From: Dehalococcoidales bacterium
GTDB lineage: Bacteria > Chloroflexota > Dehalococcoidia > Dehalococcoidales > RBG-16-60-22
Reading direction: 5' to 3'
Length of the DNA: 60,706 nucleotides
Assembly (NCBI GenBank): GCA_034434915.1
Contig: DAOTYE010000021.1
Coordinates: forward strand, 1-60,706
In this document: piece by piece, positions 1 to 60,706 of the stretch
Layout of the letters: each line of letters begins with the position of its first letter
Numbering within the stretch: the stretch's first letter is position 1
Program-made: the position numbers and the translations under genes
The notes under the pieces: generated by a model
Told to the model about the DNA's origin: nothing
Seen by the model: only the letters and a program-made list of their open reading frames with translations
Database searches by the model: none

Positions 1-146
1 AGATGACTGACCACCTTGAGCAGGACATCAAAAGCAAGCTGGCTTCAACGAGCGTGACCATTCACGTTGAGCCGTGCGGGGAAGAATGTGAAAAGTGCCC
101 CATCGGCGATAAGAAGGGAAAACATAAGACGAAACAGCTACGCTAG
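1..146 (+). CDS. Partial CDS (3' end), cation diffusion facilitator (FieF-like) C-terminal domain, with a Cys-rich tail
   Basis: Frame starting at nt 3 reads [47 protein letters not shown]. The H..E..I......VTIHVEP pattern is typical of CDF C-termini. Not in the ORF track; overlaps the next gene's stop by 9 bp. Confidence 0.7.
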
Positions 147-1163
147 CTTATGCACCTTCCGGATAGCTTGAAGCATGGGCGCAATATCAAATGGCGTGTG
201 TCGTTGCGGCGGCGGACCGATGGTATCGTCAATTTTCTCTTTGCCCAGAAGGACGTCAAAGGTTGCCTTCACTGATTCAGCCAGCGCCTTCAGGTTATAG
301 CCGCCCTCCAGAGTGAACACCATTTTGCCCTGGCAGAATGTTTCCGCCAGCCCTTTAACTGTGCCCACGATGGTGCTAAAGCCGGTCACCGTCATCTGCA
401 TCATGGCAAGCTCATCTGCCCAGTGGGAATCATAACCCGCCGAGACCATGATGAGCTGTGGTTTGAAGCGTTTAGCCACAGGCACGAGCACCTGCTCACA
501 GGCGAGGGCGTATTCCCTGTCACCACAGCCGGGCGGCAGGGGGATATTGACGATATTGCCCTTTTCTCCCACCTCCTCAATCACCCCCGTGCCGGGATAA
601 TGCGGGTACTGGTGGGCGGAGACATAGACCACACGCGGGTCATCATAGAAGGCTTCCTGTGTGCCATTGCCGTGGTGCACGTCAAAATCAAAAATCAGGA
701 TGCGCTGGAGTTTAGCAATATCAAGGGCATGCCTGGCGGCGATGGCGATATTATTGAAAAGGCAGAAGCCCATGGCGCGGTCGCGGGTGGCATGATGTCC
801 CGGCGGTCTCACCAAGGCAAAAACGCTGTTAAGCTTTCCTGATAGTACCGCATCAACTGCCTCAATGGCACCGCCGGCGGCGCAGAGAGCGGCATCATAG
901 GAATCAGCGGACATGAGGGTATCCATTTCAATCCACCCGCCGCCCCTCAGCGCAAACTCCTGGACATGGGTCACATGCTGGCGGTGGTGGACGCGGAGCA
1001 GTTCCTCCAGTGTCGCCGGGCGAGCCTTCACCAGAGCAAGCTCTTTCTTCAGTCCACTGGTCTCCATTAGAGAAAGGATGGCTTCCAGTCTCTTGAAGTT
1101 TTCTACATGCGTGCCGGTGTCATGCATCAGGTAGACGGGGTCATAGACGTAACCAACCTTCAT
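138..1163 (-). CDS. Histone deacetylase family (AcuC/AphA-like) amidohydrolase
   Basis: Motifs [34 protein letters not shown]. Confidence 0.95.
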
Positions 1164-1260
1164 GACTTCCTTCCCATGACCTTTCTCCGCAAGATGAAAT
1201 CTCCTTGCGATGATACCAGATATAGCCTAAAGTAAGCAATAGCGGTACCAGTTTCTTACT

Positions 1261-1286
1261 AACCTTTGCCCGTTTTCCCCGTTATA
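1261..1286 (+). promoter_or_regulatory. Putative ECF-sigma promoter (AAC-N16-CGT)
   Basis: AAC 1261-1263, 16-nt spacer, CGTTATA from 1280, upstream of the lipoprotein/DUF5666 pair. Confidence 0.4.
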
Positions 1287-1330
1287 TTAACCAGAGAAAA
1301 GGTGACACCGTGAAAAGAGAGGTAGAAATC

Positions 1331-1777
1331 ATGAAGCAGAAAAACTCCCTCGTCACAGGCGTGGTAGTGGCGCTACTTGCCGGCGCCCTTATTTTTGCGG
1401 CTGGCTGTGCGCCCCAATCTGCGCCAGCACCCGCAGTGGCGCCAGCGCCAGCTACTCCGGTGGCTTCAACACCCAGCCCAGTGTCACCGCCATCAAATCC
1501 TGTCAGCGAGAGTGAACCGGCCGAACTCACGCTCACCATCAATACGCCGGAGGACAATGCCATTGTCGCCACAAATAAGATTGCGGTGGCGGGCAATACC
1601 AGCCCGGATGCCGTGGTCAGCATCAACGAAGAAATTTTGGTGGCTGATAGCAACGGCAATTTCAGCACCACCATCACCCTGGCAGAGGGACCAAACATCA
1701 TTCAAATCATCGCGTCTGATGACGCTGGCAACACCGCTGAAGCTATGATTATCGTTACCTATGAGAAAGGAGGATAA
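1331..1777 (+). CDS. Lipoprotein with Pro/Ala/Ser linker and C-terminal bacterial Ig-like domain
   Basis: Lipobox FAAGC, PAPAVAPAPATP linker, LTINTPEDN...VAGNT.P...V.IN...F...ITL.EG.N.I.I.A.D.AGN Ig-like pattern. ATG 1331 follows GAGGT; ORF track start is 1310. Confidence 0.8.
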   Translation: MKQKNSLVTGVVVALLAGALIFAAGCAPQSAPAPAVAPAPATPVASTPSPVSPPSNPVSESEPAELTLTINTPEDNAIVATNKIAVAGNTSPDAVVSINEEILVADSNGNFSTTITLAEGPNIIQIIASDDAGNTAEAMIIVTYEKGG

Positions 1778-1780
1778 CAC

Positions 1781-2716
1781 ATGAAACGTCTGGTAATTAT
1801 TTCCGGTCTCCTGGTCTGTCTGATTCTCGGGATGGCACTGCCGGCATTCGCCGCGAGTGACTCTACCAGAGCTGAACCATCTGTCCTCTTCCAGATGGAA
1901 AAAGAAAAGAGAAAGCCGCCTGAACTCAGCCCGGTGATACCCCGGATGAAGGTCATCAAGGGTGAGGTGACCGCTGTCAGCAACATATCAATCACCATCG
2001 GCGATACGGAAGTCTTTGTGGATGAAAACACGAGGTATCACATCCCTGCCCTCAACAAGCCGACCACAGCCGCAGGTATCAAGGGAGGTACCCTTGCCGA
2101 TATACAGGTGGGGATGCTCGTCACCGCCATGGTGGTGGAAAAAGACGGCAAACCCTACGCCCGCCAGATAGTGGTGCTTCCATCAAGACCGGTGCTGAAA
2201 CATCATGTAGGCAAGGTCACAGAATACAGTTATGACCCCGCCACCGGTGGCTCAATCACTATTGAGGATAAGGACGGAGAGAGCTTTACGTTTGAAATTC
2301 TGGCGGGCAAGTTCAAGATTCTCCCGCCCGGGGCTGAGGTGAAGGTGGGCGAAACGGTAACGGTCATCAGCCGCCGTGACCCGGCTCAGAGCAAGCTCAT
2401 TGCTGATGGCGTCGTCGTACAGAAACCCATAACCACCCCCAAGCCGACACCGCGCCCCAAGATGGAGCGCGTCTCTGGTGAAATCACCGCCATTGATGAG
2501 ACGGCAAAGACCATCACCATCGGCGATAAAGTTCTCACCTATGATGCGGAGACTCTCTTTGTCCTGCGCGGCAGTCTGGCAGTAGCCGCCGGACAGAGTG
2601 CGCTCGCTTACTATGTAGAAAAGGATGGGACGCTCCTGGTGCAGAAGGTGCTCATCGGCGTTGATATCACCCGGGTGCAAGCCGCGCTAGGCAACACTGC
2701 GGGGGAAGATAACTGA
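1781..2716 (+). CDS. Secreted protein with three DUF5666-like beta-repeat domains
   Basis: Signal peptide ending AFA; three repeats starting GEVTAV, GKVTEY and GEITAID; AGGAGG RBS. Confidence 0.7.
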   Translation: MKRLVIISGLLVCLILGMALPAFAASDSTRAEPSVLFQMEKEKRKPPELSPVIPRMKVIKGEVTAVSNISITIGDTEVFVDENTRYHIPALNKPTTAAGIKGGTLADIQVGMLVTAMVVEKDGKPYARQIVVLPSRPVLKHHVGKVTEYSYDPATGGSITIEDKDGESFTFEILAGKFKILPPGAEVKVGETVTVISRRDPAQSKLIADGVVVQKPITTPKPTPRPKMERVSGEITAIDETAKTITIGDKVLTYDAETLFVLRGSLAVAAGQSALAYYVEKDGTLLVQKVLIGVDITRVQAALGNTAGEDN

Positions 2717-2746
2717 ACACGCCTGACGGCTTGACACCTGTTGCGT

Positions 2747-2784
2747 TTGCCCCTCCCCATGTAGAAGGGAGGGGCAACTTTTTT
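2747..2784 (+). terminator. Rho-independent terminator
   Basis: TTGCCCCTCCC-9 nt loop-GGGAGGGGCAA followed by CTTTTTT. Confidence 0.85.
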
Positions 2785-3397
2785 AGCTGAAGAATGGGCG
2801 CACCCCGGAAATGAAGAACCACACCCCAAACCCCACCAGCAGAAGGCTACAGGCAATAAAAACCCACTCCTGGAATTTCCGCCCCCATAGCGCGCGGGTG
2901 CGGTAAACCAGCAGGGAGACAAACGTCAGCCAGACGAGGTCACACAGCCAGTGCACCAGGGTAAAAGCAGTCAAACCCATAATGCCGAAGCCCGTGATGC
3001 GCATAATGAGCATACTGCCGATGGTCGCCCACCAGAGCAGGAAAAAGGGGTTCAGACCGCTCATCATGATGCCGGCGGTAAAAGCGCTGTAAGGCAGGTC
3101 TTTCCCCTTGGTGACCACTTCCCGCCGACTGCGGAACATGCTGATGCCCAGCCAGAGAATCATGGCACTCCCCAGCACGCTCAAAATCAGCTGGACGGTG
3201 GCGTTCTTAAAGAATGGCGCAAAGCCAAAGTAGATGAGCAAAATCAGCGGCACCTCTATCACGGCGTGCCCGAGTGAAATGTGAACCCCCGCCCACTGAG
3301 ATTTATAGCTTTTGGCGAGCGTCACGGCAAACATCGGACCGGGCATCATCACCCCGGAAAAAGATATAACAATAACGCTGAGCAAAATCGCCAGCAT
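2783..3397 (-). CDS. LysE family translocator
   Basis: SGVMMPGP, GH..IE.P and NPFFLLWW motifs; hydrophobic helices. Likely start 3397 (MLAILL); ORF track start is 3475. Confidence 0.9.
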   Translation of the reverse strand: MLAILLSVIVISFSGVMMPGPMFAVTLAKSYKSQWAGVHISLGHAVIEVPLILLIYFGFAPFFKNATVQLILSVLGSAMILWLGISMFRSRREVVTKGKDLPYSAFTAGIMMSGLNPFFLLWWATIGSMLIMRITGFGIMGLTAFTLVHWLCDLVWLTFVSLLVYRTRALWGRKFQEWVFIACSLLLVGFGVWFFISGVRPFFS

Positions 3398-3580
3398 AAA
3401 GACTAGCATAGCACAGGTCAGCCAAAAGATGTAATTCAAACGAGCGGATAGCCTCACTTTAGGATAGCCGAGCATAACTTCTTTTTACTCCCACTTAAGT
3501 CCTATTGCCACATTGGCGAGAATTGCAGTGGATTTGCCTATAGCACTCCTGTTTGACAACACAGGCACAGATACTGTGTA

Positions 3581-4897
3581 ATGACTATAGAATTTTCAGC
3601 GTCATTTATTAATAAGATGCCAGTGCCAAAAGAAGGTTGCATACCTGACGATCAGCGAGTGGTAGTCACGGGCATGGGCGTGGTCTGCCCGGTTGGGAAC
3701 AGCATAGATGATATGTGGCAGGCGCTCATCGCCGGACGGTCAGGCATTGACTATATCTCAAGTTTTGACGCCGCACCTTTTGACGCCAAATTCGCCGGTG
3801 AGGTAAAAGGGTTTGATGTTAGCCAGTATGTCGGGCGGAAACAGGCACGTCACATGGACCGGTTCACCCAGTTCGCCGCGGCCGCCAGCCTTCAGGCGAT
3901 GGAGTCAGCCAGGCTAACCATCAAGCCAGAGAACGCTGAAGAAGCCGGGGTCATCATTGGCAACAGCGTCTGCGGGCTCCTCTCCGTCAGCGAGCAATTA
4001 AGAATTCTGAATGAAAAAGGACCGGGACGGGTCAGCCCTGTCCTGGCGCCCACCATGACCGGAGATGCCGCCTCAGTCCAGGTCTCACTGCTCCTGGGAA
4101 CTAAAGGGGTAAACTATGCCCCCTCATCAGCATGTTCCAGCGGCAGTGACGCCATCGGTCAGGGCTATGAGCTAATCCGCTGGGGCAATGCCAAAATCGT
4201 GGTCGCCGGTGGCACTGAAGCGCCGGTAATACCACTGGTGCTGGCTGCCTTCTGCGCCATACGGGCGCTGTCAACAAGAAACGGCAATCCCCAGGAAGCG
4301 TGCCGTCCCTTTGATGCGGAGCGGGACGGCTTTGTGCTCAGTGAAGGCGCCGCAGTAATGGTTCTTGAAGACGCGGTACATGCCCTTGAGCGCGGCGCTC
4401 CCATCCTGGCGGAGCTTGTCAGCTACGGAGCTTCCAGCGATGCGTTTCATCTCACCCAGCCCTCACCTGATGGCAAAGGAGCGATGAACGCCGTGGAGAT
4501 GGCTTTGAAGAAAGCCGCTATCCGCCATGATGAGATTGACTATATCCAGGCGCACGGCACTGCCACTCTGCTCAACGACCGCACTGAGACTGCAGTCATC
4601 AAGAAAGTCTTCAAGGAAAAAGCCAGAACAATTCCCATTTCGGCAAGCAAATCCATGCTGGGACACCTTCTGGGGGCGGCGGGAAGCATCGGGGCGGTCA
4701 TCACCGTTCTGGCGCTGAAAAACGGTATCGTGCCGCCGACCATTAACCTCACCCACCCCGACCCCGAGTGCGACCTGGATTACGTTCCGCATCAGGCAAG
4801 AAAAGTCCAAATCAAGACCGCCATGTGCAACTCTTTCGGCTTTGGCGGGCACAACTCCGTGCTTATCTTCCGTCAGTTCCGGAAGGGCTCATTGTAG
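3581..4897 (+). CDS. fabF: Beta-ketoacyl-ACP synthase II
   Basis: RVVVTGMG, SSAC (catalytic Cys), AHGTAT, KSMLGHLLGAAG, NSFGFGGHN. Confidence 0.93.
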   Translation: MTIEFSASFINKMPVPKEGCIPDDQRVVVTGMGVVCPVGNSIDDMWQALIAGRSGIDYISSFDAAPFDAKFAGEVKGFDVSQYVGRKQARHMDRFTQFAAAASLQAMESARLTIKPENAEEAGVIIGNSVCGLLSVSEQLRILNEKGPGRVSPVLAPTMTGDAASVQVSLLLGTKGVNYAPSSACSSGSDAIGQGYELIRWGNAKIVVAGGTEAPVIPLVLAAFCAIRALSTRNGNPQEACRPFDAERDGFVLSEGAAVMVLEDAVHALERGAPILAELVSYGASSDAFHLTQPSPDGKGAMNAVEMALKKAAIRHDEIDYIQAHGTATLLNDRTETAVIKKVFKEKARTIPISASKSMLGHLLGAAGSIGAVITVLALKNGIVPPTINLTHPDPECDLDYVPHQARKVQIKTAMCNSFGFGGHNSVLIFRQFRKGSL

Positions 4898-5682
4898 CGC
4901 CGGCGGTACGCTGAAGCAGCGACAACCACCTCTACAGGAATGCCGGCGGCTCTCTCTGTCTTCCGGGCAATCTCTTTCAGCTTCTCTTCCGGCACCTCAA
5001 TCAGTGAAGTTTCCGCAGGAGGGCGGTGGAGAGAGTAAATCTGCGCTTTGATGGGGCGTATTTCCTTCACCCGCTCAATCCAGTCGCTTATCTCTTTTTC
5101 ACCGATGTTCTGAATCCTTCCGTCAACGAACATCGTCTGGAGGGTTACGTTTTCCAGCTTCTTCAACCCCTCCACCAGCGCCCGGTAGTCCACTCCGGCA
5201 TGGCAGACATTGATGCGCCGGAACACCTGCTCATTGCCGGCATCCAGCTTCATGATGCGGAAGTCCAGCTTCGCCAGCGCTTTCCGCACTGCCTCCAGAT
5301 GCACCATTGAAGAGTTTGAAAGGATGCCCAGCCTGGCTTGAGGAAAATACTTCTTCTGCAGTTCGCGGGCAATGTCCACCATCTCAGCAAACTCTGGATG
5401 GAGGGTGGCTTCACCGTTGCCGGAGAAGGTGATATGGTCAATCTCCCGGCTTCTTTTCAGCGCCGCCTCAAGCGCTTCCCTGAACTCTCCCGGCGCGGGC
5501 ACATCTTTAAGTTGCGGGGTGATATCATCCGTGATGACATCCGTCCAGCCGTACTGGCAGTAAACGCAGTTGAATGAGCAGAGCTTATATGTCACCGGCA
5601 TGATATTGAGACCGAGCGACCAGCCCAGACGGCGTGTTCTCACCGGACCATAAATGATTTCAGATTGAAGTGGAATGGGCAC
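4873..5682 (-). CDS. Radical SAM protein (COG0731-like)
   Basis: YGPV..RRLG.SLG, CSFNCVYC (CxxxCxxC), ITFSGNGEATL; GTG start abuts the upstream stop. Confidence 0.9.
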   Translation of the reverse strand: MPIPLQSEIIYGPVRTRRLGWSLGLNIMPVTYKLCSFNCVYCQYGWTDVITDDITPQLKDVPAPGEFREALEAALKRSREIDHITFSGNGEATLHPEFAEMVDIARELQKKYFPQARLGILSNSSMVHLEAVRKALAKLDFRIMKLDAGNEQVFRRINVCHAGVDYRALVEGLKKLENVTLQTMFVDGRIQNIGEKEISDWIERVKEIRPIKAQIYSLHRPPAETSLIEVPEEKLKEIARKTERAAGIPVEVVVAASAYRRRYNEPFRN

Positions 5683-6381
5683 CTAGTGTACCTCTTCACC
5701 CTTCTGATACTTAGCCGCCAGCGCCGCGTCATAGCGCGCTCTCCTGCCGATACAGTGCTCCCGCTGGCAGAGCTGACAGCTCTCAAACTTTACCTCGGTA
5801 GGGAAAAAGAGACCGGAGACTGACTTGATGGGCACCATGAGGCAGTTTTCTGTTAACCTGACGCCGATTAGCTTCTCCACATCGCCGAAGAGAGAGAAAA
5901 GAAGTCTCTGCTGGGTAAGCGGCCAGTCATCAATTGAGCCTGAGCCCGGCGCCATGCGGGACATTTGTCCCAGGGCATATCTCCTGGTCAGGTAATCCGT
6001 CAGGTAGGCAACGGCGTTGCGCACCGCCATCTCTTTGATGGCATCCAGGCAATAGACCTTGATGAGGTCCTCTGCGGGGACGGTTACCGCGTCCAGCTCC
6101 CGCCCGCAGGTAGCCACGTAAGGGAAGACCCTCTCCACCTTGTCCAGGTTGACGCGCAGGACACGGCTGGTGAAGGTGACACCGTCAATGACGATAGAGT
6201 CCTCTTTCTTACAATCAATGAAGGCGACCTTGTACACGGCTTTGGGCTTTGCCACCGGGCGCACCATGTCAATAAGCTCCTGTAGCGTCTCCACAAAACG
6301 TTTATTCTCCCGGGTGGCGCGCATCCTCTTCAGTATGGCGTCAATGTCCGGATTAAACGGTATGTTGTTAAGTATTTCCAT
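5683..6381 (-). CDS. Stand-alone B12-dependent methionine synthase reactivation-domain protein
   Basis: PYVATCG, R.APG.....W, IGV.LTENCLM.P.KSVSG and terminal CQLC.R..C..RRA pattern; lies within a corrinoid cluster. Confidence 0.8.
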   Translation of the reverse strand: MEILNNIPFNPDIDAILKRMRATRENKRFVETLQELIDMVRPVAKPKAVYKVAFIDCKKEDSIVIDGVTFTSRVLRVNLDKVERVFPYVATCGRELDAVTVPAEDLIKVYCLDAIKEMAVRNAVAYLTDYLTRRYALGQMSRMAPGSGSIDDWPLTQQRLLFSLFGDVEKLIGVRLTENCLMVPIKSVSGLFFPTEVKFESCQLCQREHCIGRRARYDAALAAKYQKGEEVH

Positions 6382-6416
6382 TGTCAGCCTACCGCCGCAT
6401 TGTCACTGTAAATCAA

Positions 6417-7271
6417 CTATTTCTGTTGCTGTTTCTGCCGCTGGCGGAAGTCCTCAATGAAGCGCATGGCATACATATCCCGCCCCAGGACAAGGTCAGC
6501 CGCTCTTATGATTGGACGCACCTTTGCCACATCAATGATGGGACAGTTCACTCCGGCGGCAATGACGATTGCCAGAAAGACGCCGTTAATCAGTCCGCGG
6601 TCCGGCAGACCGAAGGAGACATTGCTGACCCCCAGCGTCTGGTTCACCCCCAGCTCTTCTTTCACCTTCATAATGGCATTGATGGTGACGCTCCCCGCCC
6701 GGTTATCCGCACCCACCGTCATGGCGAGACAGTCAATGATGATGTCTTCACGGGGAATGCCCACCTTCTCCGCCTCAGCGACTATCTTTTTAGCAATCTC
6801 CACCCGCCTCTTGTAGTCGGTGGGAATACCGGTATCATCCATCGCAAGCCCAATCACTGCTGTCTTATACTCCTTGACCAGAGGCAAAACTTCTTTAAGC
6901 AGATGCTCCTGACCGGTCACTGAGCTCACCAGCGCTTTGCCTTTGTACACCTTGAGCGCCGCTTCCAGGGCTTTGGGGTTGGAGCTATCAAGGCACAGGG
7001 GCAAGTCCACTGCTTCTGCCACCACTTTGACTGCTTCCGGGAGCAGGGCTACCTCATCAACATTGGCACTGCCCACGTTGACATCAAGGACGTCTGCCCC
7101 GGCCTGTGCCTGAGCGATAGCCTCCTGCCGCACGATGTCCAGATTGCCCGCCTGCAGTGCCGCGGCAAGCTTGGGTTTGCCCGTGGGATTTATCCTCTCT
7201 CCGATGAGTACCGTGGGCAATTTGTCACTTATTATTACCTCTTTTTTGGCGCTGGAAATCTTCGTTTCCAT
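6417..7271 (-). CDS. Pterin-binding methyltetrahydrofolate:corrinoid methyltransferase (AcsE / MetH folate domain-like)
   Basis: LIGERINPTG, GADVLDVN, PLCLDSS, GVSNVSFGLP.R. Confidence 0.88.
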   Translation of the reverse strand: METKISSAKKEVIISDKLPTVLIGERINPTGKPKLAAALQAGNLDIVRQEAIAQAQAGADVLDVNVGSANVDEVALLPEAVKVVAEAVDLPLCLDSSNPKALEAALKVYKGKALVSSVTGQEHLLKEVLPLVKEYKTAVIGLAMDDTGIPTDYKRRVEIAKKIVAEAEKVGIPREDIIIDCLAMTVGADNRAGSVTINAIMKVKEELGVNQTLGVSNVSFGLPDRGLINGVFLAIVIAAGVNCPIIDVAKVRPIIRAADLVLGRDMYAMRFIEDFRQRQKQQQK

Positions 7272-9104
7272 CTATGAACCTCCTTTACTTTCACGCCCGA
7301 GATATATTGCCTCAACAAATGTGTTCATAAATGCCGGAACTGCGGCGAGCTCAATGTAATCCACCCGGTCCGCTATCTCCTGCGCTTCCATTCTTTTCTT
7401 GCACGATATCAGGGCAAGCCTGGCACCGGTGCCGGCGGCATTCCCGATTTGCCGGAACTTCTTCAGCGGTAAATCAGGTAACATGCCGATGGTGATGGCG
7501 CTTGACATGTCAATGTAACTGCCGAACGCCCCGGCAATGATAATCTGCTCTATTTCCTGCTCTTTGAGATTCTTTGCCTCCAGGAGCAGTTTGATGCCGG
7601 TGTAAATGGCGCCCTTTGCCAGTTGTAGTTCGCGGATATCCATCTGGCTGACAGTGACCGCTTTGCCGCCGTCTCTTTCTGCCTCACTCACGATGACAAA
7701 CTCTTTTTTCCCTTTTGCCGTATGCACCCGCGGGTGCCTGTCCTCAATACGCCCTGTTCTGTCCACAATCCCCGCCCGGTACATCTGCGCCACGGCGTCA
7801 AGGATGCCTGACCCGCACAGGCCGACGGGAGGAGCGCTGTCAATCGTCTTGTATTCCAGCTTCTCGCCGACAAGTCGCAGGCGCTCAATGGCGCCGCTGG
7901 CGGCGCGCATGCCGCATTGAATATGAGCGCCTTCAAACGCCGGACCGGAGGCACAGGAAACGCTCGTCATCTCGCCATCGCTGATGAGGCAGACCTCAGT
8001 ATTCGTGCCAATGTCAATATAAAGGACTGTTCCCTTTACTCTCAGGGCATCAATCGCCAGCAGACCGGCGACCAGGTCAGCGCCGACAAACCCGGCGATA
8101 TTGGGCAACAGGTGCACATAAGCACCGGGGGCAATGGTTAAACCTACCTCGTGCGCTTTGATGTCCAGCGCCCTGCTCACTGCAGGCACATAAGGAGCAA
8201 GCCCAAGCTGTGCCACCGGCAGTCTGGCGAAGAGGTGGTGCATCGCCGTGTTGCCGACGACGACCGCCTCAACCACTTCTTCAGTTTTGGCTCCTGCCCG
8301 ACTGCAGAGGTCAATGACAATCTGGTTCAGGGCGGTGACCACCAGCTCCTGCATTTTGGCGGCTTCCGCCGACGAGCTTTTTGCCCTGCCGATGCGGGTA
8401 ATCACGTCCTCACCATAGCTCACCTGCGGGTTCATGATGCCGGCTGAGGCGAGCGTCCGGCCATCGGTCAAATCAACGAGGTAGCCTGCGATTTTGGTCG
8501 TCCCCACATCCACCGCCAGCCCCAGGTGACGGCTTTCCACGGAGTTCAGGGCAATCACTTCACCATCATGGACAAAGGCTTTTACCTGCCACTTAAGCGT
8601 CCTCAGCCGGGCGGAGAAATCTTGCAACACGCGGGTATCAATTTGCGCGCACTGCACCTTATGCTGTTCTTCCAGCGCCGTCAACAGCCGTTCATCATCA
8701 GCACGCAAGTCAGTGAGAGACGCCGGAGCCAGCGTAACCGCATAGGCGCGCACGCAGGGCTCAGGGGTGACCGTCACCGTCATGCCCTCCACCTGGGTCC
8801 TCTGCTGGGCAGTGATGGATTCCGGGGGCACGCGGATTTTACAATCGCTCTGCGGGTATGCCTGACAGGCAAGACGGTAGCCTTGCTCAAGCTCCTCAGC
8901 GGAGAAAACGTCTTTTTCAGCTGACGTCAGCGCTGACAACTCACCACCTATCATCTGGACCCGGCAACCGCCACACGTCCCGGCACCGCCACACAGGTTC
9001 ACCAGGTCTACGCCCAGCTGGCGCGCGCAATCAAGGAGTGACTTACCTGCCGGGCAGTCTCCCCGCCGACCAATCGGCTCAAAATCTATGTGGTATGTCT
9101 TCAT
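7272..9104 (-). CDS. ASKHA-domain reductive activator of corrinoid proteins (RACo/RamA-like) with N-terminal [2Fe-2S] ferredoxin
   Basis: CGGAGTCGGC...RLACQ; DVGTT, GNTAM, FVGAD, DIGTN, GPAFEG, AGAFG, GNAA. Likely start 9104 (MKTYHIDF); ORF track start is 9212. Confidence 0.92.
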   Translation of the reverse strand: MKTYHIDFEPIGRRGDCPAGKSLLDCARQLGVDLVNLCGGAGTCGGCRVQMIGGELSALTSAEKDVFSAEELEQGYRLACQAYPQSDCKIRVPPESITAQQRTQVEGMTVTVTPEPCVRAYAVTLAPASLTDLRADDERLLTALEEQHKVQCAQIDTRVLQDFSARLRTLKWQVKAFVHDGEVIALNSVESRHLGLAVDVGTTKIAGYLVDLTDGRTLASAGIMNPQVSYGEDVITRIGRAKSSSAEAAKMQELVVTALNQIVIDLCSRAGAKTEEVVEAVVVGNTAMHHLFARLPVAQLGLAPYVPAVSRALDIKAHEVGLTIAPGAYVHLLPNIAGFVGADLVAGLLAIDALRVKGTVLYIDIGTNTEVCLISDGEMTSVSCASGPAFEGAHIQCGMRAASGAIERLRLVGEKLEYKTIDSAPPVGLCGSGILDAVAQMYRAGIVDRTGRIEDRHPRVHTAKGKKEFVIVSEAERDGGKAVTVSQMDIRELQLAKGAIYTGIKLLLEAKNLKEQEIEQIIIAGAFGSYIDMSSAITIGMLPDLPLKKFRQIGNAAGTGARLALISCKKRMEAQEIADRVDYIELAAVPAFMNTFVEAIYLGRESKGGS

Positions 9105-9126
9105 AAATGTTTTATGCTCACGAAAG

Positions 9127-10185
9127 TTAGATTGGGTCTCGCATCTGCCCCCACTTCTCCATGTACTTCTGCTTCGCTTCAGGGTTGACGAGCGATTTAG
9201 GAAATTCACCATTCATCACCCGCCTGATTTCTTCCACCGGGCGGTGCCAGCGCTCCGCCTCAGCTTTGGGCGAAAAAAAGGCGGAGTGAGCGGTGATGAT
9301 GACATTTTCCAGAGAGAGGAGCGGGTTCTGCAGTCCCGGTGGCTCGGGGTCAGTAACATCCAGCGCCGCCATGGCGATTTTTCCCTCTTTCAGCGCACGG
9401 TAGAGCGCCGCCTCATCCACCAGTCCGCCGCGGGCGGTGTTAATCACGCAGGCGTTCCGCTTCATCTTGCTGAAGGCAACTTCATTCAGGATTTTCTTTG
9501 TCTCCGGCGTCAGCGCCGAGTGAACTGAAATAAAATCTGCCTCTTTGAGAAGAGTATCAAAATCTACCAGTTCCACCCCCATCTTCTCTGCGGTCTCCTG
9601 TGACGCATACGGGTCGTAGGCAATCACTCTGAGCTGAAAGCCTTTCGCTTTGGGGGTGATAGCCCGGCTCACTTTGCCGAAGCCAATCAAGCCCAGTGTC
9701 TGCCCCTGAAGCCGGGACATCCCGGGCCAGATGCGCGTCTGAATTTCAATGCCGTCAGCGGAGAGCCCCCACTGCCCTTTCTTGGCGGCAGTATTAAGCG
9801 CCACAATTTTCCTGGCGCAGGCAAGTAGCAATGCCATGGCATGGTCAGACACCTCTTCCACACAGTAGTCCGGCACATTGGTGACCAGGATGCCTTTCTC
9901 CGTCGCCGCGGCGATGTCAATGCTGTCATAGCCAATCTGGGTATTGCAGATGATGCGGCATTTCCGCAGTGCTTCTATTACTTTACGCGGCACCGGGCGG
10001 ATACTGCCCACCGTGACAATAGCGTCCGCATCCTTTGCCAGGGCAATGAACTCGTCATCATTCTGACACAGCTTGCTGGTGAAGTCAGCGCCCAGTTTCC
10101 TGAATTTGTCGGGGTAAAGCTCTGACTCGCCACTCAAGGCTAGCGGCAAAACTACCTTGAATCTGTTTTGCTCCTTTGTCCTCAT
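9127..10185 (-). CDS. D-isomer-specific 2-hydroxyacid dehydrogenase (CtBP/SerA-like)
   Basis: GYD.ID, NVPDYC..EVSDHA, GLIGFG, INTARG, LDV..PEP, ITAHSAF. Confidence 0.92.
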   Translation of the reverse strand: MRTKEQNRFKVVLPLALSGESELYPDKFRKLGADFTSKLCQNDDEFIALAKDADAIVTVGSIRPVPRKVIEALRKCRIICNTQIGYDSIDIAAATEKGILVTNVPDYCVEEVSDHAMALLLACARKIVALNTAAKKGQWGLSADGIEIQTRIWPGMSRLQGQTLGLIGFGKVSRAITPKAKGFQLRVIAYDPYASQETAEKMGVELVDFDTLLKEADFISVHSALTPETKKILNEVAFSKMKRNACVINTARGGLVDEAALYRALKEGKIAMAALDVTDPEPPGLQNPLLSLENVIITAHSAFFSPKAEAERWHRPVEEIRRVMNGEFPKSLVNPEAKQKYMEKWGQMRDPI

Positions 10186-10248
10186 ACTCCTTCGCTTTTC
10201 GGGATGCTGAATCGCGCTACTTGCGCAAATTTACTAATGATTATAACA

Positions 10249-10269
10249 TATGAAGTTGGTTACTTCATA
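10249..10269. promoter_or_regulatory. Palindromic operator candidate between divergent operons
   Basis: TATGAAGT-TGGTT-ACTTCATA, a perfect 8-bp inverted repeat. Confidence 0.55.
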
Positions 10270-10292
10270 AGCCCAGAGGAGAGAACAGACAG

Positions 10293-10928
10293 ATGATAGA
10301 CATTCCCGCATTTTACAAAGCACTGCGCGCTATAGACGCTAACCAGACCCGGGCGCTGGTACAGGACTACCTGCAAAAGGGCTTCTCCGCCAGCCAGGTG
10401 CTCAATGAGGGACTCATCGGTGCGATGAACGTCATCGGCAAAGAGTTCAAAGCCAAAGACCTCTGGGTGCCGGATGTCCTCCTCGCCGCCCGCAACATGC
10501 ACAGTGGCATTGCGCTCTTAAAACCCATCCTTCAAAAGGACAGGTCCTCCTCAAAGGGCACGCTCGTCCTCGGCACGGTGTTCGGGGATATCCATGACAT
10601 CGGCAAAAACATTGTCGCCATCCTCGCTGAAGGCTCAGGTTTCACGGTGATAGACCTCGGCGTCAATGTCTCAGCAGAGGCCTTCGTTGATGCGGTAAAC
10701 AAACACAAACCTTCTGTGGTAGGGCTTTCCGCTCTGCTCACGACGACGATGCTTGAGATGGGCAATATCATTAAAGCGATTCGTGGTAGCGCTGGTAACT
10801 GCGCACCAAAAATCATTGTGGGCGGGGCTCCGGTGACCAGGAAATTCGCGGAAGAAATCGGAGCAGATGGCTACGGAGAAGACGCCACCTCAGGAGTTGA
10901 GCTTGCCCTGAGCTTCGCCAGCAAATAG
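10293..10928 (+). CDS. Corrinoid (cobalamin-binding) protein
   Basis: B12-binding motif GDIHDIGKNIV, SALLTTTM, VGGAPV, IGADGY; N-terminal cap domain. Confidence 0.95.
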   Translation: MIDIPAFYKALRAIDANQTRALVQDYLQKGFSASQVLNEGLIGAMNVIGKEFKAKDLWVPDVLLAARNMHSGIALLKPILQKDRSSSKGTLVLGTVFGDIHDIGKNIVAILAEGSGFTVIDLGVNVSAEAFVDAVNKHKPSVVGLSALLTTTMLEMGNIIKAIRGSAGNCAPKIIVGGAPVTRKFAEEIGADGYGEDATSGVELALSFASK

Positions 10929-10943
10929 AGGAGGAGGCAACCG

Positions 10944-11963
10944 ATGAGCGCTGAAAAAGAATTGACGCCACGCCGACGCTTTTTGTCCGGGCTGATGGGC
11001 GGCAGGAAAGGGAGGCGCATTTCTGTGGCTAACCCCACCTCAATCGCCTGCGTGGAGCTTATGGATAAGATGGGTGTCTATTTCCCGGAAGCCCATCTTG
11101 ATGCCCGCCAGATGGCAGAGCTGGCGAGTGGCGGCTATGAAGTGCTCGGCTTTGATACCATCATGCCGGAGTTCAGCGTCCAGCAGGAAGCCGCCGCGCT
11201 AGGCTGTGAGGTGGACTGGGGCAACAAAAACATGATGCCTGATGCGAAAACCCACCCTGTGAAAAAGCTGGAAGATGTGGCTATCCCGGAAAATATCCTT
11301 GAGAAACCGTCTATGAAGGTAGTGCTGGATGCCATCTCTCTCCTGCGCAGGGAATACGGGGACCGCGTGGCTATATTGGGCAAAGTCATGGGACCGTGGA
11401 CCATTTGCTATAACATGGTGGGGGTGCAGGACTTCCTCCTTATGGTCTATACTGACCCACAGACAGTAAAGGGCCTCCTTAAAGCCTATGAAGAGGTAAC
11501 TATCGCCTTCGCCAATGCCCAGCTCAGGGCAGGGGCAGACGCCGTGGTGCTCCCTGACCATGCCACCGGTGACCTGGTCAGCCCGCAGACCTACCAGGAA
11601 TTCCTGGTGCCCCTTCACCGTGAGATGCTCAGGCGGATTGGTGGTCCCACTATCCTTCATATCTGCGGCGACTGCTCTGACCGTCTCCACATTTTCGCAG
11701 AAGAAGATTATGACGCTTATCACTTTGAATGGCAGGTAGATGCTAAAAAGGCGGTGCCTATTTTTAAAGGCAAGATGTCACTCATTGGCAATATCAATAA
11801 TGCCACCTGTCTGCTCCGCGGCACGCCGGAAGACGTCCATAAACAGGCGCGCTATGCCATTGAAGCCGGGGTGGATGTTCTGGCGCCGGAGTGTGCCGTT
11901 CCTCTTCAGACGCCGCTGGAGAACCTCAAAGCTATCGTCGCCGCCGCTGAAGAGTATTATTGA
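10944..11963 (+). CDS. MtaA/CmuA family (URO-D fold) methyltransferase
   Basis: EAAALG..V.WG, GP.T, LHICG (Zn HxC), GNI, LAPEC..P..TP.ENL. Confidence 0.9.
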   Translation: MSAEKELTPRRRFLSGLMGGRKGRRISVANPTSIACVELMDKMGVYFPEAHLDARQMAELASGGYEVLGFDTIMPEFSVQQEAAALGCEVDWGNKNMMPDAKTHPVKKLEDVAIPENILEKPSMKVVLDAISLLRREYGDRVAILGKVMGPWTICYNMVGVQDFLLMVYTDPQTVKGLLKAYEEVTIAFANAQLRAGADAVVLPDHATGDLVSPQTYQEFLVPLHREMLRRIGGPTILHICGDCSDRLHIFAEEDYDAYHFEWQVDAKKAVPIFKGKMSLIGNINNATCLLRGTPEDVHKQARYAIEAGVDVLAPECAVPLQTPLENLKAIVAAAEEYY

Positions 11964-12010
11964 GCTAATTCAGCCACTCTGCTAAAATGATGAGATAGGA
12001 GGTGGACGCC

Positions 12011-12391
12011 ATGCCGAAGGAGATAGTGAAAACCACTGGCTCCGTGTCCGGCATCCCCATTTCTGCGGCTACTAAAGCTGGACCTTTTATCTTTGTCTCG
12101 GGACAGGTGGGTGCTGTTGATGACGCAGGCAATCCCATCCCCGGCGTTGAAGGTCAGACAAGGCGTCTCCTCACCACTATAAAAAAGATACTGCAAGCCG
12201 CCGGCGCGTCAATGGAAGACGTGGTGAAAACGACTGTCTTCCTGGTGAACGCTGATGACTTTGCCGCAATGAACAGGGTGTATAAGGAGTTTTTTCCCAG
12301 CGAGCCTCCTGCGCGCTCAACGATTATCGTCGCCGCGCTGGCAAAGCCGGAGTGGCTGGTGGAGATTGAAGCTATCGCCTATCGTCCGTAA
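12011..12391 (+). CDS. ridA: RidA family enamine/imine deaminase
   Basis: FVSGQ, VVKTTVFL...DF..MN.VY..FF...PPARS, VEIEAIA. Confidence 0.9.
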   Translation: MPKEIVKTTGSVSGIPISAATKAGPFIFVSGQVGAVDDAGNPIPGVEGQTRRLLTTIKKILQAAGASMEDVVKTTVFLVNADDFAAMNRVYKEFFPSEPPARSTIIVAALAKPEWLVEIEAIAYRP

Positions 12392-12507
12392 ACATGCCTC
12401 AGCAGGTACCAGCATAAATATAGATAGAAAGCCCTGAAATTCCCCCCTTTTACCGGTACAGCCCGCAGGGGGAAACTCTGGCTTAAAAAGAAAAGGAGAG
12501 TTGCTGA

Positions 12508-14001
12508 ATGAAAGGTACACCAACTAAGAATCCGGTCAGGATTACAGATTGCACCCTGCGTGACGGACACCAGTCCATCTTCGCCACCAGAATGCGCACT
12601 GAGGATATGGTGCCCATTGCCCCGGAGATGGATAAGGTGGGATTTTACTCCGTGGAAGTCTGGGGTGGCGCCACTTTTGATGTTGCCAGCCGCTTCCTCA
12701 ATGAAGACCCCTGGGAGCGGCCCCGCATTCTGAAGAAACTGATGCCCAATACACCCCTTCAGATGCTCTTGCGGGGGCAGAACCTCGTCGGCTACCGCAA
12801 TTATGCTGATGACGTGGTCACCGCATTTGTGCACCACGCCGCTGAATGTGGCATTGACATCTTCCGCATTTTTGACGCCCTCAATGATGAGCGCAACCTG
12901 GAGACCTCAACCAAAGCCGTCAAAGAGTGCGGTAAGCATGCCCAGCTTTCCATCTGCTACTCCCTCACCGAGCCCAAGATGGGCGGTCCCGTCTTTAATC
13001 TGGACTATTACATCGCCAAAGCTAAAATCCTGCAGGACATGGGCGCGGACAGCATCTGCATTAAGGACATGGCGGGCCTCATTGCCCCTGATGACGCTTA
13101 TACCCTCATATCCGCCCTGAAAAAGGTGGTCAAAGTCCCCCTGCAACTGCATACCCATTACACCAGCGGCATGGGCGCCATGTCATTGCTCAAAGCCATT
13201 GAGGCTGGGGTGGACATCATTGATGCCAATATCGCCCCATTCGCCTTGCGCACCTCTGAGCCGGCGGTAGAACCAATCCTCGCCGCCCTGCGCGGCACAC
13301 CCCGCGACCCCGGCATTGACCTGGAGCAACTGCTCAAGATTGGGGACTACCTGGAGTCCATTGCCCCCAAGTACCGTGACTTCCTTGACACCACCAGGCT
13401 GTCAGTCATTGATACCAATGTCCTCGTTCACCAGATTCCGGGCGGCATGATTTCAAACATGGTCTCCCAGCTCAAGCAGTCCAACGCCTTACACCGCATC
13501 AAGGAGGTTTATGAAGAGGTGCCCAGGGTGAGAAAAGAGCTGGGCTACCCGCCGCTGGTAACTCCCACCAGCCAGATTGTCGGCGTGCAGGCGGTGCAGA
13601 ACGTCATTGCCGGCAGATACAAGCTGGTTTCAACTCAGGTGATGGACTACTGTTACGGGCTCTATGGCAAGCCGCCCGCACCCATTGACCCGGAAATCCA
13701 GAAAATCTGCCTGAAGTATTATAAGAAAGGGCAGACGCCGGTCACCGTCCGTCCTGCCGACCTAATAGAGCCGGAGCTGGACAAAGCCAGGGAGGCAGTC
13801 AAAAGCTTTACTCAGGATATCGGCGATATTCTGACGGCAGCCATCTATCCCATCACCGGCTTGCGCTTCCTGAAATGGAAATACGGACTGGAGAAACCGC
13901 CGGCTGAGGTCAGAGCCAAGACCATTGAAGATATCAGGCGTGAGGATGAACTGATTGCCAAAGCGAAAGCCGGCAAACTTGTGGAAAGACCCTCTAACTA
14001 G
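12508..14001 (+). CDS. Pyruvate carboxylase subunit B / oxaloacetate decarboxylase alpha-like carboxyltransferase, lacking a biotin-carrier domain
   Basis: LRDGHQS, EVWGGATFD, IKDMAG, LHTH, HQIPGGM, PPLVTPTSQIVG; no AMKM biotinylation motif. Confidence 0.92.
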   Translation: MKGTPTKNPVRITDCTLRDGHQSIFATRMRTEDMVPIAPEMDKVGFYSVEVWGGATFDVASRFLNEDPWERPRILKKLMPNTPLQMLLRGQNLVGYRNYADDVVTAFVHHAAECGIDIFRIFDALNDERNLETSTKAVKECGKHAQLSICYSLTEPKMGGPVFNLDYYIAKAKILQDMGADSICIKDMAGLIAPDDAYTLISALKKVVKVPLQLHTHYTSGMGAMSLLKAIEAGVDIIDANIAPFALRTSEPAVEPILAALRGTPRDPGIDLEQLLKIGDYLESIAPKYRDFLDTTRLSVIDTNVLVHQIPGGMISNMVSQLKQSNALHRIKEVYEEVPRVRKELGYPPLVTPTSQIVGVQAVQNVIAGRYKLVSTQVMDYCYGLYGKPPAPIDPEIQKICLKYYKKGQTPVTVRPADLIEPELDKAREAVKSFTQDIGDILTAAIYPITGLRFLKWKYGLEKPPAEVRAKTIEDIRREDELIAKAKAGKLVERPSN

Positions 14002-14029
14002 GCAGTCAAGGGGCTGGAGGAGGTGAGCC

Positions 14030-14554
14030 ATGGAATGGCGGGAGCTGGTCATTGACGGGTACGTCAGGGTGCTTGACTCCCTGAAGGAATCACTGGCAGG
14101 ACTGACTCCTGAAGAGCTGAACAAACAGCCCAAACCCGATTGTAACAGCATGGGCTGGCTCGCCTGGCACATCTCGCGCATCCAAGACGCAGAAATAGCC
14201 AACCTCATGGGAGCAGACCAGCTCTGGATAAGCCAGAAGTGGCACGCCAAATTTAACCGCCCGCCTGACCCGGATGATACTGGCACGGGACAGACGAGCA
14301 AGCAGGTAGCCGCGTTCAAGTCTCCTGATGTTGAGACCCTGCTGGACTACTACTATGCGGTAGCGGAAAGGACAAAGAAATACATCCGCTCCCTCACTGG
14401 GGAAGAACTTGACCGGAAGCTGGATGAACCCTACCAGCCACCGCCAACGGTGGGCGTACGCCTGGTGAGCGTTCTGGCGGACAATCTCCAGCATGCCGGC
14501 GAAATCGCCTATGTGCATGGCTTGATTAAAGGCAAGGGGTGGCTGGGGTATTAG
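14030..14554 (+). CDS. DinB family protein
   Basis: NSMGWLAWH...QD and D..QH.GEI motifs. Confidence 0.85.
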   Translation: MEWRELVIDGYVRVLDSLKESLAGLTPEELNKQPKPDCNSMGWLAWHISRIQDAEIANLMGADQLWISQKWHAKFNRPPDPDDTGTGQTSKQVAAFKSPDVETLLDYYYAVAERTKKYIRSLTGEELDRKLDEPYQPPPTVGVRLVSVLADNLQHAGEIAYVHGLIKGKGWLGY

Positions 14555-14598
14555 TCAGCCTCTTATCTATACCTTTCACACAGGGTGGCAGTAAACTT

Positions 14599-17500
14599 AT
14601 GAGTTTTTATCTGGGAGTAGATATCGGCTCGGTCAATGCCAAGCTGGCGCTTGTTGCTGAGAGCGGGAACCTGGTTTGCCTGGACATTGAGCGGATAACG
14701 GCAAATCCCCGGACTGCGGTGAACTCTCTGCTCACGCGCCTCAGCCGGAAATTCCCCTTTGAGCAGATTAAAGGCGCCGGCGTCTCAGGCTCAGGGAAAG
14801 GCATCATCCCCCCAGATTTCAAATGGTCTGAGTACAGCAGTTCTCTCGCCATTGCTTACGGACTGCTCCAGCAATATGGCGCAGTGAAGACCGTTATCCA
14901 GATTGGCGGGCAGACATCTCTGGTCATCGTCCTTGAGGATGGGCTGACCAAGCCCTGGAAAGTTGCCTCCAATCCCCTCTGCGCCGCCGGCACCGGCAGG
15001 TTTCTGGAACAGCAGGCTTATAGACTTGGCATCAGCATGGCTGACTTCTCCCGGATTGCTCTCACCTGCCAGGGACCGGCACCCCGCATCGCCGCACGGT
15101 GCAGTGTCTTCGCCAAGAGTGACCTCATCCACCTCCAGCAGAAAGGAGCGCCGCTGGAAGCCATGCTCTACGCCCTCTGTGAAAGCATCGCCCGCATGGT
15201 GGCTTCCCTGCATAAAGGGACATTCGCCGAGCCGATTTATTTTGTGGGCGGCGTAGCGGCGAACGCCGCCATCGTGAAGGCGCTTAATGAAGCTATCTCC
15301 GCCCGCAACGGGTACCAGATGAATGTTACCGTCCCGGAGCATTTCCAGCATATAGAATCAATCGGCGCGGCACTGCTGTCGCGCGGCAAGGCATCTTCAG
15401 TAAATTTCTTGCCTGAGTCAGGTGCCCGCCAGCACTACTTTGAGGCGCCGAAGCTGGAAACAGTCACAGTTCCGGGCAATGGCGGTAGTCCGGGCATTAA
15501 AGAGCCTTGCACCGGCTACCTGGGCGTGGATGTGGGCTCAACCAGCACTAAAGCAGTCATCATGGACGCCTCAGGCAAGACAATCCTGGCGAAGAACTAC
15601 CTCATGACCGCCGGGCGGCCCATTGACGCGGTCAGGGAAGTCTTCCGCAACCTGCTCGCGCTGGGCGCAGACAAAGTGACCATCAAAGGTGTGGGGGTGA
15701 CCGGCTCGGGGAGGTATCTGGTCGGCAGTTTCATCGGCGCTGACCTAATCAAAAATGAAATCACCGCCCAGACCCGCGCCGCCGCAGAGATTGACCCGGA
15801 GGCTGATATCATTGAAATCGGCGGGCAGGACTCAAAGCTGGTCATCAAGCGCAACGGCGTGGTGATTGACTACCAGATGAATAAAGCCTGCGCCGCTGGG
15901 ACGGGGAGCTTCATTGATGAGCTGGCGGAGATGCTCAATGTCCCGGTGAAGAACGGCGAGTTTGCCAGGCTTGCCTTCAGGGCGCCTTACACCATTGACC
16001 TGGGCACGCGCTGTGCCGCCTTCATGGGGCAGGCAGTCCCATCTGCCCAGCAGGATGGCGTCCCGCTGGAAGTCATCACCGCCAGCCTTGCTAACTCCAT
16101 TGCCCGGAACTACCTCTCCAAAGTGGTGGGAAACCGCAAGCTGGGCAACAAAGTCATCCTCACCGGCGCCGTGTTCTATAACCAGGCGGTGGTCTCCGCC
16201 TTCCAGCAACAGCTTAAAGGCAAAAAGCTGATTGTGGCGGAACACCGGGAGGTCAGCGGCGCCATCGGGGCGGCGCTCCTGGCAAAAGAGGCTTCTTCCG
16301 GTCAGACGTCAAAATTCAGGGGTTTTCAAACCGTAATTGACAGCGAATGCCGTCTCTCCACCTTTATCTGCAAAGGTTGCGATAACAACTGCACCATCAC
16401 CCGTATGCAGACTGATGAAAACAGGTCCACCTTTTACGGTAGCAGGTGTGATAAATACGATAGCACCATCAGCCAGGAGCGGCGCGAGACGTTCTTTGAT
16501 GAGAGAGAGAAACTCCTCTTCCGCAATTATCAAGAAGGAACCGGCACTGGGCTGGCAGTAGGCATCCCACGGGCTCTGCTCACCTATGATTACGCCCCGC
16601 TGCTCATCAGCTTCCTTAATACCCTCGGTGTGAAGACTGTCCTCTCCAGCAAAACGACCAAGGAAATTATGGAGCAGTCCGCAGAGCTGAGCTACACTGA
16701 TAGCTGTTTCCCGTTGAAGCTTGTTCACGGGCACATTGCTTCACTGAAAAATAAAGCGGATTATATCCTTTATCCCAGCTTCATCAGGCTCGGCATGAAA
16801 GATGGTGATGAAAACCAGAAATATGCCTGCCCTCTGGTGCAGGCATCGCCGTTCATCGTGCGGCAGGTGCTGAATCTCGGCGAGAAACTGCTATCGCCCA
16901 TCATTGACCTGAGCCGCGGCAGTGAAGAAACAGTCAGCAATCTGACTGACGTTGCCACCGCGCTGGGATTTAGCCGCAATCTGGGCAGACAGGCGGCACT
17001 AGCCGGACTGGAAGCACAACAAAGATTTGAAACTGACCGCGCCACGCTGGGGGATAAGCTTCTTAAAGAGTTGCACGCAAGCGGCAAGCTGGGCGTGGTT
17101 ATCATCTCCCGCGCCTATATGTCCCAGGACTCCGGAGCTAACCTGGGCATCGCGGAAAAGCTGGCTCAGCTGGGCGTGGTGCCCATACCGCTTGACTTTT
17201 TGCCCCTCAACACCATCAACCCCAAAGAATATTCTGACCGCCCTTACTGGTCATACGAAAGCAAATTCATTGCCGCCGCCGCCATCACTGCCCGGGACCC
17301 GCAGTTGTATGCCCTTGCCCTCACTAACTTCGGCTGTGGACCAAACTCGTTTATTCTCAAACTGCTGACGGACATCATGGGCGGCAAACCAATGGGACAG
17401 CTGGAAATTGACGAGCACGCCGCTGAAGCGGGCATCGTCACCCGCCTGGAAGCGTTTGTTGATACCATTAAAGGCTTCTCCCGCGGGACTAAAACCGCGG

Positions 17501-18729
17501 AATTACCGCGTGAGAAAATATACCGCGGCGCGTCACCGGTCATTAATACCCAAAAGACCCTGTTCATCCCTTACATGGCACCTCATGCAGAAGCAGTGGC
17601 GGCGGCGGCTGAAGCCTGCGGGGTCAAAGCCGTGGCTCTTCCTGAGCCTGATGAGCGTGACCTGCTCTACAGCAATCAGGTAACTGAGGGCACAGAGTGC
17701 CTGCCTTACCGTGTTACGCTGGGCAGTTTCATGCGCCTCTACTATGAGAATGGCATTGACCTGAAGAATGCGGAGGCACTCATGACCGGCTCCTATGGTC
17801 CCTGCCGCCTGGGGAAATATGCCATTGAGCAGGGACGCATCCTGAGAGAGATTGGCTTTAACATACCAATCCGCACCACCGTATCCAATAACGCCTACCG
17901 CGATTTGAATCTGGGTCCGGCGTTTGAGCGGCTTTCCTGGAAGGGCATTGTGGCAGTGGACTACCTGGAAAAGCTCCTCTGGCGCACGCGCCCTTATGAA
18001 AAGCATAAGGGTGATGCTGACCGGCTGTTCAGCGAATACCTGAAGGACATCGTCAACTGCATCCGTAGGAAAGAGCGCCTCTCTGAAGTGCTGAGAAAAG
18101 CGGTCGCTGAATTTGATGCGCTCATTGACCGCACTCAGCCCAAACGCCCCCTCGTCGGCATTAACGGGGAGATTTTCCTCCGCTCAAATCGCTTCAGCAA
18201 TAACAACCTGGTCAAGGTATGTGAAACGGCCGGGCTGGAGGTGGTCGTCTCGCCAATTAGCGAATGGATAAACTACACAGCATACCGCAATCTGGAGGAC
18301 GCCGTTAAGTTCCGCGATGTGAAGAAAATGGTGCGGAGCTACATTAAAAAGCTCATCCAGCACCATGATGAGCATCAGATTAGCCGCTTCTACGGCGATT
18401 CTCTCAACAGCAGAGAGCCGTCCACCCCTGAACTGCTGGCGAAATCAGCAGAATACCTCTCCCCGCGCTGTGGCAGTGAAGCCGTCCTCAGCATCGGCAG
18501 CGGGGTGAAGTGGCTGGAATCACCAGAGTTTGCCGGGGTCATCTCAGTCATGCCCCACGGGTGTATGCCTGGCGGCATTGTGGCGGCGATGGCGGACAAT
18601 TTCAGCGCCATCTATCACAAGCCCTGGATTAGCCTGACCTATGATGGCATCCTGGAGACCAATAACACCACCCGGGTGAATAACTTTGCGGAAATCATCA
18701 AGTTCTGCCGCCAGGAAACCAGGAAATAG
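14599..18729 (+). CDS. Multidomain acyl-CoA dehydratase activase-like protein (two BcrAD/BadFG ATPase domains + DUF2229 + dehydratase-like C-terminus)
   Basis: GVDIGS and GVDVGSTSTK, IGGQ(T/D)S twice, CAAGTG twice, RC.VFA / RCAAFM, CFPLKL.HG, CPLVQ, FGCGP, P.GC.PG. Likely start 14599; ORF track start is 14539. Confidence 0.9.
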   Translation: MSFYLGVDIGSVNAKLALVAESGNLVCLDIERITANPRTAVNSLLTRLSRKFPFEQIKGAGVSGSGKGIIPPDFKWSEYSSSLAIAYGLLQQYGAVKTVIQIGGQTSLVIVLEDGLTKPWKVASNPLCAAGTGRFLEQQAYRLGISMADFSRIALTCQGPAPRIAARCSVFAKSDLIHLQQKGAPLEAMLYALCESIARMVASLHKGTFAEPIYFVGGVAANAAIVKALNEAISARNGYQMNVTVPEHFQHIESIGAALLSRGKASSVNFLPESGARQHYFEAPKLETVTVPGNGGSPGIKEPCTGYLGVDVGSTSTKAVIMDASGKTILAKNYLMTAGRPIDAVREVFRNLLALGADKVTIKGVGVTGSGRYLVGSFIGADLIKNEITAQTRAAAEIDPEADIIEIGGQDSKLVIKRNGVVIDYQMNKACAAGTGSFIDELAEMLNVPVKNGEFARLAFRAPYTIDLGTRCAAFMGQAVPSAQQDGVPLEVITASLANSIARNYLSKVVGNRKLGNKVILTGAVFYNQAVVSAFQQQLKGKKLIVAEHREVSGAIGAALLAKEASSGQTSKFRGFQTVIDSECRLSTFICKGCDNNCTITRMQTDENRSTFYGSRCDKYDSTISQERRETFFDEREKLLFRNYQEGTGTGLAVGIPRALLTYDYAPLLISFLNTLGVKTVLSSKTTKEIMEQSAELSYTDSCFPLKLVHGHIASLKNKADYILYPSFIRLGMKDGDENQKYACPLVQASPFIVRQVLNLGEKLLSPIIDLSRGSEETVSNLTDVATALGFSRNLGRQAALAGLEAQQRFETDRATLGDKLLKELHASGKLGVVIISRAYMSQDSGANLGIAEKLAQLGVVPIPLDFLPLNTINPKEYSDRPYWSYESKFIAAAAITARDPQLYALALTNFGCGPNSFILKLLTDIMGGKPMGQLEIDEHAAEAGIVTRLEAFVDTIKGFSRGTKTAELPREKIYRGASPVINTQKTLFIPYMAPHAEAVAAAAEACGVKAVALPEPDERDLLYSNQVTEGTECLPYRVTLGSFMRLYYENGIDLKNAEALMTGSYGPCRLGKYAIEQGRILREIGFNIPIRTTVSNNAYRDLNLGPAFERLSWKGIVAVDYLEKLLWRTRPYEKHKGDADRLFSEYLKDIVNCIRRKERLSEVLRKAVAEFDALIDRTQPKRPLVGINGEIFLRSNRFSNNNLVKVCETAGLEVVVSPISEWINYTAYRNLEDAVKFRDVKKMVRSYIKKLIQHHDEHQISRFYGDSLNSREPSTPELLAKSAEYLSPRCGSEAVLSIGSGVKWLESPEFAGVISVMPHGCMPGGIVAAMADNFSAIYHKPWISLTYDGILETNNTTRVNNFAEIIKFCRQETRK

Positions 18730-18747
18730 CCTCTATTTTGGTGAAAC

Positions 18748-21465
18748 ATGAGCACTCCCTGGTATACCATTAGCCCTGATGAGACCCTGCAAATCCTGCA
18801 ATCAAGACGTGCCGGACTGACGCAGAGTGAAGCCCAGGCGCGCCTGCTCCAGCACGGGCACAACGAGCTGAAAGGCAGAAAGAAAACCCCGCTGGTCATG
18901 GTATTCCTCAGGCAGTTCCTCAGCCCGCTCATTTACGTCCTCCTTGCCGCCGCTATTGTTTCCGCCACAATCCAGCACTTCATAGACGCTACGGTCATCA
19001 TGGTCGCCGTTTTAGTAGGCGTGAGCATTGGTTTTGTTCAGGAGACCCGCGCAGAAAAGGCAATGGAGGCGCTGAGCAAGCTGGCGGCGCCCAAAGCCAA
19101 GGTGAGACGTGACGGCAAGACAATGATTATCCCCGCCCGGGACATTGTCCCCGGGGATGTTCTAATATTGGAGACAGGTGATAAAGTCCCCGCGGATGCC
19201 CGGCTCATTGAAGTCTCCAACCTCAAAGTGAATGAATCAATTCTGACCGGGGAATCTATGCCTGTTGACAAGCACACGGAACCGCTCCACGAAGAGGTGC
19301 CGGTAGCGGAGCGTAAGAACACGGTATTTATGAGCACGACAGTCACCTACGGCAGGGCCACTGCAGTCGCCGTCCGGACAGGCATGGCAACTGAGATAGG
19401 GCGTATCGCCTCTGCCATTCAGGAAATAAAAGTGGAGCAGACCCCACTCCAGAAAGGCATCGCCAAACTCAGCAGGTATCTCGTCATCGTTCTCCTCAGC
19501 ATATGTGCTGTGCTCGCCATCATCGGCATATTCAGAGGGCTTGACCCGGTGGAAGTCTTTCTGCTCACCGTTGCTGCCGCCGTCTCAGCCATTCCTGAGG
19601 GCTTGCCAGCAGTGGTCACGCTTGTCCTGGCGATGGGCATGCGCATGATGGCACACCGCCATGCCCTCGTCCGCAAGCTGGTAGCGGTGGAGACCCTGGG
19701 GGCGGCGACAGTAATCTGCTCAGATAAGACCGGTACGCTGACCATGAATGAGATGACCGCCCAGCGCATTTATCTGGACGGCAGGATGATTGAAGTCTCC
19801 GGTCAGGGCTATGACCCCAGAGGAGAGTTCCGCCGGAATGGGGAGCCAGTAAATCCTTTGAACGACCCGTCATTAGTCCTGGCATTAAGGATAGGGGCGC
19901 TCTGCAATGATTCTCTGCTTACCTGTGAAGACGGTTTCTGCACCATCTTTGGTGACCCCACAGAAGGTGCTCTTGTGGTGCTGGCGACAAAAGCCGGGCT
20001 GAACAAAGAGAAAATGGAGAAGACCTATCCCCGCCTTGATGAAATACCTTTTCAGAGTGAAAAACAATACATGGCGACACTTCATCCACGTGACGGCGGC
20101 AGAGTTGCCTATGTCAAAGGCTCTGTGGAAAAACTGCTCTCAATGAGCAAATCAATCCTCAAAGATGGTCAAGTGCTACCGATGAGCGATGCCGACGCAG
20201 AAGCGATTATGGAGGCAAACCAATCCATGGCAAAGGAAGCGATGCGCGTCATCGCCCTGGCTTATGCTGACTTCCCGTCTGAGCTTGAAGACCTGAAAGA
20301 TGAGGATATCAGGGGGAATTTGACCTTCGTGGGGATGGTGGGGATGGCAGACCAGCCGCGGGAAGAAGCCAGAGACGCCATCAGATTATGCCGGCAGGCA
20401 GGTATCAAAGTCATCATGATTACCGGCGACAATAAAATTACGGCAGAGGCAATCGCCAGCAAACTGGACCTGCCAGCAGGAAAAGCGGTTACCGGCATAG
20501 AACTGGCTAAGATGAGTGATGAAGAGCTTTCCCGTGAAATAGAGCACATCTCTGTTTTTGCCCGCATTGAGCCGCTTCACAAGCTGAGAATTGTCAATGC
20601 CCTCAAGAGTCACGGGCACATCGTGGCGATGACCGGAGATGGCGTCAATGACGCTCCCGCCCTGAAGTCAGCAAACATCGGTGTTGCCATGGGCATCACC
20701 GGCACGGACGTGGCCAAAGAAGCGAGCGACATGATTCTGACTGATGACAACTTCGTCTCAGTCGTTGCCGCAGTAGAAGAAGGGCGGGCAATCTTCAATC
20801 GGCTGAGAAATGTCCTGTTCTTTCTGCTCAGCACTAACATCGGGGAACTTATTGCGCTTATTGCCACCATCGCCGTCATCGGCAAGGCGCCGCTCCTCGC
20901 GGTCCAAATCCTGTGGAATAATCTGGTCACCGGCACCATGGTGACGGCACCACTGGGGCTTGAGCCCAAGTCTGGCGATGAGCTGAAACAGCCGCCACGG
21001 CACCCCGGGGTTGGTCTGCTCTACCGCGGTCTGCTTTACCGCATTGGCTTCCTGTCCACACTCATGGGCATCGGAATCTTCGCGGTATTTGCCTGGGCGC
21101 AGACCCATGTCAGCATTGAAGAAGCGCGCACCATGGCGTTCTGCACCATGGTCACCTTTGAATGGTTCCGTGCTTTTAACGCCCGCTCTGATGAATACAC
21201 TGTTTTCAAGCTGGGACTCTTCCGTAACCGCTGGCTGGTGGCAGCCATCTCCCTGGCAATCATGCTCCAGCTTGCTGTCATCTATCTGCCTTTCTTCCAG
21301 ACAGTTTTCAAAACCGTGCCCCTCAGCCCGGAGCGCTGGGGCATTGTCATTCTGGCGGGGGGCACTCTATTCACCGTGGAGGAACTGCGCAAGCTTCTGT
21401 TCCCCAAGCTCTTCTCCGCCGGCAAGTGGCGCCCGGTCAATAAAAAACAAATAAATAAGCGCTAA
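18748..21465 (+). CDS. P-type IIA-like cation-transporting ATPase
   Basis: [34 protein letters not shown]. Confidence 0.95.
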
Positions 21466-22062
21466 CTGCGATAGCGTTCTTCTTTCCAGGGGTCGCCACG
21501 GCGGTGATAGCCGTATGACTCCCAGAAACCAAGCTTCTCCTCCGCCATGAACTCAATGCCGCTCACCCATTTGGCGCTCTTCCAGAAGTAAAGACGGGGC
21601 ACCACGAGCCTCACCGGATAGCCATGCTCCGCCGTCAGGGGCTGACCATTATGCGTAACTGCAAAAAGAACATCCTCAGCAAAAAAAATCTTCCACTGAA
21701 AGGTTGGTGGTGAACCCGCCTGCGGCGTGCACCATGATGAAGCGTGCGGCAGGGAGAATCCGGGTGAGTTTTTTGATTTCTTGCGTGCTGACGCCTTCCC
21801 AGACATTGTCCAGCCGCGACCAGCCGGTCACACAGTGAATGTCTGAGATGACCTTAACCCGCGGCAACTTCATGAACTCTTCATAAGTAAGCTTCTTCTG
21901 CGGGTCAACCAGACCGCTGATGGAAAAAGTCCACTTCTTGATGTCAATCACAGGTACTCCGCCATGCTGTAGCACCGGAAAGCGTTCCGTCAGCCTTTGT
22001 CCCGGTGGAACCCTTTCTTTACGATTTGTATCCGGGCTTCTGATTATATTCTGCTCTGACAT
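21462..22062 (-). pseudogene. Sulfite-oxidase-like molybdopterin oxidoreductase split by a +1 frameshift in a T8 run (phase-variable or sequencing error)
   Basis: 5' half R.PPGQ...[13 protein letters not shown] ends ...VEDFFC*. 3' half [29 protein letters not shown] is in another frame. Removing one base of the A8 at 21681-21688 fuses them. Confidence 0.85.
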
Positions 22063-22362
22063 ATCACCTCTCAACACTATAAGATTGCCCGCAACCTCTG
22101 CCAAAAATGAAAAAGAGGGAAACTCCTTGAAAGAGTCTTGACATAGCAGGGAGTGAGGCATGATGACAGGTGAGGTAAGCGGGTTATTACTGAGTGTGAT
22201 GCAGAGTTACTCACTTATTCCTCAAAAACAAATATACCATGCCTGCCGTACGCCGGCAATCCTTCGTTCCCCTTCTGCCTGTGCCCTCTTCCGTTTTGTA
22301 AAGGTGGACAGGTTTATGTTAATATGCTATCATCAACCTGCGAAGGGGGACGTTCCCTCCCA

Positions 22363-22959
22363 ATGATGCATAAACGAGCCAATACCTCCGTGCGCCAGAA
22401 GCAAATAGTGGAAGCCGCCCGGAAGCTCATTATCAAATACGGTAGTGAACACCTGACCGTTAGCAGAATCGCTAAAGAAATACATATTTCAGAAGGCGCC
22501 ATTTACCGCCATTTCAAGAGCAAGAAGGAAATCCTCGCCTTTCTCCTGGAGCACACTGAGACCAATCTTTTAAGCGATTTAGCCTCAGACCAGGTCAAAC
22601 CCCCCGTTACTCTTACGACCATCAGTGACATCCTCAAAAACCATCTCGCCGCAATTGAGCAAAGACACGGTAGTTCCTTTCAAGTCATCGCCGAAATTGT
22701 CAGCTTCGGCGACCGCAAGCTGAACCGGAAAGCGCTGGAAATCATAAACAACTACTTGACCCAGCTTGAGAGCCTGCTGTCTGCCGGGGTAAAATCAGGA
22801 ACGGTAAGAGGTGATATCAACCCGCGGGCAACCGCCGTGATTATCTTCGGCATGATGAGCAGTCTGGTCAACCTGTGGGCGCTGAGCGACTATAAATTCA
22901 AACTGCAGGATGAGTATCTGCCGCTCTGGAATAGCCTGCGCCGGGCGATAGAAAAGTAG
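22363..22959 (+). CDS. TetR/AcrR family transcriptional regulator
   Basis: RQKQIVEAA..LI...G....TV..IA....ISEGAIYRHF.SK. ORF track start is 22324. Confidence 0.93.
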   Translation: MMHKRANTSVRQKQIVEAARKLIIKYGSEHLTVSRIAKEIHISEGAIYRHFKSKKEILAFLLEHTETNLLSDLASDQVKPPVTLTTISDILKNHLAAIEQRHGSSFQVIAEIVSFGDRKLNRKALEIINNYLTQLESLLSAGVKSGTVRGDINPRATAVIIFGMMSSLVNLWALSDYKFKLQDEYLPLWNSLRRAIEK

Positions 22960-22977
22960 CCTGAGGGCACTAAAGCT

Positions 22978-23121
22978 ATGCCATTTATGCGCGCTTTCTT
23001 CACCAATATGTCAGCCCGGATGCCTCTCCGCCGCAAACTGTACCTTGTTCTCCGCAATAACATGATTAAGCTCATCAAGCACCAGAGCTGTTGCGGACAT
23101 CCGGGGGAGCCGGGTTGCTGA
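22978..23121 (+). CDS. Small 47-aa basic protein with C-terminal CCGHPGEPGC motif
   Basis: MPFMRAFFTNMSARMPLRRKLYLVLRNNMIKLIKHQSCCGHPGEPGC*. GAGGG upstream; fills the tetR-GGCT gap; below the ORF-track cutoff. Confidence 0.65.
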   Translation: MPFMRAFFTNMSARMPLRRKLYLVLRNNMIKLIKHQSCCGHPGEPGC

Positions 23122-23168
23122 CAGTCTGCGCCCACACCTCCCGGTGCCGGAGGTGCTGAAAAAAGCAA

Positions 23169-23570
23169 ATGAACTACTTTGCCTACGGTGCGAACCTGAA
23201 TAAAAAGGTGATGCAGGAACACTGTCCGGACAGCAAACCGCTTTTCACCGCCGTCCTGCCCAACTACAAGCTCGTCTTCGTTGGCTGGTCACGCCAGTGG
23301 AAAGGCGGCATTGCCAGTATCAAAGCTTCACGCGGTGACCGCGTCCGCGGTGCCATTTACCAGATTACGGACAGGTGCCTGGCGCGGCTGGACCAGCATG
23401 AAGGTTACCCCAGCCAGTACAACCGGCTGAAAGTGATTGTCTTCGGGGAAGACAGCGAACCCATTGAAGCAATTACCTATATCAAAGCCGGTCAGATTGA
23501 GGAGAGCAAGCCGTCACCGGAATACCTGGCAATCATCCAGCAGGGCCTGCGCGATTGGAGATTGTTCTGA
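23169..23570 (+). CDS. Gamma-glutamylcyclotransferase (AIG2-like) family protein
   Basis: YFAYGANL, LD..EGYP..Y.R, PS.EYL. Confidence 0.92.
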   Translation: MNYFAYGANLNKKVMQEHCPDSKPLFTAVLPNYKLVFVGWSRQWKGGIASIKASRGDRVRGAIYQITDRCLARLDQHEGYPSQYNRLKVIVFGEDSEPIEAITYIKAGQIEESKPSPEYLAIIQQGLRDWRLF

Positions 23571-24184
23571 TGACTGCCACCAGCGTCCTGCTCGCCCGCC
23601 ACGGGCAGACTGATTCCAATATCAAAGGCTTTTACATGGGCTGGTCCAATGAAGGATTGAATGAAGCCGGACTCGCCCAGGCGCGCGAGCTGGCGCATAG
23701 ACTAGCCACAGTGCAGATTGATGCCATCTATACCAGCCCACTCAAAAGAGCCTATACCACCGCCACTATCGCCGCTGAGGCGCATAAGCTTGAGGTGAAC
23801 GTCATAAACGACCTTATTGAGGTGAAGCTGGGAGTATGGGAGGGACTGCATATTGATGAGATTGCCCGTGGCTGGCCCGAACTCTGGCGCGAGTGGCGCA
23901 CCGACCCCACCAATGTGGTCATCCCGCAGGGAGAAAGCTTCAAGCAGGTCTATGAGCGGGCGGTGCACACGCTTACCTCTCTGGCTTCTGCCAATGAGGG
24001 AAAGCAGATTCTCATCGTCACTCATGAAATCATCGTCAAAATTGCCGCCATTTATGCGCTGGGCGCACCCACCAGCATCTACCGGCGCTTTGACCTGAGC
24101 AATGCCTCGCTCACCAGAGTCAATGTTACTGAAGGCAAAGCCCGCCTCATCATGCTAAATGACACCTCCCATCTGGAGCTTTAG
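23570..24184 (+). CDS. Histidine phosphatase family (PGM/CobC-like)
   Basis: RHG.T..N, SPL.RA..T, E...G.WEG, GES, VTH, N...L; TGATG overlap with the upstream gene. Confidence 0.92.
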   Translation: MTATSVLLARHGQTDSNIKGFYMGWSNEGLNEAGLAQARELAHRLATVQIDAIYTSPLKRAYTTATIAAEAHKLEVNVINDLIEVKLGVWEGLHIDEIARGWPELWREWRTDPTNVVIPQGESFKQVYERAVHTLTSLASANEGKQILIVTHEIIVKIAAIYALGAPTSIYRRFDLSNASLTRVNVTEGKARLIMLNDTSHLEL

Positions 24185-24192
24185 CGCTGGTG

Positions 24193-24960
24193 TCAGGCAG
24201 GCAGATTGAAAAACAGCCGCGCATTGGCAGTAGTGATTTCCGCCAGCTGAGCTTCAGTTATCCCTTTAACGGCGGCGGCGCCGGCTAGCGTGCGCCGGAG
24301 GTGGGCAGGGCGGGATTCAAACTCGTGGTCTGTCCCGCGACCGTATACCACTGGCGCATCAGTCTCTAAAAGAAGTCTGTCCGGAGGGATTTCCTTCACC
24401 GCCCGCCGGTGCTCTGGGTGGTACTCCACCGCCGGCGTTGCCGAAATATAATAGCCCAGACCCACAATGTTTCTGAGCACGCTTGAGGTGCCGGCATACC
24501 AGTGAAAGACCGCCCTTTTTACCCGCGCCGTTTCCACCAGAGTGAGTGAGTCTTGCCAGGCATACCGCGAATGGACAAGGGCAGGTTTATCATGCGCCCT
24601 GGCGAGCTCCAGCAGTGCCCGCAAGACGTGCTTCTGGACATCTTTGTCCGCCCCCTCTCTCACCTTTTTATGGTAGTCCAGCCCGATTTCTCCGATGGCA
24701 ACGGCTTCTGCGATATGAGAGCTTATGAATTCCAGATTGCTGTCAATCTCAGCCGGCTGAATATTGTAAGGATGATACCCCAGGGCGGGGTAAACATATC
24801 CCGGATACGCCTGCGCTATGGAGAGGATGCGCTCATTAGATTTCAGGTCAGACCCCACAGCGATAATCGCTACTACCCCTGCCGCCTTTGCTTCAGCAAC
24901 CGCCCGGGATACATCGCTAATCTCTTCCATGTGGGCATGGGTATCAATCAGGGTATACAT
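24193..24960 (-). CDS. tatD: TatD family hydrolase
   Basis: DTHAH, G.HP, GEIGLDY, VHSR, FHWY, LLETDAP. ORF track start is 24984. Confidence 0.9.
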   Translation of the reverse strand: MYTLIDTHAHMEEISDVSRAVAEAKAAGVVAIIAVGSDLKSNERILSIAQAYPGYVYPALGYHPYNIQPAEIDSNLEFISSHIAEAVAIGEIGLDYHKKVREGADKDVQKHVLRALLELARAHDKPALVHSRYAWQDSLTLVETARVKRAVFHWYAGTSSVLRNIVGLGYYISATPAVEYHPEHRRAVKEIPPDRLLLETDAPVVYGRGTDHEFESRPAHLRRTLAGAAAVKGITEAQLAEITTANARLFFNLPA

Positions 24961-24977
24961 GTTTATCCTGCAATCCT

Positions 24978-25045
24978 TTACCACTCAGGTTACCCTTATC
25001 TTCTGCCTCTGTTACCACTCAGGTTACCCTTATCTTCTGCCTCTG
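24978..25045. repeat. Perfect 34-bp tandem duplication
   Basis: TTACCACTCAGGTTACCCTTATCTTCTGCCTCTG at 24978-25011 and 25012-25045, with no spacer. Confidence 0.97.
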
Positions 25046-25320
25046 TCAATAATCGCCCGCAAGACATTCTTACCGTCCCTGAGCTGGACGCCTTATTCAT
25101 TGGTCGCCATGCCCTGTCATTAAACCTTGGTATTCCCGGGCAGGGTGATAATCCTGAAATTCAGCATGCCGTAGATAAGGCGATTAAAGAGGGCAAATCT
25201 GCCGGCAGGGCGGTGGGAGGCGGGGCAATCAATGCGGGAGACCCTGCCAGCGTCCGGGAGTTCATCAAGCAGGGAGCTCAGTTCTTCAGCCTGACCGCCA
25301 CCTCACCGTTAAGAATTTAA
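25046..25320 (+). pseudogene. 5'-truncated remnant of an HpcH/HpaI aldolase
   Basis: VNN.PQDILTVPELDALFIG...LSLNLGIPGQ..NPEIQ.A...AIK.GK.AG resembles the HpcH C-terminal half; no start or N-terminal half present. Confidence 0.75.
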
Positions 25321-25394
25321 GAAATGCCACGGCACGCCGAGCGAGATTAAGCAGGATTTGCCTGCATTGCCCAAAAAGTTTGGTACACCTGGAG

Positions 25395-26759
25395 CTATCG
25401 GACTTGAGGCGCCTGCCCGATGAGCTCAGGCCACAGCTCCTCAATGTGCGGCTTGAGCTCTGTCAGTGTATCTTCCACGGCTTTAACCGCAGTATTGATT
25501 TCCTTTTGGGTCATCGGCGTGGACATGACGTAAAGCCCGCGTGAAGCGGAGAAGATGCCTCTCTCCAGCATCGCCAGGTAGTAGAGGTGGAGCAGGTCTT
25601 TGTTCGCCTCACGTGCTGATTTGCCATCAATTACCGGCTTATCGCTGAAGTGGACGTTCTGGAGCGAGCCGATGCCGGTCACCTGCCCTTTGATGTTCAG
25701 CTTCCGGAAGACGCCGCGCACGCCCTCGGCAAAGGACTCGCCCAGCTTATTGATATAGTCAATGACCTCCGGGCTGAGCTGTTCCAGGGTCGCCACGCCA
25801 GCGGTGGCGGTGATGGGGTTGGCATTCAGAGTGCCAGCATGGTAGACCTTGCGCACCTGCGGTGAAAGCTGTTGCATGATTTCCTCACTGCCGCCAAACG
25901 CGCCGACAGGATAGCCGCCGCCGATGATTTTCGCCATAGTGGTGAGGTCTGGCTTTATCTTGTAGAGCGCGGCAACTCCGCCCCAGGCTAACCTGAGGCT
26001 GATGACCTCGTCAAGGATAAAAAGGACGCCGTGCTGGCTGGTTACCTTGCGCAGAAATTCAAGGTAGCCATCCCTGGGCGGAATCATGCCCCCCGCACCC
26101 ATCGCCCCCTCCACAATCACCGCCGCCAGCTTGTCCTTGTGTTTCACTATCGCCTCTTCCGCCGCTGTTTTATCATTGAAGGGCACGATGATGGAGTCTT
26201 TCTGAGCACTCTTTGAGATGCCGGAGGCATTTGAGGGGAAAACCACCGGGTCATAGCTACCGTGGTAACAGCCGTCCGTCTTCAATATCAAATCTTTGCC
26301 GGTGATGCTGCGGGCAACCCGGATAGCCATCATCACCGCCTCCGTGCCGGAGTTGGTGAAGCGGACCTTATCAATGGATTTCACCATGTTGCAGACCAGT
26401 TCAGACCAGCGCACGACGGTGGGGATAAGCGCTCCCAGTGCGGTACCTCTGGCGCATTGTTCTCTCACTGCCGCCACCACTTTGGGATTGGCATGTCCCA
26501 GAATCATGGTGGTATAGCAATTGTGCATATCAAGGTACTGGTTGCCGTCAACGTCAGTAAAGTGGCAGCCTTTCGCTTCCTGAATCCAGAAAGGATAAGG
26601 TTCAAACCAGATGCTGGTGCGGGTGTCTCCGCCGGGCATGAACTTTTCCGCTTTCTTCAGCACCGCCAACGATTTCTTCGTCCTCTTGCGATAGGTGTCC
26701 TCATATTTTCTGGTCACCTCTGTCAGTAGCTTCTGCCTGTCCGTGCCTTTTAGTACCAT
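25395..26759 (-). CDS. Class III aminotransferase, glutamate-1-semialdehyde aminomutase-like
   Basis: PGGDTR, DVDGN.YLD, RFTNSGTEA, GCYHG, LDEV, PDLTTMAKIIGGGYPVGAFGG, GTLNANP. Confidence 0.9.
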   Translation of the reverse strand: MVLKGTDRQKLLTEVTRKYEDTYRKRTKKSLAVLKKAEKFMPGGDTRTSIWFEPYPFWIQEAKGCHFTDVDGNQYLDMHNCYTTMILGHANPKVVAAVREQCARGTALGALIPTVVRWSELVCNMVKSIDKVRFTNSGTEAVMMAIRVARSITGKDLILKTDGCYHGSYDPVVFPSNASGISKSAQKDSIIVPFNDKTAAEEAIVKHKDKLAAVIVEGAMGAGGMIPPRDGYLEFLRKVTSQHGVLFILDEVISLRLAWGGVAALYKIKPDLTTMAKIIGGGYPVGAFGGSEEIMQQLSPQVRKVYHAGTLNANPITATAGVATLEQLSPEVIDYINKLGESFAEGVRGVFRKLNIKGQVTGIGSLQNVHFSDKPVIDGKSAREANKDLLHLYYLAMLERGIFSASRGLYVMSTPMTQKEINTAVKAVEDTLTELKPHIEELWPELIGQAPQVR

Positions 26760-26907
26760 CTTTATTGCTCCTTAATCTTCTTCCGCCATTATGCTGAGGT
26801 CTGCTCCATTATAGTCTTATAGCAGGCGGGTGACAAGTGCGTCATTGACAGGCAGTAGGGCGAAAGATTATCATGTTTTATCCTGAAATTATCACCGAGG
26901 AGGTTCC

Positions 26908-27477
26908 ATGTTCAAAGACCTAGTCCTGAAAAATCGCAGTTACCGTCGCTTTTATGAAGAGTTTGCCATTAAGCCGGAAACACTCCGCGAGCTGGTTGAC
27001 CTAGCGCGCCTCTCCGCCTCCGGAGCAAACCGCCAGCCGCTGAAGTATATCCTCTCCTCTGACCCGCAGAAAAATGCCCTCATCTTCCCCGCTCTGACCT
27101 GGGCTGCTCAGCTCAAGGACTGGGGCGGACCCAAAGAAGGGGAAAGACCCTCTGCCTACATCATCATCCTCGGGGACACAGAAATCAGCCCCACGGCTAA
27201 CATTGACCATGGCATCGCCGCGCAGAGCATCATGCTGGGAGCAACGGAGAAAGGTCTGGGCGGCTGTATGATTGCGTCAATCAAGAAAGATATGCTGAGA
27301 GACGCACTGAAGATACCGTCACGCTACGAGATTCTGCTCGTGCTCGCCCTGGGGAAACCCAAGGAAAAAGTGGTCATTGAGCCGATCAAGCCAGATGGTG
27401 ACACCAAGTACTGGCGTGATAGTGAGGGCATCCACCACGTTCCCAAACGCGCCCTAGAAGATATTATCATCGGCTGA
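26908..27477 (+). CDS. Nitroreductase family protein
   Basis: RSYRRF, SASGANRQP, D.GIAAQ.IML.A.E.GLGGC, LGKP, VPKR. Confidence 0.93.
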   Translation: MFKDLVLKNRSYRRFYEEFAIKPETLRELVDLARLSASGANRQPLKYILSSDPQKNALIFPALTWAAQLKDWGGPKEGERPSAYIIILGDTEISPTANIDHGIAAQSIMLGATEKGLGGCMIASIKKDMLRDALKIPSRYEILLVLALGKPKEKVVIEPIKPDGDTKYWRDSEGIHHVPKRALEDIIIG

Positions 27478-27479
27478 GG

Positions 27480-28043
27480 CTACAAGCCGATACGGTCAGC
27501 CACTTCACGCATCCCCATAATGGCATCGGTGATGAGGTCGGTCAGCGGGACGCCGAGCATGGCGGCGCCTTTTTCAATAATACCCCTATTGACCCCGGCG
27601 GCGAACGTTTTGTCCTTCCACTTTTTCATCACTGACTTCGTTTCAAGGTCTTTCACCGAGCGTGACGGGCGGACCAGAGCACAGGCAGTAATCAGCCCGG
27701 AAAGCTCATCCACAGTATAGAGGATTTTCTCCATGTCTGACTTTGGCTCAATGTCCGTGCAGATGCCCCACCCGTGTGAGGCGATGGCGTGAATATAGTC
27801 CTCGGGCCAGTCCCGCTGAGCTAAAATCTCTGGTGCTTTCTTGCAGTGCTGGTCAGGGAAACGTTCGTAGTCAATATCGTGTACCAGCCCGATGATGCCC
27901 CACTTTTCCTCATCCTCCCCCTTCTTGCGCGCCATATAGCGCATCACACCTTCTACGGCATAACCGTGTTTGCGCAGGCTCTCGCTCTGATTGAACTCAT
28001 GGAAAAGCGCCAGTGCTTCTTCATACGTTGGCTGGTGTGGCAT
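27480..28043 (-). CDS. HDIG-type HD-domain phosphohydrolase
   Basis: LRKH..AVE..M, GLVHDIDYE, DELSGLI.A.ALVRP, K.FAAGV.R. AAAGGAGG RBS before 28043; ORF track start is 28112. Confidence 0.9.
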   Translation of the reverse strand: MPHQPTYEEALALFHEFNQSESLRKHGYAVEGVMRYMARKKGEDEEKWGIIGLVHDIDYERFPDQHCKKAPEILAQRDWPEDYIHAIASHGWGICTDIEPKSDMEKILYTVDELSGLITACALVRPSRSVKDLETKSVMKKWKDKTFAAGVNRGIIEKGAAMLGVPLTDLITDAIMGMREVADRIGL

Positions 28044-28053
28044 AGTTCCTCCT

Positions 28054-28851
28054 TTATAAAGACAGCAATCTGTCAATCGCCTTAGCACAGTTATCATCTG
28101 AGCCATCATCAATGACCCAATCCGCCGCCGCCTTCACCTCCTCCGGCGCATCTCCAAGGGCAATCGCCAGCCCCGCCCATTTGAACATGCTGACGTCATT
28201 GGGACCATCGCCGATGGCTACCGTCTCCTCTTGAGCAATGCCGAGAACGCCCGCCAGATACTTGAGGGCATTCCCTTTGCCTGATTCCGGACTGCCGATT
28301 TCACAGAACATAGAGTGCACCTCGGTCACCGTCAGACGGTCGCCGAAATAGCTCTTAAGGTGCGCGGCAACGCGGTCAATTTCCTCAGCCGTGCCGCGGG
28401 CGGCAATCTCAGTGGGCTGATAGCGGAGCACCTGAAACAGGTCTTTCACCAGGTTCAGCTTGACGAAGTTGCGGCTGGCATACCACTCATCTTTTTCATG
28501 TATTTCCTCAACATACATCTCGTCATTAATAAATACATACTTGTGCACGCCAATTTTCCGCACCTGCTCCACAACCTCTTTTGCCAGCGTTAACGGCAGA
28601 GGCTTATGCCAGAGAATCTTCTTCTCATGAGGCTCACGGATGAGGGCTCCCTGATAGCAGATGAGCGGCGCAGAAAGCCCCAGCTCCTGAGCAAACCGGT
28701 TGCTGGGACGGTACATCCGCCCCGTCGCCAGGGTAACCATCATCCCCTTTGCCATAGCGCGGGCGATTGCTTCTCTGGCGCTGGGGATAATCAGGCCGTC
28801 TTTATTGACCGCGGTGCCATCCAAATCAATGGCAACTAGTTTATATTTCAT
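28054..28851 (-). CDS. Cof-type HAD-IIB family hydrolase
   Basis: DLDGT, ATGR, KGNAL, GDGPND..M. Confidence 0.93.
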   Translation of the reverse strand: MKYKLVAIDLDGTAVNKDGLIIPSAREAIARAMAKGMMVTLATGRMYRPSNRFAQELGLSAPLICYQGALIREPHEKKILWHKPLPLTLAKEVVEQVRKIGVHKYVFINDEMYVEEIHEKDEWYASRNFVKLNLVKDLFQVLRYQPTEIAARGTAEEIDRVAAHLKSYFGDRLTVTEVHSMFCEIGSPESGKGNALKYLAGVLGIAQEETVAIGDGPNDVSMFKWAGLAIALGDAPEEVKAAADWVIDDGSDDNCAKAIDRLLSL

Positions 28852-28853
28852 AG

Positions 28854-29879
28854 CTATTCTTCCACACCTTCCAGAAAACGGGCAAGTTCATCACGCTTGA
28901 ACTTGGGCATGTTTCTGACCCTATCTCTGGAACGGATTTTAACACCCTCCTCTACCGGCACCACCCTGCCGATGACCGCCGCACTGATGCTTTCTTTACT
29001 CAGGGCAGAAAGAAGCCCGAGAGTGTCCTGGGGCGGCAGGGTAATGATAAGAGAACCTGAAGCTAAAAGACCCAGCGGGTTAAGACTGATGGCGTCACAA
29101 ATCTCCCGGCTCTCCGGAACTACCGGAACCATGTCCTCTTCTATCAAAACGCCCACCTGCGCCGCTTCCGCGATTTCATAAAGACCCGTGGCAAGCCCTC
29201 CCTCAGTGGGGTCATGCATGGCGTGGACCTCAGCGCTGGCGCGAGCAATGAGCGCTTCCTTCAGCACGCTGATGCCTGGTTTGAAAAGGAACTCAGCGGC
29301 AGAAGCAATCACTTTCTTGCGGACTCCAGCATCCCGCAACTTTGCCCCGGCTTCACGGGCAAGCAGTGCCGTACCCTCAATGGCAATACCCTTGGTGAGT
29401 ACAATGTCATCGCCCACCTTTGCTCCCGCCGAGGTGATGACCGGCACGTCCGCTTCTTCCGCCAGCATACAGCCCACGACAATGGGGCGCACCAATCCGT
29501 AGCTGATTTCCGCATGTCCACCGACCAGGCTGATGCCCAGAGAACGGCAGGCATCATGTATCTGGTCAAAGATGGCCTCTGCCATCCTATCCGTGCACTT
29601 TTCCGGCAGGAGGACTGTGGCGAGAAACCAGCGCGGTCTCACGCCCATTGTCGCGATGTCATTGGCGTTCACATTGACCGCATACCAGCCGATAAGGTCA
29701 GCGGCCAGAGTTACCGGGTCAGTCTTCGCCACCAGCAGTTTCTTGCCCGAACGCATTACAGCGACATCTCTGCCGATTCCCGGCCCAATGACGATGCTCT
29801 TATCGCTTAGTTCTATTTTCCCGAGCAGTCTGCCCAGCAGGTCAGCGGGCAGTTTGCCCACGGGGAGTCTTTTTGCCAT
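28854..29879 (-). CDS. AIR synthase (PurM/HypE-like) family protein
   Basis: GKLP..LL, GPGIGRD.AV, KTDP, NANDIATMG, GGH.E, MHDPTEGGL, PLGLLASG, DEL. Confidence 0.85.
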   Translation of the reverse strand: MAKRLPVGKLPADLLGRLLGKIELSDKSIVIGPGIGRDVAVMRSGKKLLVAKTDPVTLAADLIGWYAVNVNANDIATMGVRPRWFLATVLLPEKCTDRMAEAIFDQIHDACRSLGISLVGGHAEISYGLVRPIVVGCMLAEEADVPVITSAGAKVGDDIVLTKGIAIEGTALLAREAGAKLRDAGVRKKVIASAAEFLFKPGISVLKEALIARASAEVHAMHDPTEGGLATGLYEIAEAAQVGVLIEEDMVPVVPESREICDAISLNPLGLLASGSLIITLPPQDTLGLLSALSKESISAAVIGRVVPVEEGVKIRSRDRVRNMPKFKRDELARFLEGVEE

Positions 29880-30007
29880 GTCCCCTTCCAGACACGCTGT
29901 CTAATAAGAACTATAGTCTGCCACAAGCCACGCTGTCAAACAGGCATTAACTTGCGCTTTGCTTCCTTTTGGTCTAGACTGGAGTGAAAAAACGGACATA
30001 TTCAGCC

Positions 30008-30514
30008 ATGAAAAACAGGAGCATCGTTCTCACTGGCATGGCGGGGGTGGGGAAATCAACCATCGGCAGGATACTGGCAAAGGAGCTCGGCTACAGATTC
30101 ATTGACCTTGACCACTACATCCGGCATAAGGACGGCAGGACCGTCCAGCAGGTCATTGATGACGCCGGTGATGAAGCCCTGCTCCAGCTGGAAAAGGAGC
30201 GGATGCGGGAGATATGCCTTAAAGATGTCGTGGTGGCGCCCGGCGGCAGTATTATCTACCACCATGACCTGATGACCTACCTTAAAGAGAACAGCACCAT
30301 CGTCTATCTGGAAGACTGCTTTGATAACATTGCAAGAAGGCTGAGCAAAAACCAGCACCGGCGTGGCATCGTCGGGCTGAAAAGCAAATCACTTAAGCAA
30401 ATCTACGAGGAACGGAAGCCGCTCTACCCGCAGTATGCTGACATCACCATCCACTGCGCCGGCAAGAACACCGGGCAGATAGTTTCAGAAATAATCGCCC
30501 ACTTCAGAGCCTGA
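30008..30514 (+). CDS. aroK: Shikimate kinase
   Basis: GMAGVGKST, DLD, GGS, R.PLY..YAD. ORF track start is 29984. Confidence 0.88.
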   Translation: MKNRSIVLTGMAGVGKSTIGRILAKELGYRFIDLDHYIRHKDGRTVQQVIDDAGDEALLQLEKERMREICLKDVVVAPGGSIIYHHDLMTYLKENSTIVYLEDCFDNIARRLSKNQHRRGIVGLKSKSLKQIYEERKPLYPQYADITIHCAGKNTGQIVSEIIAHFRA

Positions 30515-30523
30515 GCTGTTCTG

Positions 30524-33190
30524 TTACCGCGCCACACTGGCGATAAGCTCTTCAACTAATGGCTCAGCTTCTTCTTCCGGCAGGCAATAGCGCATCTTGG
30601 TGAAGCCCTGCCTGAGCTCAACCGCCTCCTCGGCGACATTCTTTCCTTCAAGGACTACTCTGGCGATGAGCTCCGCCACTCTGGTGAAGTCCTTCTCTTT
30701 CATCCCGAAGCGCGTCATCTCCTGCACGCCCATCCTGATGCCACTGCTTGAGGTGAATGCTTCGTCATCGGGCAATCCCTGATAATTGACAATGATGTTG
30801 TTTTTCTCCAGGCGGTCTGCGGCGTCAATCGCCTTGGCATAGCCCACCCTCAGGAGCACCTGGTGGGTCTCCGTATAGCCAATGCTGGGGTCTCCTTCCA
30901 CCTGGAGTCCCTGTTCCTTCAGGGCGAGGGCAAAGGCTTTCGCATTGGCGATGACCTGCTCCTGGTAATCCCTACCGTAGGTATTCATCTCATAAGTCGC
31001 CATGAGCAGTCCCAACAGCGTGCCGAGATGGTGATTGCTCACACTGCCCGGGAAAGCACGGCGTGTGATGCTCTGCCAGAGGTCATAGTAGTCAGTCCCC
31101 TCGCTCATGTTGCTCGCCACGATACCTCTCTGCGTGCCAAAGAAGGTCTTGTGGGTGGAGGCGGTAACAATATCAGCACCTTCTTTCAGCGGCTCCTGGA
31201 AATAAGGACCGAAAAGCCCCAGAACATGGGCGGCGTCATACATCAAAATTGGCTTCGGCTTCATGCCTGAAATCATGCGGGCGGTCTCCTTCACCGGCTC
31301 ACGGTGTATTATCATGCTCTTGCCCAGCACGATAAGCTCCGGCTTGTAATGCTCAATAAGCTTAGCCGTCTCAGCTAAATCCGTCTGATATGGATTGTCC
31401 GCTCGCACCGGAAAGTTCACTACCGCCCAGCGCTCGGTGACGGGGTCTACCGCTACAAAGTCCCGCAGACCGCCCATCGGCTGGGCGCTCAGGTGCCCCC
31501 CTTTGCCGATATGGTGGTTCATGACACAGCACAGCCGCCGCGGCTCAATCTTGCGGTTAACCCGGTTGATATAATCCATGATGCCGCTGAAGGTGGTAAC
31601 GTTCGCCATCTGCCCGCTGATTAGCCGCACCTCCACCTCAGAACAGCCGAGGAATTTCTTCAGTTCTTCCTTCAATGCCGCTTCCACCTCAGCAATGAAG
31701 CCGGTCCCCTGGTAATAGTAAGCCTCCACATCGCCCAGGGCTTTAAAGCGGCGGTGCTCAGCATACCTTCCTGACGGGTCAGCAATGGTAAGCAGTCTGA
31801 CGATGGGAGAAGCGGTATTCTCTGAGGGAATGAGGTTTATGGTGCGCTCCTGCCGCCAGAGGGTATTCTGGCAGGCTTTCTTCACCAGGTCACGCGCCTT
31901 TACGGCAAACTCCTGCTCTTCCCTGGAGAATTCAATGGAGACAGCTTCCCCGGCAAGAAGCGGGTGGGCATAGGGCGCGGCTTCACTGGCGAGGTGCCGC
32001 TCTACAATAATGCCTTCTGCCGTTTTGTCCCGGACGATTATTTTTGTCTTCTGCCCCGCTTTCAGGTCGGCGTCAAGATACGCCAGACAGATTGCCCGCT
32101 TACCTGACTCAGCGCCGGGTCTGGACTTTATGCCAGCGCCTTCCGTCTTCCAATAAGGGACGACCGTGCCGCTGGTCACCGCACCCACCTTCTTGCCGTT
32201 GAGGTAGACTTCATTGCCGGCACGGGCGATGGTGCCGCCGGACACTGCCAGAGGCATTACCATACGCGGAACGAGGAGCTTATCCTTCGGCTTGTCCAGA
32301 CAGCCCTGCTGGCGCGCTATCAGCTCTCTCAGCTGTTCCAGTAACGCCTCCCTGCCGATGAAGTCCCCCTTCACCCGGCTGAAGCTCAGCGCAAACCGCG
32401 CCACCGGCAGAGCAAGAATAGGGATTACCCTGCCATCCGCGTCTGTGCCCAGCTCATGACCGTAGAGCGGCAGACCAGCCTCAAGCCTAAGTGTATCCCG
32501 CGCTCCCAGCCCCACCGGCATAATGCCCTCTTTACTGCCGGTAGCCAGCAGGGCGCGCCACAGTTGCACCGCTATCTCAGCCGGTGGAAAAAGCTCAAAC
32601 CCTACCGGCTCACCGGTGTAGCCCGTCCGCGCCACCGGGACATTGACGCCAGAAAATACTACTGTTGTCAGATGATTGCGCCCTGGGTCAGGGAGCTTTG
32701 CTCTGCCGATGACCGCCTGAAGCACCTCTTTGGTGTGTGGTCCCTGTAAGGCGAGCATGGCTATTTTCTGGGTTACATCTTCAAGGGAGACGTCCGCCAG
32801 GCGCGGACAGAAGTTCTGCAGCCACTGCCAGTCTTTCTCCGTGTTTGCGGCATTAACCACGAGGAGATATTCCGCTTCAGTCATCCGATACAGGTAGGCA
32901 TCATCAATGGCACCGCCACGGTTATCCGGAATGATAGTGTACTGGGATTGCCCCGGCTCCAGCGCCGCCACATTGCTGGTGAGGACATACTGCAGGAAGG
33001 GCAGTGCGCCTTTCCCGGTCACCAAGAAGCGTCCCATGTGGGAAATGTCAAAAAGCCCGCCGTATTTCCGCGTCGCCAGATGCTCGGCGATAATGCCGGC
33101 GGGATAGTTCAGCGGCATTTCCCAGCCTGCAAACTCAACCATCTTGGCTCCCAGCTTTACATGCTCTTCGTACAGCGGTGTGCGTCTCAT
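30524..33190 (-). CDS. gcvT-glyA: Fusion of glycine-cleavage aminomethyltransferase (GcvT) and serine hydroxymethyltransferase
   Basis: N-half: RTPLY..H...GA.M..FAGWEMP, FDISHMG, RTGYTGE..GFE, GLGARD.LRLEAG..LYGHEL. C-half: LIPSEN, GRYAE, GGHLS, YDAAHV.GL, STHKTF (PLP Lys), SGIRMG..E.TR.GM. Confidence 0.92.
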   Translation of the reverse strand: MRRTPLYEEHVKLGAKMVEFAGWEMPLNYPAGIIAEHLATRKYGGLFDISHMGRFLVTGKGALPFLQYVLTSNVAALEPGQSQYTIIPDNRGGAIDDAYLYRMTEAEYLLVVNAANTEKDWQWLQNFCPRLADVSLEDVTQKIAMLALQGPHTKEVLQAVIGRAKLPDPGRNHLTTVVFSGVNVPVARTGYTGEPVGFELFPPAEIAVQLWRALLATGSKEGIMPVGLGARDTLRLEAGLPLYGHELGTDADGRVIPILALPVARFALSFSRVKGDFIGREALLEQLRELIARQQGCLDKPKDKLLVPRMVMPLAVSGGTIARAGNEVYLNGKKVGAVTSGTVVPYWKTEGAGIKSRPGAESGKRAICLAYLDADLKAGQKTKIIVRDKTAEGIIVERHLASEAAPYAHPLLAGEAVSIEFSREEQEFAVKARDLVKKACQNTLWRQERTINLIPSENTASPIVRLLTIADPSGRYAEHRRFKALGDVEAYYYQGTGFIAEVEAALKEELKKFLGCSEVEVRLISGQMANVTTFSGIMDYINRVNRKIEPRRLCCVMNHHIGKGGHLSAQPMGGLRDFVAVDPVTERWAVVNFPVRADNPYQTDLAETAKLIEHYKPELIVLGKSMIIHREPVKETARMISGMKPKPILMYDAAHVLGLFGPYFQEPLKEGADIVTASTHKTFFGTQRGIVASNMSEGTDYYDLWQSITRRAFPGSVSNHHLGTLLGLLMATYEMNTYGRDYQEQVIANAKAFALALKEQGLQVEGDPSIGYTETHQVLLRVGYAKAIDAADRLEKNNIIVNYQGLPDDEAFTSSSGIRMGVQEMTRFGMKEKDFTRVAELIARVVLEGKNVAEEAVELRQGFTKMRYCLPEEEAEPLVEELIASVAR

Positions 33191-33228
33191 CGTTGCTCTC
33201 CCTCTCTATGATATTCAAATAAAGAGAT

Positions 33229-33972
33229 TCACGTCTCCTGCCATTCTATTACCTTCGTGGTCCAGATGCGCTTCACCGCCTTTTCCAGCACCGGCTGACA
33301 CGGCTCGGCAATGTCCAGTAAAGGTGATAGGGCGCGGTTACTGAACTGCTCCAGAAAAGGACAGCGTTTCTCCAGCAATAATAAAGCAGTCCGCGAACCA
33401 CCGTAAACAATGTAATCAATGCCTTTAGCGTAAGCTTCCACGTGCTCTCGGATATGAGCGCAGACCCTGGTCAGGAAAGTCTCAATCTGCTTTTCACGGT
33501 GACGGCGGAAGCGAGATGATGAAGAACCGCCCTGCCTGTGCCGCTGATGCACCAGCCCCGTGCCAACCTTGCTCGTTAGCAGAGTTTCGCCACGACACAC
33601 GCCGACGGCATACGCTCCCAGCCGCAACAGGACCAGTGCAATGGTGTAGTCTTTTTCCAGAAGCACCCGCAAAGGCTCAGCCAGGCATCCCTGACCACGG
33701 TAGCTACCTGCGAGTGGAAACGGCGGTAGCATGAGCAGCACCCTCGCGCTCCTCCAGAAAAGCGCCGCACCTGTTTTTGAGGTGGTGATGAGGTCCGGTA
33801 AGCCGGCAATCGCTGGCAGGCTGATTTCTTTCTTCAACAATTCCTCAATCTCTGCCTGAGAACGCCCGCCGGGGATATAACAGGAGCCGATGATGTCTCT
33901 TCCCCGCTCCATTTCCTCAAGGAAGCGGAAAATACTTTCCCGGCTCAAGTAAAACTCATGTGCGGTAAACAC
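33229..33972 (-). CDS. acVLRF1 (Vms1/ANKZF1-like release factor) family protein
   Basis: LVLLRLG.YAVG, SKVG...VH.RH..GGSS..RF.R.RE.Q, GG...AL. Confidence 0.8.
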   Translation of the reverse strand: MFTAHEFYLSRESIFRFLEEMERGRDIIGSCYIPGGRSQAEIEELLKKEISLPAIAGLPDLITTSKTGAALFWRSARVLLMLPPFPLAGSYRGQGCLAEPLRVLLEKDYTIALVLLRLGAYAVGVCRGETLLTSKVGTGLVHQRHRQGGSSSSRFRRHREKQIETFLTRVCAHIREHVEAYAKGIDYIVYGGSRTALLLLEKRCPFLEQFSNRALSPLLDIAEPCQPVLEKAVKRIWTTKVIEWQET

Positions 33973-33985
33973 AGGTGGCTTGCTC

Positions 33986-36358
33986 CTACAGCTTGGCGAT
34001 GGTTACCCCATCACCACCCTCACCCTGCCCCCCGGAGCGGAAGGAACTGACCAGCGGGTGCCCGGCAAGGGCTTCACGGACAATGCGGCGCACCGTGCCG
34101 GTGGCGGTGCCGTGAATGATGCGCACTTCTTTTAGCCCGGCAACTGAGGCGCTATTAAGGTAGCTCTCCAGCAACCATGCCGCCTCATCAGCGCGCTTAC
34201 CCCGCAGGTCAAGCTCACGGGATACTGCCTTTCTTTCTGCAGTTTTCACCGCGGGGGTGAAGGTCTTTACGCCGCTTTCTTCCGGCGGCTTCGCTTTCTC
34301 CACGCTGTCAATCCCCAGCTTAAGTTTCAGCCTGCCTGACTGTACCTCAACTTCCTGCGTTTCCTCGGAAAATGACAGGACAGTCGCCCACAGGTGTGCA
34401 TCCTTCAGCCAGACGGAGTCGCCCACCCTGATGCCGCCGTCTTCCGGTTTCTCCTCGGTCTTAACCTGCCACCTCTCTCCTTTCAGCTTCTCCTGAACTG
34501 CGGTAATAGAGGCTTTGGCTTTTTCCAGGGCTTCCTTCGTTTTCCGCCGCTTCAGCTCTGCTGACGCCTGGCGCAACTCGCGGTGAAGCTCTGCCACCTC
34601 GCGGACAATCTTATCCCGGTTTTCCTGGAGCAGTTTCTGCTCTTCATCTTTTAGCTCCTGAAGCCTCTTCTCCAGCTCTGCGTTGCGTTGCTTCCAGTCC
34701 AGTCTTTCACGCTCAATCTCTGCCTGTAGTGCCCGTAGCTTCTGTCTTTCAGCCGACAGGTTAATCAATAGCGCCTCAAGCTCCTGAGACCCTCTGCTGA
34801 GCATTTCACGCGCTCTGGCAACTATTTCCTCCGGCACCCCCAGCCGTGTCGCCGTTGCCAGGGCGTTACTGCCGCCGGGGACGCCCACCACCAGATGATA
34901 GGTGGGCATCAGTGTTTCCGGGTCAAAGTCAAGCGATGCATTCTGCAATCCCGGCGTGGTATGTGCGAACGCTTTGAGGTCGCTGAAGTGCGTCGTCGCC
35001 ACCGTCATCGTGCCCCGCGTGAGGAAGTGAAGCAGAATGGAGCGGGCGAGGGCAGAACCTTCTGAAGGGTCAGTGCTCGTCCCCAGTTCATCTAAGAGTA
35101 CCAGGCTTTTTGCTGTGGCTTTCTCGGTGATGCGTTTGATATTGCCCATATGCCAGCTGAAGGTGGACAGGGTCTGCGCAATGCTCTGCTCATCACCAAT
35201 ATCAGCGAAGATTTCATCAAAGAAGGGAATCTGGCTCTGCGGAGCGGCGGGAATGGGTATGCCAGCGAGCGTCATGACGCTCAGCAAGCCGATGGTCTTG
35301 AGAGCCACCGTCTTGCCACCGGTATTCGGTCCGGTGATGACCAGAATAGAGTAATCCTTACCGATTTCTACCGTAAGCGGCACCGCTTTTCCGGTGAGCA
35401 GAGGGTGCCTCGCCTCAACCAGCTTCAGTACATGGTTCTGTTTTCCCGCTTTATCTCCGTCAAAACCGGTCAGGACAGGTTCAGAAGCCTGCATTTTCTG
35501 GGCGTAGCGCGCTTTTGCCAGTGCCAGGTCAAGCTCCGCCACGCGGGCGATGCTTCTGGCAATCTCCGTCACGTGGGCGCCCACCTGTGTGCTGAGGTCG
35601 CGCAGAATCCGCTCAATCTCACGCTGTTCCTCCACCACCAGCTCTTTGAGCCGGTTGCCCATATCCAGCGTAACCAGTGGTTCAATGAAGACGCTCGCGC
35701 CGGTATTGGAGATATCATGGACGATGCCTTTCACTTCATTTTGCATCTCAATTTTGACCGGGATGACATAGCGCCCGTCCCGCTCGGTGATGATTGGCTC
35801 CTGGACAATACGCCGGCCCCTCGGCGACCGCATCATGGTCCCCAGCCGGGCGAGCAACTGCTCGCGTGTTTCCCGCAACTGCTGTCTCACCCTTGCCAGC
35901 CCCGGTGAAGCACGGTCCAGCACCTCGGCACTGGGAGCAATGCAGGAGGCTATGTTCTTTTCCAGCGTGTTCATTTCAGCGATGCCCTCCGCAATCCGCC
36001 ACAACAGGGGAAATTCGGTTGACAACCGCCTCAGGCGCATGCGGAGATGGCTCATGGCGGCGAGCGTCTGCTGAATCTCAAGCAGTGTGCGCGGCTCAAG
36101 AACCTTCCCGATTGTTGCCAGCCGGGCAGGCTCGCGGATGTCCATCACCCCGCCAATGGAAAAGCCGGGCTCAACGGCGAGGAGTTGCCGCGCCTCTGCG
36201 GACTGCTTCAAAAGCAGGGACACCGTCTCATAATCATCAAGGGGTAAAAGAGAAAGCGCCAGTTCCCGGCTCGCGGAAAACGCGGTGTGGCGGGCAAGTA
36301 TCTCCTTTACCTGCGGGAATTCAAGCAGTTCCAGGCTTTTGGCGTCCATAACATTCAC
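33986..36358 (-). CDS. mutS2: MutS2 with C-terminal KOW and Smr domains
   Basis: LEF..VKE.L, G.VHD.S.TG.S.FIEP, ITGPNTGGKTV.LK, ADIGDEQSI.Q.LSTFS.HM, DELG..TDP.EG, TTH, LDLRG. Confidence 0.96.
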   Translation of the reverse strand: MNVMDAKSLELLEFPQVKEILARHTAFSASRELALSLLPLDDYETVSLLLKQSAEARQLLAVEPGFSIGGVMDIREPARLATIGKVLEPRTLLEIQQTLAAMSHLRMRLRRLSTEFPLLWRIAEGIAEMNTLEKNIASCIAPSAEVLDRASPGLARVRQQLRETREQLLARLGTMMRSPRGRRIVQEPIITERDGRYVIPVKIEMQNEVKGIVHDISNTGASVFIEPLVTLDMGNRLKELVVEEQREIERILRDLSTQVGAHVTEIARSIARVAELDLALAKARYAQKMQASEPVLTGFDGDKAGKQNHVLKLVEARHPLLTGKAVPLTVEIGKDYSILVITGPNTGGKTVALKTIGLLSVMTLAGIPIPAAPQSQIPFFDEIFADIGDEQSIAQTLSTFSWHMGNIKRITEKATAKSLVLLDELGTSTDPSEGSALARSILLHFLTRGTMTVATTHFSDLKAFAHTTPGLQNASLDFDPETLMPTYHLVVGVPGGSNALATATRLGVPEEIVARAREMLSRGSQELEALLINLSAERQKLRALQAEIERERLDWKQRNAELEKRLQELKDEEQKLLQENRDKIVREVAELHRELRQASAELKRRKTKEALEKAKASITAVQEKLKGERWQVKTEEKPEDGGIRVGDSVWLKDAHLWATVLSFSEETQEVEVQSGRLKLKLGIDSVEKAKPPEESGVKTFTPAVKTAERKAVSRELDLRGKRADEAAWLLESYLNSASVAGLKEVRIIHGTATGTVRRIVREALAGHPLVSSFRSGGQGEGGDGVTIAKL

Positions 36359-36447
36359 ATTATAGTCAAATCAGCCCCATTAAGCCAATCATGTGCTACC
36401 CATCATGTGCTACAATAGAAAAGAGGGGCAATTTCACAGAGGAGGGA

Positions 36448-36972
36448 ATGATGAAAGGACTCAAAAGCCTGGTGACACTGGAAGGGAAACCAATCACTCT
36501 CATGGGCACCCCAGTCAAGGTAGGACAGAAGGCGCCTGACTTCAAATTGATTACGCCTGAAATGAAAGAGGTGGATTTATCACAGAGCCGGGGTAAGGTC
36601 AGAGTATTAAGCGTAGTCCCATCTCTTGATACTCCTGTTTGTGACCTGCAAGCCCAAAGACTGGAAGAGGAAGCCAGCCGGTTTAAGGATGTAGTTATTT
36701 ACACCATCAGCATGGACCTGCCCTTTGCCCAGGCGCGCTACCGCGCCGCCCGCAACATCAAGAAAATGCAGACCCTCTCCGACCACCGAGACGGTTCCTT
36801 CGGCAAAGCTTATGGCGTACTCATCAAAGAGTTGAGACTGCTCAGCCGCTCCATTTTCATCATTGACCGGGATGACACCGTGCGGTATGTGGAATATGTG
36901 AAAGAAATCACCCAGCATCCGGACTATGACAAGGCGATTGCGGCTCTGAAGACTGTCATTCAGCATAAGTAG
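36448..36972 (+). CDS. tpx: Thiol peroxidase (Tpx-type peroxiredoxin)
   Basis: VPSLDTPVC, ISMDLPFAQ.R, YGVLI.ELRLL.R, HPDYD. ORF track start is 36391. Confidence 0.92.
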   Translation: MMKGLKSLVTLEGKPITLMGTPVKVGQKAPDFKLITPEMKEVDLSQSRGKVRVLSVVPSLDTPVCDLQAQRLEEEASRFKDVVIYTISMDLPFAQARYRAARNIKKMQTLSDHRDGSFGKAYGVLIKELRLLSRSIFIIDRDDTVRYVEYVKEITQHPDYDKAIAALKTVIQHK

Positions 36973-37078
36973 AACTCAGCAGTCCCTTCAGAGGTCAGTT
37001 TTTTCATATTGACTAACCTTTGCGCCGGTTGTATCCTTAAAAGGAATCCGGGCAAAAGGCTATAGTGAGGTTTCTGCG

Positions 37079-37576
37079 ATGCTCAGAAAGTTATTTTTAG
37101 CTATTACCCTGGCAATCGTTCTGCTGGTCGCCGGGTGCTCCAGCCTGCCTGATATGGGCTCCACCACCGCCTCTGACAGGTATCAAATCCTGAAAAAAGC
37201 AGAGCTTGGCAATAACTGGCAGATGTACCAGATGAAGATAGACCTTGCCGCCGAACAGGAACTTGATATCCTCCTCAGGCTGGCAAATGGTGATAAGGTT
37301 GACGGCTATTTCTTCCTTGAGGAGGGTGACACGGTAGCCTTTGAAATCGCCGGGAACTCCGTCTTCTATAAATCGGCAAATACTGACCAGAAGGGGAATA
37401 TTAAGTCTGACCGATTCTCCTTTACCGCGAGCCAGGCTCAGGGCACCACGTACACGCTTACTTTTAAGAACGAGGAGGACAAAGACTCCAAGTCAGCCAG
37501 CGTAAGCGTGTTCTGTGAGGTCATTTTACCTGCAAGTGCGTCAATTTATATCCCCATAGAGCCAAAGAGCAAATAA
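37079..37576 (+). CDS. Hypothetical lipoprotein, predicted beta-rich
   Basis: Lipobox LVAGC after a hydrophobic signal; no recognisable catalytic motif. Confidence 0.7.
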   Translation: MLRKLFLAITLAIVLLVAGCSSLPDMGSTTASDRYQILKKAELGNNWQMYQMKIDLAAEQELDILLRLANGDKVDGYFFLEEGDTVAFEIAGNSVFYKSANTDQKGNIKSDRFSFTASQAQGTTYTLTFKNEEDKDSKSASVSVFCEVILPASASIYIPIEPKSK

Positions 37577-37588
37577 CCGGATAAGCAT

Positions 37589-37698
37589 CCGCGTAACACC
37601 TGCGTAACGCCTGCGCATCTCCTCAATTACGCACCTTATCTTTTGCGCATTTGCTCTGTTCCGCAAAAAAGTATTGACGTAGTTACGCAGTTGCGCTA
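37589..37698. repeat. Octamer array 1 (8-bp register) upstream of parA
   Basis: From 37611 in register: CTGCGCAT CTCCTCAA TTACGCAC CTTATCTT TTGCGCAT TTGCTCTG TTCCGCAA AAAAGTAT TGACGTAG TTACGCAG TTGCGCTA; plus inverted copies at 37589 and 37600. Confidence 0.9.
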
Positions 37699-37702
37699 TA
37701 AT
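37674..37702 (+). promoter_or_regulatory. Sigma70 promoter of parA
   Basis: TTGACG (37674-79), 17-bp spacer, TATAAT (37697-702). Confidence 0.9.
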
Positions 37703-37710
37703 ACCAGGAG

Positions 37711-38508
37711 ATGCCAGTTATCTGCATTGCCAATCAGAAAGGCGGCGTGGGCAAGACCACCACTGCTGCCGCCCTCGCCCACGGTTTGAGCGAACACGGC
37801 AAAAGAGTCCTGCTTATTGACTGGGACCCGCAGGCAAGCCTTACCATCTCGCTTGGCTTCAATCCAGAACAGCTCCGGAAGACGGTCTACAACGCACTGG
37901 TGTCAGTGGTCAACGGCAATGACCCTCAATCCATACTTGATGTCCTCTCAGCAACAGCCAATCCCTCAGTTGACCTGATACCGGCAAACGTTGAACTTTC
38001 CCAAGCTCAGCTTGACCTGGTGAACGTACCCCAGCGGGAGCAGGTGCTGAAAAAGATAATCCAGCCGCTGCGCAGGCGGTACGCTTTTATCCTCATAGAC
38101 TGCCTGCCCAGCCTGGGTCTGCTCACCATCAATGCCCTTGTTGCCGCAGATAAAGTGCTTATCCCGCTCCAGGCTGATTTCCTCGCCATGAAAGGGCTCG
38201 CCATGCTCCTCACCACAATCATCCGTGTTAAAGAGCGCCTTAACCCCAGATTGGAAATCGCCGGCGTGGTGTTCACCATGACCAATCCCAGAACGCTCCA
38301 CTGCAAAGAGGTCATAGAAGTTACCAAGAAAGCCTTCAGCAACCGCATCCACGTTTTTGACACTGTCATCCCCACCAGCGTCCGCTTTAAAGAAGCCCCC
38401 GCCGCCGGGCAGTCCATCCTGTCCTACGCTCCTGATTCTGAGGGCGCCCAGGCATACCGCCTGCTGACGAAAGAGGTGATGGAAAATGAAACGGGTAAGC
38501 ATTACTGA
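37711..38508 (+). CDS. parA: ParA/Soj family ATPase without an N-terminal HTH
   Basis: Deviant Walker A KGGVGKTT, IDWDPQ.SLT, DC.PSLG.LT.NAL.AAD. Confidence 0.95.
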   Translation: MPVICIANQKGGVGKTTTAAALAHGLSEHGKRVLLIDWDPQASLTISLGFNPEQLRKTVYNALVSVVNGNDPQSILDVLSATANPSVDLIPANVELSQAQLDLVNVPQREQVLKKIIQPLRRRYAFILIDCLPSLGLLTINALVAADKVLIPLQADFLAMKGLAMLLTTIIRVKERLNPRLEIAGVVFTMTNPRTLHCKEVIEVTKKAFSNRIHVFDTVIPTSVRFKEAPAAGQSILSYAPDSEGAQAYRLLTKEVMENETGKHY

Positions 38509-38851
38509 AGAAATGGCATACGGCTCCGCGCTGGACCGCCTCACCGGAGAAGACAAGCTTTTATCTCCACCGGCTCTGGCCAGGACAGCTCCGCCGCGCA
38601 AACCTAAAAAAGGACCGTCTATTGCGGAGACCAATCCTGCCACCATCAAACTTTCCGTGTTCCTGGGCAGAGAAGAGGACGCCTATCTTGAGAGCCTGGC
38701 TTCCACGGCTAAATTCAGCGGTGGTAAAAAGCTGAGCAAGACCAGGCTGATTGAAGCCATGGTGCGCGCCTTCCGCAAGAGTAAACTTGACGTGCGCGGC
38801 GTGAAAACGGATGAGGAGCTCTTCAAAAGAGTAATTGCGCAATTGCGGTAA
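38486..38851 (+). CDS. Small ParA-partner protein, predicted ribbon-helix-helix
   Basis: Overlaps the parA 3' end by 23 bp. Pro/Lys-rich N-tail, then strand TIKLSVFL, helix REEDAYLESLA, helix SKTRLIEAMVRAF. No ParB/Srx motif. Confidence 0.7.
   Translation: MKRVSITEEMAYGSALDRLTGEDKLLSPPALARTAPPRKPKKGPSIAETNPATIKLSVFLGREEDAYLESLASTAKFSGGKKLSKTRLIEAMVRAFRKSKLDVRGVKTDEELFKRVIAQLR
38827..38850. repeat. Octamer array 2 at the stop of the ParA partner
   Basis: AAGAGTAA TTGCGCAA TTGCGGTA. Confidence 0.65.
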
Positions 38852-38902
38852 TAATCAAGCTCAGCACAATTTTCTATGAGGCACAAGCGTTCAGGCTTTA
38901 GC

Positions 38903-38933
38903 TTGACTTCTGGTTCACCGCCTCTGCTATAAT
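38903..38933 (+). promoter_or_regulatory. Extended -10 promoter of hppA
   Basis: TGcTATAAT at 38925-33; TTGACT 19 bp upstream of the -10. Confidence 0.65.
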
Positions 38934-38967
38934 AAACCAAACCCCTGACATTAAAGGAGTGTAATAC

Positions 38968-41196
38968 ATGGGAATCACACTGTTTGATGGGTTCCACGTA
39001 GCGACCACATTTGAGAAGTTCGCCCTCATTGCCGTCCTGGCTGTGGCACTTCTCGGTCTGGCTTACGCCTGGTTTCTCAGAAACCAGATACGCCGCGAAC
39101 CTGAAGGCGATGAGAAGATGCGTAAAATCTCCAATGCCATACGCATCGGCGGAAACGCTTACCTCATGCGCCAGTTCCGCACCATTCTGCTTCTCATTTT
39201 CCTGCTCGCCGTTTTCGTTTTTTTCACCGGTTGGTTCGCCGGGGGGACATCTGCTTACAATAACCCGGTATGGCTTATCGGTCTGGGACGTGCCGGTGGC
39301 TTCCTCATGGGCGCTATCTTTTCCGCCACCGTAGGCTACATCGGCATGAACATGGCGCTCCAGGCTAACGTGAGAGTTGCCCAGGCGGCGCGCACCAGCT
39401 TCACCAATTCACTCAAAATCGCCTACCGCGCCGGCACCATCACCGGCATGCTCACGGACGGGCTGGGACTTCTCGGCGGCACCATCATCTTCATCATCTT
39501 CTTCAAGGATGCGCCGCTGGTCCTCCTCGGCTTCGGGTTCGGCGGAACGCTCCTTGCTCTGTTCATGCGCGTCGGCGGCGGTATCTATACCAAAGCGGCG
39601 GACGTGGGTGCCGACCTCGTTGGCAAGGTGGAAAAGGGAATCCCGGAAGATGACCCGCGCAATGCCGCGGTCATTGCTGACCAGGTCGGTGATAATGTTG
39701 GTGACTGTGCCGGCATGGCGGCGGATATCTTTGAATCTTATGAGGTGACCATCGTCTCCGCCCTTATTCTCGGGCTCCTGCTCACCTTCTCTACCGGTCA
39801 GCTTTACTGGATTATCTTCCCCCTCCTCGTTCGGGCGGCAGGCGTTTTTTCATCAATCATCAGCACCTATTCTGTGCGCGCCCTGCGCGAGGGTGAAAAT
39901 GCCATGAACGCCATCCACCGTGGCTATCTTCTCGCCGCGTTTATCTCCATAACTTCATTCTTCCTCTTTTCCTTTTTCTATGCTCACGACCTCCGTCTCT
40001 TCTGGGCTACGTCAGTGGGCGTGGTACTGGCTATCTCCATACAGTTCCTGACCGACTATTACACGTCCACCGAGCGCAGTCCGGTAAAAGAAATCGCCAG
40101 GTCCACCAAGACTGGTCCCGCCACGACTATCCTCTCCGGTCTGAGCGCCGGCTATGAGAGCACCGTCATGTCAATTATCGTCATCGCTCTCTCCATCCTT
40201 GTCTCCGCCCTTATCTGGCGCGGCATGGAAATCATCTATATCTTCTACGGTGTCGCTCTCTGCGGTATCGGTCTTTTAACGCTGACGGGCAACAACATCG
40301 CCATGGACAGCTTCGGTCCCATCGTAGACAATGCCAACGGCATCGGCGAGATGACTCACCTTGAGCCGAAAGCCCGCAAGACCCTTGCTGACCTTGATGC
40401 CGTGGGCAATACCACCAAGGCAGTCACCAAGGGTATCGCCATCGCCTCCGCCGTCCTTGCCGCGGTGGCGCTGTTCGCCGCCTTCTATGAAGACTATCAA
40501 CTGGAAGCCATCAACCTCATCAAGTGGCAGGTCTTTGTCGCCTTCCTCATCGGTGGCTCTATCCCCTTCCTGTTCAGCTCCATGGCAATCAGAGCCGTGG
40601 GCAGAGCCGCTTACTTCATCGTCAACGAGGTGCGCTGGCAGTTTGCCAATATCAAGGGTCTCTGGGAAGGCACTGCTGAGGCTGACTATGGCAAAGTAGT
40701 CTCTATCTGCACCGGCGCCGCGCAGAGAGAACTCATTTCTCCGGCGCTCCTGGCTATCATCTCGCCCATTGTCATCGGCTTCCTGTTTGGGCTGGAAGCT
40801 CTGGCAGGATTCCTCGCCGGCGTCATACTCGTGGGGCAATTGCTGGCGGTGTTCATGGCAAATGCCGGCGGCGCCTGGGACAATGCCAAAAAGAGCATTG
40901 AAGACGGTCTCTATGGCGGCAAGGGCTCTGATGCACACAAAGCGAGCGTGGTGGGCGATACTGTGGGTGACCCGCTTAAAGATACCGCCGGTCCGGCACT
41001 GAACCCGCTCATCAAGGTCATCAATCTGGTATCAGTCATCGGCGCGTCAATGATGGTGGTGCCAATAGCCGGCGGCGGTTTCAGAGAACGCGGACTGACC
41101 CCTGGCACCATTGCCGTGGCAGTCATCGGTCTGCTGATTATCATCGCCGCCTTCTGGTTTTCCCGCAAGCAGGCTTCCTTCGGCAGAGAAGAATAG
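38968..41196 (+). CDS. hppA: Membrane-bound pyrophosphatase, predicted K+-independent H+-pumping type
   Basis: GGIYTKAADVGADLVGKVE..IPEDDPRN, DNVGD.AGMAAD.FESY, DSFGPI.DNA.GI.EM, GNTTKA (Lys = K+-independent determinant), GDT.GDPLKDTAGP. Confidence 0.95.
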   Translation: MGITLFDGFHVATTFEKFALIAVLAVALLGLAYAWFLRNQIRREPEGDEKMRKISNAIRIGGNAYLMRQFRTILLLIFLLAVFVFFTGWFAGGTSAYNNPVWLIGLGRAGGFLMGAIFSATVGYIGMNMALQANVRVAQAARTSFTNSLKIAYRAGTITGMLTDGLGLLGGTIIFIIFFKDAPLVLLGFGFGGTLLALFMRVGGGIYTKAADVGADLVGKVEKGIPEDDPRNAAVIADQVGDNVGDCAGMAADIFESYEVTIVSALILGLLLTFSTGQLYWIIFPLLVRAAGVFSSIISTYSVRALREGENAMNAIHRGYLLAAFISITSFFLFSFFYAHDLRLFWATSVGVVLAISIQFLTDYYTSTERSPVKEIARSTKTGPATTILSGLSAGYESTVMSIIVIALSILVSALIWRGMEIIYIFYGVALCGIGLLTLTGNNIAMDSFGPIVDNANGIGEMTHLEPKARKTLADLDAVGNTTKAVTKGIAIASAVLAAVALFAAFYEDYQLEAINLIKWQVFVAFLIGGSIPFLFSSMAIRAVGRAAYFIVNEVRWQFANIKGLWEGTAEADYGKVVSICTGAAQRELISPALLAIISPIVIGFLFGLEALAGFLAGVILVGQLLAVFMANAGGAWDNAKKSIEDGLYGGKGSDAHKASVVGDTVGDPLKDTAGPALNPLIKVINLVSVIGASMMVVPIAGGGFRERGLTPGTIAVAVIGLLIIIAAFWFSRKQASFGREE

Positions 41197-41218
41197 GTTA
41201 GAAGACAGAAGTGTGTTT

Positions 41219-41250
41219 GAGACCGCTCCGCAATGGGGCGGTCTCTTTCT
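41219..41250 (+). terminator. Rho-independent terminator after hppA
   Basis: GAGACCGCTCC-GCAAT-GGGGCGGTCTC-TTTCT. Confidence 0.8.
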
Positions 41251-41325
41251 ATTGACCTTGACAAAGGCTATCCAGTAAACTAAAGTCTTGGAGAACAGAA
41301 TAAACCCGTGCTACGGAGGTGCGCT

Positions 41326-42000
41326 GTGAAAAGAAGGGTAGCATTCATCCATACCATGCCCGGGCTGGTGCCCCTCTTCAATGACCTGGCGAAAGAACTC
41401 CTGCCTGATGTGGAAATCTTCCACATGGCAGATGAAAAACTGCTCAAAGATGTAGTGGCGGCAGGCGGTTTGGACCAGGATATGGTGGACCGCGCCGGAA
41501 ACCTCGCCGCCTGCGCTGAAAAATACGGCGCAGACGTCATCATGCTCACCTGCTCCTCATACGGACCGGTCACTAAGATGGTCAAGAACAAAGTCAAGGT
41601 GCCCTTCCTGCGCATAGATGAAGCCATGGCAGATGAGGCGGTGCGCCTGGGCAAGAAGATAGGCGTTATTGCCACAGCCAAAAGCACCCTGAAACCCACC
41701 ACTGACCTTATCAAGGACAGGGCCGAACTGAAAGGCAAAAAGGTGGAGATTGAGACCGTCCTCATCTCGGAGGCATTAAAAGCGCTCCAGAGCGGCGATA
41801 TGGACAACCACGACCGTCTGGTCATGGAAAAGCTAAAAGAGCTGATGCACAGAGTTGATGTCATTGTGCTGGCGCAAGCATCAATCGCCCGTGCCGCCGC
41901 CAAAATCCCTGAATCTGAGCGCAAGGTGCCTTTCCTTTCCAGCCCGCGCCTCGGCGTGCAAAGGCTAAAAGAATTCATCAGTTCGCTCCCCAAGAAATAA
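41326..42000 (+). CDS. Asp/Glu/hydantoin racemase superfamily protein (single catalytic Cys)
   Basis: FIHT, LTCSS, RIDEAMA..AV..G..IGVIAT, VLAQASIA; GGAGGT RBS then GTG. Confidence 0.8.
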   Translation: MKRRVAFIHTMPGLVPLFNDLAKELLPDVEIFHMADEKLLKDVVAAGGLDQDMVDRAGNLAACAEKYGADVIMLTCSSYGPVTKMVKNKVKVPFLRIDEAMADEAVRLGKKIGVIATAKSTLKPTTDLIKDRAELKGKKVEIETVLISEALKALQSGDMDNHDRLVMEKLKELMHRVDVIVLAQASIARAAAKIPESERKVPFLSSPRLGVQRLKEFISSLPKK

Positions 42001-42012
42001 GAGGAGGAAGAC

Positions 42013-43032
42013 ATGACACCATCCAGTCCGGCGAAGGTGAAAGTGCAGGCAATCAACCAGGTGGCTATCTGTGTCTATAACCTGGAGCAGGTATCATGGA
42101 ACTTCTGGAATATCCTGGGCATGGGTCCCTGGGAGATTTATGACTGGGAGTTCCCGCTCATCCACGGCAGGAAATACTACGGCAAGCGAGCTTGGGGACG
42201 GGACCGTATCTCTCTCTTCAGGGCGGGCAAATTGCAGGTGGAGCTGGTTCAGCCGGTGGAAGGAAAATCACTCTACCGGGACTGGCTGGACCAACATGGC
42301 GAAGGCTTGCACCACATCAATTTCTTGGTAGATGATATTAAACCGGTCGCCGCCGCCATGGAAGAAATGGGCTTCCCCTGCATCCAGACCGGATACTATG
42401 GCTTCACCCCTGACAAACAGACCACTTTCAGCTACCATGAGACCACGCCCGCTCTGAAAATCCTGTGGGAGCCGGTAGCCCTGGGCGGGCAGAAGACGGT
42501 CAAGCCCATCTGGGTGCCTCCCACCAGTGACCAGCCCAGCCCGGCGCCGTTCCCCCTGAAGACGCTCAACAAGATTGGCATAGTCGTCAAAGACCTGGAG
42601 CAGACCGCCTGGAACTACTGGAACCTTCTCGGCATCGGTCCGTGGGAAATCTATGACTCTATCTATCCGGCTATTTACGACCGCAAATATCACGGCAAGC
42701 CGGCATTCGCCAGGGAGAAGATTGCGGTGGCGCAGTCCGGGGAGGTGCGGCTTGAGCTGATAGAGCCGCTCGGGGGCACATCAGTCTACGCTGATTTCCT
42801 GAAAGAGCACGGTGAAGGTCTGATTTACCTTAACGCCCCGGTGGATGATGTTGACACTGCCGCCGCGGCTCTCGCTGAAATGGGTTTTCCCAGCCTGGAG
42901 AGCGGCCGCTATGGCAAGCCGCAGGAGAAGAGCGGCTTCAGCTACCATTACATCCCGCCTCTGCGTGCCATCTTCCGCGTGGAACACGAGGGCGGTCCTC
43001 TCGGAGTGAAGACTACCAGTATCCCGGCATAG
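42013..43032 (+). CDS. VOC family protein with two tandem methylmalonyl-CoA-epimerase-like domains
   Basis: Internal duplication W..LG(M/I)GPWEIYD...Y.GK...ELVQP/ELIEP..G.S.Y.D.L..HGEGL. Confidence 0.88.
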   Translation: MTPSSPAKVKVQAINQVAICVYNLEQVSWNFWNILGMGPWEIYDWEFPLIHGRKYYGKRAWGRDRISLFRAGKLQVELVQPVEGKSLYRDWLDQHGEGLHHINFLVDDIKPVAAAMEEMGFPCIQTGYYGFTPDKQTTFSYHETTPALKILWEPVALGGQKTVKPIWVPPTSDQPSPAPFPLKTLNKIGIVVKDLEQTAWNYWNLLGIGPWEIYDSIYPAIYDRKYHGKPAFAREKIAVAQSGEVRLELIEPLGGTSVYADFLKEHGEGLIYLNAPVDDVDTAAAALAEMGFPSLESGRYGKPQEKSGFSYHYIPPLRAIFRVEHEGGPLGVKTTSIPA

Positions 43033-43069
43033 CAAATGCTTTAGCTTTTGACGCGGAAAGGGACTTTAC

Positions 43070-43573
43070 GTGGCAAATAGCGATGCGCCACTATCAGCAG
43101 AAAAAATAATCCGGGAACTAAAAAAAGCAGGCGTCACGCACATTGTCTATCTGCCGGACGATGAAAGCCGCTGTCTGTGCGATGTCCTCAGGCGGCACCC
43201 GGAACTGACGCTGGTCCCAATTTGCCGTGAGGGTGAAGCCATCGCCATCGCCGCCGGTTTGCTGTTTGGCGGGAAGAGTCCCGTGGTCTGGCACCAGAGC
43301 ACCGGTTTCTATGAATCGGGCGATTCTGTAAGAGGGCTGGCGCTTGATTTGGGTCTGCCTCTAGCCATCATCATTGACTGCCGCGGCTGGAAAAGCAATG
43401 CCCCCATGACTGATTCTGCCGCCATATTCATTCAGCCCATTCTGAATGCCTGGGGCATCAGGTACCACATGGTGGAAACTGACGATGATATCGCCAGAAT
43501 CTCGCTGGCATTAAATGAAGCCCGGACAGCGCACAAACCAGTAGCAGTTCTGCTGGGAAGGAAGCTGGCATAA
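43070..43573 (+). CDS. TPP-dependent decarboxylase alpha subunit (ComD / phosphonopyruvate decarboxylase-like)
   Basis: CREGEAIAIAAG (TPP-activating Glu), QSTG..ES, P...RG. Confidence 0.78.
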   Translation: MANSDAPLSAEKIIRELKKAGVTHIVYLPDDESRCLCDVLRRHPELTLVPICREGEAIAIAAGLLFGGKSPVVWHQSTGFYESGDSVRGLALDLGLPLAIIIDCRGWKSNAPMTDSAAIFIQPILNAWGIRYHMVETDDDIARISLALNEARTAHKPVAVLLGRKLA

Positions 43574-43575
43574 CC

Positions 43576-44136
43576 ATGATGGAAAGTCTTGAGGCGCTCA
43601 GGGTTATTTCACGCTACCGCGGCGATGCCATTGTCGTGGCGACCATGACCTCCAACTACGAGTGGTCAAAAGTCTCCGCCAATCCTGACCTTGATTTGCT
43701 GTTCTACGGCACAATGGGCAAAGCGTCATCCCTGGGGCTGGGACTGGCGTTAGCCCGCCCGGACAAGAAAGTGATTGTGCTGGATGGTGACGGCAGTCTC
43801 CTCATGAATTTGGGCTCACTGGTAACCATCGCCCATATGGCGCCGCGCAACTTTATCCATTTCCTGTGTGAGAACCGCGTCTACCGCGTCAGCGGCGGTC
43901 AGCCCACCCCGTGCGCCAGTGAGGTCAGCTACGCCGGTCTGGCACGGTCCGCCGGCTATCCCCGCGTCTATGAGTTTGACACTGTGCCCGGTCTTGAAAA
44001 AAACTTAGAAACGATTATGCGTGAAGATGGTCCTACCTTCGTCTGCCTGAAGGTGGCACCCGTCAAAGAACACCCACGCCTCACCCCCACGCCCGCCATC
44101 TTAGCCCGCTTCAAAGCGGCGCTACAGCGCTCCTAG
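43576..44136 (+). CDS. TPP-dependent decarboxylase beta subunit (ComE-like)
   Basis: G.MG.ASSLGLGLALARPD.KVIVLDGDGSLLMNLG.L...N TPP-binding motif. Confidence 0.85.
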   Translation: MMESLEALRVISRYRGDAIVVATMTSNYEWSKVSANPDLDLLFYGTMGKASSLGLGLALARPDKKVIVLDGDGSLLMNLGSLVTIAHMAPRNFIHFLCENRVYRVSGGQPTPCASEVSYAGLARSAGYPRVYEFDTVPGLEKNLETIMREDGPTFVCLKVAPVKEHPRLTPTPAILARFKAALQRS

Positions 44137-44179
44137 TCCGCCGCGAACTCAGCCCAGAACATATAGTGTCTGACAAGTT

Positions 44180-44211
44180 CTCCGCAATTGCGCAAACAAG
44201 TATTTGCGGAA
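44180..44211. repeat. Octamer array 3
   Basis: CTCCGCAA TTGCGCAA ACAAGTAT TTGCGGAA. Confidence 0.75.
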
Positions 44212-44224
44212 ATCTGTCATAAGA

Positions 44225-44243
44225 CTTGCTTTTCAAAAGCAAG
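44225..44243. promoter_or_regulatory. Palindromic operator over a putative -35
   Basis: CTTGCTTTT-C-AAAAGCAAG, a perfect 9-bp inverted repeat. Confidence 0.65.
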
Positions 44244-44296
44244 AGTGCTAAAAATGAATAGCTCAAAAAATAAATAGAACCAAAAAGGAGGCCGTC

Positions 44297-45256
44297 ATGA
44301 TAAGTGACGTCAGTCAGGTAAAAAAGCTGGCGGTGGTGGGGGCAGGGCTGATGGGACACGGCATTGCCCAGGCATATGCCCAGGAAGGCTATCCGGTCAT
44401 GCTTACCGACTCTGTTCCCGCCGCCCGCGCGAGCGCCAAAGGAAGGATGAAATCAAATCTGGAGACGCTCGCCAGAGGCGGTATTTTCCCTGCCGCAGAG
44501 ATAGAAAAAATACTTGACCGGGTCACCATAGTGGACAGCCTGAAAGAAACGGTAAAAGATGCTGACTTCGTCACTGAGGTGGTCATTGAAGACCTTGACC
44601 TGAAGAAGAAACTATTTAAGGAGATGGAAGACTACTGCTCTCCGGACACCATCCTTGCCAGCAACACCTCTTCATTCCCCATGACTGACATCTCGTCCCT
44701 GATGAGAAAACCGGAAAGAGCCATCGTCACCCACTGGATGAACCCGCCGCCCCTCGTACCGCTGGTGGAAGTGGTGCCGGGGAAAAAGACGGCACCGGAA
44801 ACGGTAAAAGTGGCTATGGACCTCCTGCGCAAGGTAAAGAAAGTCCCGGTACTGCTGAAGAAGGAAATCATCGGCTTTATCATCAACCGCGTCCAGGTGG
44901 CGATGAACCGTGAAGTCTATCACCTGCTGGAGCAGGGTGTGGCAAGCGCGGAGGACATTGATTTGGCAATTGTGACCAGCATAGGCTTCCGGCTGGCAAC
45001 CCAGGGTCCGCTCCAGGTGAGAGACCTTGCCGGGCTGGAGGTAACGCTCAAAGTTGATGAGGTGCTTCTGCCGGAGATTAACTCCTCTACCAAACCGAAC
45101 AGACTGCTCAAAGAGATGGTCGCCAGGGGTGAGGTGGGCGCCAAGAGCGGCAAGGGGTTCTTCACCTATACCCCGGAGTCTCTGGCTAAGATTATCAAGG
45201 AGCGTGACGAGCAGTTTATTCAGCGCCTGAAAATGCAGTACCTGAAAAAAGCGTAA
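44297..45256 (+). CDS. 3-hydroxyacyl-CoA dehydrogenase family protein
   Basis: GAGLMGHGIA, E...E.L.LK..LF, ASNTSS, HWMNPP.L.PLVEV, GFI.NR, GKGF..Y. Confidence 0.93.
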   Translation: MISDVSQVKKLAVVGAGLMGHGIAQAYAQEGYPVMLTDSVPAARASAKGRMKSNLETLARGGIFPAAEIEKILDRVTIVDSLKETVKDADFVTEVVIEDLDLKKKLFKEMEDYCSPDTILASNTSSFPMTDISSLMRKPERAIVTHWMNPPPLVPLVEVVPGKKTAPETVKVAMDLLRKVKKVPVLLKKEIIGFIINRVQVAMNREVYHLLEQGVASAEDIDLAIVTSIGFRLATQGPLQVRDLAGLEVTLKVDEVLLPEINSSTKPNRLLKEMVARGEVGAKSGKGFFTYTPESLAKIIKERDEQFIQRLKMQYLKKA

Positions 45257-45261
45257 AAATC

Positions 45262-45301
45262 TTACTCAATTGCGCAATTGCTCATCAGCGCATTTACGCT
45301 A
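45262..45301. repeat. Octamer array 4 (five tandem units) between convergent genes
   Basis: TTACTCAA TTGCGCAA TTGCTCAT CAGCGCAT TTACGCTA. Confidence 0.85.
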
Positions 45302-45321
45302 TTGATGTCTGGGCAGAAAGG

Positions 45322-46059
45322 CTAAGCAGAACCCAGCTCGTCCAGCTGATACAGTATGAAGCTGACCGCCGCCAGCGCGGCTGTCTCCGCCCTGAGCACC
45401 CTCTTGCCGATGCTCACCGGGATGATGCCGTGAGACTCAGCCATTCTGACCTCTGAGGCAGGAAATCCTCCCTCAGGTCCTATGAAAACGGTGATTTTAT
45501 CGCAGTTGCGCAATTGCGCATTTGCGAGAGTAGATTTCAAGCTCCTGCTTTTTTCCTCTTCCCAGAGCAAAAGCGCGGGGCTTTCCGTTCCCCGGCACGC
45601 CTCCGCAAAACTCACCGCGGGATGAAGCACCGGCAGTCTTGCCCGCTCGGACTGCTCCGCCGCTTCCTGGATAATCTTGCGCCACCTCGCCACTTTCTGC
45701 TCTCCTGGCTTCCTCACCACACAGCGTTCCGAGATAAAAGGAACAAATGCACTTACCCCCAGTTCCACCCCCTTCTGAAGCACGAGCTCAAATTTCTCTG
45801 CCTTGAGCAGTGCCTGGCATAGCGTGATACTGATGCGGGGCTCGCTTTCACTCCGCTTTTTGCTGGCTATCACGCCCTGGGCTGAGTCTTTTCCCAGTTT
45901 GGTCAATTCAAGCTCATACTCCCAGCCGCTATTGTCCAGGACGATGATGTGGTCGCCCGTCTTGAGCCTCAGCACATGGCGAATCTGGTGCGTCTGTTCG
46001 TCAGAGAATGACACTTCGTTACCAGCCATCTGCTCTTGAGCGATGAAAAATCGGTGCAT
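45322..46059 (-). CDS. rsmE: 16S rRNA m3U1498 methyltransferase
   Basis: MHRFF, H.I..VLRL..GD, K..ELGV..F.P..SER, EAAEQS.R, IGPEGG, G.RVLRAETA. Confidence 0.96.
   Translation of the reverse strand: MHRFFIAQEQMAGNEVSFSDEQTHQIRHVLRLKTGDHIIVLDNSGWEYELELTKLGKDSAQGVIASKKRSESEPRISITLCQALLKAEKFELVLQKGVELGVSAFVPFISERCVVRKPGEQKVARWRKIIQEAAEQSERARLPVLHPAVSFAEACRGTESPALLLWEEEKSRSLKSTLANAQLRNCDKITVFIGPEGGFPASEVRMAESHGIIPVSIGKRVLRAETAALAAVSFILYQLDELGSA
45498..45529. repeat. Octamer array 5, inside the rsmE coding sequence
   Basis: TATCGCAG TTGCGCAA TTGCGCAT TTGCGAGA. Confidence 0.85.
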
Positions 46060-46115
46060 CTTGCCCCTCTAGAAGTTTGTCCTAATTATACTATATGTCA
46101 TGCCCTGACAGAGGC

Positions 46116-46253
46116 AAATTCTAAATACTAATTTCTAAACTCTAAATCAATTCAAGATGACCGAAGCTCAAAACAGTATTCGGGAGCGGATTGGGATTTT
46201 AATCGTCTGGATTTAGCCATTGTTTAGAATTTAGAGTTCCGGATTTAGGATTT
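46116..46253. repeat. AT-rich heptamer-repeat element with inverted arms
   Basis: Left arm AAATTCT AAATACT AATTTCT AAACTCT AAATCAA; right arm reverse complement AAATCCT AAATCCG GAACTCT AAATTCT AAACA. Confidence 0.85.
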
Positions 46254-46332
46254 AACTTGATTTGGGGTTAGTTGTTTTCAGTGTTATAATGATGACGGCC
46301 TGCCATGATGCACTTAAAGGAGGGACCTGTTC

Positions 46333-47412
46333 ATGTCACCCGCTGAAATAAAAATCGCCAGAAAACCCTTAGAAGACTTCGCCATGACGGTATTCACCAG
46401 GCTGGGTATGGCGCCGGAAGACGCGGCAAAGGTTGCTTCAGTGCTGGTCTGGGCTAACCTGCGGGGCGTGGACTCTCACGGAGTACAGCTCATTCCCTGG
46501 TATGTGGAGGCGGTGGAAATCGGACACATGAAAGTGAAACCGGACATTAAGATTGTCAAGGAGACGCCCGCCGCCATCTTTATTGACGCTGACCATGCCT
46601 TCGGCGCGGTGGTCACCATCTATGCCATGAAAAAAGTGATGGAGAAGGCGAAGCAGGCAGGCATCGGCTGGGCATTCATCCGCAAGCACAACCACCAGGG
46701 CGCCATGGGCTACTACCCGCTCATCGCCGCAGAGCAGGGCATGGCTGGGCTGGCATACCTCGGCGGCAATACCACCACCGCTCCCTTTGGCGCCCGCTTC
46801 CCCGGCATCGCCAATAGCCCCATCGCCATCTCCGTGCCGGCAAAGCGGCATCGCCCGCTCCTGCTGGACATGGCGCTGAGCCAGGCGGCTGGCGCCAAGC
46901 TCATCCTGGCAAAGGAAAAAGGCATCCCCATACCGGAAGGATGGGCGCTGGACAAGGAAGGCAAGCCCACCACAGACCCTTCCAAAGCCGCTGTCCTGAC
47001 CCCCGTCGGCGGTGCCAAAGGTTCCGGGCTGTCCATCATGATTGAATGCCTCACCAGCGTCCTCGTCGGCTTCCCCAAGGTGGAGCCGGTGGTCACCATG
47101 AAAGAGCCGCCCTTTGGGCTAGGTTCGCCCGCGGGCAACCCCGCCCGCATCCGCCAGCACCTCCAAAACAGCACCGTCATCGCCATTGACATCAGCCAGT
47201 TCACTGACCTTGAGAGCTACAAAGAGCACATTGACAACCTGATTGACGGCATTAAGGCACTGCCTAAAGCAGAGGGATTCACTGAAATCTTCGTCCCCGG
47301 CGAGCCGGAATGGCGCACCATGGATGAACGACTCAAGAACGGCATCCCTATGCCGGAGAAAACTTACCAGAACCTGAAAAAGGTGGCGGAACGGTTCGGC
47401 TTGCCCCTCTGA
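46333..47412 (+). CDS. Ldh_2 family oxidoreductase (malate/L-lactate/sulfolactate dehydrogenase, ComC-like)
   Basis: A.LRGVDSHG, D....FG, NH.GAMGYY, AP.G......G.SPI, LDMA.S, P.GG.KG.GL, PGE.E. Confidence 0.92.
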   Translation: MSPAEIKIARKPLEDFAMTVFTRLGMAPEDAAKVASVLVWANLRGVDSHGVQLIPWYVEAVEIGHMKVKPDIKIVKETPAAIFIDADHAFGAVVTIYAMKKVMEKAKQAGIGWAFIRKHNHQGAMGYYPLIAAEQGMAGLAYLGGNTTTAPFGARFPGIANSPIAISVPAKRHRPLLLDMALSQAAGAKLILAKEKGIPIPEGWALDKEGKPTTDPSKAAVLTPVGGAKGSGLSIMIECLTSVLVGFPKVEPVVTMKEPPFGLGSPAGNPARIRQHLQNSTVIAIDISQFTDLESYKEHIDNLIDGIKALPKAEGFTEIFVPGEPEWRTMDERLKNGIPMPEKTYQNLKKVAERFGLPL

Positions 47413-47483
47413 GCGGGGCTGTAGCGCAAAATAACAGGGATAGAACCTGAAAGAAATAAAGAATATTAAAGCGAAGGAGAACC

Positions 47484-48464
47484 ATGAAAGAATTTGAAAT
47501 TATTGATGCTCACATTCACCTGACACAGTCCGTGGAAGAAGAGGTAGGTTACTATCCTGTCCCCGGCAGGCGCGACCGTGATAGATGGTCCAACCCCAAA
47601 AGACTTATCTCCTATATGGACACCTTTGGTATCTCTAAAATGGTGTTCATGATACTTATCCCGCGGCAATATAGAGCACCCCTCTTTGAAAAAGCCAGGC
47701 TGTCAGAACTGCCCCAGGAGCAAAGGGAGAAAGAGGGCAAGAAGCTCAGTGAGCAAATCGCCGCGCTGACCAGAAAATACAACGAGTGGGGCTGTGAAGT
47801 GGGGCGCAACAACCCGAGACTGCTCCCGTGCGTGGGCATATCGCCCGACCTCGGCAGTGAAAAGGACATCGTCAAAGAGCTGGAACTGAGACTGAAGCAG
47901 GGAGCAAAGGGGGTAAAGATGCACCCCGGCATGTACTCCTTCTATCCTGCGGACGAACGCCTGCTCCCGATGTATGAAAAATGCCAGGAGCTGGGCATAC
48001 CTGTCCTGGCTGACTCCGGTCCCTGGCCCCATTCCCATGAGCTGGTGGTCTTCCCCCTCTGGTTCAGCATGCCCAAAGAAAAACCCCAGCCGGCAGAGCC
48101 CATTAACTTCGCGCCAGTGCTGGAGCAATTCCCCCGTCTCAAGCTCGTCCTCGCCCACCTCGGCTCTGCCTGGTGGGATGAGCGCGTGGAGCTGGCGCTG
48201 AAATACCCCAACGTGCTCTTTGATACCTCCCAGGGCTTCTCTGCCCCGGACCGCATCCCGGTCGTCCCGCACCGCAGTCTGGCAGAGGAAGACGCCGTGC
48301 GCATCTTCCGCAAGATTGGCACTAAAAGAATCTTGTTCGGCACAGACTTCCCGGCAATACCGTCCCAGCCTCAGTTGGAGCAAATCCTGCGCCTGAACCT
48401 GACGGATGATGAAAAACAGATGATTCTGGCGGAGAATGCCAAGCGCGTCTATAACATCAGGTAG
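47484..48464 (+). CDS. Amidohydrolase_2 family protein
   Basis: IIDAHIH, G.KGVKMHP, P.YE.C.ELG.PV, VLAHLG, FGTDFP. Confidence 0.9.
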   Translation: MKEFEIIDAHIHLTQSVEEEVGYYPVPGRRDRDRWSNPKRLISYMDTFGISKMVFMILIPRQYRAPLFEKARLSELPQEQREKEGKKLSEQIAALTRKYNEWGCEVGRNNPRLLPCVGISPDLGSEKDIVKELELRLKQGAKGVKMHPGMYSFYPADERLLPMYEKCQELGIPVLADSGPWPHSHELVVFPLWFSMPKEKPQPAEPINFAPVLEQFPRLKLVLAHLGSAWWDERVELALKYPNVLFDTSQGFSAPDRIPVVPHRSLAEEDAVRIFRKIGTKRILFGTDFPAIPSQPQLEQILRLNLTDDEKQMILAENAKRVYNIR

Positions 48465-48486
48465 CAACCTATGCTTCTGATTGATG

Positions 48487-48586
48487 GTCATTCTGAGGGG
48501 GCAGAGAGACTGCAGAATCTCCATGGGGTGGTTGGTGGTGGAAAGCCCCCGGCTACCCTTAGACCCTGCGCTATGCTCAGGGTGAC
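48487..48586. repeat. REP-like palindromic element
   Basis: Terminal arms GTCATTCTGAG ... CTCAGGGTGAC, with internal GAATCT / AGACCC. Confidence 0.7.
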
Positions 48587-48683
48587 AGCACCACTAAGTC
48601 CTGTTGAAGGGTAACGGAGTCAGAAAAAGGAATTATATAGACAGCAAGAGCAGAACTGATACGCCCTCCGCAAAGGATAAAGA

Positions 48684-49139
48684 ATGAGCAACCTGGCAGG
48701 ATTTCTGACCGGAAAAGGCGTGGAGTTTGAGTTCCTGGAGAAGAAAGTCACCCACCATGCCCAGGAAGCCGCCCAGGCAAGCGGACTCAGCCTTAGTGAG
48801 ATTTTGAAAACCATCGTCTTCATCACTGATGATAAAAGACCAATCATCGGCATCATTCAGGGGGACTGCTCTATCAGCCGCCACAAGCTTCAGCAATGCT
48901 CCGGCGCCAGGTCAGTGCACATCGCCCCGGATAAGGTAGCGGAATCAGTCACCGGCTTCCCCACCGGCGGCATTCCTCCGGTAGGGCACCGCAAAAAGAT
49001 GCCGGTCTTTATAGACAGAGGCGTCATGGCGCATGAGTACATGTGGTGCGGGGGCGGCTCGCGCCAGAAACTGGTCAAGCTGAAGACCGCTGATATCCTC
49101 AGACTGAGTGAAGGCAAAGTGTGTGACCTGAGGATGTAG
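48684..49139 (+). CDS. YbaK/EbsC family aminoacyl-tRNA deacylase
   Basis: I.KTIVF, V...TGF..GGIPP.G, V.ID, .CGGG. Confidence 0.92.
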   Translation: MSNLAGFLTGKGVEFEFLEKKVTHHAQEAAQASGLSLSEILKTIVFITDDKRPIIGIIQGDCSISRHKLQQCSGARSVHIAPDKVAESVTGFPTGGIPPVGHRKKMPVFIDRGVMAHEYMWCGGGSRQKLVKLKTADILRLSEGKVCDLRM

Positions 49140-49154
49140 CGCGGAAAGTTTCTC

Positions 49155-49568
49155 TTATTCCTCCTGTATCAACTGTATCGCCACGTCTGCCACCCTGCGC
49201 GTGTCCATGTGCGCCGCCATAGCGCCGAAGGCGGCTGGAGCCGGTGCATGGATGATGATGTTGACCCCTTTGTCCTTCAGCTCTTTTAGCTCAGCATCAA
49301 GGTCCTCCACCGCGAAGGCGATGTGGTTGAGCCCCTCTCCCTTGGTATCCAGAAACCGCTGGAACATTGAATCCTTCCGGAGCGGCTGGATGAACTCAAT
49401 GGGCGTGGGACCGATTTGTACGAAGTGAGCCCTCTCCCTGGGCGGCTTCTCCGGGAACTCAACCTCCCGTCCATCCACCGCTATCCCGATTGACTTGTAG
49501 TACTCTACCGCCTTGTCTATATCCCTGACGACGATGGCAATATGGTGCAGTTTCCAGTTTTTGCTCAT
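49155..49568 (-). CDS. VOC family protein (methylmalonyl-CoA epimerase-like)
   Basis: LHHIAIVVRDIDKA, IEFIQP, FL..KGEGL.HIAF.V.D, IQLIQ. ORF track start is 49598. Confidence 0.88.
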   Translation of the reverse strand: MSKNWKLHHIAIVVRDIDKAVEYYKSIGIAVDGREVEFPEKPPRERAHFVQIGPTPIEFIQPLRKDSMFQRFLDTKGEGLNHIAFAVEDLDAELKELKDKGVNIIIHAPAPAAFGAMAAHMDTRRVADVAIQLIQEE

Positions 49569-49591
49569 TTCTTCCCTCTTTTTTATATTTT

Positions 49592-50021
49592 TCACCATTT
49601 ATAGCCCTGCGTAAAGACTGCGCCTTCACCCGCCGGACCCGCCCGCTCGGCGTAACGCCTCAGATGCTGGTCTTGTCTTTCGGCTCAAACTCCGGCGACG
49701 CGGTAAGTGCCGCCCCTATCCCTTCTTGAGTCAGCTTCACATCAAGCTTCGCCTGACACACGTCAATGCTGATGATGTCACCATCTTTAGGTGCCCCAAG
49801 CGGTCCCCTGACCGCCGCCTCAGGTGACGTGTAGCTGATTACACCGCCCCTGTTTGACCGCCTCTGCGATGTGCGCCGTTAGATATATCTGCCAAAATCC
49901 GGGCAAAGCTGTTACGCCGATGAACGGTTGCTTCATGTCCTCGCCGTCATAGCTGAGGGCATGCAGAACCGCCCGGTGCGCGGCGCGCTTTCAATGCCGC
50001 TTTGATATTTTCATTCCGCAT
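49592..50021 (-). pseudogene. ilvD: Dihydroxy-acid dehydratase remnant (N- and C-termini joined, core deleted, frameshifted)
   Basis: MRNENIKAALKARRAHRAVLHAL...DMKQPFIGV...HIAEAVKQG joined out of frame near 49845 to ISYTSPEAA..GPLG..KDGDIISID...L.RYA....A..GAV. Confidence 0.8.
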
Positions 50022-50093
50022 GGAGAACTTTTTTCAGGCTGAAATACAGTAAAGTATATACCAGCCGTGCGGCGGTGTCAAAAGGGCGCCATC

Positions 50094-51068
50094 TTATTTC
50101 ATTGCGCTATTGCGCAAATACGCAGTTACGCTATTTTCAATTGCCTTCACTTCATCTAACGTGGTAGCGCCCTTCCCCTGCTCGGGCATCGCTTTGAAGA
50201 TGGCTACTGTCTGATAAACATCTTCTCCTGTCGCCAAAAAGACCTCATACATCAGGGGGAGATGCCGGGTATAGGTCATCTGGAAAGCGATGAAAGCGTT
50301 ATTAAGCTGGTCAAACTTTATCCGGGCGGCGCTTATGAAGGCGGCGCTCATTGCCTCAAGCAGTCTCTTCTTCTGTGTCAAAGTCTCAGCTTCTGAAATT
50401 GCCCCGCGGTGAAATGCCGAGTAGAGGCTGGTGAGCTCATCGTAGTAGCTCAGGAAGATATGGCTGGTCTTTACCTTTCTCTCCAGCTCGCCCTGCAAGT
50501 CTTTATAGACCAACGAATCCCGCCCGAACCTCTCCCCAACAAAGAGCATGGCGGCGGCATAGCCTATCACCTCTCCGGAAGATTCTTCTATCCCCAGCGG
50601 CAGGTCTATTTGCTCATGCCAGTCCTCATGGAAGATAATGAAAATGAACCGGTGTAGCGGCTCGCGGAGGAGCAGTTTAGTTACCGGCGTCTTCACTCCG
50701 GCGATGGACGGAATCTCATAGAAAAAAATATCGTAGCGCTCAGGGTCTAAACCGGCATCTCCGGGCTTACCCTGACCGTTCTTGAGCGCCGGGTCGTCCA
50801 GAGAATAGGGAAGCTCGGTCGCCGACGTGTAGAAATAGTAGGGATACGATTCCAAATCTCCGGCATATTCCTTGAAGTTATCCGTCTCAGTGAAGCCCAG
50901 CTTCAGCTCAAAGGCTTTTATTTCCTCTATCAGCGCCAGTCTTTGCTTGCTGGTGAGCTGGGGGTTGGAAACACAGCCGGTTAGAACCGGCACCAGAGCC
51001 ACCAGCACGGCGAGCAAAAGCAGACTTATTCTTAGCTTCAGGCTCTTATGTCGCTGAAACATCTCCAT
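50094..51068 (-). CDS. Putative lipoprotein zinc metallopeptidase (aminopeptidase-like)
   Basis: Hydrophobic signal with LTGC lipobox; IFHEDWH (HExxH) followed by EE.SG. Confidence 0.65.
   Translation of the reverse strand: MEMFQRHKSLKLRISLLLLAVLVALVPVLTGCVSNPQLTSKQRLALIEEIKAFELKLGFTETDNFKEYAGDLESYPYYFYTSATELPYSLDDPALKNGQGKPGDAGLDPERYDIFFYEIPSIAGVKTPVTKLLLREPLHRFIFIIFHEDWHEQIDLPLGIEESSGEVIGYAAAMLFVGERFGRDSLVYKDLQGELERKVKTSHIFLSYYDELTSLYSAFHRGAISEAETLTQKKRLLEAMSAAFISAARIKFDQLNNAFIAFQMTYTRHLPLMYEVFLATGEDVYQTVAIFKAMPEQGKGATTLDEVKAIENSVTAYLRNSAMK
50102..50133. repeat. Octamer array 6, inside the 3' end of the peptidase gene
   Basis: TTGCGCTA TTGCGCAA ATACGCAG TTACGCTA. Confidence 0.88.
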
Positions 51069-51187
51069 ATTTCTCTATTGTAACCTCACGCGCAGAAAAT
51101 GTCACAAAAGGAACGACATGCCCACCTGCTTCAAAGTGACAATCAGCGGGCAAACGGCTACAATACGGATTGAAAGAGGGTGATGCT

Positions 51188-52036
51188 ATGGTACTGGAAG
51201 GTAAAGTGGCGCTGGTTTCCGGCGCCGGCGGTATGCACGGCATCGGGCGGGCGATTGCTCTGAAGCTGGCGGGGATGGGAGCAGACATCGCCCTGACTGA
51301 CGTGAAACGAGCCCCGCAGGAACTGCCGGAGGAAGAAGTGAAAGCCGGCTGGCAGAGCATTGACAGCGTGGCGGAAGAAATAAAGCAGCTGGGGCGCCGC
51401 TGTGAAGCCATTTACTGTGACATCACTCAGGAAGACCAGGTCATTGACCTTATCAGCAAAGTGGCAAGCCGGCTGGGCGGGCTGAATATCCTGGTCAACA
51501 ACGCCAGAGCCATCGTAGGCAGGTACATTATGCCGCTCGTTGAGCTGGAGGTGAAGGAGTGGGACCACGTGATGGCGGTCAACCTGCGCGGCATGTTCCT
51601 CTGCTGTAAACACGGCGCGCGGCTGATGATAAAGCAGAATGCCGGTGGCAGGATTATCAATATGGGCTCAGAAGCCGGCAAAAAAGGCGCCGCCAATCAG
51701 TCCGCCTACTGCACCTCCAAGTTCGGGGTCAACGGGCTGACGCAATCGCTTGCTATTGAGCTGGCGCCATACCATATCACCGTCAATGCCATTTGCCCCG
51801 GAGCGATTGACACCCATCGCTTCAGCTACTATGAGCAGAAACTGGCACAGCAGGAAGGCGTGCCCGCTGAAGTCATCCGCAACCGCCATCTGGCGGAAGT
51901 GGTGCACGCAATACCACTGGGCAAGGTGGGGACGCCGGAAGATGTCGCCGCACTCACTGCCTTCCTGGCTTCACCGGAGGCGGAGTATATCACCGGGCAG
52001 TCAATCAATGTCAATGGCGGACTGCTCTTCCATTAG
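51188..52036 (+). CDS. SDR family oxidoreductase
   Basis: SGAGGMHGIGRAIA, LVNNA, VNL.G, YCTSK, VNAICPG, ITGQ.I.V.GG. ORF track start is 51170. Confidence 0.93.
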   Translation: MVLEGKVALVSGAGGMHGIGRAIALKLAGMGADIALTDVKRAPQELPEEEVKAGWQSIDSVAEEIKQLGRRCEAIYCDITQEDQVIDLISKVASRLGGLNILVNNARAIVGRYIMPLVELEVKEWDHVMAVNLRGMFLCCKHGARLMIKQNAGGRIINMGSEAGKKGAANQSAYCTSKFGVNGLTQSLAIELAPYHITVNAICPGAIDTHRFSYYEQKLAQQEGVPAEVIRNRHLAEVVHAIPLGKVGTPEDVAALTAFLASPEAEYITGQSINVNGGLLFH

Positions 52037-52103
52037 ATACTAACCGGTGAACCAACACGCCATGCGGGGAGGTGACTTCGTCCAGCTTAACAGGCGGACT
52101 TTC

Positions 52104-52179
52104 TGGTGAGCCGTGCAGGATTCGAACCTGCGACCAACAGATTAAAAGTCTGCTGCTCTACCGGCTGAGCTAACGGCCC
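52104..52179 (-). tRNA. tRNA-Lys(UUU)
   Basis: GGGCCGTTAGCTCAGCCGGTAGAGCAGCAGACTTTTAATCTGTTGGTCGCAGGTTCGAATCCTGCACGGCTCACCA; 76 nt, anticodon loop CTTTTAA, encoded CCA. Confidence 0.98.
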
Positions 52180-52340
52180 ATTACGAACGATTCTCAGAAA
52201 TCGTTAACCTTTTGATTTTAGCAAATCACCGCCAGCAAGCGCAAATGAAAGCATAGACATGCCCCTGTTTTCAAGCTATAATTCTCAGCAACTGGCTTTG
52301 AACTGGGAATAGCCTGAGATTTAAGCTTTGTGGAGGTAGC

Positions 52341-53009
52341 ATGAAAGTCATCATCATTATCGTGGCAATTATCGCCCTTGCCGGTGCCGGGGTTGGCGGC
52401 TATCTCATCGCCAACAAGCTAAACGCGCCCTCACCACCCCAGCCGGCGCCTACTACTCCTGTGCCGGCGCCATCACCTGCTCCTGCGCCCGCACCATCAC
52501 CTGCCCCCACAGCTCAGAACTTTGAGCAGAAGATTGAAAGCCTGCAGAACGTTATCTCCAGAGTCCAGACCAGCGGCAAGAGCGAGGAGGTTACCCTCAC
52601 CTTCACTGAAGCTGAGGTGAACGAGCAGGCAGGATTGATGCTCGCCCAGATGCCCCCTGATTCCCAGTTCAAAGTCACCAGCGTCAAGATAGACCTCAAG
52701 CCGAACAATCTTATAGCCGCCGAGCTCGGCGCGGTAGCTGCCGGCATCAGCCTGCCCGTCAAGGTAAACGTGCAGGTCAGCGTCATCAGCGGGAAGCCTG
52801 AACTGAAAATCACCGGCATCAACTTCGGCTTCATTCCTCTGCCCCAGTCAGTGAAAGACCAGGTCTCCGCCACGCTTGCCAAAAGCCTTGACGATATGCT
52901 CATGCAGATGATGCAGACGGGAGCCGGCGGCGGCATTGCTCCTGAGTTCAAGACCATTACCATCCGGGAAAATGATATGACCATGACCGTCCTGATAAAC
53001 CCCGCCTGA
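52341..53009 (+). CDS. Hypothetical membrane-anchored protein with Pro/Ala linker and an elongated beta/alpha domain (possibly LmeA/DUF2140-like)
   Basis: N-terminal TM helix, PAPSPAPA x2, LTFTE.EVN, V.IDL....I, ITIREN.MT. Confidence 0.6.
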   Translation: MKVIIIIVAIIALAGAGVGGYLIANKLNAPSPPQPAPTTPVPAPSPAPAPAPSPAPTAQNFEQKIESLQNVISRVQTSGKSEEVTLTFTEAEVNEQAGLMLAQMPPDSQFKVTSVKIDLKPNNLIAAELGAVAAGISLPVKVNVQVSVISGKPELKITGINFGFIPLPQSVKDQVSATLAKSLDDMLMQMMQTGAGGGIAPEFKTITIRENDMTMTVLINPA

Positions 53010-53033
53010 GACAACGGAGGAGCAGAACACACT

Positions 53034-54131
53034 TTGTCTGACGCAACATATATGAAGCTGGCGCTCCGGCTCGCCAGAAAGGGACTGGGCAAGACCAGCC
53101 CCAATCCCATGGTGGGCGCCGTCATCGTCAAGAACGGCCGCCTCATCACTCAGGGCTACCACCATTACTTCGGTGGCGACCACGCTGAAATTGATGCTTT
53201 CAAACACGCCCGGGAAAGCCTCGCCGGGGCAACGCTCTATGTCACCCTTGAGCCGTGCTGTCATACAGGCAAAAAGACGCCCCCCTGCACAGACGCCATC
53301 ATCAGGGAGAAAATCGGTCGGGTGGTCATCGGCACGCTTGACCCGAACCCGGAAGTGAATGGTAAAGGCATCAAGATTCTGAACCAGCATGGTATTGAAA
53401 CGAAAGCCGGCGTGCTTGAGGAGGAGTGCCGCGCTCTGAATGAAGCTTACTTTACCTACATGAAAACCGGACTTCCCTTTGTCACGGTCAAATTTGCCCA
53501 GACGCTTGACGGCAAAATTGCCGCCGCAGGCGGAAGGTCGCAGTGGATAAGCGGAGAAAAATTCCGCACTCTGGCGCATCGCCTGAGGGCCACCCACGAT
53601 GCGGTCATGGTGGGCATAGACACCGTGCTGGCAGACGACCCGGAGCTCACGGTGCGGCTGGTCAAGGGCAGAAATCCGGCGAGAATCATTCTGGATTCCA
53701 GGCTGAGGATGCCTTTAACGGCTAAGCTGGTCAAAACTGCCGGTGCCGCGCCGGTCATCATCGCCACGACGTCTCACGCTGATGAGCACAAATTGTCCAA
53801 TCTCCATGAAGCAGGCATTGAGGTCATGGTAATACCATCGGACAGGGAAGGACAGGTTGACCTCAGAGAACTGCTCAGCATGCTGGCACAGCGGGGCATC
53901 TCCTCAGTGCTGGTAGAAGGCGGCGCAAAGGTCATCACCTCATTCCTGAGACAGGCGCTGGTGAACCGGCTGGTCATCGCCATCGCGCCCAAGATTATGG
54001 GCAAGGGCATTGAGGCAGTGGGTGATTTACAGGTAACGGACATAAGCCAGGCGCTTAATCTGACCTTCACCAGGGTGTACCGGCTGGGTGAGGATGTGGT
54101 GGTGGAAGCGAAAGTCGCCCACCCCGCCTGA
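53034..54131 (+). CDS. ribD: Bifunctional riboflavin deaminase/reductase
   Basis: PNPMVGAVIV, HAE, TLEPCC, PPC, K.A.TLDGKIA, VGI.TVLADDP.L, VEGG; TTG start. Confidence 0.96.
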   Translation: MSDATYMKLALRLARKGLGKTSPNPMVGAVIVKNGRLITQGYHHYFGGDHAEIDAFKHARESLAGATLYVTLEPCCHTGKKTPPCTDAIIREKIGRVVIGTLDPNPEVNGKGIKILNQHGIETKAGVLEEECRALNEAYFTYMKTGLPFVTVKFAQTLDGKIAAAGGRSQWISGEKFRTLAHRLRATHDAVMVGIDTVLADDPELTVRLVKGRNPARIILDSRLRMPLTAKLVKTAGAAPVIIATTSHADEHKLSNLHEAGIEVMVIPSDREGQVDLRELLSMLAQRGISSVLVEGGAKVITSFLRQALVNRLVIAIAPKIMGKGIEAVGDLQVTDISQALNLTFTRVYRLGEDVVVEAKVAHPA

Positions 54132-54138
54132 AGCGAAG

Positions 54139-54259
54139 GCTGGAATCCAGAGGGGAACGAGGGTAAAATCCCCCTTAATCCCCCTTTTTCAAAGGGGGAC
54201 AAACGGTAAAAGAAAAACGGTTCGTCTCCCTTTCGTAAAGGGAGATAGAGAGGGATTTT
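54139..54259. repeat. REP-like hairpin element, long copy
   Basis: GCTGGAATCCAGAGG...AAAATCCCCCTTAATCCCCCTTTTTCAAAGGGGGAC...CTCCCTTTCGTAAAGGGAGATAGAGAGGGATTTT. Confidence 0.85.
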
Positions 54260-54261
54260 AT

Positions 54262-55572
54262 TCACATTTCCCTCACGTACTCCATCACCTCCGCCACCAG
54301 GAATAATGACCCCGTTGCGATGATGAGGTCATCCGCCCCTGCCTCAGCCAGCGCTTTCTCAATTGCCCCACCCACCGCCTCTGCCACCTCTGCCTTTATC
54401 CCATGCTTGCTGAACTCGCCTGCGAGAACATCAGTCCGGGCGGCGCGGGGGTGACGGGTGCGGGTCACTATCACCTTGCCTCCCAGGGACGCCAGCTCAG
54501 CCACCATGCCGCCAATGTCTTTCTCATGAGACGCGCCGAAAATGAGGATGGCGCGGTCATAAGTGAAATAATCTTTCAGCGCTTTCACCAGCCTCATCGT
54601 GGAATTGGCATTGTGTGCCCCGTCAACCACGAGCCACGGCTTCCGGCGCAGAACTTGAAGTCGTCCCTCCCACCTCACCCGCGCCAAACCTCTGGTGATG
54701 TCCGCCACTTTGACCTTTGCCCCTCTCTCAATCAAGCACTCAATCGCCGCCACCGCCACCGCCGCATTCTCTATCTGGTATTCCCCGACAAGCGGAATGG
54801 AAAGTTTATATTCCCCCCTCAGCCCCTTCAGGGAGAACGATTGCCCCTCCGGGCTGAACGATGTCCGGCGCCACGTCACCTCTTCACCCACCTTGACCAG
54901 CCTGGCTCCCTTTTCCTGGCACACTCTCTCCAGCACTGCCTTCGCCTCGGGAACCTGCGGCGAGGTCACCACCATGCACCCTGATTTGATGATGCCTGCC
55001 TTTTCCGTGGCGATTTTCTCCAGTGTCTCGCCCAGCACATCCATATGGTCGTAGCTGATGGAGGTGATGACGCAGACTTCCGGCTTGACCACGTTGGTGG
55101 CGTCCAGCCTGCCCCCCAGCCCCACCTCCTGTACCTGATAGTCCGCTTTCATCTCCCGGAAGTAGAGAAAGCCGAGCGCGGTAAGCAGTTCAAAAGTGGT
55201 CAGACTGCCAAAGGAGCTGTCCTTGTTAATTGTTTCCACCTCAGGCTTCATAACCGCGGTGAGCCGCGCGAACGCTTCTTCCGGAATAGGCGCGCCGTCA
55301 ACTTTAATGCGCTCCCTGATGGAGAGGAGATGTGGGGAAGTATGCAATCCGGTGCGGTAACCCGCCGCACTGAGAACGGAGGCAATCATGGCTGAGGTGC
55401 TCCCTTTGCCCTTGGTGCCGGTGATGTGGACCGCTTTTGCCGCCAGGTGCGGGTTGCCCAGCCTCTCCAGCAGCAAATTCATGCGCCGCAAATCAAAGAC
55501 CACCGCCGAACGGGGCAGGCGCTCGTAATCAGCAAAGCTGAGGATATAGTCAACCGCATTTTGAAAGTCCAT
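54262..55572 (-). CDS. folC: Folylpolyglutamate/dihydrofolate synthase
   Basis: HITGTKGKGST, TSPHL..IRERI, EVGLGGRLDATN, EKAGIIK, DGAHN, TGSLFLV. Confidence 0.96.
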   Translation of the reverse strand: MDFQNAVDYILSFADYERLPRSAVVFDLRRMNLLLERLGNPHLAAKAVHITGTKGKGSTSAMIASVLSAAGYRTGLHTSPHLLSIRERIKVDGAPIPEEAFARLTAVMKPEVETINKDSSFGSLTTFELLTALGFLYFREMKADYQVQEVGLGGRLDATNVVKPEVCVITSISYDHMDVLGETLEKIATEKAGIIKSGCMVVTSPQVPEAKAVLERVCQEKGARLVKVGEEVTWRRTSFSPEGQSFSLKGLRGEYKLSIPLVGEYQIENAAVAVAAIECLIERGAKVKVADITRGLARVRWEGRLQVLRRKPWLVVDGAHNANSTMRLVKALKDYFTYDRAILIFGASHEKDIGGMVAELASLGGKVIVTRTRHPRAARTDVLAGEFSKHGIKAEVAEAVGGAIEKALAEAGADDLIIATGSLFLVAEVMEYVREM

Positions 55573-55647
55573 GATTGTCTATATCTTATGCTTTTAAGAA
55601 AAGGGAGTAAAGTATATCCGTCTGCGATTGCGAGCCTGCCGCCTTCT

Positions 55648-55782
55648 GTCATTGCGAAAAGCATAGCGAAGTTCCAATCTCCTCTTTCCGCCATTCCAGC
55701 CTTCGCTGGAATCCAGAGGAGAGCGAGGGTAAAAGAAAAGCGGTTCGCCTCCCTTTCGCAAAGGGAGATTGAAAGGGATTTT
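55648..55782. repeat. Mosaic of REP-like elements, including a short copy of the 54139 element
   Basis: GTCATTGCGA...CAATCT (55648-80); GCCATTCCAGCCTTCGCTGGAATCCA; then GAGGGTAAAAGAAAAGCGGTTCGCCTCCCTTTCGCAAAGGGAGATTGAAAGGGATTTT. Confidence 0.8.
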
Positions 55783-55831
55783 TGACCATCCGTCTCTCAA
55801 TAAAAATCGCTAAAAATTCCCTCCAACCCCC

Positions 55832-55885
55832 TTGACAAACACTATAGATTGTGGTATTTTCAAACTTGCCCACTACAGCATGTGG
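55832..55885 (+). promoter_or_regulatory. nrdR-nrdJ promoter with tandem NrdR boxes
   Basis: TTGACA 55832-37, N17, TATTTT; boxes ACACTATAGATTGTGG (55839-54) and CCACTACAGCATGTGG (55870-85), starts 31 bp apart. Confidence 0.88.
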
Positions 55886-55895
55886 TAGGTGCGGT

Positions 55896-56453
55896 ATGGA
55901 TTGTCCCTATTGTGGCTACCATGATTCAAAGGTGATTGACTCCAGAGACGTCAATAAAGGCATACGGCGCCGACGGCAATGCCTGAAGTGCGGCTCGCGC
56001 TTCACCACGTATGAGCGTCCCCAGCCCGCCAGCCTCTTCGTCATCAAGAAGGACCAGCGGCGGGAGGAGTTCAGCCGGGAGAAGCTCCTCACCGGCATCC
56101 GTAAAGCCTGTGAAAAGCGCCCCCTCGCCAGCGGCACGGTGGAGAAAGTGGTTGATGACATTGAAGCTGAGCTTTACCGTTCCGGCAAGCTGGAAGTCCC
56201 CAGCACCATCATCGGCGATATGGTCATGGAGCGCCTGAAAACGCTGGACCACATCGCCTATATCCGCTTCGCCAGCGTCTACCGCGAGTTCGCTGACATC
56301 ACCAGGCTGAAACAGGAGGTGGACGCCCTGCTGACCGCCGGTGCTCCCTCTGCCCAGCCACCCTCCAGCCAGCTCAGACTTATTGACTCGGAAAAGCTGG
56401 AGACACTGAAAAAGGAAATCAGTCAGGCTAAAACCAGTACAGGAGTCCATTAA
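55896..56453 (+). CDS. nrdR: Transcriptional repressor NrdR
   Basis: CPYC...DSKVIDSR...IRRRRQC..C..RFTTYE; ATP-cone; AYIRFASVYREF. ORF track start is 55851. Confidence 0.97.
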   Translation: MDCPYCGYHDSKVIDSRDVNKGIRRRRQCLKCGSRFTTYERPQPASLFVIKKDQRREEFSREKLLTGIRKACEKRPLASGTVEKVVDDIEAELYRSGKLEVPSTIIGDMVMERLKTLDHIAYIRFASVYREFADITRLKQEVDALLTAGAPSAQPPSSQLRLIDSEKLETLKKEISQAKTSTGVH

Positions 56454-56462
56454 ACATAAAGT

Positions 56463-59024
56463 ATGAACGCTGAAAACAGACCAATCACCTCTATCAACCG
56501 TAATCGTGTGGCGCGGGCGATTTTCGCCGCGGCTGAGGGCATGGGCATATCCGACCGGCAAATCATTGAGCGGCTCACCGCTCAGGTCATTGAGCGATTG
56601 GAAAGCAAGTTCGCCACTGCTCCGCCCACCACCCTGCCCGGCATGGAACACCTCGTGCCAAAGGTGCGCCATGAGAAGAAGCACCTGCCCACGGACTCTG
56701 AAATCATGGCGGTGGTGGAGGAAATCCTCGCCGCCGAAGAACAAAAACACGCCGAGGAGAAAAAACCGATGGAAAACATCACCACTGCACCGCAGAAAGA
56801 CCAGCCGGACACTGGCGTAAAGTTGACACAGAATGCCCTCCAGGTGCTCCAGAAGCGCTACCTGATGAAAGACAAAAAAGGGCAGGTCATTGAGACGCCT
56901 GCGCAGATGTTCCGCCGCGTGGCGAAAGCCATTGCCAGCGCCGAACTGAAATATAACCCGAAAGCTGATGTCAAGGCGGTGGAAGATACCTTTTATCGCA
57001 CCATGACCGAGCTTGAGTTCCTGCCCAACTCCCCCACCCTGATGAACGCCGGGAGAGAGCTGGGTCAGCTTTCCGCCTGCTTCGTCCTCCCCATTGAGGA
57101 CTCCATGGAGTCCATCTTTGACGCCGTAAAGTACACCGCTCTCATCCACAAAAGCGGCGGTGGCACGGGGTTCTCCTTCTCCCGTTTGCGCCCGGAAAAA
57201 GACCGGGTGGGCTCCACCGGCGGCGTCGCCAGCGGACCAGTCTCCTTCATGCGCGCCTTTGACGCCGCCACGGACGTCATCAAGCAGGGCGGCATGCGCC
57301 GCGGCGCCAATATGGGCATCCTCAATGTGGACCACCCGGACATTGAGCGCTTCATCAAAGCGAAGGAGGACTCTTCTGCCCTCACCAACTTCAATATCTC
57401 CGTGGCGGTCACCAGCAAGTTCATGGAGGCGGTCAAGGCGGACGCTGAATACGAACTCATCAACCCCCGCACGAAAGAGGTGGAGGGCAAGCTCAGAGCT
57501 AAAGACGTCTTTAATAAAATCGTGGACATGGCGTGGCGGACGGGCGACCCCGGCATCGTCTTCATTGACCGCATCAATGCAGACAACCCCACGCCGCACC
57601 TCGGCGCCATTGAGAGCACCAATCCCTGCGGCGAACAGCCCCTCCTCCCCTATGAATCGTGCAATCTGGGGTCAATCAACCTCGCTAAAATGCTCCAAAA
57701 GACTGACGGCAAGGTTGTCATTGACTACCCCCGCCTCGCCCGGACAGTCAGGACTGCCGTCCGCTTCCTGGACAACGTCATTGACGTCAATAAGTTCCCG
57801 CTTCCCCAGATTGAAGAGATGACCCGCAAGACGCGCAAAATCGGACTGGGGGTGATGGGCTTTGCCGATATGCTCATCAAGCTGGGCATACCCTATAACT
57901 CGGAGCAGGCACTCAAGATTGCTGAAGACCTCATGAAGTTCATCAACGAGGAGGCAACCAGAGCCTCCGTAGACCTGGCGAGAGAGCGCGGCGTTTTCCC
58001 TGCCTTCAAGGGCAGTATTTATGACGCTCCCGGTCAGCCACAGGTGAGGAATGCCTGCCGCACCACCATTGCCCCCACCGGCACGTTGAGCATCATCGCC
58101 GGCTGTTCCAGCGGCATTGAGCCGCTCTTTGCCCTCAGTTTCACCAAGAACATCCTTGACGGCGCCCGGCTCATTGAAGTCAACCCGGACTTTGAAGAGG
58201 TCGCCCGGAAAGAAGGCTTTTACTCTGAAGAGCTGATGCGGAAGCTGGCTGAAGGTGCCCACCTGAGTGAAATAGAAGGCATCCCTGACTGGGTCAAAAA
58301 GGTGTTTGTCACCGCCCATGAAATCAGTCCGGAGTGGCATGTGAAGATGCAGGCGGCTTTCCAGAAACATACCAATAATGCCGTCTCAAAGACCATCAAC
58401 CTGCCCCATGAAGCCACCCGCGAGGACGTGGCAAAGTGCTACCTGCTCGCCTACGAGGAGGGCTTGAAAGGTATCACCATTTACCGCGACCGCAGTCGCG
58501 AGACTCAGGTGCTGACCACAGGTAAGAATGAAAAAACAGCCAAAGCAGAGGGGGTCTCCCGCACGCCGCGCAAGCGAGCCAAGGTCACCACCGGCGTCAC
58601 CGAGAAGGTAACCACCGGCTGTGGTCACCTCTATATCACCGTGAACCGGGATGAGCACGGCATCTGTGAGGTCTTCTCCCACCTGGGCAAGACCGGCGCC
58701 TGCGCTTCTGCTCAGCTTGAAGCTACATGCCGCCTTATTTCTCTGGCTCTCAGGTCTGGCGCAGATGTAGCCTCCATCGTGAAACAACTGCGCGGCATCA
58801 GATGCTCTTCTATTGCCTGGGAGGAAGGGAAAGCCGTCCTGTCATGTGCTGATGCCATCGCCAGTGTTATGGAAAAACATGTCCCGGGCTATAACAGCAA
58901 ACAAAAACTGGAAGATTATGGCTTAGCCAAGAACATCGCCGGGCAGTGTCCTGACTGCAGTAGCACCCTGGTCTATCAGGAGGGGTGCTTCATCTGTCCC
59001 GCCTGCGGCTATACCAAGTGCTAG
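56463..59024 (+). CDS. nrdJ: Class II (adenosylcobalamin-dependent) ribonucleotide reductase with TSCPD and Zn-ribbon C-terminus
   Basis: FLPNSPTLMNAG, QLSACFV, RRGANM, TNPCGEQPL, TTIAPTG, KGITIYRD, CPDC...EGC..C..CGYTKC. Confidence 0.96.
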   Translation: MNAENRPITSINRNRVARAIFAAAEGMGISDRQIIERLTAQVIERLESKFATAPPTTLPGMEHLVPKVRHEKKHLPTDSEIMAVVEEILAAEEQKHAEEKKPMENITTAPQKDQPDTGVKLTQNALQVLQKRYLMKDKKGQVIETPAQMFRRVAKAIASAELKYNPKADVKAVEDTFYRTMTELEFLPNSPTLMNAGRELGQLSACFVLPIEDSMESIFDAVKYTALIHKSGGGTGFSFSRLRPEKDRVGSTGGVASGPVSFMRAFDAATDVIKQGGMRRGANMGILNVDHPDIERFIKAKEDSSALTNFNISVAVTSKFMEAVKADAEYELINPRTKEVEGKLRAKDVFNKIVDMAWRTGDPGIVFIDRINADNPTPHLGAIESTNPCGEQPLLPYESCNLGSINLAKMLQKTDGKVVIDYPRLARTVRTAVRFLDNVIDVNKFPLPQIEEMTRKTRKIGLGVMGFADMLIKLGIPYNSEQALKIAEDLMKFINEEATRASVDLARERGVFPAFKGSIYDAPGQPQVRNACRTTIAPTGTLSIIAGCSSGIEPLFALSFTKNILDGARLIEVNPDFEEVARKEGFYSEELMRKLAEGAHLSEIEGIPDWVKKVFVTAHEISPEWHVKMQAAFQKHTNNAVSKTINLPHEATREDVAKCYLLAYEEGLKGITIYRDRSRETQVLTTGKNEKTAKAEGVSRTPRKRAKVTTGVTEKVTTGCGHLYITVNRDEHGICEVFSHLGKTGACASAQLEATCRLISLALRSGADVASIVKQLRGIRCSSIAWEEGKAVLSCADAIASVMEKHVPGYNSKQKLEDYGLAKNIAGQCPDCSSTLVYQEGCFICPACGYTKC

Positions 59025-59043
59025 ATAGGAGAAGAGGTATCTC

Positions 59044-59937
59044 ATGCCACTTAAAACATGGTTCTTTGAGACCAGACCGCAGTTCTTAATCCTTTCAGTG
59101 GTGCTCGCCTTTCTGGGCACGAGCATCGCCTGGTATGACGGCTATTTCCATCTGGGACATGCCATGCTCGCAGGCATCGGGCTTGTCCTCACCCACGTGA
59201 GCGTCAATACCCTTAACGATTACTTTGACTACCGCAGTGGCATTGACCTGGCAACCAAACGCACCCCCTTCAGCGGTGGTAGCGGCATTCTTCCTGCCGC
59301 CCTACTCAAGTCAAATCAGGTGCTCTGGCTGGGGCTGGGGTCGCTTTTCATCGCCGCGCTCATCGGCGTCTATTTCATCATCGTGAAAGGCTGGCTCCTG
59401 CTACCCCTGCTTGCTGTCGCCGCACTGTGCATCCTGCTCTACACCCCCTTCATCCTCAAAACCCCCTATCCTGAATGGGCGGCGGGGCTGGGGCTGGGCA
59501 TCTTGCCGGTGCTCGGTATCTACTTCGCTCAGACGGGCACATATACGTGGGCGGTATTCATTGCCTCGGTCCCGTCGGGGATTCTGGTATATAACCTCCT
59601 CTTCCTCAACGAGTTCCCGGACGTGGAAGCGGACCGGAAAGCGGGCAGAAAGACCACGCCCATACTGGTCGGGAAGGACAGGGCAAGCACGGTCTATGCC
59701 TTCGCCACAATCGCAGTCTACGCGTGGATTATCGGCAGTGTGATTGCCGGAGCCATGCCCGCGTTTGCCAGCATTGCCCTGCTCACCATACCGCTGGCAG
59801 TCAAGGCAATCCAGGGTGCCCTCAGCCACCAGGATATGAGCAGTCTCATGCCGGGCATGGCGAACAACGTGCTGGTGGTGCTCGTCACGCAGTTCCTGCT
59901 TGGTCTGGGCTTCATCCTGGCAAAGGTCTTTAGCTAA
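59044..59937 (+). CDS. menA: UbiA family prenyltransferase, MenA-like
   Basis: RPQFL, NDYFDYRSGID, GGSG, NEFPDVEADRKAGRKT. Confidence 0.75.
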   Translation: MPLKTWFFETRPQFLILSVVLAFLGTSIAWYDGYFHLGHAMLAGIGLVLTHVSVNTLNDYFDYRSGIDLATKRTPFSGGSGILPAALLKSNQVLWLGLGSLFIAALIGVYFIIVKGWLLLPLLAVAALCILLYTPFILKTPYPEWAAGLGLGILPVLGIYFAQTGTYTWAVFIASVPSGILVYNLLFLNEFPDVEADRKAGRKTTPILVGKDRASTVYAFATIAVYAWIIGSVIAGAMPAFASIALLTIPLAVKAIQGALSHQDMSSLMPGMANNVLVVLVTQFLLGLGFILAKVFS

Positions 59938-59945
59938 ACAATGCC

Positions 59946-60650
59946 ATGAGCAAGCCGCTCCACTATATGTTCACCACCGTCCCGCCGCGCTATGACCTTG
60001 TCAACCGCGTGACGACGTGGGGGCTGGACGCAAGGTGGCGCCGTCTGGCGGCGCGGGAATGCCTCTCCTCGCACCCCTTTGCCGTGCTGGACATCGGCTG
60101 TGGCACCGGTGACCTCATCCTGACCATCGCTCAGCAGGCGGAAAAGGATGTGGAACTCTCTGCCATTGACTATAGCCAGCCCATGCTGGACATCGCCGTA
60201 AAGAAAGCCAAGCGCCTGGGTCTGGAAAGGAAAGTTACCTTCATTCACGGAGACGTCACCAGCCTGCCCTTTCCGGACGGCTCATTTGACTGCGTGGGCA
60301 TCTCCTTCGCCTTCCGCAACCTGACCTATAAAAACCCGCACGGCATGCGCCACTTCCCTGAGGTGCTGAGGGTGCTCAAGCCCGGCGGAAAGTATGTCAT
60401 CGTGGAGACCAGCCAGCCGCAGTCAAAAATTATACGCAGTCTGTTCCACCTTTACCTGCGCTGGTTTGCCTATCCCGCGGGCTATCTCATCTCCGGGAAT
60501 AAAGGCGCCTATCGCTATCTGGCGGAGTCAGCGGCGCATTTCTACACCGCCGATGAAATCAAGGGTATGCTAATCACCACGGGCTTCCGCCAGGTGACCT
60601 ACCGCCCCCTCCTCTGGGGTGCGGCAGGCATCCACGTGGCAGTAAAGTAA
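59946..60650 (+). CDS. menG: UbiE/MenG family quinone C-methyltransferase
   Basis: MF..V..RYD..N.V.T.GLD..WRR, LDIGCGTGD, LPF.D.SFD, SFAFRN, VLKPGG, Y.YLAES. Confidence 0.85.
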   Translation: MSKPLHYMFTTVPPRYDLVNRVTTWGLDARWRRLAARECLSSHPFAVLDIGCGTGDLILTIAQQAEKDVELSAIDYSQPMLDIAVKKAKRLGLERKVTFIHGDVTSLPFPDGSFDCVGISFAFRNLTYKNPHGMRHFPEVLRVLKPGGKYVIVETSQPQSKIIRSLFHLYLRWFAYPAGYLISGNKGAYRYLAESAAHFYTADEIKGMLITTGFRQVTYRPLLWGAAGIHVAVK

Positions 60651-60652
60651 TC

Positions 60653-60706
60653 TTAAATCTGCTTCTCTATGTACACTTCCCGCAGACCATTCAGGGCGGC
60701 AAAGAA
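60653..60706 (-). CDS. Partial CDS (3' end only), function unknown
   Basis: Reverse frame FFAALNGLREVYIEKQI*, convergent with menG. Confidence 0.5.
   Translation of the reverse strand, partial: FFAALNGLREVYIEKQI

Follow-up and report, generated by a model that had tools for sequence, protein, structure and literature searches.

A conserved mutS2-acVLRF1 gene pair in Dehalococcoidia-type Chloroflexota suggests a bacterial "split then release" rescue of stalled ribosomes

In the window, the whole stretch of 60,706 nucleotides of a Dehalococcoidales bacterium that was analysed here, the mutS2 gene is located directly upstream of a gene of the acVLRF1 family. This gene pairing suggests, though it does not prove, that these bacteria rescue stalled ribosomes by a "split then release" route. 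We give roughly even odds (about 0.5) to the reading that acVLRF1 releases the nascent chain from the 50S-peptidyl-tRNA made by MutS2, the two genes being a minimal "split-and-release" ribosome rescue route. Of the steps of bacterial ribosome-associated quality control (RQC), chain release is the one understood least. A dedicated termination factor for bacterial RQC is not known, and the general Pth acts after alanine tailing (PMC11317155, 2024). The tailing by RqcH/RqcP is required for Pth to reach the ester bond, and among 41 Chloroflexota genomes rqcH was counted in 26 and mutS2 in 35 (PMC11633108). In at least 9 of the 41, mutS2 is present and rqcH is absent (PMC11633108 Table 1). The 2019 survey in which the VLRF-1 families were defined describes their prokaryotic members as stand-alone, without dependence on the other components of RQC (PMC6514570). 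A conserved operon that holds the collision sensor and splitter MutS2 together with a Vms1-clade protein is a concrete candidate for a dedicated termination factor. In the literature, we found no paper reporting the mutS2-acVLRF1 pairing.

The gene pair and its conservation

Both open reading frames lie on the minus strand with a spacer of exactly 13 bp, as the initial annotation had read (Table 1). The coding strand across the spacer is TAG-GAGCAAGCCACCT-GTG, and a GGAG Shine-Dalgarno-like motif overlaps the TAG stop codon of mutS2. The terminator scan of the window gave no terminator-like site within the spacer. The two genes appear to form a two-gene operon, and we infer that they are co-transcribed. 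The true start of mutS2 is probably the ATG at 36349 (787 aa) and not the GTG at 36358, because a database protein that is 100% identical to the window MutS2 (P0383) has 787 aa. Neither NFACT (rqcH) nor S4 (rqcP) was found among the scanned ORFs of the 60.7-kb window.

Table 1. Coordinates of the gene pair and of the protein features encoded by it
Feature	Position	Strand	Residues	Basis or remark
mutS2	33986..36358	minus	790 aa	ORF listing
MutS domain V ABC-type ATPase	34796..35344	minus	339-521	Pfam MutS_V, E 1.1e-34
Walker A GPNTGGKT	35309-35332	minus	343-350	intact
Walker B LVLLDELG	35081-35104	minus	419-426	intact
KOW-like / MSSS SH3 region of MutS2	34307..34426	minus	645-684	PF20297 19.7 bits, E 7e-4, below cut-off 26.8
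Smr domain	33989..34213	minus	716-790	Pfam Smr, E 2.4e-20
LDLRG where DxH expected	34199-34213	minus		Smr domain of window MutS2
IIHGTATG where HGxGTG expected	34097-34120	minus	747-754	Smr domain of window MutS2
Spacer, mutS2 stop to acVLRF1 GTG start	33973..33985	minus		13 bp
acVLRF1-family aeRF1-superfamily protein gene	33229..33972	minus	247 aa	ORF listing
Putative active-site loop and start of next helix, HQRHRQGGSSSSRFRRHR	33496..33549	minus	acVLRF1 142-159	alignments

The initial annotation had made its proposal depend on whether the linkage extends beyond this genome. It does, across a deep Chloroflexota clade. In 75 of the 76 informative GTDB species-representative genomes, all of them Dehalococcoidia or other Chloroflexota, mutS2 is located directly upstream of acVLRF1 on the same strand, and acVLRF1 is 47-57% identical to that of the window. 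The same order was found in 53 of the 66 informative metagenome loci, and in 5 further ones the pair is parted only by an inserted IS200-like transposase. In the total of 128 adjacent pairs, identity to the window is 36-57% for acVLRF1 and 50-65% for MutS2. Most spacers are 1-57 bp long, with a mode of 34. The flanking genes are not conserved, and the commonest flanking family occurs in only 13 of 80 loci. Recurring in 128 independent loci with otherwise shuffled flanks, the adjacency exceeds chance; it shows coupling, not the order of action. When the loci were sampled by MutS2, acVLRF1 was the next gene downstream in 5 of the 7 long contigs, and a downstream acVLRF1 is missing from 2 of the 7 close MutS2 relatives.

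The linkage is clade-specific. As far as gene distribution indicates, the acVLRF1 family can work without MutS2, since SAR202-type acVLRF1 genes are not adjacent to mutS2, unlinked genes also occur in other Chloroflexota, the two genes are no longer adjacent in one sub-clade of the linked group, and Actinobacteriota, one of the two main lineages of the family (PMC6514570), have neither mutS2 nor rqcH (PMC11633108 Table 1). The same distribution would be expected if acVLRF1 were a single-component rescue factor with an ArfB/ICT1-like role and its own substrates, co-regulated with MutS2 in one clade and taking no hand-over from it. Burroughs and Aravind call prokaryotic VLRF-1 proteins stand-alone and possibly single-component (PMC6514570), and ArfB, detected in only 11 of 41 Chloroflexota genomes (PMC11633108), leaves a niche for such a factor. 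Nevertheless, we consider this explanation unlikely. Co-regulation alone hardly accounts for tight same-strand pairing with short gaps in 128 loci whose flanks are shuffled. In the linked clade the putative active-site loop has evolved in a different way, suggesting that its working context changed, and acVLRF1, unlike ArfB with its C-terminal tail, has no element to sense an empty mRNA channel.

Features of MutS2 and acVLRF1

A protein was counted as MutS2 if it had a full-length match to TIGR01069, MutS domain V, a C-terminal Smr domain and no mismatch-binding N-terminal domain, and the window protein has this architecture. NCBIfam TIGR01069 (mutS2) matched residues 6-790 with 818.6 bits against a cut-off of 400, and Pfam matched both MutS_V and Smr. 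The alignment with ribosome-bound B. subtilis MutS2 (8qpp_W, 7qv3_v) runs from end to end with an E of about 6e-148 (8qpp_W 5.8e-148). The family had been named correctly. "Endonuclease MutS2" is a widespread annotation. The KOW-like (MSSS) domain of MutS2 binds uS10. In the window protein this stretch can be aligned with its B. subtilis MutS2 counterpart, and a precomputed PF20297 match is carried by many close relatives. In the same alignment, both Walker motifs (A and B) agree fully or almost fully with those of B. subtilis MutS2, in which ATP hydrolysis is required for ribosome splitting (PMC10897456).

The DxH motif of nucleolytic Smr domains (SmrB / Cue2 / NONU-1 type) is absent from the window MutS2, which has DLR instead, and in place of the nucleolytic HGxG motif it has HGTA(TG), with the second Gly changed to Ala. 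LDLRG is present in 60 of the 62 relatives; HGxATG was found in about 7 of the 62, and HG[IFV]GTG in most. B. subtilis MutS2 also has a DLR-type Smr domain and does not cleave mRNA, and its HGxG motif serves ribosome binding (PMC10897456). The Smr domain of the window MutS2 probably does not cleave because DLR replaces DxH, not because of HGTATG. The initial annotation had read the IIHGTATG loop correctly and had taken it as a sign of a non-nucleolytic Smr domain. This conclusion stays plausible by way of DLR, as in B. subtilis, while HGTATG, a minority variant of HGxGTG, is not what supports it.

The second protein had been described as Vms1-like, and the Pfam acVLRF1 model (PF18859) agrees with this, with 96.9 bits against a cut-off of 27.1. 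The NCBIfam model NF041024 gave 99.7 bits, under its cut-off of 125. Close relatives are named by NCBI "acVLRF1 family" or "Vms1/Ankzf1 family peptidyl-tRNA hydrolase". The only Pfam matches in the 247-aa protein are acVLRF1, baeRF_family10 and eRF1_2. The protein has two parts: the N-terminal region is reduced (about residues 1-95), and an RNase-H-like central release-factor domain follows (about 96-247). A Foldseek search with its AF2 model (pLDDT 92.3, pTM 0.87) matched aRF1/eRF1 (E about 1e-9), Balon (E 2e-7), Pelota/Dom34 (E about 1e-5) and the 60S-bound Vms1 6r84_R (E 1.3e-5, TMq 0.47 over 189 columns). By sequence profile search, the nearest solved relatives are aRF1, not Vms1. In the profile alignment with aRF1, the NIKS-type decoding region is deleted, and the C-terminal domain is absent; therefore acVLRF1 is unable to recognise stop codons or to imitate an entire tRNA. 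It keeps the RNase-H-like eRF1 central domain with a short N-terminal region in place of the domain that binds stop codons, and the acVLRF1 family has been described in the same terms (PMC6514570). A large-subunit substrate is in keeping with the absence of the decoding region and of the C-terminal domain.

No segment of acVLRF1 is more conserved than the loop, and H145, G148, G149, S151, R154, F155 and R159 are invariant in 80 sequences from both clades. The loop motif of the family is GGxSQ, with the Gln defining the active loop (PMC6514570). According to the alignment, the window loop is not GGxSQ and reads QGGSSSS: the GG turn is kept, the family Gln position is occupied by Ser152, and Q147 immediately precedes GG. 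The absence of the GGxSQ Gln had been overlooked in the initial annotation. The family Gln is kept in 120 of 120 sampled proteins of the distant clade (the checked members of which are unlinked) and in 60 of 120 proteins of the MutS2-linked clade. In 55 of these 120, a Gln is located on the other side of the GG turn, so that 115 (96%) have it on either side. No Gln flanks GG in 5 of the 120 linked-clade proteins and in 15 of the 128 linked loci. Between the two positions there is a strong anti-correlation (Fisher p = 3e-14), with many switches on the tree. This suggests that a Gln is needed and may be placed on either side of the GG turn.

It is disputed whether VLRF-1 proteins are Gln-dependent hydrolases or tRNA nucleases. 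Since the Gln of GGxSQ is missing, the label "release factor" cannot be assumed for the window protein. It is an acVLRF1-family homologue and cannot be classed as a true Gln-dependent peptidyl-tRNA hydrolase; Gln-dependent hydrolysis is not assured because both the window protein and half of the linked clade lack the GGxSQ Gln. That the "catalytic" Gln has been lost or relocated in a clade-specific way amounts to a natural experiment on VLRF-1 chemistry.

Only in the linked clade were proteins without the canonical Gln observed (60/120, against 0/120 in the distant clade as sampled, the checked members of which are unlinked), and together with the 15 linked loci without any GG-flanking Gln this would also be compatible with a non-catalytic role. 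In this case acVLRF1 would work with MutS2 before or during splitting, in the A site or on the intersubunit face of the stalled 70S, and would help the MutS2 ATPase pry the subunits apart or block their re-association, as Pelota/Dom34 does for ABCE1. An aeRF1-superfamily protein beside an ABC-type splitting ATPase parallels Pelota-ABCE1, Smr proteins have been likened to eRF1/Dom34 (PMC10897456), and the structural matches include Pelota/Dom34 and the non-catalytic Balon. We regard such a cofactor role as quite improbable: acVLRF1 has neither the N-domain elements that reach the decoding centre nor the C-terminal domain by which Pelota and eRF1 contact ABCE1 and GTPases. Moreover, Pelota-type inactive paralogues lost the GG loop, whereas in acVLRF1 this loop and its basic surroundings are nearly invariant, and 96% of the linked clade have kept a Gln on either side of GG.

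Candidate split-and-release mechanism

The preferred reading, release of the chain by acVLRF1 after splitting by MutS2, is built on the gene identities, the intact motifs, the fold and the deep conservation of the pair. Its background, as stated in the initial annotation, is that Bacillus MutS2 splits collided ribosomes and that Vms1/ANKZF1 releases chains from the large subunit; both statements match the literature. MutS2, with its intact ABC ATPase, KOW-like region and DLR Smr domain, would recognise collided ribosomes. As B. subtilis MutS2 has been shown to do, it would split the stalled ribosome and leave peptidyl-tRNA on the 50S. acVLRF1, presumably made from the same transcript, is an eRF1-central-domain protein that has neither decoding elements nor a domain for binding a GTPase, and it may attach to the exposed A-site side of the split 50S. 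Its long, highly conserved GG loop would reach the peptidyl-transferase centre or the CCA end, and the chain would be detached by ester hydrolysis or by cleavage of the tRNA 3'-end. This step would be the counterpart of Vms1/ANKZF1 in eukaryotes and of Pth in B. subtilis. The order of action, the 50S substrate and the catalysis, including which residue is catalytic, are what we infer. MutS2 and acVLRF1 are a two-protein system that is directly reconstitutable.

A more far-reaching version is tentative, and we lean against it. In Dehalococcoidia-type Chloroflexota, MutS2 and acVLRF1 might be a self-contained, tagging-free RQC that needs neither RqcH/RqcP tailing nor Pth, with a catalytic Gln that has repeatedly "hopped" from the C- to the N-terminal side of GG (GGSSQ -> QGGSS[A/S]). 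If this is true, acVLRF1 would be the first dedicated RQC termination factor in bacteria.

It is very unlikely that there is no rescue coupling at all, with acVLRF1 a hibernation-type (Balon-like) or other non-rescue ribosome binder, or MutS2 a DNA-acting recombination suppressor, and the adjacency a historical accident in one clade: the match to Balon, the widespread "endonuclease MutS2" annotation and the fact that the linked loci all belong to one clade, so that independent origins of the linkage may number one, are outweighed by an adjacency that outlived extensive rearrangement of its surroundings and was restored or retained even at transposase-inserted loci, by a MutS2 architecture that is the same as in the ribosome-bound B. 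subtilis protein including the DLR Smr domain, by the lack of the extra Balon domains in acVLRF1, and by the PADLOC scan, which gave no defence-system match.

Comparison with known systems

ArfB/ICT1 and Balon are, like acVLRF1, small accessory ribosome factors with a release-factor-type domain, and Balon belongs to the same superfamily. However, ArfB has an unrelated bacterial RF fold and senses the mRNA channel with its C-terminal tail, and Balon has extra domains, binds with EF-Tu and has no catalytic loop. To our knowledge, neither is linked to mutS2. With Pelota/Dom34-ABCE1 the window locus shares the pairing of an aeRF1-superfamily protein with a ribosome-splitting ABC-type ATPase, here a genomic pairing, and part of the linked acVLRF1 clade has lost the canonical catalytic Gln. 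In contrast to Pelota, acVLRF1 has no N and C domains and has retained its GG loop in strongly conserved form, and MutS2 is a MutS-type ATPase, not an ABCE-type one.

The RQC of B. subtilis (MutS2/RqcU -> RqcH/RqcP -> Pth) has an end-to-end orthologue of the window MutS2, and the presumed substrate, 50S-peptidyl-tRNA, is common to both. There, release is carried out by the general Pth after alanine tailing (PMC11317155), whereas the mutS2 operon of the window includes a dedicated eRF1-like gene.

acVLRF1 shares the aeRF1-superfamily central domain with Vms1/ANKZF1 and is assigned to the VLRF-1 clade (PF18859; PMC6514570), its model superposes on 6r84_R, and it has no stop-codon-reading elements. 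According to Pfam, it differs from Vms1/ANKZF1 by the absence of the Rei1 zinc finger, the ankyrin repeats, the VIM and the treble-clef domain. The VIM motif of Vms1/ANKZF1 binds Cdc48. The Vms1 loop is GxuQ, whereas that of acVLRF1 is of the GGxSQ type, without this Gln in the window; the partners are Cdc48, Ltn1 and Rqc2 for Vms1 and MutS2 for acVLRF1. Vms1/ANKZF1, the eukaryotic VLRF-1, acts on the 60S as an RQC release factor or as a tRNA CCA endonuclease, and detaching the nascent chain from the split large subunit is the role that we propose, by analogy, for acVLRF1. Through the candidate pair, ribosome rescue in bacteria is connected with the Vms1 step of eukaryotes and with the logic of Pelota-ABCE1.

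Gene arrangement around mutS2 and acVLRF1

The best-supported reading of the mutS2-acVLRF1 pair is an operon for split-and-release ribosome rescue, to which we assign a probability of about one half. The initial annotation had named both genes, and profile matches agree with the two family assignments. The upstream gene product is a full-length MutS2. It matches NCBIfam TIGR01069 with 818.6 bits (cut-off 400) as well as Pfam MutS_V and Smr, it keeps Walker A GPNTGGKT and Walker B LVLLDELG, and its residues 5-790 align with the B. subtilis MutS2 of ribosome-bound 8qpp and 7qv3 (E ~6e-148). The downstream product matches Pfam PF18859, 'Actinobacteria/chloroflexi VLRF1 release factor', with 96.9 bits against a cut-off of 27.1; the stricter NCBIfam cut-off of 125 is not reached (score 99.7). 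The co-orientation and the 13-bp gap noted earlier also agree with the ORF coordinates and the spacer sequence. On the coding strand, the spacer is exactly 13 bp and reads TAG-GAGCAAGCCACCT-GTG, so that the GGAG overlaps the stop codon of mutS2. A terminator scan of the window found no terminator-like site at this junction. A 100% identical database protein (P0383) has 787 aa, and therefore the true start of mutS2 is probably the ATG listed in the table of coordinates.

A single ORF of 888 aa follows acVLRF1 after 38 bp and joins the glycine-cleavage T-protein GcvT (residues 1-400) to serine hydroxymethyltransferase SHMT (residues 436-856). It may be co-transcribed with the pair, since no terminator-like site was found and a strong GGGAGAG precedes its ATG. 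The divergent mutS2/tpx region contains the promoter-like site TTGGCT-18-TATAAT. The alignment to the thiol peroxidase (tpx) model does not begin until residue 28 of the 193-aa ORF. Thus, the starts on both sides of the promoter region probably extend the two ORFs too far, which makes the true mutS2/tpx intergenic region ~90 bp instead of 32 bp.

Among the window ORFs scanned, none encodes an NFACT (RqcH), S4 (RqcP/Hsp15), Pth, ArfB or SmpB protein, and the sole RNA gene in the window is tRNA-Lys. A free-standing protein with a YbaK-like aminoacyl-tRNA editing domain is encoded ~12 kb from the pair. Further window genes, for a RACo reductive activator, a B12-binding protein and a 1396-aa BcrAD/BadFG-type CoA-enzyme activase, suggest that the genome belongs to an anaerobe that uses corrinoid-dependent methyl transfer. 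A role of the pair in anti-phage defence was rejected, as PADLOC gave nothing beyond a trivial coiled-coil match.

Coordinates of the features discussed, in the window and at related loci
Feature	Location	Coordinates	Strand
mutS2 ORF, 790 aa (ORF listing)	window	33986-36358	minus
Probable mutS2 start, ATG	window	36349	
acVLRF1 ORF, 247 aa (ORF listing)	window	33229-33972	minus
acVLRF1 loop	window	33514-33534	minus
acVLRF1 C171 and C204	window	about 33361-33363 and 33460-33462	
GcvT-SHMT ORF	window	30524-33190	minus
Promoter-like site	window	36388-36359	minus
mutS2/tpx promoter region	window	36349-36448	
Gene noted around the pair	window	7272-9212	minus
Gene noted around the pair	window	10293-10928	plus
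Gene noted around the pair	window	14539-18729	plus
Gene noted around the pair	window	48684-49139	plus
Insertion between mutS2 and acVLRF1	L105	4700-5973	
Insertion between mutS2 and acVLRF1	L124	3411-5024	
Unlinked near-clade locus	L137	6743-8215	

Conservation and limits of the linkage

The initial annotation had made its proposal depend on conservation of the linkage beyond this genome, and the linkage holds in both surveys. For the genome survey, an alignment of 22 acVLRF1 proteins was run against one genome per GTDB species, and the best 80 of 223 relatives were kept. These 80 all come from Dehalococcoidia or other Chloroflexota MAGs and are 47-57% identical to the window protein. Sufficient upstream DNA for tblastn with the window MutS2 was present at 76 loci; in 75 of them a co-oriented mutS2 lies directly upstream of acVLRF1, and the one exception is L016. 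Most mutS2 stops lie 1-57 bp from the acVLRF1 start, and the commonest distance is 34 bp. The pair has no other conserved neighbour. Even the most frequent gene family in the flanks is found at just 13 of the 80 loci, so that a conserved third operon gene was rejected, and the GcvT-SHMT gene downstream and the divergent tpx upstream recur beside the pair in no other surveyed locus. A conserved RNA element in the spacer was also rejected: 25 loci share a 34-nt spacer, and their pairwise identity there is 0.68 versus 0.70 at third positions of the flanking codons.

The metagenome survey was a second scan with an alignment of more divergent acVLRF1 relatives. It gave 53 loci adjacent to mutS2, 8 unlinked, 14 uninformative and 5 more with an inserted transposase. 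In these five related contigs (L105, L106, L116, L123 and L124), mutS2 lies 1.4-1.7 kb upstream of acVLRF1. The idea that the intervening gene is an extra RQC factor was dropped, because the insertion consists of an IS200/RAYT-like transposase and one unrelated ORF. When sampling started from MutS2, five of seven long contigs with close MutS2 relatives had acVLRF1 as the next gene, and two did not. These two, L170 (GCA_042566685.1) and L171 (GCA_016210595.1), encode a MutS2 63-65% identical to that of the window. L170 may be mis-binned or rearranged, since it carries the label Candidatus Omnitrophota and a fragment of a Y1 transposase lies upstream. In L171, the gene after mutS2 encodes a 243-aa protein with no Pfam match and no similarity to acVLRF1.

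Among the loci checked, the linkage is absent outside the linked acVLRF1 clade. On a neighbour-joining (NJ) tree the linkage maps to the root of this clade and was lost again in one of its sub-clades. The acVLRF1 genes of SAR202-type and other Chloroflexota (~30% identical) lie between rpiB and an SDR gene, and mutS2 is absent nearby. The SAR202-type loci L081-L086 share a neighbourhood of their own, with rpiB (LacAB_rpiB) upstream and a convergent short-chain dehydrogenase immediately downstream. We found no pattern of an alternative partner at the unlinked loci. Their neighbours are mixed and include Usp, an ABC exporter, an M16 peptidase, SDR and PIG-L, and at one locus RNase II. In this single case, L137, an RNase II/R-type exonuclease (RNB + S1) lies 80 bp downstream of acVLRF1 on the same strand.

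Actinobacteria are one of the two main lineages of the acVLRF1 family (PMC6514570), and none of 3,213 surveyed Actinobacteriota genomes has mutS2 or rqcH (PMC11633108 Table 1). This indicates that the family as a whole is independent of MutS2. The unlinked family members and the Actinobacteriota without mutS2 would speak for acVLRF1 as a stand-alone rescue factor, merely co-regulated with mutS2, but the tightness and persistence of the pairing make this unlikely.

Domains and motifs of the two proteins

In the Smr domain of the window MutS2, LDLRG takes the place of the DxH of nucleolytic Smr proteins, and LDLRG is found in 60 of 62 relatives. B. subtilis MutS2 has the same DLR; it splits disomes without mRNA cleavage, and its DLR-to-ALA mutant still splits (PMC10897456). 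The initial annotation had read the Smr loop as IIHGTATG, which is indeed the sequence, and had based a non-nucleolytic Smr on it. The conclusion is reasonable, but its basis is DLR in place of DxH and not the quoted loop. The HGxG motif of B. subtilis MutS2 contributes to ribosome binding (PMC10897456). The motif is HG[IFV]GTG in most relatives, and the window HGTATG, where the second Gly is replaced by Ala, is a minority variant (about 7/62).

The AlphaFold2 model of acVLRF1, built from 80 sequences, is confident (pLDDT 92.3, pTM 0.87). Foldseek against the PDB matched it to aRF1/eRF1 (E about 1e-9), to Balon, a bacterial aeRF1-like hibernation factor (E 2e-7), to Pelota/Dom34 (E about 1e-5) and to yeast Vms1 on 60S (6r84_R; E 1.3e-5, TMq 0.47 over 189 columns). 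A sequence profile search gave archaeal aRF1 as the nearest solved proteins (E 1e-17) and did not detect Vms1 among the solved proteins. Thus, the label 'Vms1-like' reflects the fold and the clade to which Burroughs and Aravind assigned the family (PMC6514570), not close sequence similarity. In the profile alignment to aRF1, the N-terminal 95 residues match a cut-down N domain and the NIKS decoding region falls in a deletion; the C-terminal domain is absent. acVLRF1 is unable to read stop codons or to imitate an entire tRNA. C171 and C204 are invariant in the 80 sequences, across the linked and unlinked clades. No MutS2-acVLRF1 fusion was seen among the listed homologues, which are all about 230-306 aa.

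The acVLRF-1 proteins carry a GGxSQ motif with a conserved Gln (PMC6514570). The window loop is HQRHRQGGSSSSRFRRHR. It keeps the GG turn and the basic surroundings, with Ser152 at the family Gln position and Q147 immediately before GG.

Position of the loop glutamine in acVLRF1 groups
Group	Total	GGxxQ Gln	Gln only before GG	Neither
Distant clade, proteins (checked loci unlinked)	120	120	0	0
MutS2-linked clade, proteins	120	60	55	5
Adjacent loci	128	86	27	15

In the relatives (P0001-P0120 and L001-L166), the Gln beside the GG turn alternates between KKGGSSQ and RQGGSS[A/S]; of 120 linked-clade proteins, at least one Gln is present in 115, and both in 15. One entire early-branching group, with HHKGGSSAN, is among the loci that lack both Gln. 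Presence of Gln at one position is strongly anti-correlated with its presence at the other (Fisher p = 3e-14), and each Gln character changes at least 17-20 times on an NJ tree with those positions masked. Noise in the tree inflates the number of changes and the sequences share ancestry, and the p-value should therefore be taken as purely descriptive. Outside these positions, the loop is conserved more strongly than any other segment of acVLRF1, and H145, G148, G149, S151, R154, F155 and R159 are invariant in both clades. Strong selection probably acts on the loop, whose likely site of action is the peptidyl-transferase centre or the CCA end. In the linked clade, we read the need for Gln at its canonical place as relaxed or relocated, and the alternation may reflect relocation of a putative catalytic residue. 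Two-histidine RNase-A-like catalysis found no support as a family-wide mechanism: invariance of H142 and H158 is confined to the linked clade, and only H145 is conserved throughout the family.

The loss of Gln specific to the linked clade would also suit a Pelota-like, non-catalytic cofactor that aids splitting by MutS2, by analogy with Pelota-ABCE1. However, acVLRF1 is without the N and C domains and its GG loop is strongly conserved, and we hold such a role to be improbable. A pair without any rescue coupling is more improbable still.

Proposed split-and-release and known rescue systems

In the preferred split-and-release reading, MutS2 would sense collisions and split the stalled ribosome. 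acVLRF1 would then bind the 50S on the side of the emptied A site and detach the nascent chain by ester hydrolysis or by cleavage of the tRNA 3' end, as has been proposed for Vms1/ANKZF1 (PMC11317155). Beside the observed gene identities, motifs, fold and conserved adjacency, we infer co-transcription, the order of action, the substrate and the chemistry.

A full-text search, with subscription literature largely outside its scope, found VLRF1 and MutS2 together in no paper, and one paper with both Vms1 and MutS2 treats them in separate contexts. In the accessible literature, MutS2 comparative analyses do not mention a release-factor neighbour of mutS2. The mutS2-acVLRF1 pairing is unreported in the searchable literature. 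Annotation pipelines already recognise and name both gene families; what is new is that the operonic pairing is conserved, that it is restricted to a clade and that Gln has been relocated or lost.

At least 9 of 41 Chloroflexota genomes surveyed have mutS2 without rqcH (PMC11633108). Pth reaches the ester bond only after chain extension by RqcH/RqcP (PMC11633108), and a factor dedicated to RQC termination is not known from bacteria (PMC11317155). These two features of the known systems strengthen the logic by which a chain left after splitting by MutS2 would be released by acVLRF1.

Follow-up and report, generated by a model that had tools for sequence, protein, structure and literature searches.

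A gene for a Soj-type ParA that overlaps a small gene and is accompanied by arrays of an 8-bp repeat raises the question of what such a module does on a Dehalococcoidales chromosome and where it came from. In the 60.7-kb stretch of Dehalococcoidales DNA analysed here (the window), parA (37711-38508, plus strand) encodes a 265-aa ATPase with a deviant Walker-A motif (NQKGGVGKT), and the partner gene (38486-38851, plus strand) encodes a 121-aa protein, the two genes overlapping by 23 nt. The initial annotation described an HTH-less ParA with a non-ParB, ribbon-helix-helix (RHH) adaptor, derived from a plasmid and domesticated on a chromosome. Its description of the gene pair is borne out, since ParA has no N-terminal HTH and matches only AAA_31 (1.2e-58) and CbiA in Pfam, and the overlap of the genes is as described. 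In addition, parA lies directly upstream of the partner gene in all 78 Dehalococcoidales loci.

The arrays are far above chance expectation and register-specific. All six that had been reported in the window are present in strict 8-bp register. A weight matrix, a check suggested together with them, was trained on the operators of other genomes only and scored over 3-slot peaks; it recovered just these six in the 60.7-kb window (peaks at 37675, 38827, 44188, 45262, 45506 and 50102), and nothing else exceeded 16.4, the top score across 60 simulated windows, in agreement with the statement that no comparable array lies elsewhere in the window. Exact TTGCGCAA occurs in six copies against about 0.9 expected from our own composition estimate, third-order Markov simulations yield 1.18 tandem runs with at most two mismatches and 0.01 runs of at least three units where the window has 8 and 2, respectively, and the offsets of unit pairs peak only at 8, 16, 24 and 32. 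The recurring odd slots AAAAGTAT and ACAAGTAT are also real and match a GAGTA-type unit that is conserved in the operator and the 3' site of relatives. The "two-unit echo" at 10212 proved to be a single exact octamer, whose in-register neighbours score -16 and -8, which is chance level.

The first array (37589-37702, plus strand) coincides with the parA promoter. Per-slot scoring gives eleven 8-bp slots at 37611-37698, eight of which reach unit scores of 3 bits or more, and two out-of-register CGCGTAA/CTGCGTAA units lie at 37590-37607. A promoter scan found TTGACG-17-TATAAT at 37674-37702 with 11 of 12 matches, namely a -35 TTGACG (37674-37679), a 17-bp spacer made of octamers and a -10 TATAAT (37697-37702), so the promoter overlaps and consists of array slots, as the proposal of arrays doubling as operators had implied. 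Such an octamer-built promoter is found in 74 of 75 related loci, with the operator consensus tTgCGcAA aaGAGtAT TGACGCAa TTGCGCAA TTGCGCTA TAAT. The spacer length of 17 bp is invariant (67 of 67 loci) and the spacer sequence is conserved, although 17-bp promoter spacers are normally unconstrained.

The second conserved array (38827-38850, plus strand; AAGAGTAA TTGCGCAA TTGCGGTA) is embedded in the partner gene's terminal codons (R V I A Q L R stop), where it has no obvious promoter role. A matrix peak is located at this 3' end in 44 of 75 loci, and in 44 relatives a tail R[VA][ITV]AQ[LMV]R is kept in which rare codons spell the motif: GCG in 44/44 (background 18%), CAA in 43/44 (13%) and TTG in 31/36 (7.5%), together with AGA in 40/44 and GTA in 39/41. 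This rare-codon choice shows that the motif is under selection at the DNA level within the partner's last codons. The link between partner and DNA is indirect and the partner falls outside known DNA-binding families, which suits the idea that the arrays are bound by some other protein, for instance a global regulator or a nucleoid-associated protein, and that the par operon is one target among others; three arrays also occur on a 10.2-kb Dehalococcoidales contig (L122) that lacks par genes. However, this contig is syntenic with the par-flanking regions of two other loci (L065 and L051), and therefore the operon may sit just beyond it. Moreover, in almost all genomes arrays flank the operon on both sides, and they cluster around it whatever the neighbours, the selection just described falls within the partner's own coding sequence, and tandem 8-bp units are typical of RHH sites, so that a different binder is very improbable and the partner itself is the likely array-binding protein.

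An alignment of homologues divides the partner into three parts. Residues 1-21 (MKRxSITEExAYGxALDRLTG) are an invariant N-terminal peptide, residues 22-53 a variable linker rich in Pro and Lys, and residues 54-121 a conserved C-terminal domain, in which an extended segment, IKLSVFL, is accompanied by helices at 62-77, 85-99 and 109-120. K55-L56-S57-V58-F59 of the extended segment is invariant across the order, and so is the DNA motif. There are 1548 homologues, the best 120 of which are 65-82% identical, and the few that are named by source are all Dehalococcoidales or Chloroflexota. No family of Pfam or NCBIfam matched the partner, which has neither the ParB_N CTPase nor the HTH_ParB domain, its profile found no similarity among PDB chains, and tblastn gave zero matches in 72,556 plasmids and 50,697 phages. 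In an AF2 model from the homologue alignment (mean pLDDT of at least 89 in every 10-residue block from residue 61 onwards), the C-terminal domain is folded as an extended segment followed by helices, and the N-terminal peptide has a short helix at residues 9-19. In ParB, the motif that interacts with ParA is likewise predicted to form a short helix, which docks on the ParA dimer (PMC12462528). When Foldseek was run with the partner model, RHH proteins made up five of the top ten matches, all with E > 5 and not significant; Reg576, AtaR, TacA2 and ParD2 were among them. As for the RHH adaptor of the initial annotation, the extended segment, the helices and these matches fit it, but every sequence-family test of the assignment was negative; judged by the model, the C-terminal domain is probably a ribbon-helix-helix.

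By sequence, ParA belongs to the chromosomal Soj clade. The nearest solved structures are those of Myxococcus xanthus ParA (8RAY, 1.1e-55), Thermus Soj (3e-46) and Helicobacter pylori Soj (1e-44), the plasmid protein delta (2oze, 1.4e-18) and SegA (7dut, 3.9e-15) being weaker matches. That the pair is the relic of an integrated plasmid or mobile element, a recently domesticated type Ib cassette, agrees with an architecture that resembles such cassettes and with the synteny around the pair, which is lost beyond close relatives, the neighbour genes varying by lineage. Against this stand the Soj-clade ParA (about 1e-55 to chromosomal ParA versus 1e-18 to delta), a partner lacking plasmid or phage homologues and the existence of a family of more than 1,500 members in one order, which diverges like the adjacent housekeeping genes (identity of 77% for ParA and 76% for the partner versus 84% for PPase and 77% for MutS2). 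Furthermore, the 60.7-kb window has no integrase, replication or conjugation genes, and homologous loci stand on complete chromosomes (three of the 78 are on chromosomes or contigs of 1.1-2.3 Mb, including complete ones of 1.1 and 2.3 Mb), so the chromosomal setting first described is upheld. Recent plasmid domestication is thus not supported and is extremely improbable. Distant relatives of the partner (L081 and L082) have other strand sequences and lie downstream of ParA, behind different repeats with many spacings that are multiples of 8 bp; some distant relatives have ParB-like N-termini, e.g. KRASLEKGRGISILFGEE, and in L081 a canonical ParB adjoins the pair.

The mechanistic parallel with type Ib systems is well founded, since OF/parH of TP228 has the same 8-bp period: 4-bp boxes are separated by regular 4-bp AT-rich spacers, the RHH protein ParG binds these tandem boxes, and the operator is also the centromere (PMC3130281). 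As in TP228, a small HTH-less ParA is followed by a small, here putative, centromere-binding protein whose N-terminal tail is flexible and whose compact C-terminal domain is here predicted to bind DNA, degenerate 4-bp box arrays of 8-bp period and mixed orientation lie directly upstream of the operon, and ACTC/GAGT boxes occur within some Dehalococcoidales units. Unlike plasmid-borne TP228, however, the Dehalococcoidales module is chromosomal and order-wide, has a 265-aa Soj-clade ParA instead of a ParF-type one, a partner without detectable sequence similarity to ParG or any Pfam RHH family, GCGC or ACGC as the main box, and additional arrays inside the partner gene and kilobases off. In delta-omega-parS of pSM19035, the RHH repressor omega occupies short tandem repeats at several promoters, where these serve as operators and as centromeres, and its N-terminal tail activates a Walker-type ParA (PMC3074150, PMC9499535). 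Tandem-repeat operators that are also centromeres and an N-terminal tail that activates ParA are proposed here too. The pSM19035 repeats are heptads (7 bp) and not octamers, the system is a plasmid one, and its delta is distant from this ParA (2oze, 1.4e-18).

SegAB of Sulfolobus solfataricus is a chromosomal cassette of SegA, homologous to bacterial chromosomal ParA, and SegB, a 109-residue site-specific RHH protein described as archaea-specific, whose unstructured N-terminus stimulates the ATPase and which assembles as multiple dimers into a higher-order complex; its sites are just upstream of segA (PMC8682754). The Dehalococcoidales module, also a chromosomal cassette with a ParA homologue and sites just upstream of its gene, is consequently not the first chromosomal system of ParA and an RHH protein. 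However, it is bacterial, it has 8-bp-register arrays where SegB has two palindromes as sites, SegA matches its ParA only at 3.9e-15, and its partner profile has no PDB similarity. Canonical ParABS (Soj-Spo0J-parS) shares the ParA clade, with M. xanthus ParA (8RAY) as the closest structure, a partner gene at the usual parB position, a site inside that gene (Bacillus subtilis spo0J contains a parS site) and the ParB-like N-terminal peptides of distant partner relatives; it differs in that the partner has no ParB_N CTPase or HTH_ParB domain and that no canonical parS (at most two mismatches) is found in 1.1 Mb of these loci. A partner that lacks a CTPase or clamp domain is unlikely to spread by sliding, and multiple arrays may serve in place of such spreading. 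Tandem palindromic 8-bp units in register are also known from the met boxes, where each unit takes one RHH dimer of MetJ with cooperative contacts, but MetJ is a metabolic repressor and has neither a ParA partner nor an N-terminal adaptor peptide.

Four dispersed arrays lie beyond the operon in the window. The array at 44180-44211 (CTCCGCAA TTGCGCAA ACAAGTAT TTGCGGAA, score 16.9) is intergenic, about 90-110 bp upstream of a 3-hydroxyacyl-CoA dehydrogenase gene (44297-45256), and the five units at 45262-45301 (TTACTCAA TTGCGCAA TTGCTCAT CAGCGCAT TTACGCTA, 27.1) are located between the convergent 3' ends of this gene and rsmE (45322-46059, minus strand). A third array, inside rsmE (45498-45529; TATCGCAG TTGCGCAA TTGCGCAT TTGCGAGA, 25.3), is spelled with the rare codons CAA and TTG, and four units at 50102-50133 (TTGCGCTA TTGCGCAA ATACGCAG TTACGCTA, 28.8, the window maximum) occupy the last 13 or so codons of a minus-strand aminopeptidase-like gene (50094-51068). 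The initial annotation saw here a centromere spread across housekeeping genes, and in the window the arrays are indeed dispersed among such genes; among relatives, however, the spread is lineage-variable. Of 75 relatives, 27 have extra arrays, which lie up to about 10 kb from the operon at positions that are not conserved and mostly intergenic (32 of 44 dispersed arrays, in mostly coding genomes), and the other 48 have none in the available flanking DNA. The arrays are concentrated near the operon: the density of extra arrays is 0.05-0.08 per kb within 5-6 kb of it versus zero in the 146 kb that lie between -5 and -10 kb and zero in the other 49 kb or so of the window, and downstream it is still above zero at +11 kb.

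These positions bear on whether the arrays are centromere-like or form a local repressor regulon, in which the partner would be mainly a transcription factor with operators at its own and its neighbours' promoters, and ParA would have a role elsewhere, e.g. in the positioning of non-DNA cargo or in replication control. The intergenic preference is consistent with a regulon. So are L039, where each of six consecutive intergenic regions around the operon has an array and several of these arrays precede start codons by 25-200 bp, the position of the window array at 44180, which precedes a gene by about 90 bp, and the fact that plasmid RHH partition proteins such as omega and ParG are repressors as well. 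On the other hand, most of the dispersed arrays in the window, three of four, are away from promoters (between convergent 3' ends, inside rsmE and in the last codons of the peptidase gene), and the array at the partner's 3' end has no obvious promoter role. As the neighbouring genes differ between lineages, a coherent regulon does not emerge, and an adaptor role of the partner is indicated because its N-terminal peptide is invariant and its pairing with ParA obligatory. A repressor regulon is therefore rather unlikely.

We favour, as somewhat more than an even chance, an autoregulated, partition-type DNA positioning module that is native to Dehalococcoidales chromosomes, and by analogy it is best read as working like ParFG/parH of TP228 or archaeal SegAB, with the difference that its ParA is of the chromosomal Soj clade. 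The partner would dimerise through its RHH-like C-terminal domain, one dimer binding each 8-bp unit at a 4-bp GCGC, ACGC or ACTC box with AATT-type spacers on either side, and dimers would coat the tandem arrays cooperatively. The array from which the -35, the spacer and the -10 of the parA promoter are built would be the operator, and the operon would therefore be self-repressed. This array, the one at the partner's 3' end and the additional ones up to about 10 kb away would together load many partner dimers, and the loaded chromosome stretch would be a centromere-like complex. On its flexible linker, the N-terminal peptide would contact ATP-bound, nucleoid-bound dimers of ParA and stimulate their ATPase, and the usual ParA gradient mechanism would then move or position the loaded region, with the chromosome as presumed cargo. 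In this uncultured bacterium, as in more than 1,500 sequenced relatives, the chromosomal two-gene module thus has the look of a device for positioning or segregating DNA in the way that some plasmids do.

The gene parA (37711-38508) encodes a deviant Walker-A ATPase of 265 amino acids and overlaps by 23 nt the gene of a 121-aa partner protein (38486-38851, plus strand). The ParA consists of an AAA_31/CbiA ATPase domain only (residues 2-235), so it is, as in the type Ib partition systems (ParFG/parH and delta-omega/parS), a small ParA without the N-terminal HTH autoregulatory domain and without any other HTH extension, and its Walker A motif, KGGVGKT, is the deviant one of the Soj clade, to which the ParA of the ParABS systems belongs. 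Its nearest solved structures are chromosomal ParA/Soj proteins, that is, the protein of M. xanthus (8RAY, 1.1e-55) and then those of Mycobacterium, Thermus and H. pylori, whereas plasmid delta (1.4e-18) and archaeal SegA (3.9e-15) are much more remote matches. In a comparison set of 80 loci from GTDB species representatives, including the complete chromosomes CP070842.1 (2.30 Mb) and CP070693.1 (1.12 Mb) and a 1.47-Mb contig, the partner gene is directly preceded by parA in all 78 loci having the DNA, and the gene pair recognized in the initial annotation is constant. The best reading is a partition-type module with type Ib or SegAB logic, in which a chromosomal ParA of the Soj type is combined with a new family of predicted adaptors; it is conserved throughout the order.

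The partner has no match among the Pfam, NCBIfam or PDB sequence families, even by a PDB profile search, and no tblastn match in the plasmid and phage collections; neither a ParB_N nor an HTH_ParB domain is found in it, so it is not a partner of the ParB type. Homologues number 1548, the best 120 of which are 65-82% identical, and the few that bear a source name come from Dehalococcoidales or Chloroflexota. In the partner alignment A1 they have an invariant N-terminal peptide, MKRxSITEExAYGxALDRLTG, a variable Pro/Lys-rich linker and a highly conserved C-terminal domain starting from IKLSVFL. AF2 prediction with this shallow alignment was unusable (pLDDT 55), and a more diverse alignment, A2, was used instead, giving a mean pLDDT of at least 89 in every 10-residue block from residue 61 to the end. 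The model has a short helix at 9-19 in the N-peptide and, in the C-terminal domain, an extended segment that leads into helices at 62-77, 85-99 and 109-120. The ribbon-helix-helix (RHH) pattern, a beta-strand and then two helices with a G-x-S/T turn in an intertwined dimer, would accommodate the IKLSVFL segment, helix 62-77, the FSGGKKLSKT turn and helix 85-99, although a monomer model cannot show its two-stranded ribbon, and five of the ten best Foldseek matches of the model are RHH DNA-binding proteins, none of them significant (all E >5). The C-terminal domain is therefore predicted to be, probably, a ribbon-helix-helix with an extra C-terminal helix.

The second component is a set of tandem arrays of octamer-type units. 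Direct reading of the region confirmed all six that had been described, in strict 8-bp register, at 37611-37698, 38827-38850, 44180-44211, 45262-45301, 45498-45529 and 50102-50133. The exact palindrome TTGCGCAA occurs six times in 60.7 kb against about 0.9 expected from our own base-composition estimate; tandem runs of the unit (at most two mismatches) number eight against 1.18 in third-order Markov simulations, and those of three or more units two against 0.01 in the same simulations, while the unit-to-unit distances have peaks at 8, 16, 24 and 32 bp only. In addition, a weight matrix was derived from the parA operators of other genomes only, symmetrized and scored over three slots, with a cut-off of 16.4, the top score among 60 simulated windows; it gave six peaks above this value, at 37675, 38827, 44188, 45262, 45506 and 50102, and none besides. 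The Markov simulations, the offset histogram and the independently trained matrix rule out chance or base composition as the origin of the arrays, and the array finding is real and well delimited. The odd slots pointed out in the initial annotation are explained by a GAGTA/ACTC-type unit, which is a regular component of the sites; the weak echo suspected at 10212, on the other hand, dissolved into a lone octamer with non-matching neighbours, as expected by chance. A lone TTGCGCAA is located at 10221 within the divergent promoter region of a corrinoid methyltransferase cluster (5683-11963), which comprises a RACo reductive activase, a pterin-binding methyltransferase, a B12-binding protein and a URO-D-like methyltransferase.

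The first array (37611-37698) lies over the parA promoter, which is kept base for base across relatives as tTgCGcAA aaGAGtAT TGACGCAa TTGCGCAA TTGCGCTA TAAT, where the -35 element TTGACG and the -10 element TATAAT are separated by a spacer of octamers that is invariably 17 bp long. The arrays make up the -35, the spacer and the -10 in 74 of 75 loci, and the promoter of the window reached 11/12 in a promoter scan. A promoter spacer conserved in this way is the hallmark of an operator. As far as its sequence tells, the array is a candidate for the combined operator and centromere known from type Ib systems. The -10 hexamer ends only 8 nt before the ATG (37697-37713), compared with about 19 nt in most relatives, so a parA mRNA with little or no leader is to be expected; the AGGAG directly before the ATG is too close for a normal Shine-Dalgarno role.

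The second array (38827-38850), detected as a matrix peak, occupies the last codons of the partner gene, and codon usage in relatives bears on it. In the 44 relatives retaining the tail R[VA][ITV]AQ[LMV]R, rare codons spell AGAGTA-ATTGCGCAATTGCGC: GCG is used in 44/44 (background 18%), CAA in 43/44 (background 13%), TTG in 31/36 (background 7.5%), AGA in 40/44 and GTA in 39/41, and the motif often runs on beyond the stop codon as TAATGAGTAATTACG. Such a choice of rare codons implies selection acting on the DNA independently of the protein, and is direct evidence of it. A by-product of the conserved IAQLR tail was considered for this array and ruled out, since it is the choice among synonymous codons that produces the motif.

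The remaining four arrays of the window all lie within 11.4 kb downstream, one of them separating two convergent 3' ends, one falling within rsmE and one set in the final codons of a peptidase gene, and rare CAA and TTG codons are used again where arrays fall within coding DNA; the remaining 49 kb or so contain none, and neither do the 4.9 kb gained from a different contig beyond one window end. The GC skew is monotonic across the window. Among the relatives, 44 dispersed arrays beyond the operator and the 3' site exceed the simulation ceiling, in the flanks of 27 of 75 loci. Their density is 0.080 per kb from -5 to -0.13 kb, 0.048 per kb from +1.25 to +6 kb and 0.040 per kb from +6 to +11 kb, and from -10 to -5 kb there are none in 146 kb, for which the chance at the near-operon rate is about 1e-4. 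Apart from loci L003 and L008, the neighbour genes of the par operon are unconserved between lineages, so orthologous array positions are not comparable and the arrays follow the par operon rather than particular genes. It is rather unlikely that the arrays are the operators of a local repressor regulon: the intergenic position of 32 of 44 arrays examined (40 from relatives and the four of the window) accords with such a regulon, as does locus L039, where each of six consecutive intergenic regions around the operon has one array, one of them a perfect four-unit palindrome, but the arrays in coding DNA and at 3' ends, among them that in the partner's own 3' end, and the changing neighbours are at odds with it. 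Binding of the arrays by a different protein is quite improbable, as it is hard to square with arrays that track the operon and are selected within the partner gene.

Arrays away from par genes were sought by a metagenome scan with the 16-mer TTRCGCAATTRCGCAA, which is too unspecific there and gave at least 120 stretches. The matches listed are mostly from unrelated organisms or another palindrome family, and the gene pair or any family member is in none of them. Contig L122 (10.2 kb), the only clear Dehalococcoidales multi-array contig among the matches listed, has three degenerate arrays (853, 7319 and 9504) and no par genes and is syntenic with the par-flanking regions of two par-bearing loci, L065 and L051; the operon may be situated just beyond the contig, or else arrays can also occur at a distance from it. 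Contigs L100, L123 (three copies), L160, L161 and L178 have in common a 32-bp near-perfect palindrome, TTGCGTAGTTGCGCAA|TTGCGCAACTACGCAA, from the same octamer; it occurs several times per contig, no par-family protein is encoded there, and a different DNA-binding protein, in another taxon, probably binds it.

Other genes of the window deserve mention. An ORF of 888 aa (30524-33190, minus strand) has an aminomethyltransferase (GCV_T) domain fused to a full serine hydroxymethyltransferase domain, both being folate one-carbon enzymes. A homologue of the acVLRF1-type peptidyl-tRNA release factor is encoded directly downstream of MutS2/Smr (33229-36358, minus strand); MutS2 acts in ribosome-collision rescue, so the two would be a ribosome-rescue gene pair. 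Two long ORFs overlap on opposite strands at 41280-42056 (minus) and 41308-42000 (plus), and for the product of the minus-strand ORF (258 aa) neither Pfam nor NCBIfam gave a match.

Compared with known partition systems, the partner has a predicted layout, of N-peptide, variable linker, extended segment and helices, that would fit a small tailed RHH adaptor as in type Ib. In TP228, one RHH ParG dimer binds per 4-bp ACTC box (PMC3130281). However, the type Ib systems are plasmid-borne with a ParF/delta-clade ParA, whereas here the context is housekeeping and the ParA is of Soj type (1e-55 versus 1e-18 for delta), and homologous loci lie on chromosomes of 1.12 and 2.30 Mb instead of plasmids. 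The initial annotation regarded the system as a domesticated plasmid one; such a relic of an integrated plasmid is highly improbable and is contradicted by the Soj-clade ParA, by a partner with no match in the plasmid and phage collections, by the housekeeping context with divergence typical of housekeeping genes and by the order-wide distribution. The ParABS systems share the Soj clade of ParA but combine it with a ParB that carries a ParB_N CTPase domain and binds the 16-bp parS by an HTH, unlike the partner; neither parS-like sites in the window or the 80 loci nor, with a Spo0J probe, a Spo0J-like gene in these loci was found in the 1.1 Mb of par neighbourhood covered. The RHH protein of archaeal SegAB has 109 residues; its sites lie upstream of segA, and it activates a ParA homologue through a disordered N-terminus (PMC8682754). 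SegB, however, is an archaea-specific RHH family, and homology of the partner to it was not detectable: the A1 profile against all PDB chains, including the SegB structures (PMC8682754), retrieved at E <=10 a designed protein only, and SegB is absent from the top Foldseek matches. A literature search found no paper on this combination of ParA, partner and octamer.

The domain of the partner extends beyond this architecture. Searching 1.84 billion cluster representatives gave 124 matches, in which the full-length architecture is essentially one 50% cluster, and the C-terminal domain recurs in many proteins of 75-110 aa. The N-termini of some of these short relatives, for example KRASLEKGRGISILFGEE and KRASITDN, look like the motif by which ParB interacts with ParA; in M. 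xanthus ParB, the N-terminal motif is predicted to be a short helix docking on the ParA dimer (PMC12462528). Two of four such relatives whose contigs were looked up (L081 and L082) are directly downstream of ParA, and different repeats, many spaced at multiples of 8 bp, lie upstream of the parA there. This recurrence, including that beside ParA, indicates an unrecognized family of predicted DNA-binding modules repeatedly used as ParA adaptors. In the distant relative L081 (199-2280), a convergent canonical ParB (ParB_N and HTH_ParB) comes after ParA and a 144-aa partner whose N-terminal peptide is ParB-like, so a small adaptor and ParB can coexist at one locus. Moreover, in two relatives' proteins of about 200 aa, P0145 and P0154, the C-terminal domain is fused to a PilZ (c-di-GMP-binding) domain.

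The best-supported mechanism has four steps, in which we infer that the partner binds the arrays, how it is folded, that it activates the ATPase and what the cargo is: partner dimers would coat the 8-bp-register arrays; the operon would be autorepressed through the promoter array; the promoter, 3' and nearby arrays would load a chromosomal stretch with partner protein; and the tethered N-terminal peptides would activate nucleoid-bound ParA dimers, so that the loaded region would be positioned or segregated. That the arrays serve as a centromere is plausible though unproven, and so is any replacement of ParB. Only tentatively, it is possible that Dehalococcoidales lack ParB-parS and segregate or organize the chromosome by a bacterial counterpart of SegAB, in which a new family of small RHH-like adaptors would drive a Soj-clade ParA and build a multi-kb centromere domain of many short 8-bp-register arrays, intergenic and coding, around the par operon, replacing ParB-CTP sliding. 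With sites so short and proteins so small, the predictions are directly testable in vitro and in E. coli plasmid-stability assays.

In the current view, ParA-driven chromosome segregation in bacteria relies, essentially without exception, on parS and the CTPase clamp ParB, and RHH-type adaptors are regarded as a plasmid (type Ib) or archaeal (SegAB) solution. Here a whole order, to which the organohalide-respiring Dehalococcoides group belongs, has a Soj-type ParA hard-wired to a small unannotated non-ParB partner, which comes with a conserved and very legible set of DNA sites. If the pair handles the chromosome, bacteria would have come to a chromosomal centromere independently by this route; the many dispersed arrays would offer a natural test of the way in which an adaptor that does not spread assembles a large partition complex; and the pair would define a new protein family of more than 1,500 members with distant ParA-linked and PilZ-fused relatives.

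Follow-up and report, generated by a model that had tools for sequence, protein, structure and literature searches.

The window analysed here, a 60,706-nucleotide stretch of a Dehalococcoidales contig, carries on its reverse strand the gene rsmE (45322..46059), which encodes a 245-aa member of the 16S rRNA m3U1498 methyltransferase family (SPOUT; PF04452, E=2e-49; PF20260). The reading frame is intact and constitutes the sole copy of rsmE in the genome; its product joins a PUA-like N-domain to a SPOUT domain whose knot motif, IGPEGG, is intact, and it can be aligned over its full length with 29 orthologues, the invariant residues being retained. The gene is under purifying selection, with a pN/pS of 0.25 against strain L043. 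Embedded in its coding sequence at 45498..45529 is a 32-bp array, A5, that comprises four in-register units of a TTRCGCAN octamer (read on the + strand as TATCGCAG TTGCGCAA TTGCGCAT TTGCGAGA); the units depart from TTGCGCAA by 3, 0, 1 and 2 mismatches, and their 8-bp register is strict. Sequence and translation agree with the original prediction that four octamers lie in rsmE before IGPEGG and encode LANAQLRNCDK; this peptide occupies codons 178-188 (L178-K188), stands five residues ahead of the knot motif and continues into ITVF-IGPEGG.

A5 lies inside the genome's only array field, a set of six arrays, all within 12.5 kb, that adjoins an operon composed of parA (about 7 kb from A5) and the gene for a 121-aa partner. 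The parA gene (37711..38508, + strand) encodes a Walker-type, ParA/Soj-like ATPase of 265 aa (PF13614, 1.2e-58; PF01656) in which PF13614 covers residues 2-183, an N-terminal HTH is absent, and the match to NCBIfam ParA_partition is partial and below cut-off. The partner gene (38486..38851, + strand) overlaps parA by 23 nt, and the neighbours of the operon are mutS2, tpx and hppA. A sigma-70-like promoter (37674..37702, + strand; TTGACG-17-TATAAT, 11/12 matches), whose -10 box ends 8 nt before the parA ATG, is overlain by array A1 (37611..37698), a run of 11 eight-bp slots. Because its last two units, TTACGCAG and TTGCGCTA, fill the -35/-10 spacer (TTGACG, then TAG TTACGCAG TTGCGC, then TATAAT), A1 is a putative operator; such an overlap of array and promoter is typical of auto-regulated par operons.

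The remaining arrays occupy a variety of positions. A2 (38827..38850) has a core pair, TTGCGCAA TTGCGGTA (38835-38850), that is dual-coded with the last codons of the partner gene (..IAQLR and stop), and this site over the stop codon is conserved across the family. A3 (44180..44211; CTCCGCAA TTGCGCAA, a spacer unit and TTGCGGAA) is intergenic, and A4 (45262..45301; five units, TTACTCAA TTGCGCAA TTGCTCAT CAGCGCAT TTACGCTA) sits where an hbd-like gene and rsmE converge, in the 65 bp that separate their 3' ends. The gap between A4 and A5 is 196 bp (their starts are 236 bp apart), and together the two place nine units around the rsmE 3' end. A6 (50102..50133; TTGCGCTA TTGCGCAA ATACGCAG TTACGCTA) is carried by the 3' end of an aminopeptidase-like gene (50094..51068, - strand; PF10023), in the codons for residues 312-322 of 324 (SVTAYLRNSAM). 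Located between convergent gene ends and inside coding sequence, respectively, A4 and A5 are not promoter operators, and we found no promoter-like site near A5; the argument that the arrays have more than a purely promoter-regulatory role thus holds. All six of the asymmetric TTACGC units in the window share one orientation relative to the operon; uniform orientation was dropped as a candidate feature, being broken in genome G036.

A search of the window with the 16-mer double unit, at up to 3 mismatches, returned 23 matches against 2.85 expected, a number reached by 0 of 100 shuffles; A5 is not due to chance. Across the 1.62-Mb genome, 8 of 11 double units fall within 12.5 kb (C21:37683-50117), and exact copies of TTGCGCAA occur at 0.4 per kb in the array field versus 0.012 per kb elsewhere. 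A5 is the best match to the TTRCGCAN consensus in the whole genome: it is alone among 3-unit stretches with at most 3 mismatches, and A6 is its one companion among 4-unit stretches with at most 6. The unit itself is family-specific, with an invariant C at position 4.

We asked whether the RsmE peptide could account for the DNA that encodes it. The A5 codons carry 6 mismatches to the motif, where the lowest possible for this peptide is 5 and the mean is 12.7; about 3 in 100,000 synonymous codings match the motif equally well (P ~3e-5 given the peptide), a test that is conditioned on a site picked for its motif match, and that rejects the peptide as the explanation of the DNA while saying nothing on function. 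At 7 of 13 positions the peptide in turn has the residue expected from translating a perfect array cyclically, and the orthologue consensus LQNPPFK (LQNPPFKxA) has become LANAQLR without an indel. Because the peptide is off the consensus, fits the cyclic translation and is encoded by so rare a choice of codons, these comparisons support the proposal that the array, not the protein, specified both DNA and peptide in this part of rsmE. The two central units, which are perfect or near-perfect, impose A-Q-L-R-N-C, and the outer units deviate at L178 (CTC in place of the TGC of a consensus unit) and at N180 (AAT, not ATT), exactly where RsmE needs an invariant Leu and its usual Asn. The segment had been described as a variable loop; a confident structure model (pLDDT 90.7; helix 181-184, strand 188-193) instead shows a short helix-turn connector, and position 183, a Leu in this genome, is a Phe conserved in at least 90% of orthologues.

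The further claim that A6 similarly dictates SVTAYLRNSA survives in part. A6 encodes SVTAYLRNSAMK followed by the stop codon at the 3' end of the 50094-51068 gene, its codons are the minimum-mismatch coding, and both codons and flanking residues behave as proposed. The YLRN core does not: the core peptide VT(D)YLRN is ancestral and is found, as VTDYLRNTL (TAT CTC CGT AAC), in a genome where no partner gene was detected; the array retuned codons and flanking residues only.

To place A5 in time, we compared 33 other RsmE sequences, made up of 29 orthologues (55-64% identity) and four family-internal RsmE (36-37% identical). A5 is present in two strains of the species and absent from all 33, including a relative with the same parA-partner-hppA...rsmE synteny; the A5 peptide is unlike that of any of the 29 orthologues and unique among the 33 sequences. 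Its formation took several amino-acid replacements, F183L at the conserved position included. Long residence on this replicon, which had been deduced from the rsmE site, therefore does not follow from A5; it applies to the operon and its two flanking sites, which occur family-wide, and A5 is young, a recent species-level addition to the array field. The closest RsmE relatives beyond the divergent strain are at most 64% identical, and rsmE was detected in 3 of 9 family genomes tested with a first-look search filter that may miss copies. A three-residue "insertion" at A5, seen against the four 36-37%-identical family RsmE, was rejected, as no indel exists against the true 55-64% orthologues. Those four proteins show a loosely similar A-x-x-L-x-N pattern at the A5 position.

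Variation between strains bears little on constraint. A strain whose rsmE has diverged by 7.9% keeps A5 with a single synonymous change, at a weakly constrained unit position, and A4 shows 0/40 changes against L043. In a test of synonymous variation, which draws on a single divergent strain (L043/L044) and a low-divergence block, A5 has 1 synonymous change against ~1.5 expected. Since A5 lies in a block of 1.7% divergence adjoining one of 10%, its conservation between the two strains is uninformative.

The protein encoded downstream of parA belongs to an orphan family, with no match in Pfam, NCBIfam, PHROG or PDB sequences. Ten distant homologues likewise retrieved nothing from Pfam, NCBIfam and PHROGs, and profile searches of the PDB with partner alignments gave noise only (a designed protein; an AAA-lid-like stretch, E ~1.5). 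Its N-terminus bears a conserved peptide, MKRxxITEELAYGxALDRL, followed by a Pro-rich linker and a conserved core of the form IKLSVFL - helix - GGKKLSKT - helix - extra helix; with translational coupling to parA, an N-terminal peptide and a conserved core, the partner appears to be built like a ParA adaptor. This pattern, strand-helix-turn-helix, would fit a putative ribbon-helix-helix (RHH) fold. AF2 modelled the monomer poorly (pLDDT 60): residues 65-74, 85-98 and 109-120 form helices, there is no strand, and a Foldseek search with the model returned no match. Stand-alone distant homologues are missing the N-terminal peptide, and P0133, the closest stand-alone homologue of the core, does not adjoin a parA, indicating that the core domain alone does not imply partition.

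The partner was found in 31 of 36 sampled genera of the host's family and in 1 of 24 other families; overall, the parA-partner pair is conserved in 128 species. The motif accompanies it: in most of 80 loci it recurs at the parA promoter, ~815 bp ahead of the partner start, and at the 3' end of the partner gene, and about 100 Dehalococcoidales species have it at both operon sites. Motif clusters are also present on the parA contig in five genomes (G025, G036, G001, G016 and G011), and there are none in three genomes where no partner was detected (G022, G039 and G045). The dispersed arrays differ between genomes, and their set turns over quickly; the 11 examined in relatives all lie between genes, although for two of these the gene starts are ambiguous. 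The system is chromosomal, residing on Mb-scale contigs and on closed MAG chromosomes (G025 C2, 1.56 Mb; CP070842, 2.3 Mb; CP070693, 1.1 Mb). Seven genomes have dnaA 22-30 kb from the operon; in two closed MAG chromosomes the distance is 248 kb and 768 kb, and in G065 dnaA is on another contig. A role for the arrays as markers of oriC, which fits the seven genomes, fails in those two chromosomes; in CP070842, the arrays stay with the operon and dnaA is 768 kb away. The present genome carries dnaA on contig C49, where no arrays occur. As for canonical partition components, no ParB_N protein (PF02195) was matched in this genome, which is 93% complete, and 11 of 61 genomes of the order contain ParB_N, mostly in short ParB-like ORFs elsewhere. 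The 16-bp parS palindrome TGTTNCACGTGAAACA has no match here at 0-1 mismatch and two unrelated matches at 2 mismatches. We found no description of a Dehalococcoidia partition system in the literature.

Among the closest known systems is type Ib plasmid partition. In TP228, ParG binds parH with an 8-bp period and one dimer per unit, the same boxes serving as operator and centromere (PMC3130281); in the delta-omega system of pSM19035, whose parS is built of heptads, ParA is activated only when 4 or more repeats lie side by side (PMC9499535). Shared with such modules are a Walker ParA that has no HTH and is followed directly by the gene for a small partner, a flexible N-terminal tail preceding a folded core (whose DNA binding is presumed here), short degenerate tandem units (their period is 8 bp in parH/OF, against 7 bp in pSM19035), and the use of the same units at a promoter operator and a centromere, the latter putative here; A5, with 4 units, has the ~4 or more contiguous units required for ParA activation in pSM19035. 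Unlike them, the present system is chromosomal and vertically inherited across a family, beside hppA and often ~25 kb from dnaA; its sites form a field of small arrays over 12-30 kb rather than one block, with one array inside coding sequence; its unit, nearly palindromic and GC-rich, differs from the combination of ACTC with an AT spacer; and its partner, for which an RHH fold is a prediction, has no sequence similarity to ParG or omega.

A second parallel is SegAB of the archaeon Sulfolobus, a chromosomal ParA with an RHH partner (PMC8682754), in which SegB is a lineage-specific, site-specific DNA binder whose unstructured N-terminus stimulates the ATPase (PMC8682754, PMC12139799). Both systems pair a chromosomal ParA-type ATPase with a small lineage-specific partner, have sites beside the operon, and lack ParB. 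The hosts differ, however, being archaeal there and bacterial here; SegB sites are 23-bp imperfect palindromes rather than 8-bp-register arrays; and a profile search of PDB chains, SegB structures included, revealed no similarity of the partner to SegB, such that the likeness would be functional only. Chromosomal ParABS systems also have several centromere sites scattered near the par operon, often near oriC; some of these overlap coding regions, one example being the 3' part of the gene that encodes the centromere-binding protein, so dual coding of sites has precedents. Lin and Grossman in 1998 reportedly located the first Bacillus subtilis parS within spo0J itself. In contrast to ParABS, the present genome has neither a ParB_N protein nor parS, its sites are tandem 8-bp arrays instead of single 16-bp palindromes, and no CTP-dependent spreading protein is evident.

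Taken together, these observations lead us to favor, at a probability of roughly 0.6, a reading in which A5 is a recent extra site in the array field of a ParB-less ParA-partner partition system. The likeliest binder of the arrays would be the small protein encoded downstream of parA. Two ancient arrays bracket the operon, namely a probable auto-operator at the parA -35/-10 region and a site over the partner stop codon, and the others, scattered within ~3-30 kb of it, vary between genomes. By analogy with ParF-ParG/parH, delta-omega and SegAB, partner dimers would coat each array cooperatively, one dimer per 8-bp unit; the N-terminal peptide of the partner would stimulate nucleoid-bound ParA-ATP, and the decorated chromosome region would be segregated by a ParA gradient. 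A5 itself would have been built in place, by point substitutions and without an indel, in a tolerant surface connector of RsmE. In this reading we infer partner binding to the arrays, its cooperativity, centromere function and a selective benefit of A5, while the analysis itself establishes the array, how unique and how young it is, its link to the operon, a choice of codons close to the optimum, and the purifying selection that acts on rsmE.

An intragenic array is atypical, and could be a neutral by-product. It is possible, if rather unlikely, that A5 is a real copy of the motif that is neutral or slightly deleterious, that drift, biased mutation or else short-patch conversion with neighbours such as nearby A4 created it in a tolerant loop, and that, bound or not, it has no part in segregation. 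Its confinement to one species-level lineage, the intergenic position of every other dispersed array examined in relatives, the fast turnover of such arrays between genomes, and a two-strain comparison with no power to reveal constraint would all be accommodated by such an origin. Set against it, A5 is the nearest consensus match of the entire genome and not a decayed copy, its sequence copies neither A4 nor A2, and it entailed several replacements, that of conserved F183 among them, in the sole copy of a gene under purifying selection.

We consider it improbable that a different factor, and not the partner, binds the arrays, or that these serve some other role (origin-domain organisation, a roadblock to replication or transcription, attenuation of rsmE), with a link to parA that is regulatory only. 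The DNA-binding fold of the partner is itself putative, in seven relatives the array field either flanks dnaA or occupies the stretch from parA to dnaA, and proteins arrayed within rsmE could hinder RNA polymerase there; yet the arrays follow the operon and not dnaA in CP070842, no motif clusters occur where the partner is absent, and both universally conserved arrays bracket the operon, one of them over the partner's own stop codon. Far less credible still is a view of the arrays as palindromic repeats of the REP or MITE type, or as RNA hairpins that serve as terminators or stabilisers between convergent genes, with A5 as an accidental insertion. The units are near-palindromic and several arrays do fill short gaps between convergent 3' ends, but the arrays are not spread over the genome (12.5 kb of its 1.62 Mb holds 8 of 11 pairs), degenerate units kept in a strict 8-bp register do not resemble REP elements, neither a T-tract after the arrays nor a terminator-like site overlapping them was seen, and rsmE has no indel relative to its orthologues, indicating that nothing was inserted at A5. 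Finally, the notion that the RsmE peptide simply happens to have octamer-like coding DNA, to which the loose A-x-x-L-x-N pattern of the family-internal RsmE might be taken to point, is effectively refuted by a P of ~3e-5 for such a DNA match given the peptide, by the uniqueness of that peptide, and by the location of the best array in 1.62 Mb so near parA, in the only array field.

Returning to A5 as a recent site of a partition system, a broader proposition, to which we give somewhat less than even odds, is that a whole uncultured family of Dehalococcoidales, in an order largely without ParB, segregates its chromosome by an undescribed ParA and orphan adaptor, that its centromere is a fast-evolving field of arrays in 8-bp register, and that selection for new units of this centromere is strong enough to invade genes, rewriting a conserved connector of RsmE, the sole rRNA methyltransferase of its kind here (NPPFK to NAQLR, with F183L), and fixing synonymous codons at two other gene ends. 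To our knowledge, archaea (SegAB) are so far the only organisms in which a small non-ParB partner of a chromosomal ParA is documented. If the arrays are the loading sites of the partner, a bacterial chromosome would be using a plasmid-style, type Ib-like module in place of ParB-parS. A5 would then be a natural experiment on dual coding, in which 32 bp serve both a DNA-binding register and the structure of an enzyme, and the compromises can be read off directly, with perfection at the centre and outer units that yield to invariant Leu178 and to Asn180. The A5 32-mer, set against a synonymous recoding, offers a compact and synthesisable test substrate, and annotators should be warned that overlapping DNA signals can drive lineage-specific peptide changes in housekeeping proteins. 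If the reading of a gene-invading centromere is true, selection on the centromere shapes protein sequence in these bacteria.

Among the six octamer arrays near parA (A1 to A6), A5 lies inside rsmE (45322-46059, minus strand), the genome's sole copy of a gene that is intact, is under purifying selection (pN/pS 0.25) and encodes a 245-aa RsmE-type SPOUT methyltransferase (PF04452, E=2.2e-49; PF20260). A5 (45498-45529) comprises four successive 8-bp units, TATCGCAG TTGCGCAA TTGCGCAT TTGCGAGA, which carry 3, 0, 1 and 2 mismatches, respectively, to TTGCGCAA. The original prediction had accurately described four units inside the gene that encode LANAQLRNCDK before the IGPEGG motif; on the coding strand, CTC GCA AAT GCG CAA TTG CGC AAC TGC GAT AAA specifies this peptide as residues L178-K188, which are followed by ITVF and IGPEGG. 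In the predicted structure of RsmE, which is confident (pLDDT 90.7), residues 178-188 are modeled as a helix-turn connector ahead of strand 188-193 and the IGPEGG knot loop.

A5 is not a chance match. Double units with at most three mismatches number 23 in the window against 2.85 expected, a count that 0 of 100 shuffles attained; a scan of the whole 1.62-Mb assembly (80 contigs, 54% GC) returned 11 double units at this threshold, 8 of which fall within 37683-50117 of the contig studied here. Across this array-bearing 12.5 kb, exact copies of TTGCGCAA are ~32-fold denser than elsewhere in the genome. Three-unit stretches with three or fewer mismatches occur genome-wide only in the rsmE array, and four-unit stretches with six or fewer only there and in A6. 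The motif frequencies (n=26 units) are T(.81) T(.92) G/A(.62) C(1.0) G(.85) C(.88) A(.73) N(.62), and a strict 8-bp register is kept in all six arrays. Two other stretches of the window are also repetitive, a perfect 34-bp tandem duplication (24978-25046, two copies) and a 24-bp tandem repeat (52456-52504, two copies, 88% matches).

The array is linked to an operon formed by parA (37711-38508), which encodes an HTH-less Walker ATPase (PF13614, 1e-58), and the gene for a 121-aa orphan-family partner (38486-38851, plus strand), which overlaps parA by 23 nt. A1 (37611-37698) covers the parA promoter (TTGACG-17-TATAAT, 37674-37702, 11/12 match), its last two units occupying the spacer, and A2 (38827-38850) covers the final codons (..IAQLR*) of the partner gene. 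A3 (44180-44211) is intergenic, the five-unit A4 (45262-45301) sits where an hbd-like gene and rsmE converge, between their ends, and A6 (50102-50133) occupies the 3' end of an aminopeptidase-like gene; the earlier argument against a purely promoter-regulatory role is supported. Immediately upstream of A1, an 11-bp direct repeat, GCGTAACACCT GCGTAACGCCT GCG (37591-37615), contains GCGTAA, the reverse complement of the TTACGC unit variant, and may represent inverted units spaced 11 bp apart; the divergent strain L043 has lost one copy. The end of the -10 box TATAAT is 8 nt ahead of the parA ATG, which AGGAG directly abuts (37697-37713), and the parA mRNA probably has no leader or a very short one.

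A perfect array has no stops in any of the six frames and always translates as the cyclic octapeptide LRNCAIAQ, and 7 of the 13 positions of TLANAQLRNCDKI agree with it. With the peptide fixed and codons weighted by local usage, random synonymous codings of A5 differ from four consensus units by a mean of 12.7 mismatches (minimum 5) versus the 6 observed (P ~3e-5), a comparison made at a site picked for its motif match and thus not a proof of function. The DNA match thus cannot be a consequence of the peptide, and at A5 the proposed determination at the DNA level is supported. A direct reading of the sequence shows that the outer units depart from the consensus at RsmE-constrained positions; a consensus first unit would change invariant L178 (CTC) to Cys (TGC), and a consensus T opening the second unit would change N180 to Ile.

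At A6, the same proposal survives for the codons and fails for the core peptide. The codon choice there equals the minimum-mismatch coding (6 versus a mean of 13.7; P ~1e-6), and the YLRN codons differ between the window (TAT TTG CGC AAT) and a relative, G021 (TAT CTC CGT AAC), in whose genome no partner was detected. The aminopeptidase-like protein of G021 nonetheless ends in ..VTDYLRNTLLK.., and those of three other relatives in ..VTDYLSSKL* (G022), ..VVRYLRDTL.. (G024) and ..VTDYLQSAL.. (G010); these orthologous C-termini indicate that the YLRN core is ancestral. Occurrence of the same peptide in lineages lacking the locus, which the original prediction took as refuting it, was found for the A6 core and not for A5. 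A6 made use of a peptide that already suited it, setting the codons and changing residues on either side (D to A, T to S and L to A).

Judged by its distribution, the motif belongs with the parA-partner operon across the whole family. Of 36 sampled genera of this family, 31 have the partner, with one copy per genome, as does 1 of 24 other families in the order; when species-representative genomes were scanned, 128 species had it, all uncultured Dehalococcoidales/Dehalococcoidia MAGs, closed chromosomes among them. Across 80 loci set in the orientation of the partner, the core GCGCARNTGCG turns up at two constant positions: the parA promoter, ~815 bp before the partner start, and the partner 3' end. 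Extra arrays, whose positions vary between genomes, spread over 10-32 kb of the parA contig in three relatives (G025, G036 and G001) and form smaller clusters of 3 kb and 5 kb in G016 and G011; three partner-less genomes contained no array clusters, only scattered three-mismatch matches. All 11 dispersed arrays examined in three relatives lie in intergenic gaps (two with ambiguous gene starts), often between convergent 3' ends. In G036, a double octamer (locus L046, 5859-5881; contig C3, ~33.86 kb) fills nearly the entire 23-bp gap of two convergent genes, which shows how tightly the arrays of relatives are packed into the spaces between genes. In seven genomes, dnaA and the operon are 22-30 kb apart, with dnaA inside the array field or next to it; on two closed MAG chromosomes the distance is 248 kb and 768 kb, and the arrays remain with the operon. 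dnaA and the operon are on different contigs in G065, and in the window's genome dnaA is on a separate, array-free contig.

The rsmE array is far more restricted. Same-species assemblies (L036-L042) are identical to the window at A5, and the divergent strain (L043/L044), whose rsmE has 7.9% nucleotide divergence and 90.6% amino-acid identity, keeps array and peptide with a single synonymous change (T45514C, CAA to CAG, unit position 1), a retention that says little about constraint, as the array lies within a 1.7%-divergence block abutting a 10% block. L043 also retains the other arrays, A1 with three changes, one of which brings a unit nearer the consensus. Within rsmE, divergence from L043 jumps from 1.7% (45322-45497) to ~10% (45530-46059), a step that looks like a recombination breakpoint within ~40 bp of A5. 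Transposase genes (DDE_Tnp_1 and DDE_3; L043 1214-2701 and 18480-19091) flank the parA-to-aminopeptidase region in that strain, and one truncates a tpx-like gene.

Beyond these strains, the closest RsmE sequences from a collection of 5.8 billion proteins reach at most 64% identity. In 29 aligned orthologues, the loop region reads SLKxxLQNPPFKxAxxxSLFIGPEGG without indels, AQLR occurs in none, and F183, a Leu in the window, is conserved in at least 90%. One relative (L053) shares the window's layout, parA-partner-hppA with rsmE 9 kb downstream; it has the partner 3'-end array only, and its rsmE loop DNA is unlike the motif. Four family genomes carry a different, octamer-free RsmE lineage (36-37% identity), more distant from the window's RsmE than are those of other Dehalococcoidales MAGs (55-64%), and PF04452 was found in 3 of 9 family genomes tested, a search that may miss some copies; this patchiness suggests loss, replacement or transfer. 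Because A5 is present in both strains, absent from all other RsmE examined and free of indels, it is a species- or genus-level novelty built by point substitutions. The long residence originally proposed thus applies to the operon and its promoter and 3'-end arrays, and is contradicted for the rsmE site.

The partner had no match in Pfam, NCBIfam, PHROGs or PDB. It comprises a conserved N-terminal peptide (invariant M1 K2 R3 T7 E8 A11 Y12 A15 L16 R18), a variable Pro-rich linker and a conserved core; its C-terminal AQLR is near-invariant across 21 genera and missing in distant stand-alone homologues of the core domain. In a profile search of 1.8 billion representatives, distant homologues had the core alone in common, and the nearest has no adjoining parA, which suggests that a putative DNA-binding core acquired a ParA-interacting tail. 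A ribbon-helix-helix (RHH) assignment is not secure, as a weak, non-significant match of the core profile (residues ~54-120; E ~1.5) to the helix-GxSGxxL-helix stretch of an AAA+ lid reminds us. Neither a ParB_N domain nor parS was found in the window's genome; ParB_N (PF02195) is rare in the order, being absent from 50 of 61 genomes, among them families that also lack the partner.

The closest working models for this system are ParF-ParG of TP228, delta-omega of pSM19035 and archaeal SegAB, and the partner matches the build of their partner proteins. In TP228, 4-bp boxes and 4-bp spacers give an 8-bp period, with one RHH dimer per box, and operator and parH centromere are both built from these boxes (PMC3130281). 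ParA activation in pSM19035 requires at least four contiguous heptads (PMC9499535), and in SegAB a chromosomal ParA works with an RHH protein that stimulates the ATPase through its N-terminus (PMC8682754). By analogy, we infer that A5 is bound and serves segregation; it would be an extra four-unit loading array of the parA-partner system, with which the five-unit A4 would pair across a 196-bp gap. Intragenic centromere sites have a precedent in ParB-parS of B. subtilis, and tandem-repeat centromeres in type Ib plasmids. The combination seen here is new: a family-wide bacterial chromosomal ParA with an orphan partner and no ParB, a labile array field in 8-bp register, and a young A5 that has overwritten a conserved connector of the housekeeping enzyme RsmE.
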